Origin: Gammaproteobacteria bacterium
GTDB taxonomy: Bacteria > Pseudomonadota > Gammaproteobacteria > JAPPPA01
Direction: 5' to 3'
Assembly: GCA_028817755.1 (NCBI GenBank)
Contig: JAPPPA010000087.1
Location: forward strand, 1-32,113
Length of the DNA stretch: 32,113 nucleotides
Shown: positions 1 through 32,113 of the stretch, piece by piece
How the letters are laid out: every line of letters starts with the position of its first letter
Position numbering within the stretch: position 1 is the stretch's first letter
Notes under the pieces: model-generated
Told to the model about the DNA's origin: nothing
Databases searched by the model: none
Seen by the model: the letters and a program-made list of their open reading frames with translations, nothing else
Made by a program: the position numbers and the translations under genes

Positions 1-253
1 GCGCGGTACGGCTCGCGTAAGTACGGGATGGACAGATTTAGCCGTTGTTCTATTCCGTAAGCCCTGGCAGTTAATAATCGCCTTATTACACCTTTAGTTA
101 TAAATAAAACAGTAATTAACTAATCGCTCTAATTTGTTGATTTATAACCATTGCGGTGGCTAATCCAAGTGATTAATTTACCCTCGTCCAAAATTGACCG
201 ATCGGTCTGTTTATTTTGGGGGATAACTTGCATAGCATTTGGGGAAGCTAACA

Positions 254-2119
254 ATGGAACAGCAACGCACTCGTACCGCGTTCAGAAAAGCCCGTGCCAT
301 TCTGGCAGGCGCGGCATTAACAGCCTTGGCAACAGGCTGTGTCAGCACACACAACGTCAACATGGAAGAAGATCGCGCAGCGAATTTGCGTAATGACATG
401 TTGCGCCTAGCGGAAAGCCGCATGGTGCTGCCGGATAAACCACTCACCCTGCATGAGGCCATTAACTTTGCCTTGGTGCATAACCTTGATTTGCGTGTTG
501 CCGAGCTAGAGCAAGAAATTGCTGAAGATGATGCTTTGGCGGCTCGTTTGGGCATGTTGCCTAATTTGAACCTGAACGCTTCTCGCACGCGTCGCTCAGA
601 AGATCGCACGCAGGATTACATCGACGCTGATACCGGCGTGGTGCAAACCTCTAACTCGTTGAGTTCGTTCAAAAACTCCTTAACCGGTGATCTGAGCCTG
701 ACTTGGAACGTGCTGGATTTTGGTATGTCTTGGGTGCGCTCTCGCCAAGCGGGTTATCAAACCCGGATTGCTGATTTACAGCGCTTACGCCAAGCACAGT
801 TACTTGCACTGGAAATCACCAACTCTTACTGGCGCGCTGCGCTTGCAGAAGACAGTCTAGATTACATTCGTGCGGTAGCCGCCGAGATGCGCACGCAGAA
901 AGACATGATTGAGCGCAGCGTAGCCGAGAAGCGCGTTGATCCCATCATGGCAAAAGACGCACAGCGTCGAATTGTTGAACTAGAAATCACAATCCGGGAT
1001 TTGCAGGCAGAAGTGTCTAGCTCGCGGATCGAACTGTCGCGCTTGATGGGTCTACGTCAGGGCCAAGACTTCAAATTAGAGCGTGAAGCGATTCGCCCTA
1101 TTTTGGCTGGGTTGCCGCGCCCGCATCAGCTGGATATCGAGTTGCTTGAAGGTCATGCGCTACACAACCGTCCTGAGCTATTCGCGGCAGACTTCCAAGA
1201 GAAAATCAGCCGCGACAATGTGCGGGCTGAACTGCTTTCAATGTTTCCCGATCTGACCTTTGGCATCGGCCGTCACTACGATGACAACCGCTTATTGCAT
1301 GCGAACGAATGGAACACCGTGGGCGTAAACTTTGGTTGGAATCTACTTAAGCTACCTACCATTAGTAAGCGTAAAGCGGCACGTGAGCACGAGCTAGAAC
1401 AAAGCCAATACGAGCGCCTGCAAACTACCGTTGGTATTGTGACGCAGGTTCATCTGTCGTTATTGGACTACGCGGTAAAAGTTGATCGCATGATGTTGTT
1501 GGAAGAGTCATACACCTTGGCGCATGACCTTTTGAGCATGGTGCGTGAGCACAACCGCGTCGGCAAAATTTCGGATTTGGCCGTTACCGAGCGCGTGCTG
1601 CAAGACCTTGCTGCGAAGATGCGTCGCGATCAGTCGGTTGTTGATGTCATGGTCTCGTACCGTCGCATGCTGTCTAGTTCGGGTGTTGACCTGTCTTACT
1701 GGAATTCCGACCTAAACGAGCTGGCATTGCTGAAACAAGGTGGCAATAAAGCGCTAGCTGAGAGCGTCAAGCCAGAGGCTCGCATTGTTGCGCACCACAA
1801 CGGTTTACAAGAAACCAGCAACTTATTCCCGTGGACGCTACAAGTTGGCGCCTATCGCAATGAAGCCGCATTAGCGCCACAGCTAGAGAAGGCTAATGCC
1901 TTAGTCCGTCGCTTGCTTAACCGCGCAGAGCCAGTTGTTACACGTCACCCCAATCCGGGCGGCGGTAATATTTTCCGTGCCCGTTATCTTGGTTTCACTG
2001 AGAAACAAGCACGCCATGCCTGTGATGTGCTGAAAAGCAAAGGTATGGATTGCTGGGTAGACAAGCACGACCCAACCCTACGCGTTGGCCAACAGGTTGC
2101 ACTGCATAGCAACCGCTAA
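254..2119 (+). CDS. TolC/OEP-family outer-membrane channel lipoprotein with a C-terminal SPOR (peptidoglycan-binding) domain
   Basis: The track ORF is 239..2119 and starts on TTG. I prefer the ATG at 254, which follows a GGGGAAG Shine-Dalgarno-like run. The N-terminus MEQQRTRTAFRKARAILAGAALTALATGC is a signal peptide plus a lipobox Cys. The long helical, L/R/Q/E-rich body is typical of TolC-type outer membrane factors (motifs such as LTLHEAINFALVHNLDLRVAELE and ALHNRPEL). The last ~80 aa fit a SPOR pattern. Confidence 0.8.
   Translation: MEQQRTRTAFRKARAILAGAALTALATGCVSTHNVNMEEDRAANLRNDMLRLAESRMVLPDKPLTLHEAINFALVHNLDLRVAELEQEIAEDDALAARLGMLPNLNLNASRTRRSEDRTQDYIDADTGVVQTSNSLSSFKNSLTGDLSLTWNVLDFGMSWVRSRQAGYQTRIADLQRLRQAQLLALEITNSYWRAALAEDSLDYIRAVAAEMRTQKDMIERSVAEKRVDPIMAKDAQRRIVELEITIRDLQAEVSSSRIELSRLMGLRQGQDFKLEREAIRPILAGLPRPHQLDIELLEGHALHNRPELFAADFQEKISRDNVRAELLSMFPDLTFGIGRHYDDNRLLHANEWNTVGVNFGWNLLKLPTISKRKAAREHELEQSQYERLQTTVGIVTQVHLSLLDYAVKVDRMMLLEESYTLAHDLLSMVREHNRVGKISDLAVTERVLQDLAAKMRRDQSVVDVMVSYRRMLSSSGVDLSYWNSDLNELALLKQGGNKALAESVKPEARIVAHHNGLQETSNLFPWTLQVGAYRNEAALAPQLEKANALVRRLLNRAEPVVTRHPNPGGGNIFRARYLGFTEKQARHACDVLKSKGMDCWVDKHDPTLRVGQQVALHSNR
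1832..2065 (+). other. SPOR-like domain-coding segment at the 3' end of the TolC-like gene
   Basis: The translation is WTLQVGAYRNEAALAPQLEKANALVRRLLNRAEPVVTRHPNPGGGNIFRARYLGFTEKQARHACDVLKSKGMDCWV. This matches the beta-alpha-beta-beta-alpha-beta SPOR signature: (W/Y)xxQVGAF/Y..., an aromatic-R-V/Y strand, then A..C..L...G..C.V. Confidence 0.6.
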
Positions 2120-2151
2120 GCAGTCCTACCAACAAAGCTAGGGGAAAGGCT

Positions 2152-5100
2152 ATGCGTAAATTAGAAGAACGCGTTGTATTAGATGCGGCAGTAGGGGTGA
2201 TTGCCGATGATGTTGTAGCGCAAGAAAACTCCATCAAAGCTGGTGGTTTAGAAGCGAACAACAATCAAGGCACGCAAGTTGATGAGGGCGCCACGCGCCC
2301 TATCACTTCGGCAGAGCTTGAATTTAGTTCTGACCGGCCAGCTCAAAACATCGTATACACCATTACCGACCTGCCTGATCACGGGCAGGTTTTGCTCGAC
2401 GGCAGTGCGACCAACAGCTTTACGCAAGCCGATATTAATAATGGCCTCGTAACGTACGAACACGATGGTGGCGAAGGCACTGGTGACGATGGCTTTAGCT
2501 TTGATGTTAAGGATGACCTGACCGGAGAGGCGTCAGGGCAGTTCACTATTTTTGTGAACCCGATTAACGATGAAAACCCAGATGTTGACCTTAATGGCAG
2601 CAACTCAGGTCGTGGTTTTATCGCTAACTTTGCTGAGGATAGTGACCCCATCGCTATTGTTAATGCTGGCCAAGTTGATATTACTGACCCTGACTCAGAC
2701 GCTACCAGTTTGCAGAGCCTATCGATTCGCCTAACCAACAACCTCAATGGCCAAGAAGAATTTCTGCAGGTGGATGTTGGTAATACCGGGATTGAAGCCA
2801 ACCTTAGTTACAGCAACGGCGAGGCCCTGCTAACGCTTAGTAATGAAGCCAGCATTGAAGCTTATGAAGCGGTTCTGAATACATTGGAATACGGCAATAC
2901 CGCTAACAACATCGACACCACAGGCCGAGTGTTAGAAGTCACTGCGCTTGATGGTGTTAATACCAGTGATATTTCCACCATTTTGATCAACTTGAGTGCG
3001 AGCAACGACGCCCCCGCGTGGTCGCACCCCGATAGCCAAGCCGCGGTAGAAGAAACGCCAACACTCATCAGTGGCATTACCGTGGCCGACCCTGATGCGA
3101 ATGGTGGTGAGTTAGATGTGGTGTTGAGTGTGAGTAATGGCACGCTTTCCATCCCCGCTGACAGCGGCTTGTCAGTGCTAGAGGACAACAACACCGCGCA
3201 GTTGCATTTGCGTGGCACGGCAGATCAGCTAAATACCGCATTGGCCGAATTGCGTTATACCGGCGGCCAAGATTTTAATGGTGTTGATACGCTTAACCTG
3301 TCAGTAAACGACCTAGGCAATACCGGCGGGCCTGCGCTAACGGCAACCAGCAGTATGGAAATTGACCTGTCTGTTCCAGAGGTCAGCGCCGTTAACGACG
3401 CGCCGGTGATTAGCGCACCTAGTGCCATCACGATTAATGAAGATAACAGCGTAACGTTTACCGACATTACTATCAGTGATGTTGATGCCGGTGATGACGT
3501 GGTACGCGTGCAGTTATCCGTGCCGGTGGGTAGCTTAAGCTTGCCGAGCATTCAGGGCCTAAACCTAATCCAAGGTGACAATGGCGCCGGGCCAACGCTT
3601 GAGTTTGAAGGTACGCTAAACGACATTAACGCCGCCTTAAACGGCTTGGTATATACGCCGCCGGCAAACTTTGCTGGCTCGGCTCCAATCAATATCAGCG
3701 TTAATGATCAAAGCCAACTTAACCCGGGTGCGTTGACTGATGATCACCAGATTGCCGTTACCGTTGCGCCGCAAAATGACGCGCCGGCTTGGACCAACCC
3801 GGCTAGCCAAGTAGCTGTTGAAGAAACCCCGACTTTGCTGAACGGCATTTCCCTCGCCGATATTGACGCTGCAGATGGCGTGCTAGATGTCACCCTAACG
3901 GTATCGCATGGCACCTTAAATCTGCCGCAGGGTAGTTTGTCGCTATTAGAAAATAACGACAGTGCCAGTATTCATTTACAGGGTGACTTAGCGAGCATTA
4001 ACCAAGCATTAACCGAGCTACGCTATACCGGTGGCCAGGACTTTAATGAGCTCGACGAGCTGCAACTAGTTGTTAACGACCTAGGCAATACCGGTGGTGG
4101 CGACCTAGTTGCGAATAGCAGTATGGTGATTGACCTGTCTAACGCCAGTGTCAGTGCGGTGAATGACGCGCCCGTTATTTCAGCGCCGACCCAAGTTCAG
4201 ATCAATGAAGATGCCTCCGTTACCTTTACTGATATCAGCATTAGTGATGTTGATGCGGGTGACGACTTGGTACAAGTAACACTGAGTACGGTTGATGGCA
4301 CATTAAGTTTGCCGCAAACGGATGGCCTTAACTTCAGCCAGGGTAATGGCAACAACAACCCCACTTTGGTGTTTGAAGGCACGGTTGAGGATGTAAACGC
4401 GGCCTTGGACGGCCTAGTTTTTACCCCTGCCGTTGACTTCAATGGTGAAGCGGCCATCAACTTGAACGTTGACGATCAAAGCCAGCTTAACCCGGGTGCA
4501 ATGAATGATAGTCACACGATTACCGTCAATATTGCGCCGCAAAATGATGCGCCAGAGCTAGTTACTAATGACACGCTGACGATTGTTGATCCGTCTTCTG
4601 CGGTAACGATTACTAGCGATTTATTGTCGAGCAGCGATGTGGATCATGCTGATACCGAGGTTCAGTTCACGATTACGGCTTTGCCTGAAAATGGTGAGCT
4701 GTTATTGGATGGTCAGCCGCTAGCTGAAGGCGACATGTTTACTCAGGCTGATATTGATGCCGGTCTGCTTACTTACGTGCCATTGAATAATGGTGCCTTG
4801 GCAGATGGGTTTGAGTTTCAGTTAAGCGACCCTGACACCGTCGGCGCGCAAGCCGCTAGCGGCACACCGTTTCAAATTGTTTATGCTGCGCCGGGTAAGG
4901 CACTGGGTGGTGTATCAACACCAGAGAATTACACCGCAGCAGAAGATCTATTTGCTTATCCACCTTATGAGCCGGTTCAGTCGCAGCCGCTTGTTGCTAG
5001 CGAATTTGGGCAAGGCGATAACGGTTTGGATATGAGCCGTCCGGACTATTTTGAAAATGCCGTGAATGGTATTAATGGTTTGGAAGCGTCACTGGAAAAC

Positions 5101-5502
5101 AGCGCCTTGGCTGCGAGCGGCATCAATGGGGCCAATGCTAGCGGTGGCATGACAGATGCTTACGGCAGTGGTGAAAGTATTTTGCGTAGCTGTAGCGAAG
5201 TAGCTGGTCTAGGTGGATGCAATTTAGCGGCGAGCGACAGCGTAGAAAGCCGCTTGTCGAATACTCAACCGGAATTGCTAGGTCGCTATTTGGATGACGG
5301 CCTGTTGACCACGAGTACCGCCGCGCCGGGCACGCAGCAAGGCATTGTTGAGCCAGAGCTATTAACAGCCGCTGCTGAGTGCAACCACTTAAATGAAGCG
5401 CCACAAACCTTTGCCGGTGACTATCAGCAACAGCAAGCTGAGAGTTGTCCAGTAGAAGACCAAGCCAGCAATGCAGCAGCTGAGGCTAGCGCTGGGGCTT
5501 AG
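2152..5502 (+). CDS. Large acidic cadherin-like / NDAP tandem-repeat surface protein (1116 aa); likely secreted adhesin-type substrate
   Basis: The ATG at 2152 follows AGGGGAAAGG. The N-terminus MRKLEERVVLDAAVG resembles the LE(P/E)R(I/V)xxDAA start of giant non-Sec repeat proteins and has no hydrophobic signal peptide. There are two flanking cadherin-like modules (ITSAELEFSS...YTITDLPDHGQVLLDG...FTQADINNGLVTYEHDG and ITSDLLSSSDVDH...FTITALPENGELLLDG...FTQADIDAGLLTYVP). The central modules are delimited by the recurring NDAP motif. The protein is D/N/T/S-rich and has no Cys until the last ~110 aa. Confidence 0.85.
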   Translation: MRKLEERVVLDAAVGVIADDVVAQENSIKAGGLEANNNQGTQVDEGATRPITSAELEFSSDRPAQNIVYTITDLPDHGQVLLDGSATNSFTQADINNGLVTYEHDGGEGTGDDGFSFDVKDDLTGEASGQFTIFVNPINDENPDVDLNGSNSGRGFIANFAEDSDPIAIVNAGQVDITDPDSDATSLQSLSIRLTNNLNGQEEFLQVDVGNTGIEANLSYSNGEALLTLSNEASIEAYEAVLNTLEYGNTANNIDTTGRVLEVTALDGVNTSDISTILINLSASNDAPAWSHPDSQAAVEETPTLISGITVADPDANGGELDVVLSVSNGTLSIPADSGLSVLEDNNTAQLHLRGTADQLNTALAELRYTGGQDFNGVDTLNLSVNDLGNTGGPALTATSSMEIDLSVPEVSAVNDAPVISAPSAITINEDNSVTFTDITISDVDAGDDVVRVQLSVPVGSLSLPSIQGLNLIQGDNGAGPTLEFEGTLNDINAALNGLVYTPPANFAGSAPINISVNDQSQLNPGALTDDHQIAVTVAPQNDAPAWTNPASQVAVEETPTLLNGISLADIDAADGVLDVTLTVSHGTLNLPQGSLSLLENNDSASIHLQGDLASINQALTELRYTGGQDFNELDELQLVVNDLGNTGGGDLVANSSMVIDLSNASVSAVNDAPVISAPTQVQINEDASVTFTDISISDVDAGDDLVQVTLSTVDGTLSLPQTDGLNFSQGNGNNNPTLVFEGTVEDVNAALDGLVFTPAVDFNGEAAINLNVDDQSQLNPGAMNDSHTITVNIAPQNDAPELVTNDTLTIVDPSSAVTITSDLLSSSDVDHADTEVQFTITALPENGELLLDGQPLAEGDMFTQADIDAGLLTYVPLNNGALADGFEFQLSDPDTVGAQAASGTPFQIVYAAPGKALGGVSTPENYTAAEDLFAYPPYEPVQSQPLVASEFGQGDNGLDMSRPDYFENAVNGINGLEASLENSALAASGINGANASGGMTDAYGSGESILRSCSEVAGLGGCNLAASDSVESRLSNTQPELLGRYLDDGLLTTSTAAPGTQQGIVEPELLTAAAECNHLNEAPQTFAGDYQQQQAESCPVEDQASNAAAEASAGA
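3004..4542 (+). repeat. In-frame tandem duplication inside the large CDS: two ~770-bp units (3004-3774 and 3775-4542), each made of an A module (NDAPAW...) and a B module (NDAPVISAP...)
   Basis: Unit boundaries are read from the sequence: AAC GAC GCC CCC GCG TGG at 3004, AAT GAC GCG CCG GCT TGG at 3775, AAT GAT GCG CCA GAG at 4543. The B modules start at 3394 and 4162. The units align residue for residue, for example ELRYTGGQDFN, VNDLGNTGG, SAVNDAPVISAP, ISDVDAGDD, DQSQLNPGA. By eye roughly two-thirds of residues are identical. Confidence 0.9.
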
Positions 5503-7565
5503 TGGAAGGCTTACTAAACACCGTTCAGATTGAGCAGCGTGTGGCGGCAATGCTTGCCGCCCTGCCTTTGCCATGGCAGCCACTGCGGCCTGAGTTGGTG
5601 TTGCATCCAAGTGGTGGTGGCAGTTCGGTGTTGGAGGATCCGCAGTCCGGTCAGCTATATGATTTGAACCAAGCTGAAGCGTTAGCGCTACGGCGCTTGG
5701 TCAGCGCAAATGAACAGGAGCTGGTAGGTCACTGCAAGCAGCTTTTGTCTGACAACACACTAACGATAGCCGCTTTGCAGCAGTTGTTAATTCAGTGCCA
5801 ACAAAGTGGCTTATGCCGTGGTCAGTCGCCAGCACCATCGTCTGCAGCGTGGTCACCCTATTGGCGCTTACCGCTTTGGCGGCCGCAGCGTTTTCTTGAA
5901 TCAACATTGCCACTCATGCAGCCGCTGTTTAGTCCGGCTGCTGGGTACGTGATTTTCATTCTGGGCTTGATCGGCATAGCAGGCATTGCGCCGCAGCTGG
6001 ACTTATATGTGGGTACGGTTAATTACCTCACTACAGCCACTGGAGCGTTCTGGTTTGTACTGTGTTTGCTGTTGCTAAAGCTGAGTCATGAGCTTGCACA
6101 TGCTTTCACCGCAGTGAGGCACGGTGTGCCTGTGCGCCAAATAGGTGTGTTGTTTATTTTGATTTGGCCGTTGTTGTATACCGATGTGACTGACGCGTGG
6201 AAGTTAAAAAATCGCAGGCAGAGAGCGGCTATTGCGTTGGCAGGTATTCGCTTTGAGTTAGCGGTAGCAGCGGTTGCGGCTTGTTTCTGGCTATTTTTAC
6301 CAGACGGCTTACTGCGTAGTTTGGCATTTATATTCTCGGGTACGGCTTTAGTCAGTTCTTTGCTGATTAACGCCAACCCTCTGATGCGCTTTGACGGTTA
6401 CTACGCATTAATGGATTTATGGGGTATTGCCAATCTGCAGCAGGTTGCTGGCGAGCATTGCCAAGCGTGGCGTCGGGCGAAAATGTGGGGCTCGGTAGCA
6501 CCGCAGAAACAGCCGAGGTTGCTGATGTATGGCTACGCAGCCTGGGTGTGGCGCTGTTTAATCGCCGTCACTATGACGCTAGTTAGCTGGCAAATATTAG
6601 GGCCCGCTGCGGGCATATTAATCGCTGTCTTTTTTGCGCGGTCGGTGCTTTGGCAGCCGTTGCGCCAAGAGCAGCAGTATTTAAAACAGTCGGGAGCGTG
6701 GCGCAGTATGCGGGCAAAAAAAACAGGGCTGGTAGCCATGCTGGTGTTGGCCGTATTTTGTGTGCCAATGCCACAAAAGCAGCGTTTGGCGGCAGTTGTT
6801 TCTGCTGCTGATCAATATCAACACAGCTTACCGGTGCCGGCGACACTTACAACTGTATTGCCCGAGTTGGGGCAAACCTTTGCCTCTGGCGACTTACTTG
6901 CTGTGTTTGATAGCGCTTCCCTACAGCGGGATAAGGCATTGGCCGAGCAGGAAAAGTCGTTGCGCCAACGCCAATTGGACGCGTTGTTGCTAACAGGTGA
7001 ACAAGGCGGCAAGCGGGCAACGGCAGCGGCAGAGCTCAGCCGGGCGAGCCAGCAATTGCTCGCAATCGAAGAAAAATTAGCTGCCCTAACCCTGCAGTCT
7101 GAATCGCAACAAGTGGTGCTATCTCGTCATGACGACTTAAAGGTAGGTGACACCCTTCAAGCGGGCGATGCCTATTTAGTTACCGCTAACCCAGAAGCCG
7201 CGACGATTGATATTTATTTGTCGCAAAAGCAGCTGAAGCAATGGCAGCAACTGGAACAGCCGCAGCTAGAAATGGAGTTGCGGTTGCCGAATGGGCAGCG
7301 GCACCGGCTGTTTTTGGATATCGCAGCTTACAGCCCAAGTATTCAGTTCAATGTGCCTGCTGTTTTGTTTGACCTAGCTGGCGGCCCTATTCCATCCCGC
7401 CCAGCGGCGGGTCATGCCTCGGGTGGGCAGGCATTAGGCAGTTGGTATCAACTACGTGTACCAGCCAATATCGCGGCGCCGTATTTGCAAATGCCTGCGA
7501 CAGCGTCGTACGTCGGCGAATGGCGTAGCTTAATTTCGCGCTTGGTCGCTCAGTTCAGTTTGTAA
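5502..7565 (+). CDS. Fusion protein: PqqD-like N-terminal region + peptidase M50 (site-2 protease) transmembrane core + HlyD-type membrane-fusion (periplasmic adaptor) C-terminal half
   Basis: The GTG at 5502 overlaps the upstream TAG by 1 nt (TAGTG); an alternative ATG lies at 5550. HELAH (in SHELAHAFTAV) sits in a hydrophobic segment, and NANPLMRFDGYYAL supplies the NxxPxxxxDG second S2P motif, with several TM helices between them. The C-terminal ~270 aa have a lipoyl-like hairpin (FASGDLLAVFD ... LKVGDTLQAGDAYLV) flanking a coiled coil (LQRDKALAEQEKSLRQRQLDALLL...LLAIEEKLAAL), as in HlyD/MFP proteins. The N-terminus LVLHPSGGGSSVLEDPQSGQLYDLNQAEALALRRL resembles a PqqD/RRE-type fold; that part is inference. 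Confidence 0.8.
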   Translation: MEGLLNTVQIEQRVAAMLAALPLPWQPLRPELVLHPSGGGSSVLEDPQSGQLYDLNQAEALALRRLVSANEQELVGHCKQLLSDNTLTIAALQQLLIQCQQSGLCRGQSPAPSSAAWSPYWRLPLWRPQRFLESTLPLMQPLFSPAAGYVIFILGLIGIAGIAPQLDLYVGTVNYLTTATGAFWFVLCLLLLKLSHELAHAFTAVRHGVPVRQIGVLFILIWPLLYTDVTDAWKLKNRRQRAAIALAGIRFELAVAAVAACFWLFLPDGLLRSLAFIFSGTALVSSLLINANPLMRFDGYYALMDLWGIANLQQVAGEHCQAWRRAKMWGSVAPQKQPRLLMYGYAAWVWRCLIAVTMTLVSWQILGPAAGILIAVFFARSVLWQPLRQEQQYLKQSGAWRSMRAKKTGLVAMLVLAVFCVPMPQKQRLAAVVSAADQYQHSLPVPATLTTVLPELGQTFASGDLLAVFDSASLQRDKALAEQEKSLRQRQLDALLLTGEQGGKRATAAAELSRASQQLLAIEEKLAALTLQSESQQVVLSRHDDLKVGDTLQAGDAYLVTANPEAATIDIYLSQKQLKQWQQLEQPQLEMELRLPNGQRHRLFLDIAAYSPSIQFNVPAVLFDLAGGPIPSRPAAGHASGGQALGSWYQLRVPANIAAPYLQMPATASYVGEWRSLISRLVAQFSL

Positions 7566-7580
7566 TCGCTAGGCTATCGA

Positions 7581-7611
7581 TTCAGAACATCCGGCATAGG
7601 CCCCGTATAAT
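7581..7611 (+). promoter_or_regulatory. Candidate sigma70 promoter for uup (TTCAGA-N19-TATAAT)
   Basis: A perfect TATAAT lies at 7606-7611, 31 nt upstream of the uup start. The -35 hexamer is weak and the spacing is suboptimal. Confidence 0.3.
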
Positions 7612-7642
7612 GCGCCGCCTAAGCTATTAAAGGGTCTGAGTC

Positions 7643-9505
7643 TTGTTGCTGTCATTGCGCGAGGTGTCGCTGGCGTATAGCCAAACACCGTTACTCAATC
7701 AGGTTAATTTCCAAGTCGATGACGGCGAGCGTGTGTGCTTAGTCGGCCGTAACGGCGCCGGCAAGTCGAGCCTGATGAAAATCATCGCCGGTGATATTGA
7801 AGCCGATGCTGGTGAGCGAAACACCAAAGACCAGCTACGCGTGGCGCGCTTGGTGCAAGACGTGCCGCACGACATTAGTGGCACGATTTACGACGTTGTC
7901 ACCGCAGGCCTTGGCGGTATTGGCGAGTTGATTAACCAATATGAACAAGCCGCCGGGCGAGGTGATTCAGCCGATGTGTTACTACCGCTGCAGCAGCAGA
8001 TTGAAACCCAAGGTGGTTGGGACGCTAAGCGCCAAGTAGATGAAGTGCTGTCGCGTATGCAGCTCGACGGTATGACGCTGTTTGAAAACCTCTCTGGGGG
8101 TTTAAAGCGCCGTGTACTGCTAGCGCAAGCGTTGGCTAGTGACCCGCAATTGCTGCTGTTAGATGAGCCCACTAACCACCTCGATATTGAAGCCGTGCAG
8201 TGGCTAGAAAACTTCATCCGCAACGGCAGTTTTGCGGTGGTGTTTGTCACCCACGATCGGGCCTTCTTAGATGCCATTGCCACACGTATTGTCGAGGTCG
8301 ATCGCGGCAATCTGCATAACTTCCCCGGCCGCTATAGCTTGTACCGAGAACGCAAAGCCGAGCAGCTGGAAATTGAGCAAAAGAACAAAGCCGACTTCGA
8401 CAAAGTGCTGGCAGAAGAAGAAGCCTGGATTCGTCGCGGTGTTAAAGCCCGTACCAAGCGCAATATTGGCCGCGTAAAACGCCTAGAAGATTTACGCGAA
8501 GAAGCTGATGGCCATCAGAAATACCAAAAACGTGCCAGCATTAAGGCGCAAATGGCAGAGAACACCGGCAAGCGGGTTATTGAAGCTAAAAACCTGAGTT
8601 ACAGCATTGCCGGTAAACCACTGGTTAAAGACTTCACCCTCAAAATTCTACGCGGCCAAAAGATTGGCTTGATGGGTCCAAATGGCTGCGGCAAAACCAC
8701 CCTGCTGCGTTTGTTGTTGGGTGAGTTAGAAGCGGATAGTGGCACCCTCATTGAAGGCACTAACCTACAAGTGGGTTATTTCGACCAAACCCGCAAAGCG
8801 CTTAAGCTCGATAAAACCGCGGCATGGAACGTTGCCGAAGGCTACGAGAAAATTGATTTTGATGGCCGCGCCTTGCACGTGTTGGGCTATTTAAAAGCCT
8901 TCCTGTTTACGCCAGATCGCGCTAACTCTTTGGTAGAGGTGTTGTCAGGTGGTGAACGCAACCGTCTACTCTTGGCACGCCTCTTTGCCCACCCTGCCAA
9001 TGTCTTGGTGATGGACGAGCCCACTAACGACCTCGACGTTGAAACGCTCGAGTTATTAGAAGATTTGGTAAACAACTTCGCCGGCACCGTGTTGCTGGTG
9101 TCGCACGACCGGGCCTTTGTGAATAACGTGGTCGACTCGCTGATTGTGTGGGACGGCGACGGCGAGTTTGATTACTTTGTTGGTAACTACGATGACTGGT
9201 TACGCCAACGTAAGCAGGAGCAAAAGGCGCAGCAGGCCAAAGCCGTGCCTGTGGCTAAACCGGCGGCAAAAAAATCCACCAAACTCAGTTACAAATTGCA
9301 GCGTGAGTTAGATCAGCTCCCCGCCACTATTGAAGCCTTAGAAGAAGCTATCGAGGCCGCTGGTGAAGCGATGGCGCAGCCGGAGTTTTTCAAACAGTCG
9401 GCCGACGCCATTACCGCGGCTCAGGCGACACTGGCGGAGCAGCAAGCTGAATTAGAAAACGCATATACCCGCTGGGAAGAATTAGAGGCACAGAAAAATG
9501 GCTAA
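7643..9505 (+). CDS. uup: ABC-F family ATPase Uup (two ABC cassettes, C-terminal coiled-coil DNA-binding tail, no membrane domain)
   Basis: Collinear with E. coli Uup along the whole length as I recall it: VCLVGRNGAGKSSLMKI, LSGGLKRRVLLAQAL, LLLLDEPTNHLDIE, GLMGPNGCGKTTLLRLLLGEL, LSGGERNRLLLARLF, LVMDEPTNDLDVETLELLE, KLSYKLQRELDQLP, ending WEELEAQKNG. The start is TTG with AAGGG upstream. Confidence 0.93.
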   Translation: MLLSLREVSLAYSQTPLLNQVNFQVDDGERVCLVGRNGAGKSSLMKIIAGDIEADAGERNTKDQLRVARLVQDVPHDISGTIYDVVTAGLGGIGELINQYEQAAGRGDSADVLLPLQQQIETQGGWDAKRQVDEVLSRMQLDGMTLFENLSGGLKRRVLLAQALASDPQLLLLDEPTNHLDIEAVQWLENFIRNGSFAVVFVTHDRAFLDAIATRIVEVDRGNLHNFPGRYSLYRERKAEQLEIEQKNKADFDKVLAEEEAWIRRGVKARTKRNIGRVKRLEDLREEADGHQKYQKRASIKAQMAENTGKRVIEAKNLSYSIAGKPLVKDFTLKILRGQKIGLMGPNGCGKTTLLRLLLGELEADSGTLIEGTNLQVGYFDQTRKALKLDKTAAWNVAEGYEKIDFDGRALHVLGYLKAFLFTPDRANSLVEVLSGGERNRLLLARLFAHPANVLVMDEPTNDLDVETLELLEDLVNNFAGTVLLVSHDRAFVNNVVDSLIVWDGDGEFDYFVGNYDDWLRQRKQEQKAQQAKAVPVAKPAAKKSTKLSYKLQRELDQLPATIEALEEAIEAAGEAMAQPEFFKQSADAITAAQATLAEQQAELENAYTRWEELEAQKNG

Positions 9506-10166
9506 TGACGCAACAATGAAAACCGCCTTGGTTCTAGGCGGTAGCGGGCTTATCGGCCGTATGCTGATTGACGAGCTCTTGGCTTCTGGTCACTACGGCA
9601 AAGTTACCGCCTTGCTGCGAAAAGAACTCAGCGCTGCGCCAGCAGAGTTAGATCAACAGATTGTGGATTTTGAGTCGCTATTAACTGAGCAGTTACCACT
9701 GGTAGCCGATGACGTGTTTTGCTGTTTAGGCACTACGCAGAAAACGGTAGGTGGAGATAAAGATAAGTTCTATCGCATTGATCACGATTACCCAGTGGAA
9801 CTCGCAAAACTGGCTCAAGCCGGCGGCGCTAAGCGTTGTTTTGTTGTTTCTGCTACCGGCGCTAACTCTAAGAGCCGCTTCTATTACAACCGCGTCAAAG
9901 GTGACATGGAGCGCGACCTAAAGACACTGGGATTTGATGCGTTGCATATCTACCAACCGTCGTTATTGATTGGTTCGCGAGAGCATTTAGATCAGCTAAA
10001 TCGCGGTGGCGAATTTGTGGGCCAAAAGTTAATGCCGCTAATGAATCCGTTTCTACAGGGCAGCTTGCGCAAGTTTCGTCCAACGCATGCTACGGCGGTA
10101 GCGCAGGCGATGTGTGCAGATTCAGGCCGCGATAGCCGCGGTGTGGAAATTCATCATTTCGAATAG
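9498..10166 (+). CDS. YraR-like NAD(P)H-binding (atypical SDR / HTATIP2-like) protein
   Basis: Rossmann motif LVLGGSGLIGR. The blocks VFCCLGTT, FVVSATGANSKSRFYYNRVKGDMERDL and YQPSLLIG match E. coli YraR. The ATG at 9498 overlaps the uup stop by 8 nt; an alternative ATG lies at 9516. Confidence 0.8.
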   Translation: MANDATMKTALVLGGSGLIGRMLIDELLASGHYGKVTALLRKELSAAPAELDQQIVDFESLLTEQLPLVADDVFCCLGTTQKTVGGDKDKFYRIDHDYPVELAKLAQAGGAKRCFVVSATGANSKSRFYYNRVKGDMERDLKTLGFDALHIYQPSLLIGSREHLDQLNRGGEFVGQKLMPLMNPFLQGSLRKFRPTHATAVAQAMCADSGRDSRGVEIHHFE

Positions 10167-10195
10167 CGAAGCGCTAAGCCGCTAGCTGGCTTGTG

Positions 10196-10813
10196 TTAAT
10201 CGCGCGCCTCGGCCATGCGCTCGCTGCCGAGCATAATCATGCGTAATTGCAGCACTAAGCGAGCAGCCAACTCAGAGCGGCTGTCGGCCGACATGCTAAG
10301 CGCATTACCGGCGCCGCCAAAGGTGATCGCCACAATGGCGTCGGCCGTGGTGTAAGCGTCGGCGATGGGGCGCTCCTTCGCTTGGCCTAAGCGTTCTAAA
10401 TCTTCGGCAAGCTCGTTTGTGAAGTAACGGATTTCGGTGCGAATGGCTCGGCGCCAGCTTTCCGAGCCGGTGCCCTGTTCACGCAGCAGCATGTGGAACA
10501 GCTGTGGCTCGCGGGCAATATGATCAAACAATGCGTTTACCGATACGTCCAACACCGACTGGCTCGTCACTAGCTTTTGGCGTGCTTCGCGCATCACGGT
10601 ACGCAGGCTTTGCCCGGCAACATCTACTAGGGCCAGGCCAAGATCTTCCATATCGTCGAAGTGCCGATAAAAAGCGTTGGGTGCCAAGCCAGCTTCGCGC
10701 GCTACCTCACGCAGGCTTAAAGAGCCAAAACTACGCTGTTGATTGAGTAGGCCTAAAGCCGCGTCAATTAGGTTCTGACGTGTTTGTTGTTTCTTGTCTG
10801 TGCGCGTGCTCAT
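10196..10813 (-). CDS. desT: TetR-family repressor of unsaturated fatty-acid synthesis (FabR/DesT type)
   Basis: SFGSLSLREVAREAGLAPNAFYRHFDDMEDLGLALVD and LVLQLRMI are near-identical to the E. coli FabR HTH and C-terminal blocks. The gene is divergent from a reductase-desaturase pair, as in the Pseudomonas desT-desCB locus. Confidence 0.85.
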   Translation of the reverse strand: MSTRTDKKQQTRQNLIDAALGLLNQQRSFGSLSLREVAREAGLAPNAFYRHFDDMEDLGLALVDVAGQSLRTVMREARQKLVTSQSVLDVSVNALFDHIAREPQLFHMLLREQGTGSESWRRAIRTEIRYFTNELAEDLERLGQAKERPIADAYTTADAIVAITFGGAGNALSMSADSRSELAARLVLQLRMIMLGSERMAEARD

Positions 10814-10843
10814 AACGCAACCTCATCAATGGTTTGCGCATTT

Positions 10844-10861
10844 AGTGTACGCATGTCCACT
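10844..10861. promoter_or_regulatory. Putative DesT/FabR operator copy 1 (AGTGTAC-GCAT-GTCCACT), upstream of desT
   Basis: 18-bp dyad with 6/7 arm complementarity, embedded in the longer TTTAGTG...CACTAAA symmetry at 10841-10864. It is 15/18 identical to the second copy at 10972-10989. Confidence 0.6.
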
Positions 10862-10933
10862 AAAGCTGTTGCCCTAATTTACTGTAAAAACAGTTACTTG
10901 GCTATTTTCACGCCTCAGCGTTTGTACAAAAAA

Positions 10934-10963
10934 TTGACAGTTTATGTGCTGCCGCTCTAATCT
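10934..10963 (+). promoter_or_regulatory. Candidate sigma70 promoter of desCB (TTGACA-N18-TAATCT)
   Basis: A consensus -35 TTGACA lies at 10934-10939 and a -10-like TAATCT at 10958-10963. Operator copy 2 begins 9 bp downstream of the -10. Confidence 0.5.
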
Positions 10964-10971
10964 CTCATTTC

Positions 10972-10989
10972 AGTGTACGCGTGTACACC
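10972..10989. promoter_or_regulatory. Putative DesT/FabR operator copy 2 (AGTGTAC-GCGT-GTACACC), overlapping the predicted desC transcription start
   Basis: Same 18-bp motif as 10844-10861, and its position is consistent with repression by occlusion. Confidence 0.6.
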
Positions 10990-11014
10990 AATGTGACAAT
11001 TGTGAGACAAAGGC

Positions 11015-12127
11015 ATGAATAAGCAGACTAGCTGGTTAGACAAACGCCGGGGCCAAGTAAAGCACTGGGGGCAGGCTTTAGAACAAAGAATGATGGCAGC
11101 GCAGTGGCGCTCGGCGTCGGTCGACATGTTGTCGTTCGCGTTTGAGCCGCTTTGGGGCGCTAAACAAATTCCTGCGCGCGTTGATGCTGTTGAGGCCGAA
11201 GAAGGCGCTACCCACATCTGGTTACGCCCTTCGTTACGCTGGGCTTGGCCAAAGCCGGGTCAGTTTGTGTCGGTGTCGGCACAGCATGATGGTGAGGTAG
11301 TGACGCGTTGTTACAGCTTGTCGGCGCTAGATGCTGCCAACGACCGTATTCGTCTTACGGTGTGCTCCGTAAACGATGGTCTTTTCTCGAATAACATTGC
11401 GCCGCAGTTGGCTGTTGGCACGGTGTTGAAACTATCCCCCGCCACGGGTGACTTTGTTGCCCCGAAACATGCCGCGCCTTTGTGGCTATGTGCGGCAGGC
11501 TCTGGCATTACGCCAATGTTGCCGTTGGCGGAGGCGGCCTTAGCGCAAGGTCAGGCGGTTCGTCTTTTAGCGGTACAACGCGAGGCGCAGCCAGTGTTGT
11601 GGCAAGAGTGGTTGGCCTTACAGCAACGTTACCCGCAGCTATTGCGTTGCGAGCTTTGGTGTAGCGCTGAACAAGGCCGCCCACAAATCCAGGACTTCTC
11701 AGATCGTTTAAACGCGTTGCCTAACAACGTCGAGGTGTTTGTATGCGGCAATAGCGGCTTCCGCGATAGCCTGCAGCAGGCAGTGCAGAATGCCGGCTTG
11801 CCAATGGCGCAGCTGCATATGGAAAGCTTTTATCAAACTAACACGGCGCCTGCCGTAATGGACTCGGCGGATGTGGTGGCGAAAGTTAGTTTGAGCGATG
11901 GCCGTGAAATTCCGGTACGCGAAGGCGAAACCATTTTGCAGGCGGCGAAATCGGCTGGTGTAGCGATGACACATTGTTGCGGCCAAGGTGTTTGCCGCAG
12001 CTGTGAAACCCGCAAAGTGTCGGGCGTGGTGGAAAACCTACAAACCGGTTTAAAGCAGCTGCGTGACGGTGAGTGGATTCTGCCCTGCGTGAGCTTGCCC
12101 ATGGGCAACGTGGAGCTGGCGGTATGA
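11015..12127 (+). CDS. desC: Ferredoxin-NAD(P) reductase-type oxidoreductase with C-terminal plant-type 2Fe-2S ferredoxin domain (desaturase electron donor)
   Basis: FAD motif RCYSLS, NAD motif LCAAGSGITPMLPL, and the 2Fe-2S ligand pattern CCGQGVCRSCETRK...LPC. The stop overlaps the next start (ATGA). Confidence 0.85.
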   Translation: MNKQTSWLDKRRGQVKHWGQALEQRMMAAQWRSASVDMLSFAFEPLWGAKQIPARVDAVEAEEGATHIWLRPSLRWAWPKPGQFVSVSAQHDGEVVTRCYSLSALDAANDRIRLTVCSVNDGLFSNNIAPQLAVGTVLKLSPATGDFVAPKHAAPLWLCAAGSGITPMLPLAEAALAQGQAVRLLAVQREAQPVLWQEWLALQQRYPQLLRCELWCSAEQGRPQIQDFSDRLNALPNNVEVFVCGNSGFRDSLQQAVQNAGLPMAQLHMESFYQTNTAPAVMDSADVVAKVSLSDGREIPVREGETILQAAKSAGVAMTHCCGQGVCRSCETRKVSGVVENLQTGLKQLRDGEWILPCVSLPMGNVELAV

Positions 12128-13191
12128 CCACGAAAATAGAATGGCCGGTAGAAAAGCTGGATGCGCTGCAAAAAGACCTCGATGAGGTCTTGGCGAAAGA
12201 AATGGCCGACTTGGGTGAAGCTGACGCGCGCCATTTAAAAAAAATCACGGGTGTTGCTCGTTATTGCCATTGGGCAGGTCGTGGCCTGCTGCTATTTAGT
12301 TTTGAGCCGATTGGTTGGGCGCTCGGCGTGGCGCATTTGTCGGCCTACAAAATTCTAGAGAACATGGAAATCGGCCATAACGTATTACATGGCCAATATG
12401 ACTTTTTGGATAACCCTAAATACCAGTCCAAAACCTACGAATGGGATATGGCGCCGACCGCCGCTGGCTGGCAGCACGAACATAACTATTTGCATCACAC
12501 CTATACCAATGTGATCGGTAAAGACCGTGATTTTGGCTATGGCATTTTTCGCATGTCGGATGATATTCCCTGGCGACGAAAGCATTTATTGCAACCGGCT
12601 TATAACGTGTTGAATGCCTTGTTCTTTCAATACGCTATTGCTAATTACTGTGCGGGTGATGACGTCAGCATTGCGCAAAAGGACCGCCGCGACCCTAAGT
12701 GGCGCGGTTATATGGGCAAGCAGCTACGCCATCTACTGAAAGAGTATGTGTTCTGGCCGCTGTTGGCGGGGCCGTTCTTTATGAAAGTGGTGGCAGGCAA
12801 CTTTGCGGCTGACATTATTCGCAATATGTGGGCCTTTGCGGTGATCTATTGTGGGCATTTCGGCACAGATGCGCACACATTCGACGATATTGGCGACAAA
12901 AAAGAACATCGTGGTCGCTGGTATCTGCGCCAACTAATGGGTTCTTGCAATATTAAGTCGGGCAAGTTGATGCAAATTGCTAGTGGCCATCTGTCGCATC
13001 AAATTGAACACCACCTGTTTCCAACCCTACCGGCATGGCGTTACCCGAAAGTAGCTCCACAAGTGCAGGCGGTGTGTGAAAAGCATGGTGTTTATTACAA
13101 CAACCGCCATATGACCACGCAGTTATTTGGTGCTTGGCGCCGAATAGTGAAGTACGCCTTGCCGACGCCGAGTAAGGTGGCCACGGCTTAG
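12124..13191 (+). CDS. desB: Membrane acyl-CoA (delta-9-type) fatty acid desaturase
   Basis: Three histidine boxes: HNVLHG, HEHNYLHH, HQIEHHLFP. The ATG at 12124 (MTTKIEWPVEKLD) is translationally coupled to the desC TGA; the longer track ORF from 12073 lies inside desC. Confidence 0.85.
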   Translation: MTTKIEWPVEKLDALQKDLDEVLAKEMADLGEADARHLKKITGVARYCHWAGRGLLLFSFEPIGWALGVAHLSAYKILENMEIGHNVLHGQYDFLDNPKYQSKTYEWDMAPTAAGWQHEHNYLHHTYTNVIGKDRDFGYGIFRMSDDIPWRRKHLLQPAYNVLNALFFQYAIANYCAGDDVSIAQKDRRDPKWRGYMGKQLRHLLKEYVFWPLLAGPFFMKVVAGNFAADIIRNMWAFAVIYCGHFGTDAHTFDDIGDKKEHRGRWYLRQLMGSCNIKSGKLMQIASGHLSHQIEHHLFPTLPAWRYPKVAPQVQAVCEKHGVYYNNRHMTTQLFGAWRRIVKYALPTPSKVATA

Positions 13192-13306
13192 TGCTGCGAG
13201 ACGCAAAGCCTAAAATTGAGCTGTTTATTCTTGCAAACGACCGCTGGCGAACTAGTATTGCTATTAATGGCCGTGACCTGCGGCTATTAGATAGTCTCCT
13301 CCATCT

Positions 13307-13332
13307 GCCCCACCGCCTTGGGGCTTTCTTTT
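13307..13332 (+). terminator. Rho-independent terminator after desB
   Basis: GCCCCA-CCGCCT-TGGGGC hairpin followed by TTTCTTTT. Confidence 0.55.
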
Positions 13333-13402
13333 GCCTGTTTGATTTGTCGCCCTTGCGCTGCCAGCGCGGGTACACTGCTGCCATCATATTTTGGAGATAA
13401 GC

Positions 13403-14203
13403 ATGGGCTTTGAATACAAGGGCGCAACGGCGCTGATTACGGGTGCGTCGTCTGGTATTGGTGAGGCGTTTGCCAAAATTTTGGCCGAGCGAGGCTGCAA
13501 CCTCATTTTGGTTGCTCGTTCTGAAGATGTTTTGAATCAGCTCGCCGGTGACTTGCATGATGACCACGGCGTGACGGTAGACGTGATGGCGGCGGACCTA
13601 AGTGAAGCCGTGAACTGCGCCAATGTGGCAGATGCCGCAGATGCTTTGGGGCGTCGTGTAGACCTGCTTATTAACAATGCCGGTTTTGGCACCATGGGCC
13701 CATTTGTGAAAGCTGATGCTGACCGTGAGCGCCAAGAGATTGATTTGAATGTCACGGCGTTAACCGACTTATGCCATGCGTTTTTACCGGGCATGGTTGA
13801 ACGCGGCCAAGGCGCGGTGATTAATGTGGCTTCTACGGCCAGCTTCCAGCCGATGCCATATCTGGCGGTTTATGCGGCGACTAAGGCTTATGTGCGTTCA
13901 TTGTCCGAAGCTTTGCATGCGGAGTGTAAAGATCGCGGCGTTACTGTTACCGCGCTATGCCCAGGCCCTGTTGCGACCAATTTCTTCGAGGCTACTCAGT
14001 CAAAAGATATTGACGGTATGGTGAAGAAAGTCGCAGGCATTATGATGACTTCCGAGCAGGTAGCTTTGGATGCGCTGAAGGCGATGGAAAAAGGTCGTGC
14101 AGTTGTGGTGCCGGGTGCGCCGAATAAGCTGGGTGCAATGGCGGCGTCGTTAACGCCAAACCGTATGCTCACCAGCATCATGGCAAAAACAATGAAAGGC
14201 TAA
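13403..14203 (+). CDS. Short-chain dehydrogenase/reductase (SDR) family oxidoreductase
   Basis: TGASSGIGEAF cofactor motif, NNAG, and a catalytic YAATK (YxxxK). The ATG at 13403 follows GGAG at 13393-13396; the track ORF begins at an upstream TTG. Confidence 0.85.
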   Translation: MGFEYKGATALITGASSGIGEAFAKILAERGCNLILVARSEDVLNQLAGDLHDDHGVTVDVMAADLSEAVNCANVADAADALGRRVDLLINNAGFGTMGPFVKADADRERQEIDLNVTALTDLCHAFLPGMVERGQGAVINVASTASFQPMPYLAVYAATKAYVRSLSEALHAECKDRGVTVTALCPGPVATNFFEATQSKDIDGMVKKVAGIMMTSEQVALDALKAMEKGRAVVVPGAPNKLGAMAASLTPNRMLTSIMAKTMKG

Positions 14204-14215
14204 CGCTTTGTACAG

Positions 14216-14246
14216 TGGCCAGCTTGGGGAAGCTGGCCATTTTATT
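14216..14246 (+). terminator. Strong rho-independent terminator after the SDR gene
   Basis: TGGCCAGCTT-GGGG-AAGCTGGCCA (perfect 10-bp stem, 4-nt loop) followed by TTTTATT. Confidence 0.7.
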
Positions 14247-14256
14247 GGGGGACATT

Positions 14257-15738
14257 TTGGGGTTATCAAAAGTATTTACCCGGGCCTTAAAGGGCTTGGA
14301 TGCGCCAGCAGTGGTAGTTGAAGTGCATGTGTCTGGCGGCTTGCCGACGATGAACTTAGTGGGCTTGCCAGAAGCGGCTGTACGAGAAGCGCGTGATCGC
14401 GTGCGCAGCGCTATTCAGAACAGTGGTTTTGAATTTCCTGCGAGTCGTGTCACGGTTAATTTGGCCCCCGCCGATATTCCCAAAGAAGGCGGTGCTTTTG
14501 ATGTGCCCATAGCGCTGGGTATTTTGGCTGCGACAGGTCAATTGAATGCAGATGCGTTGGATGATGTTGAGGTGCTGGGTGAGCTGGCATTAAACGGTGC
14601 GCTGCGACCAATTAAAGGCGCTTTGCCGGTAGCGATGGCGGTTGCCAAGGGCCAAAGGGCGTTGGTTTTGCCAGAAGCCAGTGCTGCCGATGCCGCCTTG
14701 GTACAGGATTTGTCAGTGCACTATGCTCATCATTTGGCCGATGTGGTGGCGGCGTTTAATAGTGGCAAAGCACTGTCTCGGTTCACGCAGAGCGAGCCGA
14801 GCAACGAGCTGTTGTCGCAGTTAGATATGGCTGATGTTAAAGGCCAACAGCAAGCGAAGCGGGCTTTAATGGTTGCTGCTGCGGGGAGTCATAACGTGTT
14901 GATGGAGGGGCCGCCGGGCTCTGGAAAATCGATGCTAGCCAAGCGTTTGCCCAGTATTTTGCCGACCTTGAGTAATGCTGATGCGTTGGAGGTGGCAGCC
15001 ATTCGTTCTTTGTCTGGCGCGCCGATTTCAGCAGACGAGATGCATCTGGCGCCATTCCGCTCGGTGACATCATCCGCTTCTCAGGTTGCTCTTTTGGGAA
15101 GCAAAAATCCGGGTGAGATCACCTTGGCGCATGCTGGCGCATTGTTCATGGATGAACTGGTTGAGTTTCCCCGCGCATGCTTGGAGGCGTTAAGAGACCC
15201 GTTAGAGAACGGCTATATCGATATTTCTCGTGCGGCGTATAAGTATCGGTATCCATCTCGCTTCCAGCTTGTGGCAGCGATGAATCCTTGCCCTTGCGGC
15301 GATCCCGACAACTGTCGCGATACGCCAGATCAAATTGCACGTTATCGGGCAAAGCTATCTGGCCCGATATTGGACCGTATTGATGTGCATTTGCATGTGC
15401 CGAGAGTGAAATATCAGGAACTGAAAGATTCGTCGTCTGGTAGCAACAGTAAAACGCTGCGTGGCCAAGTGGTTGCCGCACGTGAGCGACAGTTGGCACG
15501 ACAAGGTAAAACCAATGCTTGGCTTAGCGCGGCGGAAATTGAAAAAATTGCTAATCGCAGCGAGGCGGCGGAAACCTTATTGGAAAATGCGATGACAAAG
15601 CTTGGCTTAACGGCGCGTGGTTATCATCGTTTATTGAAAGTTGCACGAACGATTGCAGATTTAGATGCTAGTGAACAAATTGCAGCTGAACATATGGCGG
15701 AAGCGATTGGTTATCGCCAGCTAGACCGTTGGCACTAG
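14257..15738 (+). CDS. comM: ComM/YifB-family Mg-chelatase-like AAA+ ATPase (competence-associated helicase family)
   Basis: VEVHVSGGLPTMNLVGLPEAAVREARDRVRSAIQNSGFEFP...VNLAPADIPKEGGAFDVPIALGILAA matches the YifB N-terminus. Walker A is GPPGSGKSM, and the C-terminal block is GYHRLLKVARTIADLD. The start is uncertain: the track GTG at 14215 lies inside the upstream terminator stem, so I use the in-frame TTG at 14257. Confidence 0.88.
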   Translation: MGLSKVFTRALKGLDAPAVVVEVHVSGGLPTMNLVGLPEAAVREARDRVRSAIQNSGFEFPASRVTVNLAPADIPKEGGAFDVPIALGILAATGQLNADALDDVEVLGELALNGALRPIKGALPVAMAVAKGQRALVLPEASAADAALVQDLSVHYAHHLADVVAAFNSGKALSRFTQSEPSNELLSQLDMADVKGQQQAKRALMVAAAGSHNVLMEGPPGSGKSMLAKRLPSILPTLSNADALEVAAIRSLSGAPISADEMHLAPFRSVTSSASQVALLGSKNPGEITLAHAGALFMDELVEFPRACLEALRDPLENGYIDISRAAYKYRYPSRFQLVAAMNPCPCGDPDNCRDTPDQIARYRAKLSGPILDRIDVHLHVPRVKYQELKDSSSGSNSKTLRGQVVAARERQLARQGKTNAWLSAAEIEKIANRSEAAETLLENAMTKLGLTARGYHRLLKVARTIADLDASEQIAAEHMAEAIGYRQLDRWH

Positions 15739-16907
15739 GCTTTATTCAGCTGCATTATCTTGGCTAGCTTTGGCTCTGGTTGCGGCACCTTTTCGAATAG
15801 CTCAACACAGTTCCGGCCGTTACGTTTTGCCGCGTATAGGGCAATGTCGGCCTGATTAATTAAGGTGTCGGGGCGTGTATTTTCTTCTGGCCGTAAGCAA
15901 GCAATACCTACGCTAATAGTGGTGTGGATTGGCATGCCATCGACTAATAGTGGCGTGGTTTCAACGGCTTTACGTAATCGCTCGCCAAGATCTGCTGCGG
16001 CCGTGTAGTTTGTGTTGCGCAAGAGTACGCCAAACTCTTCGCCACCGTATCGGGTGACAACATCCTGTGTCCTGATTTTGCTGGACAGGATAACGGCAAG
16101 CGCTTGTAGTGCTTTATCGCCAGCAGGGTGGCCATAATCGTCGTTGACGCTTTTAAAGTGATCTACATCGAGCATCAGCAGGCATAGAGGTAGCTTGTGA
16201 CTGCGAGCTTGGCTCCAAGCGTCTTCTAGGTAGTTATCAAAACTGAGCCGATTTAACAGGCCGGTTAAGTAATCGTGCGTGGCTTGGTGTTGGTACAACG
16301 CTTGGCGTGCAGCGACGGCGTCGTGTTGGCTATGCAATTGGATCAGCGCGCGCTCAATGCGGCGTAGTGCCGACATTAATGTGACGAACCCGGGGTTGCT
16401 TAATAGCAACCACATCAGTAGGTGGCGCCCGCCTTCTCGCATTGGGTCTTCCAGTAGCATGGGGATAACGAAAGCAAGGGTGGTGCCGCATAGCAATACG
16501 CAGGCTGCGATGCTCCACTTAAGCGCCAACTGGCTCGGGAAGACCATGAAGCAGAACAAGTACAGCAGCGGGAAGTGTGCAAACAGCACCAAAAACATGC
16601 TGTTGCTGCCATCCGCTAAAACCGGCCCTTGAAAGACACTAAGAATACGGCCTTCCAGTAGCACTACTATGGTGACAATAATCAGTGCCGTTGTGTAGGT
16701 GCTATGTTGCGGGTATTTCCACGCAACAAAACCAGCAAAGAGAAAGCTCATTGCTGCGGCAATGAAGAAAGGAGTCTCCCACCATTGCAACGGCAATGCT
16801 TGAATGACCCATGCTCCTGTTAAGCTGAGTAAGGCTAATACCGGTGTGCTGAGCAGTGCCGCCTTCCGTCTAACCTCATCCAGTGTTCTGATACTTGGCT
16901 GTTCCAT
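15735..16907 (-). CDS. Membrane-anchored diguanylate cyclase (multi-TM N-terminal sensor region + GGDEF domain)
   Basis: The N-terminal ~180 aa are hydrophobic helices. The GGDEF domain shows DYLTGLLNR, DVDHFKSVNDDYGHPAGD and RYGGEEF, with an RxxD I-site (RTQD) five residues upstream of GGEEF. Confidence 0.85.
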   Translation of the reverse strand: MEQPSIRTLDEVRRKAALLSTPVLALLSLTGAWVIQALPLQWWETPFFIAAAMSFLFAGFVAWKYPQHSTYTTALIIVTIVVLLEGRILSVFQGPVLADGSNSMFLVLFAHFPLLYLFCFMVFPSQLALKWSIAACVLLCGTTLAFVIPMLLEDPMREGGRHLLMWLLLSNPGFVTLMSALRRIERALIQLHSQHDAVAARQALYQHQATHDYLTGLLNRLSFDNYLEDAWSQARSHKLPLCLLMLDVDHFKSVNDDYGHPAGDKALQALAVILSSKIRTQDVVTRYGGEEFGVLLRNTNYTAAADLGERLRKAVETTPLLVDGMPIHTTISVGIACLRPEENTRPDTLINQADIALYAAKRNGRNCVELFEKVPQPEPKLAKIMQLNKA

Positions 16908-16985
16908 AGCGATATATCAAACGGTCGTTTTTTGAGTCTAATACATCGCGTTAGATTGGCAAGTTGTTGACCGAAAATTTATTAA

Positions 16986-17975
16986 CTATTCACCTATATA
17001 GCCCTGCTCTAGAAACCACTGAAAGGCTTTATTTACGGCGCTTTCAGTGGAAATTTCAGGTTTGAAATTGAGTTCTTTTTCTGTTTGTTTTCCGTCTAGG
17101 TGTTGTCCGGCTGACATGACAGCAATGGCAGTTTCAGACACTTTGGGCGGTTTGCCACCCAGTTTGTAGACTGTGGTCTGGATTTGATTTACCGCTTTCG
17201 CCATTCCCAATGGCACGGCTTTCGGTGTTGGGCGATTGCTGAGCTTGCTAATAATGCTAACCAGGGTGTCCATATCTGTGTTTTCACCGGTTAACAGGTA
17301 ACGCTTTCCTGGTTGGCCCTTCTCTGCGCAGGCCAGTAATCCGCGGCCGGCGTCACCTGCGTAAATCACATTTCGCTGGCCGCGCACATAGGCTGGTAAC
17401 GTGCCGTTGGCGATTTCGGTAATGAGCTGGCCAGTGCTGGGCCCGTAATCAAACTCCCCAAAAGTCATGCTGGGAATACCAACGACAACAGGCAAGCCAT
17501 TGTTAGCTTGCGCTAATGCTTGCTTATCCATTGTCCACTTCACTTGTAGATAAGCGTTCTTGTTGTTTGGGGTTTGTGGATAGTACAAGTCAGCGTGGCC
17601 CGGGTCGCCAGAGGGGTTTTTCGGTAACGCAATGGAGCCACCTAGATAGACAATCTTTTTAAGCGGATGAATGGCGCAGGCATCGTAAAACTTCTGCATC
17701 TGGTAAGTGGCCGCTTTAACTTCGTCCTTCCAGTGCTTAGGTGTGGTTGGGTAGTAAGCCGCGCAGTTGATAACGGCATCAACACCTTCTAACGCCCTTT
17801 CCATCCATTGGCGTTTATCTAATGTGGCAACGCGTCGCTCACCTTGAATGTCCTCAATCCGGGCTAGGTCGCTATTGGGTCGGTGCAGCACGATTACCTC
17901 ATGCCCAGCAGCTTGTGCCGCCAATGCAGTGTGGTGTCCTAACATTCCGGTAGCGCCGAGAATGGCAATGCGCAT
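16986..17975 (-). CDS. NAD-dependent epimerase/dehydratase-family (extended SDR) protein
   Basis: N-terminal MRIAILGATGMLGHH Rossmann motif. The size and layout are typical of dihydroflavonol-reductase-like or epimerase SDRs. Confidence 0.75.
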   Translation of the reverse strand: MRIAILGATGMLGHHTALAAQAAGHEVIVLHRPNSDLARIEDIQGERRVATLDKRQWMERALEGVDAVINCAAYYPTTPKHWKDEVKAATYQMQKFYDACAIHPLKKIVYLGGSIALPKNPSGDPGHADLYYPQTPNNKNAYLQVKWTMDKQALAQANNGLPVVVGIPSMTFGEFDYGPSTGQLITEIANGTLPAYVRGQRNVIYAGDAGRGLLACAEKGQPGKRYLLTGENTDMDTLVSIISKLSNRPTPKAVPLGMAKAVNQIQTTVYKLGGKPPKVSETAIAVMSAGQHLDGKQTEKELNFKPEISTESAVNKAFQWFLEQGYIGE

Positions 17976-18040
17976 GTTCTTACCTTGAGAGAAATGGTGT
18001 TGTCAGTTGGAGGATGCTCCAAAAAGAGTATCTTGAAAAT

Positions 18041-18070
18041 AAAAAAGCCGGCATTTAGCCGGCTTTTTTA
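18041..18070 (-). terminator. Rho-independent terminator of the TraT-like operon (A-tract/T-tract flanked, potentially bidirectional)
   Basis: AAAAAAGCCGGC-ATTTA-GCCGGCTTTTTT, 15 nt downstream of the stop at 18086. Confidence 0.75.
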
Positions 18071-18085
18071 TCGAGTTTTTATGTT

Positions 18086-18781
18086 CTAACGAACCTGTAG
18101 AAACTCATCTACAGCTTTCTCTCGAGTCAAATCCATCGCTTGTTGAAAAGCTTTCATAAGGTTTGGGTATTCTGGTTTCTGATTCCACTCACCCCAAGCG
18201 GCTACTTCTGTATGAATGGGTAATTGCCACACAATATTGTTGTTGCGCAGGTCGACCAATTGGGCTGTAGCATTGGTTAGCCCGGTTGGATCACTCATTG
18301 GAATGAAACCGTAGTAGGCGCGTGCGGAGCCCAATGTGTTCACCTGTAATAAATATAGGTAATCAGCGTTGTGCCGAGACCGAAGACTAGAAAAGTCCTT
18401 TGCGGTTTGTACGTTCGCTTTGCCGCCAGACTTAGGCAGTGCGTTGAGATCGATAGGCCCAATTTGTTTAACTTCAGCCCCGCGAGCGGTTAGGCCCTTA
18501 GCAACGTCTGAAATGGTTTGCTGGATCGGTTTGAGGTCTGCTTGCTTTAGTCGGTCACTGACGGGTGATGTCACTGCGGCAGCGATCGCTAAGTCAAGCA
18601 GGCCTTGGCTGCCCATTTTGTGCAAGCCGGGCTCAGGTAGCGTGTTGCTGGCGACTGCCACCGTTTTATTTTCGATGCCTTGCCAAAAATTGCCTCGATT
18701 GTCGATCGATTTAGGTGCGGTTACGCACCCAGCCATAACTAAACAGGCTACCCCAAAGCTAGCAAGCTTTAACCCTTTCAT
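18086..18781 (-). CDS. Lipoprotein of unknown function (231 aa)
   Basis: MKGLKLASFGVACLVMAGC is a signal peptide plus lipobox. AGGGGA SD. It lies 26 bp downstream of the TraT-like gene. I recognise no family, but it shares the short motif YL(Y)LLQVNTL with the TraT-like protein. Confidence 0.7.
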   Translation of the reverse strand: MKGLKLASFGVACLVMAGCVTAPKSIDNRGNFWQGIENKTVAVASNTLPEPGLHKMGSQGLLDLAIAAAVTSPVSDRLKQADLKPIQQTISDVAKGLTARGAEVKQIGPIDLNALPKSGGKANVQTAKDFSSLRSRHNADYLYLLQVNTLGSARAYYGFIPMSDPTGLTNATAQLVDLRNNNIVWQLPIHTEVAAWGEWNQKPEYPNLMKAFQQAMDLTREKAVDEFLQVR

Positions 18782-18807
18782 TTTTGTCCCCTAAGTAAGA
18801 TTAAGGC

Positions 18808-19530
18808 CTAGAACAGGCCGCTAATAGATTGAGATACCCCGTTCACCATCTCTGGTGCAGCCATGCCCCATTCCAGGTTGGCCTTGTTGGCTGTGCTAAC
18901 AACTCGTGTTTGGTAGCGTTTCCAATTTGATTCTTCTTCGTAGTAGTTGGTGGTGCTGCCGCTAGAGCCTTGTTGTAGCTGGTGCTTGCTGGTGCTGCGC
19001 ACAACGCCTTTACTTCGCTCGGATACTTGAATATCGGTAATGCTGGCGAAGGTGACGTCTTTAACTAATAGCCCTGAAACCCATTCGATAGCAGCACCGG
19101 TAATGCCCGCGGTAGCTAGCCCGCTACCGCTCCGGGTGCCCGTAGCATAGGCAAGTGCGGCTCCAGTAAGCGCGCCACCATAGCCAGCATGCAAGTTCGC
19201 ATCAGCCGCTGTGGGATCCATTTTGCCAACGCTGAGCGTGTTTACCTGTAGTAGATAATTTGCCTCTTCTGGGTTATCTGTAATGCGATATCCAGCGGCT
19301 TTTAGTTTTTCTATTAAAGGCCGTTGTAATTGGAAGCTAGGTTTGTCAGATGTGTTGCGAGCTTGAATATAGATAACTCGCTTACTTGGCGCGACGGGAT
19401 CTAAAAAGATGCTATCGCTCATTTTGGTTTGAACGTCGAGGTTGCGCTTGGTGATCAGGGTGCCTGTGGCGGCACAGCCCATAATGGAAGCGCTGGCTAC
19501 CACAGCTACTAGCAATTTAAGCAGTTTCAT
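18808..19530 (-). CDS. traT: TraT-family outer-membrane lipoprotein (complement-resistance / surface-exclusion protein homolog)
   Basis: Lipobox IMGC. Blocks collinear with F-plasmid TraT as I recall it: TKRNLDVQTKMSDSIFLDP (KKRNLEVKTQMSETIWLEP), NTSDK, ITDIQVSER (ITDVQIAER), RYQTRVVSTANKANL (KYQTRVVSNANKVNL). The length is similar. Confidence 0.88.
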   Translation of the reverse strand: MKLLKLLVAVVASASIMGCAATGTLITKRNLDVQTKMSDSIFLDPVAPSKRVIYIQARNTSDKPSFQLQRPLIEKLKAAGYRITDNPEEANYLLQVNTLSVGKMDPTAADANLHAGYGGALTGAALAYATGTRSGSGLATAGITGAAIEWVSGLLVKDVTFASITDIQVSERSKGVVRSTSKHQLQQGSSGSTTNYYEEESNWKRYQTRVVSTANKANLEWGMAAPEMVNGVSQSISGLF

Positions 19531-19545
19531 TTTGTGTTCCTGTAA

Positions 19546-19848
19546 TTATGGTTGAGCGGGTGTGCAGCTATCTGCTGAACCTTGGATGCAGCCATCAAGG
19601 CATCGCGCCCTACCTAGCTCGTCGATGGCTGCGCCACCGCCGGCGGTTTTCGAGCAAAGCACTTGGCCAAGGTCGTTTGTTACACAGTCTCCAGGGCCGC
19701 ATAAGGCCAAACCAACGGCGTTTTTTGCAATACCACCTTGCGGTGTGCTTGAACAATAAACTTGTCCATTTTCAGATAGCAGGCAGTCTGCGTTTACTGC
19801 GGCTGGTATAAGTATGAATAGGCCGGTAAATAAACAGCGCAGTAGCAT
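19546..19848 (-). CDS. Small secreted cysteine-rich protein with two internal ~30-aa repeats (100 aa)
   Basis: Signal peptide MLLRCLFTGLFILIPAAVNA, AGGA SD. The mature part holds 8 Cys and two modules: DCLLSENGQVYCSSTPQGGIAKNAVGLALCGPG and DCVTNDLGQVLCSKTAGGGAAIDELGRARCLDG. It is the first gene of the operon. Confidence 0.7.
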   Translation of the reverse strand: MLLRCLFTGLFILIPAAVNADCLLSENGQVYCSSTPQGGIAKNAVGLALCGPGDCVTNDLGQVLCSKTAGGGAAIDELGRARCLDGCIQGSADSCTPAQP

Positions 19849-19963
19849 GATGGCATCCTAAAATTGAAATTATCGCCTTTGGATGTGGAATGTTAACAAC
19901 AAGAAAAACAAACACAACTATTTTGTTTAAAGCCCCGCAGCATGGAGCCAACGGCTCGCCTAA

Positions 19964-22288
19964 CTAGACTAGTTCTTTGGGTGTGTTGTTAGTTTTGTCA
20001 CGGTCTAGCAACATCAGTAGCGGCGGCAGGAAGAGAAAGTCACATATCAGTGCGAGCATGATGGTCATCGCCGTTAACTGGCCCATATGTGCGGTGAGCA
20101 AGTAGCTAGACATGCTGATAATCAGAAACCCGCCAGCCAAAATCATAGTGGTTAAGGTGAGTGCGCTACCTACATTGTGGAAGGCGTAACGTACGGCTTC
20201 TTCCGGGGGCAGGTTGCCTTCGCGCCGGGCACGAAGGTATTTGCTTAAAAAGTGTACGGTGTCGTCCACCACGATACCGAGCGTCATCGAACCTACAATC
20301 GCCAAGCTGATGCCAATCTGGCCCACTAGGAAACCCCATAGGCCGAAGCCCATTAATGCGGGCACCACATTCGGAACGATAGAGATTAGGCCGACGCGGA
20401 GTGATCGCATCATCCACATCATGAGTGCGGAAATCATGATTAATGCGACGAGCATGCCCCCAATCATGCTGTAGAAATTACGTTTGGCGATTTGGGCGAA
20501 CATTAAACCGATGCCCACCGGCTCAGCGCTGCCCACCATGCTACTGGGCATATTTTCAAGCATCCAAGCCTGGGCATCTTTGCTGAGCTCGACCAAAGTG
20601 GTGGCGTCGACATTGTCCATTAGCACGACGAAGCGTGTGAGTTGCTTGTCGGGGTCAATAATGGTGTTAAGGCTTAAGCCTTGGGGTAATGACAGCTCAT
20701 AAAAGAAGAGATACTGAGCTGCTAATTCTTGATTGTCAGGCAGCCGATACCACTCTTCATCGTCGCCATGCATGGTTTTATTCAGGCGTTTGTTGATATC
20801 AACAATGCTGATCACTTTACGCACATTCGGTTGTTGTAAGAACCAGCTTTCCAGTTCTTCCATTTCACGCAAAAACTCGGGGTCATTGACGCCACCTGGC
20901 TCATCGCTGGTGAGCGTGTATTGCATTTGCTGCATGCCAACAACGGTTTCATTTAGGTAGTCGGTTGCGCCCCGGAAAGGAATGTCTTCAGAAAAGTATT
21001 CAGCGTAGTTGTCACCAAAACGGTTCATGGGAATGCCTGCCGATAACAACAAAATCAACGCGCCAACACCCAGCAGTAGAGGTTTTTGATGGTCGATGAC
21101 GATGTCTGCTAGGTAGTCGGTCCAACGGCGTTGAACGTGTTTTTTACCTTTGGCTGGTAGCCACATCATCATTGCTGGCATAAAGAAGGCAGAAAGCAGA
21201 AAGGCGAACATCACACCAACAGCAACAATGTTGCCGAGATCTCTAAACGGTGGAGAGTCACTGAAGTTAAGAGAAAGGAAACCAATAGCGGTGGTGATAG
21301 AGGTCAGAAAAACAGGCTGCAGGTTTAGGCGTAGGCTTTCTAGCATGGCCTCCAGCTTAGTTTTCTGTTTTTCAATGCCGTAGTAGTAGGTCACCAATAT
21401 GTGTACGCAGTCGGCGACCGCGAGTGTCATCACGATCATGCCTGACGACATGCTCGCGGCATTCAGCGTAACCCCCATCCAGCCAGCGCTACCGTAGGCC
21501 GCGAGTGTTGAGAGGATAACCACGGTCCAGGTTGCTAGCGCTGGGATTAAACGACGGAAGTAGGCGATTAGGCCAAATAGAATCAATAGATACGCCGCCG
21601 GGAACAGCGTTTCTAAGTCGTACTGAGTCGTTTGAGCCATGGCGTCGTTCAACATGATTACGCCGCTAATATGGAATTTATGGCCAGGATATTTTTCGCC
21701 GATTTCTGTAGTTAAGGCGCGAATGGCATTGGCTACTTCCGGGACTTCAGCTTCAAGGTTCTCACGTGGTAATGGGGTGGTGATATAGATGGCGGCGGCA
21801 CTGCCGTCGGCGGCAGCGGTATTGCCCACAATTTCGTCGCTGGCGAGAGCAAAGCGCTTAATTTCAGCTGCTTTCTCAGGGCTGATTGGACCTTCATCGG
21901 GGACCAAGGCTTCAACAATAATGTCGTCACCATCGGCATAACTGTTCTGAAAATTAGAGAGGGAGGTAGAACGTAAGGCGTAGGGTAACTCCCAGCCTCG
22001 ACGTGTGAGCTCACGCACCGCACTGAGCGAGTCTGGCGTAAATATGTCGCCGCCTTCCGCTTCGACGCCTACAACCAATAGCTCCTTTTGCTCAAACTGC
22101 GCTTCGAACTCTTCAAAAGCCTGTAGCTGAGGGTTGTCCTCACCAAAATAAATTCGGTAGTCGGTCGTTTGTGCAAGGCGAGCCATGCCGCTGGTTACAA
22201 CGGCGACTACCGCAAGGCAAAGCAGCACAGTGGTGAGTGGTCGGTTTACGATAAATCGACGCGACGTTTCGAAATCATTTTTGATCAT
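19964..22288 (-). CDS. RND-superfamily exporter of the MMPL / HpnN-like (COG1033) type, 774 aa
   Basis: The two-fold architecture is TM1, large periplasmic loop, 5 TM, then the same again. Hydrophobic blocks such as MTLAVADCVHIL and MTLGIVVDDTVHFLSKY are typical of the SSD-like core of MMPL/RND exporters. Confidence 0.8.
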   Translation of the reverse strand: MIKNDFETSRRFIVNRPLTTVLLCLAVVAVVTSGMARLAQTTDYRIYFGEDNPQLQAFEEFEAQFEQKELLVVGVEAEGGDIFTPDSLSAVRELTRRGWELPYALRSTSLSNFQNSYADGDDIIVEALVPDEGPISPEKAAEIKRFALASDEIVGNTAAADGSAAAIYITTPLPRENLEAEVPEVANAIRALTTEIGEKYPGHKFHISGVIMLNDAMAQTTQYDLETLFPAAYLLILFGLIAYFRRLIPALATWTVVILSTLAAYGSAGWMGVTLNAASMSSGMIVMTLAVADCVHILVTYYYGIEKQKTKLEAMLESLRLNLQPVFLTSITTAIGFLSLNFSDSPPFRDLGNIVAVGVMFAFLLSAFFMPAMMMWLPAKGKKHVQRRWTDYLADIVIDHQKPLLLGVGALILLLSAGIPMNRFGDNYAEYFSEDIPFRGATDYLNETVVGMQQMQYTLTSDEPGGVNDPEFLREMEELESWFLQQPNVRKVISIVDINKRLNKTMHGDDEEWYRLPDNQELAAQYLFFYELSLPQGLSLNTIIDPDKQLTRFVVLMDNVDATTLVELSKDAQAWMLENMPSSMVGSAEPVGIGLMFAQIAKRNFYSMIGGMLVALIMISALMMWMMRSLRVGLISIVPNVVPALMGFGLWGFLVGQIGISLAIVGSMTLGIVVDDTVHFLSKYLRARREGNLPPEEAVRYAFHNVGSALTLTTMILAGGFLIISMSSYLLTAHMGQLTAMTIMLALICDFLFLPPLLMLLDRDKTNNTPKELV

Positions 22289-22309
22289 ATCGGCGGGTCA
22301 CAGGTTTTC

Positions 22310-22339
22310 TTGCACTCAAGGTATACGCTTGTATACTTT
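22310..22339 (+). promoter_or_regulatory. Candidate sigma70 promoter (TTGCAC-N16-TATACT) overlapped by an inverted repeat AAGGTATAC-GCTT-GTATACTTT
   Basis: -35 at 22310-22315, -10 at 22332-22337. The dyad at 22318-22339 has 8/9 complementary arm positions and sits in the 125-bp divergent region between the RND exporter and the hydrolase gene. Confidence 0.45.
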
Positions 22340-22413
22340 GGGTGTCATTGTATCAGTGCTGTTTTTAAAGCGGCATTTATATGGTGCCACTGTCGGATTA
22401 TAAGGAGACCGCT

Positions 22414-23241
22414 ATGACGGAAAACACCGATAGACAGCAAATTGTTCATCGAGATATCGATTTTGGTATTGATGATACCTTGCCGAAACATTGGTTGGAT
22501 AACTGCCCGCATAGAACGCACTTTCTAAACGCGCTATCGATTACCTTTCCAGAGGGAGAGCGTTTTTTCATTCGTAGCGTGCACCGGTTTGCCCATAAGG
22601 CTGAAGATTCTCAACTAAAGGCCGATGTAAAAGCTTTTACGCAGCAAGAAGCCATGCACGGGCGCGAGCATCAAAACCTAAATGATGTGCTAGAGCGACA
22701 GGGCTATCCGGTACAGCGTGTAGAGGCCAGCGCCACAAGAGATCTGCGCCGCTTAGAAAAGTACACCCCGCCGCTGTTTCGTTTAGCCGTTACCGCCTGC
22801 TTGGAGCACTACACCGCATTACTGGCTGAAGTGTTGTTAAAAGATGATTCGCTGTTAAAAAATGCTGAACCACGTATGCAAAAAATGTGGCAATGGCATG
22901 CCATTGAAGAGTCCGAACATAAGGCCGTGGCCTATGATATTTATCAGCTTGCGGCTAAGAGTAAGTGGCAAGCTTGGTGGGTGCGTTGTTTCGCCATGTT
23001 CCACGTCACACTGCGATTCTTCTTCAAAATCCTGACCTTCTATATCTGGTTTCTTAAAGAAGACAAGCAACTATGGAAACCAAAGGGTTGGCTAGTCGCC
23101 TGGTGGTTTCTATTTGGCAAACCGGGGCCGCTACGGAAAATTATTCCCGGCTACTTAGCTTGGTATAAACCGGGGTTTCATCCTTTGAACAGAGATACCA
23201 GTAACTTGCTTGCGCGGTACCTAGAGGAACTTGCTAACTAG
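22414..23241 (+). CDS. Predicted metal-dependent hydrolase (PF10118/COG3687-like)
   Basis: The ATG at 22414 follows AAGGAG. The N-terminal pattern HRDIDFGIDDTLPKHWLDNCPHRTHFLNALSITFPEGERFFIRSV, together with QEAMHGREH and EESEHKAV His/Glu clusters, matches this family as I recall it. Confidence 0.7.
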   Translation: MTENTDRQQIVHRDIDFGIDDTLPKHWLDNCPHRTHFLNALSITFPEGERFFIRSVHRFAHKAEDSQLKADVKAFTQQEAMHGREHQNLNDVLERQGYPVQRVEASATRDLRRLEKYTPPLFRLAVTACLEHYTALLAEVLLKDDSLLKNAEPRMQKMWQWHAIEESEHKAVAYDIYQLAAKSKWQAWWVRCFAMFHVTLRFFFKILTFYIWFLKEDKQLWKPKGWLVAWWFLFGKPGPLRKIIPGYLAWYKPGFHPLNRDTSNLLARYLEELAN

Positions 23242-24314
23242 GGCTTGCATTTAAGTAGCGTGTGTCCCCAGTGGTTTCCATTGGTTTTTTCGGTTACGAC
23301 AAAGCCTGCTTTTTCCAAGCATGGAATAAATACCGTAGATCGGTACATCTGGCTATTGCCGTTCGCGATAGCAGTGAAATACAGGGAGGTCATTTGTAAG
23401 CTGAACGCTCCGGCTTCGTACGGTTGCTCATCCCAGAAGTGCTCTAAAATATAGGCTTGTCCTCTAGAGGTTAGTGCGGGCTTAACTCGTTGCATGATTG
23501 ACGTGATCTCTGCTTCACCAAAACAGTCGAGAAACTGACTCATCCATACAGCGTCATATTTGCCAGGAATCTGCTGGTTTTCGTCCAGTAAATCTACCGC
23601 AATAAAGCTTATACGGTCACTGAGGCCGGCAGCTTCGACCTTCTTCTTGGCCATGTCTAGCTGGCCGGGAAGATCAGCGATCGTGATGTGTAGGTCGCTA
23701 GTGTTTGTGGCGCAATACATTGCCCATTTTCCGGTATTGCCGCCAATGTCTAACAACGTTTTAGGTTTGTCTTTGACAACCTCAGGGAGCACTTCGGGAA
23801 ACGCCTGATCGGAATAATAATGGTCAAAAGCAAACCAGCTTTTTTGAACATGGGGCTCAAGGCTACTTAGGGCCTGATAAACGGTGTCCCACTTGCCAAA
23901 TACGCTCAGCCCATCTGGTTGACCGCTTTGAACAGAACTACTCAACGATTGCATTGCTTCGTAGCAAACGTCTTGGGTGAAGTCCATATTGGCAACAGTC
24001 ATTGGGTCGTTAATGAGGAAATGTCCTGTTTTATCTAAGACCCAGTGCTCTTCTTGACCAGCCTTTCCCGGCTTTAGGTAGACAACCCCCATGCCTAGGC
24101 CTGCTTCCAGCAGTACGCGGACACCGTACTCACTTAGCTGCAGTTGCTGTGCAATATTGTCTAGTGACATTCCGTCGCGGCCAGATGCTTGTAAGAGTCT
24201 TAGGATGCCTAGATCGCGTAATGACTTAGCGGCCTGAAACGCTATAGGTGCAAAGGCTAGCTGCTGGGCGGCAGCACGTGCTTCAAGTGCTGAGCGTCTT
24301 TTTTTCATTTCCAA
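23238..24314 (-). CDS. Class I SAM-dependent methyltransferase with N-terminal winged-helix dimerisation domain (O-methyltransferase family 2-like)
   Basis: SAM motif LLDIGGNTGKW with the acidic D of ITIADLP after it. The N-terminal ~90 aa resemble the OMT dimerisation/wHTH domain. GGGGAG SD 6 nt before the ATG. Confidence 0.75.
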   Translation of the reverse strand: MEMKKRRSALEARAAAQQLAFAPIAFQAAKSLRDLGILRLLQASGRDGMSLDNIAQQLQLSEYGVRVLLEAGLGMGVVYLKPGKAGQEEHWVLDKTGHFLINDPMTVANMDFTQDVCYEAMQSLSSSVQSGQPDGLSVFGKWDTVYQALSSLEPHVQKSWFAFDHYYSDQAFPEVLPEVVKDKPKTLLDIGGNTGKWAMYCATNTSDLHITIADLPGQLDMAKKKVEAAGLSDRISFIAVDLLDENQQIPGKYDAVWMSQFLDCFGEAEITSIMQRVKPALTSRGQAYILEHFWDEQPYEAGAFSLQMTSLYFTAIANGNSQMYRSTVFIPCLEKAGFVVTEKTNGNHWGHTLLKCKP

Positions 24315-24332
24315 AATTTACTCCCCTAAAAG

Positions 24333-24364
24333 AAAAAGCCCGCAGGTGTAGCTGCGGGCTTTTT
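24333..24364 (-). terminator. Rho-independent terminator downstream of fadA
   Basis: AGCCCGCAG-(loop)-CTGCGGGCT at 24337-24360, flanked by an A-run and a T-run. On the minus strand it is followed by TTTTTCTTTT. Confidence 0.75.
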
Positions 24365-24385
24365 GACTACTGGTAGCGAACTTTA

Positions 24386-25555
24386 TTAAGACGCTTTTTC
24401 CAGAATGGTCGCAACACCTTGGCCAAGGCCGATGCACATGGTGGCTAGGCCGTACTCGGCGTCGTTTTGGTTCATGATGTGAGCCAATGCGCCGGTGATA
24501 CGGGTGCCAGAGCAACCTAGTGGGTGACCTAGGGCGATAGCGCCGCCTTTGATGTTGATGTTGTCCATCAAATCGGTGTCTTTAATGCCTAGTTCCTTAC
24601 ATACCGCTAGACCTTGTGCTGCAAAGGCTTCGTTTAGCTCAATGTAGTTCATGTCGGTGATATCTAAGCCTGCGGTTTTCAGTGCTTTCTGAGTCGCAGG
24701 AACCGGGCCGCGGCCCATGATGGAAGGCTCACAACCGGCTACGCCAGTGGCTTTAATGCGGGCCATTGGCTTCAGGCCAAGGGCTTTGGCTTTTTCTTCG
24801 CACATGACGATCATGCCGGCAGCGCCGTCAGACAATGCTGATGCGTTACCTGCGGTCACGGTGCCACCACGTGGGTTAAACACAGGGCGCAGTGAAGATA
24901 GGCCGTCGAAGCTAGCGTCTGCACGAGCCACTTCGTCAGTGTCGCAAACCACGGCGTTGCCGTCTTTGTCGTGGCCGACTACTGGGATGATTTCCCCCTT
25001 GTAGTTGTCGCCTTGTTGCTCAGCAATGGCTTTCTGGTGAGAAGCCAGTGAGAACTGATCTTGCTCTTCACGGGTAATGCCGTGCATTTTGCCGAGTAGT
25101 TCCGCAGTTAGGCCCATCATGCCAGCAGCGGCAGCGGTGTTAACCGATAGCGCTGGGTTGGCGTCGTAACCATGAGTCATGGGTACGTGGCCCATATGCT
25201 CTACACCACCTACCAAGTAGGTGTCGCCCATGCCAGCAGCGATGTTTGCTGCGGCAATGTGGATTGAGGTCATTGAAGAACCACATAGGCGGTTAACGGT
25301 TTGCGCAGGAACGCTGGTAGGAATACCGGCCAATAGCGCGGCGTTACGGCCGATGTTGTAGCCCTGCTCTAGGGTCTGCTGTACGCAGCCCCAGATAACG
25401 TCATCAATGTCTTCTGGGTTGATCGCTTCGTTACGCGCTAGTAGCGCTTTCATTACTTCGGCAGAAAGGTTTTCTGCACGAACATTACGAAACATGCCGT
25501 TCTTTGAACGACCCATTGCCGTACGAGCGGCGTCGATAATTACTGCATTTGCCAT
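24386..25555 (-). CDS. fadA: 3-ketoacyl-CoA thiolase (acetyl-CoA C-acyltransferase), beta subunit of the fatty-acid oxidation complex
   Basis: Active-site blocks VNRLCGSSM and [19 protein letters not shown], 389 aa, located 22 bp downstream of fadB. Confidence 0.93.
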
Positions 25556-25577
25556 GGTCTTAATCTCCTAGGCTTGC

Positions 25578-27734
25578 TTACGCGTAGTATTTGGTGCCGG
25601 CGGCAGCCATTTCACGCATTTTTTCAGTCGGTTCAAACAGTTTGCCCAAGTGGCTGTATTTCTCATCGCAAGCTTTCACGATGTTCGCCATGCCTAGGGT
25701 GTCTGCATACTTAAGCGCACCACCGCGGAACGGTGGGAAGCCGATGCCCATGATCAAGCCCATATCAGCTTCTTGAGCTGAATCTACGATGCCTTCTTCT
25801 AGGCAGCGGGCGGTTTCAATGATCATTGGGATCATGTGGCGCTCGATGATTTCTTCATCGGAGAAGTCTTTGCGGCCTGGGCGAACTTCGTCCAATAGTG
25901 CTTCGATTTCTTCGTTGTAGGTTTTCTTCGGCTTACCTTTACGGTCTGGCACGTACTCGTAGTAACCCTTGCCGTTCTTCTGACCAAAGCGTTCGTTTTC
26001 ATACAGCACGTCTAGCGCAGAACGCTCATCAACCTTCATGCGGTCTGGGTAGCCTTCTGCCAAAACGTCGCCTACGTGGTGAGAGGTATCTACACCCACA
26101 ACGTCGTTCAGGTAAGCAGGGCCCATTGGCCAGCCGAATTTTTCCATCACTTTATCGATCTTGCGGAAATCAGCGCCTTCGCTCATTAGGCCGCCAAAGC
26201 CGAAGAAGTATGGGAATAGGATGCGGTTTACCAAGAAGCCAGGGCAGTCGTTAACCACGATTGGGGTTTTGCCCATCGCGCTGGCGTAAGCCACGGTGGT
26301 AGCAATGGCTTCGTCAGATGATTTCTCACCACGAATAATTTCAACCAGTGGCATACGGTGCACAGGGTTAAAGAAGTGCATGCCGCAGAAGTTTTCAGGC
26401 TTCTCTAGCGCTTCGGCTAGGTAGCTGATTGAGATTGAAGAAGTGTTAGAAGTCAGGATGGTGCCTTCTTTTACGTTCTTCTCAACGTCGGCTAGTACAG
26501 CGTGCTTAACCTTAGGGTTTTCAACAACCGCTTCAACCACGATGTCTACTTCACCAAAGTCGCCGTAGCTAAGTGTTGGACGAATGCTAGATAGGATTTT
26601 GCCCATCTTGGCGTTGTCCATCTTCTTACGCTCAACCTGCTTAGAAAGCAGCTTGGTGGCTTCGCCCATGCCTAGCTCTAGCGCTGGCTCGGCGATGTCT
26701 TTCATGATGATTGGGGTGCCTTTAGAGGCAGACTGGTAAGCAATACCGCCGCCCATAATGCCCGCGCCCAATACCGCCGCTTGCTTCACTTCTTTAGCAA
26801 TCTTGGCGTGGCCTTTACCTAGTTTCTTCAGGTATTGGTCATTCAAGAATAGGCCAATCAAAGAATCAGCAACGGTGGTTTGCGCCACTTTGGCGAAACC
26901 TTTGTTTTCTACTAGCAGTGCGTCATCACGGCTCATGCCAGCCGCTTTTTGAATACCTTTAACGGCTTCAACCGGTGCTGGGTAGTGAGGGCCAGCTTTA
27001 CCAGCAATAAAGCCTTTGGCAGTTTCGAATACCATCATGGCTTCGATTGGGCCTAGCTGTAGTGGGCCGGTTTTCTGTGCGCGGCGTGCTTTCCAGTCGA
27101 AAGTGCCGTTGATGGCTAGCTCAAGCATGGCTAGTGCAGCATCACGTTCTTGGCCGTCGGCAACTACTGAGTCAACCGCACCAATTTTCAGTGCTTTCTC
27201 TGGCTTGTTCGGGGTGCCGCCAGCAATCCATTCGATCGCGTTATCAGCACCGACTAGGCGTGGCAAACGTACGGTGCCACCGAAACCAGGGAAGATGCCT
27301 AGCTTAACTTCTGGCAAACCAACTGAAGCTTTGCTGCCCGCGACGCGGTAGTCGGTAGTTAGCGCCATTTCGAAACCGCCGCCTAGGGCGATGCCGTTGA
27401 TGGCGGTGATTGAAGGCATGTCTAAATCTTCAATGGCGTTAAATACGTCATTCGATTCTTTTAGCCAGCCAAGTAGCTTCTCTTCGCCTTCGCTAAAGCT
27501 TTTGCCAAACTCGGTAATGTCGGCGCCAACAATAAATACTTTTTTGCCAGAGCTAACTAACAAGCCCTTTACGCCAGAAGCAGCAATGGCTTCGCCAGCG
27601 GCTTTTAGCTCGCCAACGGTTTCGGCGTTGAACTTGTTAACAGAGTCGTTTTGGTTGTCGAACACTAGCTCGGCGATCGGGCCGGCTTTGCTGTCGACTT
27701 GTGAGACCTGAATGGTCTGTCCTTGGTAAATCAT
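25578..27734 (-). CDS. fadB: Multifunctional fatty-acid oxidation complex alpha subunit (enoyl-CoA hydratase / 3-hydroxyacyl-CoA dehydrogenase / epimerase)
   Basis: [10 protein letters not shown]...IAELVFDN...[10 protein letters not shown] (crotonase part) and [13 protein letters not shown] (NAD-binding dehydrogenase part). The ATG at 27734 follows AGGAG. The 34-codon N-terminal extension in the track ORF is not homologous to FadB. Confidence 0.93.
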
Positions 27735-28018
27735 CTTGCGGATTGCTCCTGTAACGAAGACGGATATTAAGAATTCGGGTGGCGGGCTTTGTAGTAATGC
27801 TTTTGAGCAACGCCTAGGGACTGCGCATTCTGGCAAAGCCCGCCCCGCCGAGCAAGCGCTTGGCGAAATGGGTTAACAACCGCGCTAGTTTGTCGCCTTG
27901 GCGCACTCGCTTAATCGATCAAATTCATCGGATTGATTTAAGTAATGGGGCTTATTTGTGGTAAAACAATGGCTGGAGCCCAATCATGCTGACGCGCGAA
28001 AAGCGTTAAATAACAACA

Positions 28019-28672
28019 ATGAATGCCCCAGCTGACCGAGACACACTAATGAACCCAGCGCATGTCACCATTGAAAACCTAACCCGCAGGCATTTGCCTG
28101 ATGCGGTAGAGGTAATTGCGCAAGCGTTTTACCGTAACCCGCTGGCAATACATGCTTTCCCGGGTGTGGGTGACGATACGCGTTTACGCCGTGTACGCCG
28201 TATTTATCGCAGCGTGATGGAAATTGCATTTCAGCGTGGGCGTGTTTTTGTGGTGCGTATCTCTGGCCGCATTGCTGGCGCGGCGGTGGTTTATCCTCCC
28301 AGTGCAGATGTACAAACGTTACTGGGTAGAGCGTTAAGTGGCGTTGGCGCCTTAACAGTGGGGCCGCGTGCATCGATGCGTTATGTGGCTTACGAGCGTG
28401 AAATTCGCAAGATGCGCCCGAAAGAGCCGCATTGGTACCTATTCTTTTTGGGTGTTACGCCTGCGTTTCATGGCCAAGGTATCGGCTCTGCATTTGTAAA
28501 GCACGTTTGCCGTATGGCTGATGCTGATGGCGTACCATGCTATTTGGAAACTAGCGTTAAACCGCAAATCGAGTTTTATGGCGCTTATGGTTTTGAGCTA
28601 AAAGAAAGCCGAACATTGAAACAACTAGATGGCTTGGTGGTGAACGGAATGGTCCGCCCAGCCAAGCAATAG
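28019..28672 (+). CDS. GNAT-family N-acetyltransferase
   Basis: Acetyl-CoA pocket motif HGQGIGSAFVKHV and C-terminal YGAYGFE. The start is uncertain (ATG at 28019 or 28049). Confidence 0.75.
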   Translation: MNAPADRDTLMNPAHVTIENLTRRHLPDAVEVIAQAFYRNPLAIHAFPGVGDDTRLRRVRRIYRSVMEIAFQRGRVFVVRISGRIAGAAVVYPPSADVQTLLGRALSGVGALTVGPRASMRYVAYEREIRKMRPKEPHWYLFFLGVTPAFHGQGIGSAFVKHVCRMADADGVPCYLETSVKPQIEFYGAYGFELKESRTLKQLDGLVVNGMVRPAKQ

Positions 28673-28690
28673 CGCTTTAATTGAGTAGAT

Positions 28691-28730
28691 AAAAAAAGCC
28701 CCGTGAGTTTGCACTCGCGGGGCTTTTTTA
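28691..28730. terminator. Bidirectional rho-independent terminator between convergent GNAT and cytochrome c genes
   Basis: AAAAAAA-GCCCCGTGAGT-TTGC-ACTCGCGGGGC-TTTTTT: an 11-bp stem including one G-T pair, flanked by an A-tract and a T-tract. Confidence 0.8.
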
Positions 28731-28747
28731 TGGCTTGAAGCAGCGCG

Positions 28748-29056
28748 TTACTTAAGGCCGTCTTGCGAGGCGAAGTAAACCGCTAGGTCTTCAATATCTT
28801 GATCAGACAGGCCAGCAGCCATGCCTTTCATGATTGGGTTGGTACGGGTGCCGTTCTTATAAGCATTTAGTGCCTGTACTAGGTAGCTGCGATGCTGACC
28901 GGCCAAAATAGGGTTAGCAGCGATAGTGCTGTTGCCGCCAACGCCGTGGCAAGCGTTACAAGCAGCCGCTTTTTGTTCGCCAGCAGCAGCGTCGCCACCA
29001 GCGTGAGCTAGGCCAGCAGTGGCCACTAGGGCAGAAGCAATAAGTAGTTTTTTCAT
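28748..29056 (-). CDS. Mono-heme class I cytochrome c (cytochrome c4-domain-like), periplasmic
   Basis: Signal peptide MKKLLIASALVATAGLAHA, CNACHG heme motif, distal Met in PIMKGM, LSDQDIEDLAVYF. Confidence 0.85.
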   Translation of the reverse strand: MKKLLIASALVATAGLAHAGGDAAAGEQKAAACNACHGVGGNSTIAANPILAGQHRSYLVQALNAYKNGTRTNPIMKGMAAGLSDQDIEDLAVYFASQDGLK

Positions 29057-29067
29057 GTTTCTAGCTC

Positions 29068-29397
29068 CTAAGGCTTGTTAGCTGGGTTAGCGAAGAACGC
29101 AGCAATATCTGCCATATCTTGGTCAGAAAGGTCTGCGGCTTGAGATTTCATGGTTTCGTGTACACGTTGGTCGTCGCGGTAGGCTTTAAGCGATGCAACG
29201 ATAAAATCAGCGTGTTGGCCCCAAAGCTTAGGCACGCGGTAGCTTGGGTATACGTTGAAGTAACCGTCTACACCATGGCAACCCATGCATGTTTGCGCTT
29301 TCTTCTCGCCCGCGGCTTCATCGCCTGCGGCTAAAACGGTGGCACTGCTTAACATCGCGGTAGCGGCAGCAGCGGCTAATACGGTTTTCTTCAACAT
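29068..29397 (-). CDS. Mono-heme class I cytochrome c (cytochrome c4-domain-like), periplasmic
   Basis: Signal peptide MLKKTVLAAAAATAMLSSATVLA, CMGCHG heme motif, distal Met in HETMKS, LSDQDMADIAAFF. I prefer the ATG at 29397 over the track TTG at 29409. Confidence 0.85.
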   Translation of the reverse strand: MLKKTVLAAAAATAMLSSATVLAAGDEAAGEKKAQTCMGCHGVDGYFNVYPSYRVPKLWGQHADFIVASLKAYRDDQRVHETMKSQAADLSDQDMADIAAFFANPANKP

Positions 29398-29481
29398 ATA
29401 AGGTTCCAATTTGGCGTAAAGCTAGGAAGTGCGGGAATTTTAAACTGCTATGGCCCGCCACACAAATAACAAGTGCTGTTC

Positions 29482-29790
29482 TTATTGCGCTAGGTTTTGA
29501 ATAAACACCACTGCAGTCATCGCCATCACAATGGCGCCGGCTTCGGTTAGCCAGATCCAAGCGCCGTGCTTGCCCTTTAGCTGAGGCCGTAAGCCCCAGG
29601 CTGTTAGCCCCGTGCAGGCGACAAATCCGCCAATGAATAGCGTGACCAAGAAAATGCCGTGTAGCTCTTCTTGGCTGGTACGGATCTCGCCCAAAACTGC
29701 GCTATAAAGCACAATCACCGCTAACATCACTAACTCGAAAAAGCTGAAAAAAACGGCTAAGCAAAAGTTAATCCAGAAAAGAGAGCGCAT
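29482..29790 (-). CDS. Small hydrophobic inner-membrane protein (about 3 TM helices), unknown function
   Basis: The translation is dominated by three hydrophobic stretches (FWINFCLAVFFSFFELVMLAVIVLY, IFLVTLFIGGFVACTGLTAW, WLTEAGAIVMAMTAVVF). I recognise no family. The start may be the internal Met (MLAVIV). Confidence 0.5.
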   Translation of the reverse strand: MRSLFWINFCLAVFFSFFELVMLAVIVLYSAVLGEIRTSQEELHGIFLVTLFIGGFVACTGLTAWGLRPQLKGKHGAWIWLTEAGAIVMAMTAVVFIQNLAQ

Positions 29791-29797
29791 GATTTAG

Positions 29798-30601
29798 ATG
29801 TCCAACAGTGAATTCGACGCAGCGACATTAGTACAAAGTGCAGATTTTACCGCAGTGCTGGCCGCGCTGGCTGCTGCAAAACGCGTGTTCTTTATTACCG
29901 GTGCTGGAATTTCGGCGGAATCTGGTTTGCCTACTTACCGAGGCGTTACCGGCCTATATAACCAAGAGCATACCGAAGACGAAGTGCCGATTGAGGCGGC
30001 CTTGTCTGGCGATATGTTGCGCCAACGCCCGGCGTTAACGTGGAAATACCTGCGCCAGATTGAATCAGGCTGTCGCCGAGCAGGCTTTAATGCCGCGCAT
30101 GCGGCTATCGCCGAGCTGCAGAAACATAGGCACGTCTGCGTGTTAACGCAGAATATTGATGGCTTTCACAATGATGCCGGTAGCCGCAATGTGATTGAGA
30201 TTCACGGTAACGCGCGCACTGTTTTTTGCACAGCCTGTGATTGGCGCGAAGACGTTAGCGACTATAGCCGCTGGGACGGCAATGACGATGCGCCATGTTG
30301 TCCAGGGTGTGGCGATTTACTGCGCCCTACCGTTGTGCTGTTTGGCGAGATGTTACCGAGTGACGCGCTCGACAAGCTGTACGCCGAGCTAAACAAAGGT
30401 TTTGACTTGGTGTTTAGCGTGGGTACCAGCAGTGTTTTTCCTTATATCGTGCAGCCTGTATTAGATGCTGCCCGACAGGGCATCCCAACGGTGGAAGTTA
30501 ACCCGTCGAACACCGATATCAGCAAGTTGGTCGACTACAAATTCGCGGCGCCAGCAGGCGTGGTGCTGCCGGCGTTAGTGAATCATTTAGCGTCTGGGTA
30601 A
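29798..30601 (+). CDS. cobB: NAD-dependent protein deacylase (Sir2/CobB sirtuin)
   Basis: FFITGAGISAESGLPTYRG, QNIDGFH, catalytic EIHG, a Zn-ribbon CTACDW...CCPGCGDLLRP, and VVLFGE. Confidence 0.88.
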   Translation: MSNSEFDAATLVQSADFTAVLAALAAAKRVFFITGAGISAESGLPTYRGVTGLYNQEHTEDEVPIEAALSGDMLRQRPALTWKYLRQIESGCRRAGFNAAHAAIAELQKHRHVCVLTQNIDGFHNDAGSRNVIEIHGNARTVFCTACDWREDVSDYSRWDGNDDAPCCPGCGDLLRPTVVLFGEMLPSDALDKLYAELNKGFDLVFSVGTSSVFPYIVQPVLDAARQGIPTVEVNPSNTDISKLVDYKFAAPAGVVLPALVNHLASG

Positions 30602-31203
30602 ATGTGATAGCTGCCTACTAGCTCTGCTTGCGCCAGCACATGGCCTTCTATGGCGGCGAGTACCGTGCCCCCGGTAAATGCCCCGTCGACCTCACAGCAT
30701 TCCAAGTCAGTGGCGAAGAGCTGAAAGCGATATTGATGAACGCGTTCGTCATTCCACGGCGGGCATGGACCATCGTAACCGTAATAGTCCCCGGCCATAT
30801 CGGCATCGCCCGCAAACCAGCCGGTGTAATCGTTAATACCTTGGCGGCCGGGCCCGGTTGGCGATTGCTTGCCACCCGCGGTAATGCCGTCACTACAGTA
30901 GCCTTCGGCAATGCTGTTTACGCCAACTGGGATGTCTACCATCACCCAGTGATAGAAATCACAACGGGGTAAGGTGTGAGGTACGGTTTTGCCTGCTTGG
31001 TTTACGTCATCGCCAACCGTGGGTACTTCGGTATCTACGCATAGCAGCACAAAGCTTTTGGTGCCTTCCGGTGCGTCTGTCCAGCTTAGTTGTGGGTTTT
31101 TGTTGGGGCATAGCTCAACGTTATTGATCGGGTGGTGTTTGCCAAAAGCAAAGTCGCTGGGAATGGCGTCGCCGTTGGTAAAGCTATTGCTGGTAAGCTG
31201 CAT
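30583..31203 (-). CDS. YbhB/YbcL-family PEBP (Raf-kinase-inhibitor-like) protein, long form without signal peptide
   Basis: FVLLCVDTEVP...YHWVMVDIP and GYDGPCPPWNDERVHQYRFQLFATD match the PEBP signature (DPDxP..HW; GY.GP.PP...H.Y.F.l.ALD). Confidence 0.8.
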   Translation of the reverse strand: MQLTSNSFTNGDAIPSDFAFGKHHPINNVELCPNKNPQLSWTDAPEGTKSFVLLCVDTEVPTVGDDVNQAGKTVPHTLPRCDFYHWVMVDIPVGVNSIAEGYCSDGITAGGKQSPTGPGRQGINDYTGWFAGDADMAGDYYGYDGPCPPWNDERVHQYRFQLFATDLECCEVDGAFTGGTVLAAIEGHVLAQAELVGSYHIYPDAK

Positions 31204-31244
31204 CGAAAGTCTCCTGTGTTTGTTACCAGCTTACGGAAAACCCC

Positions 31245-31886
31245 ATGACGGACAAAGCTTCTGATTTAGTTATTCGCCCAGCGCGCGTCGATGATGTGGA
31301 TGCGGCGTTGCCGTTAATTTATAGCTCCGGTCCAGAAGTGTGGGATCTGTTGTTTGGTAATGGTGAAGCCGAGTCTTCATTTCCTTATTTGCGCGAAGAG
31401 TGGTTGAGCGGCAAAGGCATTGGTGGCTATCGAGCCCACTGGGTGGCAGAGCGTGATGGCGTGGTACTTGGTGCGGTAGCGGTATACGACCATGCCGAAC
31501 ATAAGCGCCAAGGCGATCAAACTGCAAAGCACGCGCTGAAATACTTTGGATGGCGTGTGCTGCTGCGGGTGAGGTTAATGCTACGTGTCAGCAAATCCTT
31601 TATGAAACCGCCGGGTAAAGATGTGGACTACGTGGCCAACTTTGGCGTGGCTGCGGAAGCGCGTGGCCAAGGCATTGGTGGTGCCATGTTGCAGCACTTT
31701 TTAGAACGCGCGGCGGAACGGGGCAAGCGTTTCTACGAGTTGGATGTGTCTTTAGATAATCCGCGTGGCGAGGCTCTATATGCCCGTTTTGGCATGAAGG
31801 TGATTCGCGAAAATCACGATGCCGTGTTCGAAAAACGCGGTCTTGTGGGCACGCGCCGTATGCAGATGGCGGTGCCCAAGTCTTAG
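31245..31886 (+). CDS. GNAT-family N-acetyltransferase
   Basis: IRPARVDDVDAALPLIY start, acetyl-CoA motif RGQGIGGAMLQHFLERA, and YARFGM near the C-terminus. Confidence 0.75.
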   Translation: MTDKASDLVIRPARVDDVDAALPLIYSSGPEVWDLLFGNGEAESSFPYLREEWLSGKGIGGYRAHWVAERDGVVLGAVAVYDHAEHKRQGDQTAKHALKYFGWRVLLRVRLMLRVSKSFMKPPGKDVDYVANFGVAAEARGQGIGGAMLQHFLERAAERGKRFYELDVSLDNPRGEALYARFGMKVIRENHDAVFEKRGLVGTRRMQMAVPKS

Positions 31887-32113
31887 CTCAGCAAGGACTG
31901 CCAAACCGGGTGGCTTAGCAGGCAATGCGGGTCTTCCAACATAAAGAAGTGATTACCCTTTACGCCCTCGGCGGAAATATTGGCATTCCGCTTGGCCGCT
32001 TTTAACGCAGCTGGCGGTAAGAAGGCATAACTTTCGGTACCGTAGAACAGTTGCGTGGGCACGGAAATCGCGTCCAGCCATTTCCATAACTTATGTGGCG
32101 CATTGGCAAACAC
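31883..32113 (-). CDS. C-terminal fragment of an alpha/beta-hydrolase-fold protein (5' end outside the window)
   Basis: The open frame runs to the window edge. PTQLFYGTES...VKGNHFFMLEDP is the usual C-terminal His-containing strand/loop of alpha/beta hydrolases. Confidence 0.55.
   Translation of the reverse strand: MFANAPHKLWKWLDAISVPTQLFYGTESYAFLPPAALKAAKRNANISAEGVKGNHFFMLEDPHCLLSHPVWQSLLS

Follow-up and report, generated by a model that had tools for sequence, protein, structure and literature searches.

Results

The window, a 32,113-nt stretch of DNA comprising contig JAPPPA010000087.1 (GCA_028817755.1) of a Gammaproteobacteria bacterium, carries at its left end three closely packed forward-strand genes, which encode an outer-membrane factor (OMF; 254..2119), a giant repeat protein referred to here as the cargo (2152..5502) and an inner-membrane fusion protein (5502..7565). 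The spacer between the first two genes measures 32 nt and contains AGGGGAAAGG, in agreement with the Shine-Dalgarno-bearing gap described in the initial annotation, and the one-nucleotide overlap of the gene 2 stop (TAG) with the gene 3 start (GTG) is also as described. The downstream gene uup (7643-9505) does encode an ABC-F protein, and the TATAAT proposed upstream of it is found at about 7605-7610.

Although the genes, spacing and domains of this three-gene unit stand, its delimitation does not, as two more adaptor genes belong beyond the left contig end. Positions 1..97 of the forward strand hold the contig-cut 3' end of a GAF-TM-MFP adaptor gene, X (MFP, membrane-fusion protein): the last 31 codons plus the stop, in frame 2. 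The translation of nt 2-97, RGTARVSTGWTDLAVVLFRKPWQLIIALLHL followed by the stop, agrees with the X C-terminus in two related contigs, L088 and L001. L088 is collinear with window positions 1-10097 at 95.6% identity and has X (411 aa) just upstream of its OMF gene, preceded in turn by sMFP (248 aa), a gene for a short adaptor with a signal peptide; L001 likewise has two extra genes directly upstream. Because of the X remnant and the upstream genes of L088, we read the operon as sMFP, X, OMF-SPOR, cargo and RRE-M50-MFP. By this comparison of contigs, the operon has five genes, of which the window holds the three on the right, with sMFP off the left contig end. The GAF and MFP assignments of X are both supported by searches, and sMFP is also assigned to MFP. 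For all three adaptor domains of the operon, the best sequence and fold matches are MacA, MexA, AcrA and EmrA.

Gene 1 encodes a TolC/NodT-like OMF from an ATG at 254; a TTG at 239 is an alternative start, and position 254 fits the 621-aa gene call in L088. The protein has two OEP repeats (Pfam OEP, 147.7 bits) and ends in a peptidoglycan-binding SPOR domain (Pfam, 31.6 bits, residues 531-607). Its N-terminus is a single hydrophobic segment followed by Cys, a lipoprotein-type signal (..LATGC), so that its first description as a TolC-SPOR lipoprotein holds.

The 1116-aa cargo is a cadherin-like/Big_9 repeat protein (Pfam scores: Cadherin_3 130.4, Cadherin_4 81.8, Big_9 62.7). As had been claimed, it is huge and acidic (D+E 15%, K+R 2%), and it contains no hydrophobic segment and no Sec or Tat signal. 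GGxGxD motifs, and hence RTX repeats, number zero in the window cargo, and RTX is absent from the other cassette cargos too. Identity to the L001 cargo is 52-57%, the window protein having one additional block of about 269 aa. In Nitrospira, the C-terminal end of the cargos consists of a hydrophobic helix, the conserved motif PAW(R/Q)xFDPLPVL and a basic tail. Such a hydrophobic anchor is missing from most cargos, that of the window among them.

The giant proteins adjacent to the cassette have in common an N-terminal LEPR-XLL-type motif with the consensus aLE(P/S/E)R(I/L/V)x(F/L)D(A/G)AAxAT, the window form being MRKLEERVVLDAA. Here its core, LEERVVLDAA, occupies residues 4-13 (2161..2190, forward strand) and is a candidate leader or recognition tag. 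Its match to NCBIfam NF012209 is weak (12.9 bits, below the cut-off of 17), whereas the L073 cargo clears the LEPR-XLL model at 17.7 bits. In 418,397 ORF residues the motif is found 40 times, where a rough residue-frequency estimate predicts about 0.1 occurrences. The 39 distinct instances catalogued are all N-terminal and belong to proteins encoded next to a cassette, and a six-frame scan of the window returns the cargo N-terminus as its single match. The tag is specific to cassette-adjacent giants and is the strongest clue to cargo recognition. It had been overlooked in the initial annotation.

Gene 3 encodes a 687-aa protein from a GTG start, which profile and fold matches and an AF2 model (pLDDT 93, pTM 0.77) divide into RRE, M50 and MFP portions. 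The predicted cytoplasmic RRE (residues about 20-105; 5559..5816), modelled as three beta-strands followed by three helices, matches TfuB1 (6jx3_B, E=1.6e-6) and TbiB1 (5v1u, E=1.1e-4) in profile searches, which bears out the earlier guess of a PqqD-like domain; weak Pfam PqqD matches occur in 4 of 32 fusion-family members. The transmembrane core (residues about 120-400; 5859..6701) is an M50 site-2 protease, as had been proposed (Pfam Peptidase_M50, 44.5 bits, cut-off 27.2). Its catalytic motifs HExxH (H196, E197, H200; nt 6087-6101) and NxxPxxxFD (N290, P293, F297, D298; nt 6369-6395) are invariant across 112 homologues, and MjS2P and RseP align with the protein at HExxH in the profile search.

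A last TM helix (residues 403-420) leads into the predicted periplasmic MFP half (together 6708..7562), which is modelled with a lipoyl/barrel-sandwich domain, an alpha-hairpin (H472-497 and H503-527) and a beta-barrel. Profile searches match this half to MacA (4dk1, E=3.9e-15) and also to EmrA and HlyD, and Foldseek places its predicted fold with AcrA, MexA and MacA at about 1e-10. The window protein itself has no Pfam HlyD match; in an alignment of 25 relatives, window protein included, 19 pass HlyD_3 and 14 pass HlyD_D23. The claim that the C-terminal half is an adaptor, which was open to refutation by these searches, came through them, and by profile and predicted fold this half is a true membrane-fusion protein.

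Across loci, the cassette has a four-gene core kept in the order OMF-sMFP-X-M50-MFP on a single strand, with a giant ORF alongside. This order is seen in Alpha-, Gamma- and Deltaproteobacteria, Nitrospira and Zetaproteobacteria, and in Parachlamydiales X and a giant ORF adjoin the fusion gene. Where 5 kb or more of upstream sequence is available (58 loci), OMF is present in 49, X in 50, sMFP in 45 and a giant ORF in 49. Tagged giants adjoin the cassette in the large majority of loci; L061, L064 and L069 have ample flank yet no giant ORF. Clustered at 50% identity, the fusion family amounts to about 7,000 clusters (7,046 representatives at E<=1e-30), and it has at least 597 matches in a species-representative genome set. 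Of 5426 complete E. coli genomes, 24 carry the cassette, for the most part on plasmids. On one such plasmid, pECTOK-001_2, IS elements bound the cassette together with a tagged DUF4347/Ig-like giant, consistent with a self-contained module. The composition first noted here is real and strongly conserved across loci: a TolC-like OMF and an M50-adaptor fusion combined with a giant cadherin-repeat protein that has no signal. A full-text literature search returned no published description of the cassette, in line with the initial annotation, which knew of no characterized pathway of this kind.

The absence of an ABC exporter, likewise noted at the outset, was examined in the surroundings of the cassettes (up to 10 kb on either side) at 84 non-redundant loci. 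The core was linked to neither an ABC, RND or MFS transporter nor a conserved ATPase, and the alternative that would have refuted the initial proposal, an exporter consistently encoded next to orthologous cassettes, was not borne out. In these loci, NBDs turned up only in ABC-F proteins, in UvrA and as small importer-type domains at some distance. When all neighbouring ORFs were clustered, OMF, adaptors and giant proteins were the only conserved families. There is no ABC exporter elsewhere in the window and no ABC gene in the IS-bounded E. coli plasmid island.

Discussion

The cassette family is best explained as a very large, uncharacterized group of envelope-spanning systems for giant proteins with an N-terminal LEPR-XLL-type motif. 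We lean towards a dedicated, leader-guided apparatus for the export and processing of giant adhesin-like proteins. From adjacency and domain logic we infer that the cassette exports its cargo, and this export would proceed without an ATPase. RRE domains bind RiPP leader peptides, and we propose on that account that the cytoplasmic RRE of the fusion protein may bind the N-terminal tag of the cargo. The M50 protease would then cut off the tag, whether as a leader in the course of export or, at a later stage, to set the protein free. Leader or N-terminal proteolysis is coupled to export or surface retention in PCATs and in LapG/LapD, a functional analogy with the proposed role of the cassette, although those proteases are C39 or BTLCP rather than M50 and, unlike the fusion protein, PCATs have an ABC motor and LapG is periplasmic.

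By homology to MacA, AcrA and EmrA, the three MFP paralogues may form a hetero-oligomeric periplasmic tube docked on the trimeric TolC-like OMF, through which the cargo would reach the surface, probably N-terminus first. As the cassettes have no linked ABC, RND or MFS partner or conserved ATPase within 10 kb, the cargo would have to cross the inner membrane by way of an oligomer of the fusion protein and X, unless a motor is encoded elsewhere in the genome. No ATPase-free, Sec/Tat-free mechanism is known to carry proteins of 1000-4000 aa over this membrane, which counts against the proposal; it is tempting to speculate that proton-motive force, an extracellular folding ratchet, or both could power this step, and that the GAF domain of X serves as a regulatory input.

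With T1SS (HlyB-HlyD-TolC; LapB-LapC-LapE) the cassette shares a TolC-family OMF and HlyD/MFP-type adaptors and, as in T1SS for giant adhesins and RTX proteins, a huge acidic repeat cargo without a Sec signal is encoded beside the machinery. Unlike T1SS, it is without an ABC transporter, an RRE-M50 protease replacing the inner-membrane component; it has three adaptor paralogues instead of one, and its cargo has a conserved N-terminal tag in place of a C-terminal signal or RTX repeats. It is conceivable, if unlikely, that the cargo is a conventional T1SS substrate, which leaves the cell with its C-terminus ahead through an ABC transporter whose gene lies elsewhere, and that the cassette only retains, processes or releases it by capturing the N-terminal tag and cleaving it with M50, much as LapG/LapD controls LapA. 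Typical T1SS cargo includes giant acidic repeat adhesins that have no Sec signal, a type that the window protein fits, and the missing RTX repeats are not decisive since T1SS C-terminal signals are poorly conserved. The GAF domain on X would suit a regulated-release device, and the conserved di-alanine after the tag presumably recalls LapG sites, which we take as a lead only. However, T1SS genes normally adjoin giant substrate genes, and no ABC exporter lies within 10 kb in the 84 loci, some of which show both sides of the cargo gene. An OMF and three adaptors of its own would be redundant in a mere processing device, and the plasmid island bounded by IS elements, which has no ABC gene, also argues against this reading.

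Rather improbable as well is a tethered surface fibre, in which the giant stays threaded through the adaptor/OMF duct with an anchor in the inner membrane, to be shed or retained depending on whether M50 cleaves. The helix, motif and basic tail of the Nitrospira cargos suggest inner-membrane anchoring opposite the tag, the SPOR domain of the window OMF ties the duct to peptidoglycan, and the GAF domain is available as a regulatory input. That most cargos, the window's included, have no such anchor speaks against it; in other respects, sequence data do not distinguish the fibre from leader-guided export and processing.

That the cassette serves small-peptide (RiPP/bacteriocin) export and maturation, or efflux, with the giants as coincidental neighbours, is highly improbable: RRE-S2P fusions do occur in RiPP pathways (PMC10036551) and the adaptors and OMF resemble drug-efflux parts, but the window, with only a 32-nt spacer and a 1-nt overlap between genes, has no space for a precursor ORF, no conserved small-gene or modifying-enzyme family accompanies the cassette in the neighbour clustering, and the tag of the adjoining giants is found nowhere else.

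The adaptor domains of the cassette match those of MacAB-TolC, EmrAB-TolC and AcrAB-TolC, and the modelled alpha-hairpin of the fusion protein would suit tip-to-tip OMF docking as in tripartite efflux pumps. Those pumps act on small molecules with ABC, MFS or RND partners, none of which is linked to the cassette, and the cargo encoded next to the latter is a protein, with a length of 800 to more than 4000 aa. The daptide RRE-site-2-protease fusion and the YydH/LiaK epipeptide protease likewise join an N-terminal RRE to an M50 intramembrane metalloprotease. Daptide fusions are the closest characterized relatives of the RRE and M50 portion: the window protein aligns to NCBIfam NF041824 over residues 33-379 at 162 bits, below the cut-off of 300. 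The gene neighbours of the fusion in daptide clusters include precursors that share a conserved leader motif (PMC10036551). Unlike the window protein, daptide proteases have no MFP domain; daptide substrates are short peptides, and the modification enzymes of their clusters are absent at cassette loci.

The best solved-structure matches of the fusion RRE, TfuB1 and TbiB1, are lasso-peptide B1 proteins with the same layout of three strands plus three helices. They stand alone, whereas the cassette RRE is fused to a protease-adaptor and would presumably bind a giant protein at its N-terminus. Lasso leaders have a YxxPxL motif (PMC10368454), which the P-x-[ILV] in the short conserved block of the cargo tag recalls as a resemblance only.

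A conserved cassette without a linked ABC exporter

The operon at the left end of the window extends beyond the three genes in which the initial annotation recognised a type I secretion-like cassette without an ABC ATPase. All three ORFs are present on the forward strand: gene 1 (254-2119) encodes a TolC-like outer-membrane factor with a SPOR domain (OMF-SPOR), gene 2 (2152-5502) a giant cadherin-repeat protein of 1116 aa, the cargo, and gene 3 (5502-7565), which begins with GTG, a 687-aa fusion of RRE, M50 and MFP parts. For gene 1, a TTG at 239 could also serve as start; the gene call of 621 aa in L088, a near-identical contig, favours 254. The close packing that had been described also holds, with a 32-nt spacer containing AGGGGAAAGG between genes 1 and 2 and one nucleotide common to the TAG stop of gene 2 and the GTG start of gene 3. 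It is the three-gene limit that was not borne out. Translation of nt 2-97 gives RGTARVSTGWTDLAVVLFRKPWQLIIALLHL and then a stop, matching the C-terminus of X, a GAF-TM-MFP adaptor of 411-414 aa whose gene, in relatives, immediately precedes that of OMF-SPOR. The contig begins within the last 31 codons of X (1-97, forward strand), which leaves most of X, and all of the short signal-peptide adaptor sMFP, off the window. L088, collinear with window 1-10097 at 95.6% identity, has the order sMFP (248 aa), X (411 aa), OMF-SPOR (621 aa), cargo (1116 aa), fusion (687 aa) and uup, and the order is the same in L001, a locus whose fusion protein is 56% identical to that of the window. As X and sMFP lie upstream in both relatives and the end of X is found in the window, we conclude that the window operon is cut by the contig end.

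Consensus scans for promoters and terminators over window 1-10300 gave nothing usable, with fewer promoter-like sites than in shuffled controls. The 156-nt spacer between X and OMF-SPOR (98-253) is AT-rich and, while no promoter was called there by the consensus scan, an internal one is possible. Directly downstream of the fusion gene is uup (7643-9505, forward strand), preceded by the TATAAT noted at annotation. The remainder of the window holds housekeeping genes and no ABC exporter, in line with the original reading, and in L088 a transporter is absent from the 10 kb further upstream of the cassette. A 774-aa membrane protein of the MMPL/RND superfamily (19964-22288, reverse strand) stands beside two ORFs of ~235 aa (18086-19530); it is not cassette-adjacent and was not found near the cassette in other loci.

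The fusion is widespread. A first search gave 402 matches among scored candidates, the fusion was confirmed in at least 597 of 600 candidate stretches from a one-genome-per-species collection, and the family comprises 7,046 cluster representatives at 50% identity (E ≤ 1e-30). When ORFs and family HMMs were mapped on 88 loci, one order recurred on a single strand, [giant] OMF-sMFP-X-M50-MFP [giant], in Alpha-, Gamma- and Deltaproteobacteria, Nitrospira (including Ca. N. defluvii) and Zetaproteobacteria; in Parachlamydiales the fusion gene is flanked by X and a giant ORF. Among the 58 loci with at least 5 kb upstream, OMF was found in 49, X in 50, sMFP in 45 and a giant ORF in 49, counts that are lower bounds, as the ORF caller sometimes gave opposite-strand ORFs for sMFP and X (for example in L004). 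All-against-all clustering of the neighbours revealed no further family kept in more than six loci. Public annotations are generic, such as 'HlyD family efflux transporter periplasmic adaptor subunit', 'putative peptide zinc metalloprotease' and 'biotin/lipoyl-binding protein'.

The absence of an adjacent ABC exporter, first noticed in the window, extends to the loci mapped: scans of all 88 for Walker A and LSGGQ motifs and with NBD HMMs returned only ABC-F proteins, UvrA and small distant NBDs. ORFs containing an NBD are rare, lie far from the cassette and are not of the exporter kind, comprising ABC-F, UvrA and importer NBDs. A run of five co-directional genes immediately follows the fusion gene in L063 (12363-18962), L017 and L078, and partly in L015 and L031. 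Their products are a coiled-coil protein, an unknown protein, an AAA ATPase of 634 aa (PF00004), DUF6638 and DUF2333. The set is confined to a small alphaproteobacterial/MAG group, in which it might serve as an accessory module or a motor specific to that lineage; as the motor of the cassette at large, the AAA ATPase/DUF6638/DUF2333 set is rejected because it follows the fusion gene in just 3-5 closely related loci. The uup product, correctly identified at the outset as an ABC-F protein without a TMD, is not the missing ATPase: besides lacking a TMD, it is found next to the cassette only in the window's own lineage. In the window, L001, L088 and the relative L094, uup immediately follows the fusion gene, and in other lineages it does not; its position is lineage synteny, and it is not a component of the system. 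In Ca. Nitrospira defluvii an ABC gene lies six genes upstream; this and similar cases amount to small, isolated NBDs without conservation.

The cassette is also carried by plasmids. It occurs in 62 plasmid records, including Azospirillum, Cupriavidus, Burkholderia, 18 E. coli and 8 Citrobacter plasmids, and in 24 of 5426 complete E. coli genomes, where copies are at least 99% identical; more plasmid copies occur in Citrobacter, Hafnia and Kosakonia, the DNA identity figure covering the E. coli copies. On pECTOK-001_2 (NZ_AP018397.1, 176839-196590; L090/L092) the complete cassette with its giant protein lies between IS5- and IS1-family elements, with no ABC gene inside, and reads DUF4347 ORF, 4179-aa Ig-like protein, TolC, 'RND adaptor', 'HlyD' and a second 'HlyD', which is the fusion. 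It looks like a self-contained mobile module. The DUF4347 ORF is separate, 267 aa long and tag-bearing, beginning MTTIKNRRLRPRAHRFALESRQLFDGAA, and may be the frameshifted N-terminus of the 4179-aa giant.

The cargo and its N-terminal tag

The repeats of gene 2 proved to be of the cadherin type expected, with Pfam domains Cadherin_3, Cadherin_4 and Big_9, and the protein is without any hydrophobic segment, consistent with the lack of a Sec signal inferred earlier. What the cargos have in common lies at the other end of the protein from a classical type I signal. Where the 5′ end is intact, almost all giants next to a cassette have near their N-terminus a tag of consensus aLE(P/S/E)R(I/L/V)x(F/L)D(A/G)AAxAT, in many cases with basic residues ahead of it. 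In the window cargo the tag is MRKLEERVVLDAA, which aligns with 38 others. A strict form of the pattern matched 40 times in 418,397 ORF residues, against ~0.1 matches expected by chance on our own residue-frequency estimate. The 39 distinct instances that we catalogued are in the N-terminal region of cassette neighbours, and a six-frame scan of the window found a single match. The tag is of the type of the NCBIfam LEPR-XLL domain (NF012209), which the related cargo of L073 passes with 17.7 bits against a cut-off of 17; the divergent variant of the window cargo scores 12.9 bits against the same cut-off. DUF4347 is also present on many cargos.

RTX GGxGxD motifs are absent from the window cargo and from 15 other complete cargos, and cargo C-termini show no conservation across clades. 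A cryptic C-terminal secretion signal on the cargo is still conceivable.

The window cargo exceeds the L001 cargo (7443-9986; 847 aa) by one two-domain block of ~269 aa, which shows that the number of repeats varies; both cargos keep the N-terminal tag and a four-cysteine C-terminal region of ~120 aa. Tandem Repeats Finder detected no DNA-level array in the cargo gene, the repeats being visible at the protein level only. In tagged giants of Nitrospira (L023, L030, L036, L047 and L060), the C-terminus is formed by a hydrophobic helix, the conserved motif PAW(R/Q)xFDPLPVL and a basic tail, which may be a membrane anchor or sorting signal. A C-terminus of this type is absent from the window cargo.

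A predicted leader-binding protease joined to an adaptor

An AF2 model of the fusion, built from a 112-sequence alignment (pLDDT 93, pTM 0.77), has three parts. The N-terminal domain (residues ~20-105) is modelled as three strands followed by three helices. It had been called PqqD-like, and over nearly its full length its profile aligns with TfuB1 (E=1.6e-6) and TbiB1 (E=1.1e-4), two lasso-peptide RRE proteins. Pfam PqqD has weak matches in 4 of 32 family members and none in the window fusion itself; some NCBI records name relatives 'PqqD family'. From profile and model together, we assign the domain a predicted RRE/PqqD-like leader-binding fold.

The second part is the anticipated M50 domain, with 44.5 bits to Pfam Peptidase_M50 (PF02163; cut-off 27.2), a family matched by 25/25 members. 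The HExxH residues (H196, E197 and H200) are invariant across the 112 sequences, as are N290, P293, F297 and D298, and the protease is therefore expected to be active. The last TM helix of the model (residues 403-420) leads into an adaptor with an alpha-hairpin (H472-497 and H503-527). That this C-terminal half is an MFP, as originally proposed, is seen in profile matches of the family to MacA (3.9e-15) and also to EmrA, ZneB and HlyD, and in Foldseek matches of the model to AcrA, MexA and MacA at ~1e-10. Pfam HlyD does not match the window fusion alone, and HlyD_3 is passed by 19/25 members of the family alignment.

The fusion is one of three HlyD/MFP-type adaptors in the cassette, with X and sMFP. 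The latter has a signal peptide and HlyD_D23 and HlyD_3 domains. In X, a single TM helix stands between a cytoplasmic alpha/beta domain and an MFP. Each of the 39 X proteins scanned passes both HlyD_3 and HlyD_D23, and Pfam GAF matches 8 of the 39 (best E-value 2.4e-6). The X model was built on 16 aligned sequences, the word-indexed homologue search having given few matches. Gene 1 is indeed a TolC-family OMF (Pfam OEP, 147.7 bits) with a lipoprotein-like signal and a SPOR domain (PF05036, 31.6 bits against a cut-off of 21, residues 531-607), the latter also present in L001 and L088. Against TIGR01844, the T1SS-specific OMF subfamily model, the window OMF scores 73.9 with a cut-off of 225, which leaves it outside that subfamily.

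Discussion

The export of giant adhesins is normally credited to type I secretion. The cassette shares with T1SS the HlyD/MFP-type adaptor and the TolC-family OMF, but no ABC transporter of its own for the inner membrane (TMD-NBD) accompanies the MFP gene, and its cargo does not display the C-terminal signal, usually with RTX GGxGxD repeats, of T1SS substrates. Because both the transporter and the C-terminal/RTX signal were looked for and not found, we do not class it as T1SS. The closest NCBIfam model to the fusion is the daptide intramembrane metalloprotease NF041824 (residues 33-379, 162.2 bits). In the daptide enzymes, the intramembrane site-2 protease carries an RRE at its N-terminus, and the precursors encoded next to them share a conserved leader motif (PMC10036551). 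The fusion is not a daptide protease, because this score is below the cut-off of 300 and the daptide gene context is absent, neighbour clustering having revealed no conserved daptide modification enzymes near the cassette. The periplasmic and outer-membrane half of the cassette resembles a tripartite system or T1SS, whereas the half in the cytoplasm and inner membrane resembles a RiPP leader peptidase. We would rate it among the envelope-spanning adaptor/OMF systems. Full-text literature yielded no description of a LEPR-XLL/M50-MFP system.

We propose a model where the RRE would bind the tag of the cargo and the M50 domain would cleave it, the OMF and the three adaptors would form a duct, and the giant protein would be exported, probably N-terminus first. 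It is tempting to speculate that inner-membrane crossing could be paid for by the PMF, by an extracellular folding ratchet or by a motor encoded elsewhere. In the main alternative, the cargo could be exported by a distant T1SS ABC transporter, with the cassette only retaining or releasing it. We consider this explanation less likely: ABC exporter genes are consistently absent near the cassette in the loci mapped, and the cassette brings its own OMF and adaptors. We consider it quite possible, if short of probable, that the cassette is an unrecognised and widespread diderm secretion system, in which giant adhesin-like proteins are selected through an RRE by their N-terminal LEPR-XLL leader, processing is by the intramembrane M50 protease, and passage is through a hetero-oligomeric three-adaptor/TolC-like duct with no ABC, Sec or other known ATPase.

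If true, this would be a new type of secretion system, working by a new energisation principle or through a protease-gated inner-membrane channel. The cassette, conserved across thousands of protein clusters, has the adaptor/TolC duct, with a predicted leader-binding intramembrane protease where the ABC motor would be. Export of the cargo by the cassette would mean a new route across the Gram-negative envelope, and would give a function to the unexplained LEPR-XLL/DUF4347 N-terminal motif. The cassette also connects RiPP leader recognition with envelope-spanning transport, fields that seldom meet. Biofilm formation, symbiosis and attachment to particles are shaped by giant repeat adhesins in bacteria of the sea, soil and wastewater, among them the nitrifier Nitrospira, Azospirillum and rhizobia associated with plants, and E. 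coli and Citrobacter strains that bear plasmids. With IS-bounded copies on E. coli plasmids and with hosts in culture, the question is open to direct testing, and pECTOK-001_2 offers a tractable host.

More speculatively, the GAF domain of X might act as a sensor. A GGDEF diguanylate cyclase is encoded ~8 kb downstream of the cassette (15735-16907, reverse strand), in a position kept in L094 (10346-11518, reverse strand); given the GAF domain on X, it could have a bearing on adhesin regulation.

Follow-up and report, generated by a model that had tools for sequence, protein, structure and literature searches.

The product of the open reading frame at 5502..7565 (+ strand) in the window, the 32,113 nucleotide stretch of DNA analyzed here, on balance probably forms the inner-membrane core of an apparatus that spans the envelope and is dedicated to the large or giant repeat protein encoded beside it. 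ORF, domain, fold, and topology evidence divides this 687 aa protein into three modules: a PqqD/RRE-like domain (aa ~20-105), a seven-transmembrane (7-TM) M50/site-2 protease (S2P), and a C-terminal membrane fusion protein (MFP) half. The gene, here RRE-M50-MFP, begins with a GTG, the first base of which is the last base of the TAG stop codon of the upstream gene; an ATG at 5550 is a possible alternative start.

The full-length AF2 model (pLDDT 92.3, pTM 0.75) has beta3-alpha3 at aa 33-101, membrane helices at 129-420, and then beta, antiparallel helical hairpin, and beta segments. The protein from the window alone has no significant Pfam match to PqqD or HlyD (HlyD_3, E=0.063), which means that the RRE and MFP assignments are based upon profile and fold evidence; PqqD-like and MFP-like folds were indeed both found by profile search and Foldseek. 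With the Pfam M50 match and the AF2 model, these bear out the original prediction of a single polypeptide combining PqqD-like, S2P/M50, and HlyD-type modules.

The M50/S2P protease domain

The protease domain (aa 129-420, 5886..6761, +) scores 44.5 bits against Pfam Peptidase_M50 (PF02163), for which the cut-off is 27.2, and is also matched by NCBIfam daptide_HExxH (E=1.9e-47 over aa 33-379, below the model cut-off). The HELAH zinc-binding/catalytic motif (aa 196-200, 6087..6101, +) is at the cytoplasmic end of TM2, and NANPLMRFDG (aa 290-299, 6369..6398, +), which carries the third zinc ligand Asp, is at the cytoplasmic end of TM4. The two motifs are 94 residues apart, where about 95 had been noted, along with the further TM helices that bring the total to seven. 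Residues H196, E197, H200, N290, P293, F297, and D298 do not vary across a family alignment of 64 sequences. Judged by its sequence and predicted structure, this is a catalytically intact M50/S2P zinc protease, with its active site predicted to face the cytoplasmic leaflet.

The predicted cytoplasmic loops contain 4, 6, 6, and 2 K+R residues (family means 8.1, 5.4, 7.2, and 3.5), while the predicted periplasmic loops contain 0, 0, and 0. This charge distribution indicates an N-in, 7-TM, C-out topology, which would place the RRE and the active site on the cytoplasmic side and the HlyD-like half in the periplasm rather than in the cytoplasm.

In common with RseP, SpoIVFB, and MjS2P, the domain has HExxH and NxxPxxxxDG in TM helices and a membrane-reentrant beta-hairpin after the HExxH helix (aa 214-227 in the AF2 secondary structure). 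It is also like the classical site-2 proteases in having an active site near the cytoplasmic face and a PF02163 score above cut-off. S2Ps classically carry out regulated intramembrane proteolysis, and the canonical motifs and hairpin would fit cleavage of a regulator anchored in the membrane, for example an anti-sigma factor, in the manner of RseP or SpoIVFB, with the MFP serving only to localize the protease. Such a signalling function is nevertheless hardly probable, given that the accessory domains here are the MFP and an RRE, a binder of peptide leaders, in place of PDZ and CBS sensor domains, that no sigma/anti-sigma pair, other membrane regulator, or signalling partner is conserved nearby, and that the gene is tightly linked to giant leader-bearing proteins.

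The RRE-like domain and the RiPP proteases

The cytoplasmic N-terminal domain (aa 1-110, 5502..5831, +) has a beta3-alpha3 core at aa 33-101, of which aa 33-66 are VLHPSGGGSSVLEDPQSGQLYDLNQAEALALRRL. Searched against PDB sequences, the family profile matched the RRE proteins TfuB1 (6jx3_B, E=5.4e-5) and TbiB1 (5v1u, E=6.5e-4), both lasso-peptide RREs, with PqqD 3g2b at E=0.41. A model of the domain alone (AF2, pLDDT 88) has as its best Foldseek matches the TbiB1-leader complexes, TfuB1, SuiB, LynD, CteB, and TigE, all of them RiPP recognition elements. Among the homologues, the commonest weak Pfam match is PqqD (5/32). The proposed PqqD/RRE-like fold of the first ~90 residues is thus upheld by the family profile and by Foldseek, over ~100 residues.

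Among the close relatives that have been described is the daptide protease (NF041824), the profile of which is matched by aa 33-379 of RRE-M50-MFP over nearly its whole length (positions 9-358 of 379, E=1.9e-47), spanning both the cytoplasmic N-terminal domain and the HExxH/NxxPxxxxDG membrane core. At 162 bits against an equivalog cut-off of 300, the protein is not a member of this family. Other M50 kin that process RiPP leaders are EpeP/YydH and LiaK (NF058609), and TglG/TmoG. In contrast to all of these, RRE-M50-MFP has ~270 extra C-terminal residues, which are the MFP, is found in diderm bacteria, and is encoded with a giant protein, MFPs, and an outer-membrane factor (OMF), where the others have RiPP tailoring enzymes and a short precursor as partners.

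It could be argued from this homology of the N-terminal 380 residues to the daptide intramembrane protease family (and weakly to YydH/LiaK), and from RREs being otherwise known from RiPP pathways, that RRE-M50 matures a small leader peptide, as do EpeP/YydH and the daptide protease, that the MFP and OMF then export the peptide, and that the giant genes lie alongside by chance or for some other reason. This is very unlikely. No conserved ORF of 25-69 aa was found within 3 kb of the modules, RiPP tailoring enzymes are not conserved around them, and the window operon, with an intergenic gap of 32 nt and an overlap, leaves no space for a peptide gene. The score is far under the daptide model cut-off, and the conserved leader-like motif is on the giant proteins themselves.

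The membrane fusion protein half

The predicted periplasmic module (aa 421-687, 6762..7562, +) consists of barrel-sandwich/lipoyl halves, an alpha-hairpin, and a beta-barrel. Foldseek against the PDB matched this half to MexA, AcrA, MacA, ZneB, and EmrA (E~1e-10, probability 1.0, ~270 aligned columns), and many homologues have precomputed Pfam matches to BSH_CzcB, BSH_CusB, or PF25984. The antiparallel coiled-coil hairpin (aa 472-527, 6915..7082, +; AF2 helices 472-498 and 503-527) is presumed to be the OMF-docking tip, and with the matches to MexA, AcrA, and MacA it agrees with the HlyD/MFP layout around a coiled coil that had been seen in the translation. A search of the hairpin for the canonical RxxxLxxxxxxS (RLS) tip motif found none.

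Neighbouring genes and the conserved module

Upstream in the window, the first gene is cut by the contig end. The frame 2 translation of nt 2..97 (+), RGTARVSTGWTDLAVVLFRKPWQ..., aligns with the C-terminus of the 414 aa MFP of locus L001 (ERGTARVDAGWTLLGITIFRKPWQ...), a long MFP paralogue with a GAF-like N-terminal cytoplasmic domain, one TM, and an MFP region. As these bases are the tail of the long MFP gene, the conserved module is also present in the window, truncated there by the contig end. This is followed by a TolC-like OMF of 626 aa (239..2119, +) with a lipoprotein signal (LATGC, read from the sequence) and a C-terminal SPOR domain (Pfam OEP 4.6e-43, SPOR 2.1e-7; TIGR01844 type_I_sec_TolC 1.2e-20, below its cut-off). 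Next is the candidate substrate, a cadherin-like repeat protein of 1116 aa (2152..5502, +; Pfam Cadherin_3 3.3e-38, Cadherin_4, Big_9), the stop codon of which overlaps the start of RRE-M50-MFP. No Sec signal, TM or hydrophobic segment, or RTX GGxGxD repeat was found in it.

The RRE-M50-MFP family comprises 1,839 clusters at 50% identity (E<=1e-30), with relatives in at least 593 GTDB species. Across 86 loci the conserved five-gene module combines RRE-M50-MFP with a TolC-like OMF and two further MFPs, one short and the other a GAF-TM-MFP, beside a giant repeat protein, with the OMF present in 55, MFP paralogues in 78, and M50-MFP in 83. No ABC, RND, or MFS transporter is conserved near the module in these 86 loci, and a scan of all of their ORFs for ABC-NBDs returned no more than 9 soluble ATPases, which lack a fused TMD and are not conserved. 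IncF plasmids of E. coli carry the module as a giant Ig-like protein (beginning ...FALESRQLFDGAAL), TolC, MFP, MFP, and M50-MFP, bracketed by IS elements. There is no annotated ABC exporter on one such plasmid, of 69 kb, in the PLSDB gene table, which is itself incomplete.

A leader motif on the giant proteins

The cadherin-like protein begins MRKLEERVVLDAA, and its LEPR-type motif, LEERVVLDAA (2161..2190, +), is aa 4-13 of MRKLEERVVLDAAVGV, preceded by three residues only. The giants have a common N-terminal motif, L-E-x-R-[IV]-x-[FL]-D-[GA]-A, which corresponds to NCBIfam LEPR-XLL (NF012209). In the longer logo a basic stretch leads into L-x-A-L-E-x-R-[IV]-x-[FL]-D-[GA]-A-A-x-A-T, with conservation running past the positions of the search expression. 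That expression, [LIVM]E.R[IVLMF].[FLMY]D[GAS][AGS], occurs 38 times in 34 loci, always close to the N-terminal end of a giant ORF that adjoins the module, and nowhere else in 2.64 M six-frame residues. Against NF012209, the leader in the window scores 12.8 bits, below the cut-off of 17, while those of L083 and L039 reach 22.7 and 18.5 bits.

A motif-bearing giant ORF adjoins the module in 33 of the 86 loci, which supports the suggestion that the protein encoded immediately upstream is the substrate. A further 17 loci have an adjacent giant whose N-terminus is beyond the fetched DNA, in 27 the flanks are too short to decide, and 8 have no such giant or a variant. The giants adjoining the module are without a Sec signal, and a subset of them have a common C-terminal F[ST]xQ[LM] motif.

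A possible export route

The best reading of these data would be that the RRE captures the leader of the giant protein for removal by the M50 domain, and that the protein is exported through the MFP/OMF assembly. In the cytoplasm, the RRE would bind the N-terminal leader of the cadherin-like protein, either newly made or while still being translated, and present this leader to the M50 site for clipping at the inner membrane face. The MFP module would dock onto the OMF, probably as part of a mixed ring that also includes its two MFP paralogues, and the cadherin-like protein would then leave the cell N-terminus first. The energy could come from the proton-motive force, translation, extracellular folding of the Ca-binding repeats, or an unlinked ATPase. 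In such a scheme, as originally proposed, cleavage would be coupled to export.

Counted against export are the sub-cut-off score of the leader in the window, the missing RLS tip motif, and the lack of any known polypeptide-conducting channel or motor in the module. Protein translocation is, moreover, not a known activity of S2P proteases. That the module is beside giants and is without an ABC transporter would suggest that it may be an undescribed export route for giant surface proteins; no paper on this gene set or export route was found in the literature. There is a precedent in EpeP, a RiPP M50 protease believed to combine cleavage of its peptide with export (PMC10885120).

In having leader-bearing cargo, a built-in protease, and an MFP and OMF, the module resembles PCAT systems. 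In these, as in CvaB/CvaA/TolC for colicin V, the cargo has a leader, the leader protease is part of the inner-membrane exporter, and an MFP and TolC-like OMF form the conduit. Here, however, the proteolytic part is an M50 intramembrane metalloprotease, accompanied by an RRE, rather than a C39 cysteine peptidase, the leader is of the LEPR type rather than double-glycine, there is no ABC TMD or NBD anywhere in the module, there are three MFP paralogues, and the cargo is of 800 to >4,000 residues and is not a bacteriocin. If the proposed route is correct, an S2P and an RRE replace the C39 domain in leader cleavage and export, without a recognizable motor. The encoding of more than one MFP paralogue with one OMF is shared with tripartite paired-adaptor pumps such as TriABC-OpmH and suggests a hetero-oligomeric adaptor ring, although those pumps have an RND transporter core and here the M50 domain is the only polytopic inner-membrane component.

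Giant RTX/Bap-type adhesins such as LapA, secreted by the LapEBC T1SS, offer a second comparison, having giant repeat adhesin-like cargo beside a dedicated TolC-like OMF and MFP. As with LapA and LapG/LapD, small residues follow an N-terminal element of functional importance, and N-terminal proteolysis is possible. The module differs in being without an ABC transporter, a LapG-type periplasmic cysteine protease, or LapD, in an intramembrane protease with a cytoplasm-facing site, and in the absence of RTX repeats from the cargo in the window.

This comparison raises the rather unlikely alternative that the adhesin is exported otherwise, for instance through a C-terminal signal and an ABC-type T1SS encoded elsewhere, and that its LEPR end is held by the RRE-M50-MFP/MFP/OMF assembly as a tether until cleavage by the M50 domain sets the adhesin free, with regulatory input coming from the GAF domain of the long MFP. 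The LapG cleavage site in the Lap system is a di-alanine, which the small-residue run D-[GA]-A-A after the motif resembles. Retention and later release would also accommodate the GAF-like sensor domain on the paralogous MFP and the module being without a motor, and the F[ST]xQ[LM] ends of some giants could be a separate signal. Weighing against it, no ABC exporter is near any of the 86 loci, and classical giant-adhesin T1SS genes are normally substrate-linked (contrast EHEC OI-28). The module's own OMF and three MFPs exceed what a tether needs, the IS-bracketed module of E. coli looks self-contained, and the cadherin-like protein of the window is without RTX repeats. One published giant LEPR-XLL protein does have C-terminal RTX/serralysin domains (PMC10868602), which fits with retention and release and would suggest that some lineages may export these proteins by a classical T1SS with a C-terminal signal.

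Composition of the M50 fusion protein

The ORF at 5502-7565 (+) has 687 codons, and its GTG start overlaps by one base the TAG with which the preceding gene, of 1116 codons, ends. An alternative in-frame ATG at 5550 makes the start ambiguous; the GTG at 5502 is preceded, at a distance of 4 nt, by GGGG, and use of the ATG would drop the first 16 residues, a predicted N-terminal helix of lower pLDDT. A scan for promoters and terminators in positions 1-10300 of the window gave no informative internal signals, and nothing was found when the window was scanned for Rfam families and tRNAs.

All of the sequence features described in the original prediction are present at their coordinates. The N-terminal string that it cited is at aa 33-66, the HELAH motif that it placed in a hydrophobic helix is at aa 196-200, and the NxxPxxxxDG motif (NANPLMRFDG) is at aa 290-299, the two motifs being 94 residues apart where about 95 had been estimated. 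Both are within, or at the ends of, helices predicted by AlphaFold2 at 179-206 and 270-290, the first of which contains HELAH. Peptidase_M50 (Pfam PF02163) matches aa 185-289 with 44.5 bits, above its cut-off of 27.2. Since H196, E197, H200, N290, P293, and D298 are invariant in an alignment of 64 relatives of 24-55% identity, the protease is expected to be active. Residues 33-379 align with nearly the whole of NCBIfam NF041824, the daptide intramembrane metalloprotease (E=1.9e-47), but the score of 162.2 bits misses the equivalog cut-off of 300 bits, so the fusion is a homologue of the daptide protease and not a member.

The AlphaFold2 model made from the 64-sequence alignment is confident (pLDDT 92.3, pTM 0.75). 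Three strands and as many helices make up aa 33-101. The membrane domain (aa 129-420) is helical except for a beta-hairpin (214-227) directly after the HExxH helix, and it is followed by a beta-rich C-terminal half broken by an antiparallel helical hairpin (472-498 / 503-527). When modelled by itself (pLDDT 88), the N-terminal domain has strands at 33-37, 41-46, and 51-55 and helices at 57-67, 71-83, and 89-101, the winged-helix beta3-alpha3 fold of an RRE. Its best Foldseek matches are all RREs, these being the TbiB1-leader complexes (5v1u/5v1v; probability 1.0, target-normalised TM 0.63-0.67, E 0.017-0.03), TfuB1, SuiB, LynD, CteB, and TigE. A profile of 32 homologous N-terminal domains likewise matches TfuB1 (6jx3_B, 5.4e-5) and TbiB1 (5v1u, 6.5e-4), both leader-binding proteins of lasso-peptide pathways, and weakly PqqD (3g2b, 0.41). 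Pfam PqqD is the commonest weak match among the individual domains (5 of 32, the best at 0.0037).

The C-terminal half matches MexA, AcrA, MacA, ZneB, and EmrA in a Foldseek search of the PDB, over about 270 columns with E of 5.6e-11 to 1e-7. The modelled architecture is that of an MFP, with lipoyl/barrel-sandwich halves around the antiparallel alpha-hairpin and a beta-barrel. The RLS motif for docking to the OMF (RxxxLxxxxxxS) is absent from the hairpin of the window protein, which speaks neither for nor against docking. The window sequence alone has no match to Pfam PqqD and scores 14.5 bits with HlyD_3, below the cut-off of 22.2 (E=0.063), so the RRE and MFP assignments rest on profile and fold evidence. 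On this evidence, the fusion belongs to Peptidase M50 and has a predicted RRE fold and a predicted MFP fold, in keeping with the PqqD-like N-terminus and the HlyD-like half with its coiled coil that had been proposed.

Topology

There are seven hydrophobic helices. The predicted cytoplasmic loops of the window protein carry 4, 6, 6, and 2 Lys+Arg (family means 8.1, 5.4, 7.2, and 3.5) and the predicted periplasmic loops carry none, a distribution that places the RRE domain in the cytoplasm and the MFP module (aa 421-687) in the periplasm. HExxH is predicted to be at the end of TM2 that faces the cytoplasm, and NxxPxxxxDG at the corresponding end of TM4, as in other S2Ps. That the fusion is itself a signalling S2P is poorly supported. 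The fold matches and the positive-inside topology together agree with the original prediction, in that PqqD-like and MFP-like folds are both found and the HlyD-like half is not cytoplasmic.

Distribution of the family

A word-indexed search returned more than 400 relatives of about 700 aa, many of which have precomputed Pfam domains for M50 and for the barrel-sandwich (BSH-type) region of MFPs. These have database names such as 'putative peptide zinc metalloprotease', 'HlyD family...', and 'biotin/lipoyl-binding protein', and the RefSeq annotation of such fusions is generic. When 1.84 billion representatives were searched exhaustively with phmmer, there were 1,839 matches at E<=1e-30, each standing for a cluster at 50% identity. 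Among GTDB species representatives there are at least 593 encoding loci, in Alpha-, Gamma-, and Zetaproteobacteria, Desulfobacterota, Nitrospirota, Campylobacterota, and Chlamydiota.

Gene module and its neighbours

ORFs were called, crudely, as the longest ORFs in 86 loci encoding relatives of the window protein, and were labelled by phmmer and all-against-all clustering. The usual module consists of an OMF of about 500-700 aa, a short MFP of about 260 aa, a long MFP of about 450 aa, the M50-MFP of about 710 aa, and a giant ORF. Giant ORFs are found at one or both sides of the module, are from 800 to more than 3,300 aa, and are cadherin-like, Calx-beta, or Ig-like. Besides these, no family recurs in more than 6 of the 86 loci. 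In the window, the gene for the TolC-like OMF shares an operon with the fusion, and an OMF gene is present in 55 related loci. In locus L001, where the M50-MFP is 56% identical, the order is short MFP, long MFP, OMF(SPOR), cadherin protein, M50-MFP, and Uup. Nucleotides 2-97 of the window encode the C-terminus of a long MFP, which means that the window carries a module of the L001 type, cut by the contig end.

The window OMF (239-2119, +) has a lipoprotein signal with a lipobox (LATGC) and a C-terminal SPOR (peptidoglycan-binding) domain, as does its orthologue in L001; this pairing is unusual for an OMF. In the long MFP, which is encoded at 4143-5387 of L001 and is also present in about 55 other loci, some 145-220 N-terminal residues form a cytoplasmic domain that is followed by a single TM. 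This domain is weakly but consistently GAF-like, with Pfam GAF matched in 6 of 17 members and GAF domains of the PDB matched at E 0.006-0.04, which suggests that the apparatus may be regulated by a small molecule.

The MFP and the TolC-family OMF are shared with T1SSs, but in a T1SS the inner-membrane energiser is an ABC transporter, whereas a phmmer scan for NBDs in all ORFs of the 86 loci found 9 soluble ABC ATPases and no TMD-NBD protein. Nor is any ABC, RND, or MFS transporter conserved near the module in these loci. The EHEC OI-28 system is a canonical ABC T1SS and is unrelated to the module.

A Uup-type ABC-F ATPase, which is soluble and without TM, is encoded 77 nt downstream of the M50-MFP gene in the window (7643-9505, +). 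It was considered as a hidden motor and rejected, having no TM segments and being adjacent in only 4 closely related loci; this limited adjacency indicates that it is probably unrelated to the module.

The module might instead export a small peptide, as would suit an RRE protein with a daptide protease homologue. This is poorly supported, as intergenic ORFs of 25-69 aa within 3 kb of the modules, when clustered, are not conserved beyond near-identical loci.

Further downstream, window positions 10196-13191 contain a FabR-like TetR repressor (NF008402, 3.5e-63) divergent from a gene pair for a fatty-acid desaturase and a protein of the ferredoxin-reductase type. Regulation of lipid desaturation by such an arrangement is ordinary, and L001 is arranged likewise.

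Giant proteins and the LEPR-type leader

Biofilm formation and attachment to hosts are driven by surface megaproteins, giant adhesins among them. To our knowledge, ABC-driven type I secretion with a C-terminal signal is the only well-understood route for the export of giant surface proteins in Gram-negative bacteria.

The protein encoded immediately upstream of the fusion in the window (2152..5502, +) starts MRKLEERVVLDAAVGV and has Cadherin_3, Cadherin_4, and Big_9 repeats (Pfam). No hydrophobic segment, Sec-type signal, or RTX GGxGxD repeat is seen in its sequence. T1SS cargo has an uncleaved C-terminal signal and RTX repeats, whereas this candidate cargo is without GGxGxD and its conserved element is N-terminal. 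In the giants generally, this element is a variable basic stretch, then L-x-A-L-E-[PSQE]-R-[IV]-[MVL]-[FL]-D-[GA]-A-[AG]-x-A-T, and after it a region rich in acidic residues, Q, S, and T.

A regular expression for the leader core has 38 matches in 34 loci, all of which are in giant ORFs adjacent to the module, at a distance of 3-124 residues from the earliest start that the ORF could have. The remainder of the 2.64 million six-frame residues has no match. Four positions are fixed by the expression by construction, so the independent evidence is the flanking conservation and the positional exclusivity. There are 33 loci with an adjacent giant ORF bearing the motif, 17 with an adjacent giant whose N-terminus falls beyond the fetched DNA, 27 with flanks too short for judgement, and 8 with either no motif or a variant, such as HEKRIVLDGG in L009. 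Within these loci, the association of the module with leader-bearing giants that lack a Sec signal is exclusive.

The leader motif corresponds to NCBIfam NF012209, the 'LEPR-XLL domain', which is above its cut-off of 17 bits in 2 of the 5 proteins scored. The giants of L083 and L039 score 22.7 and 18.5 bits, those of L051 and L038 score 13.9 and 12.7 bits, and for the window protein the score is 12.8 bits (E 0.072); the regular-expression motif is common to all five. A full-text literature search, with non-exhaustive coverage such that an account may have been overlooked, found neither the M50-MFP fusion nor its link to LEPR-XLL described, and LEPR-XLL was met there as an annotation label only.

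In three loci of Nitrospira/Nitrospirales (L022, L028, L036) there are two separate giant ORFs with LEPR-type leaders, at opposite sides of the module in L028 and L036, which would suggest that one apparatus may serve several cargos.

A subset of the giants (L019, L034, L039, L051, L052, L054, L059, L068, L079, L083, L085, and others) have F/L-[ST]-x-Q-[LMVI] some 25-35 residues before the C-terminus, with an amphipathic tail after it; this motif might serve as an anchor or as a further signal. There is no clean match to this motif in the window protein. In L005, from Desulfonema ishimotonii, the giant is a Calx-beta/cadherin protein with an N-terminal DUF4347, and a SapC-family gene (PF07277; L005 8779-9495) is between it and the M50-MFP gene. 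The SapC name comes from the S-layer secretion locus of Campylobacter fetus.

A proposed model for export of the giants

On balance, the module appears to be a tripartite, leader-cleaving export machine. The occurrence of an RRE domain together with a conserved leader motif on the adjoining giants suggests that the one may bind the other. In the best reading, drawn from sequence, predicted structure, and synteny and given moderate confidence, the cytoplasmic RRE domain would bind the LEPR-type leader at the N-terminus of the giant, the M50 site, open toward the cytoplasmic leaflet, would remove it, and the MFP module would join its two MFP paralogues in connecting to the OMF for export of the giant. 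This is similar in logic to the peptidase-containing ABC exporters, except that here an RRE and an S2P would replace the C39 domain and there is no ABC motor. The RiPP M50 protease EpeP has similarly been proposed both to cleave and to export its product (PMC10885120).

Energy for export by such a machine might come from the proton-motive force, from translation-coupled threading of the N-terminus first, from extracellular folding of Ca-binding repeats, or from an unlinked ATPase. A broader proposal can be made tentatively, and is possible rather than probable: that the RRE-M50-MFP, the dedicated OMF, and the two MFPs, of which one has a GAF domain in the cytoplasm, form an unrecognised ABC-independent trans-envelope pathway for giant surface proteins, in which the N-terminal LEPR-type signal would be read in the cytoplasm by the RRE and removed by the S2P, with the N-terminus leaving first, possibly co-translationally, and without a known secretion ATPase.

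The absence of a motor from the module would also be expected if it does not export the giants at all, but controls their retention and release at the surface by analogy with LapA/LapG. This main rival to the export reading would account for a GAF sensor on the long MFP, and one LEPR-XLL giant has been reported with C-terminal RTX domains (PMC10868602); it is nonetheless considered unlikely.

In this family, the partners of the TolC/MFP conduit are an intramembrane protease and a putatively leader-binding RRE in place of an ABC transporter. If the export reading is true, it would explain what the LEPR-XLL tag does and would extend RRE-leader recognition beyond RiPP biosynthesis, from small precursors to proteins thousands of residues long. 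It would also pose the question of how, with no known motor, a protein of that length gets across the inner membrane.

The module on Escherichia coli plasmids

A five-gene module is present on IncF plasmids in 24 of 5,426 complete E. coli genomes. It encodes a 4,457-aa Ig-like protein, TolC, two MFPs, and the M50-MFP, bracketed by ISKpn26 and IS1B, and is represented among the compared loci by plasmid NZ_CP022155.1 118682-138427 (L086/L087) and by NZ_CP081687.1 (L088/L089). The Ig-like protein starts MTTIKNRRLRPRAHRFALESRQLFDGAAL, with the leader ALESRQLFDGAAL. The module on pABWA45_1 is one example, with WP_088765934.1 as the giant and WP_001192442.1 as the M50-MFP. A search for LEPR/DUF4347 proteins with the N-terminus of this giant returned only 9 short fragments. 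There is no annotated ABC exporter on a 69-kb plasmid bearing the module in the PLSDB gene table, which is incomplete, making this absence suggestive only. The IS-bracketed copy provides a tractable model in which the export hypothesis is directly testable.

A GGDEF diguanylate cyclase is encoded about 8 kb downstream of the fusion in the window (15735-16907, -), and a second diguanylate cyclase is on a module-bearing E. coli plasmid (L088 8006-9388). A link between c-di-GMP and the adhesin system would be pure speculation.
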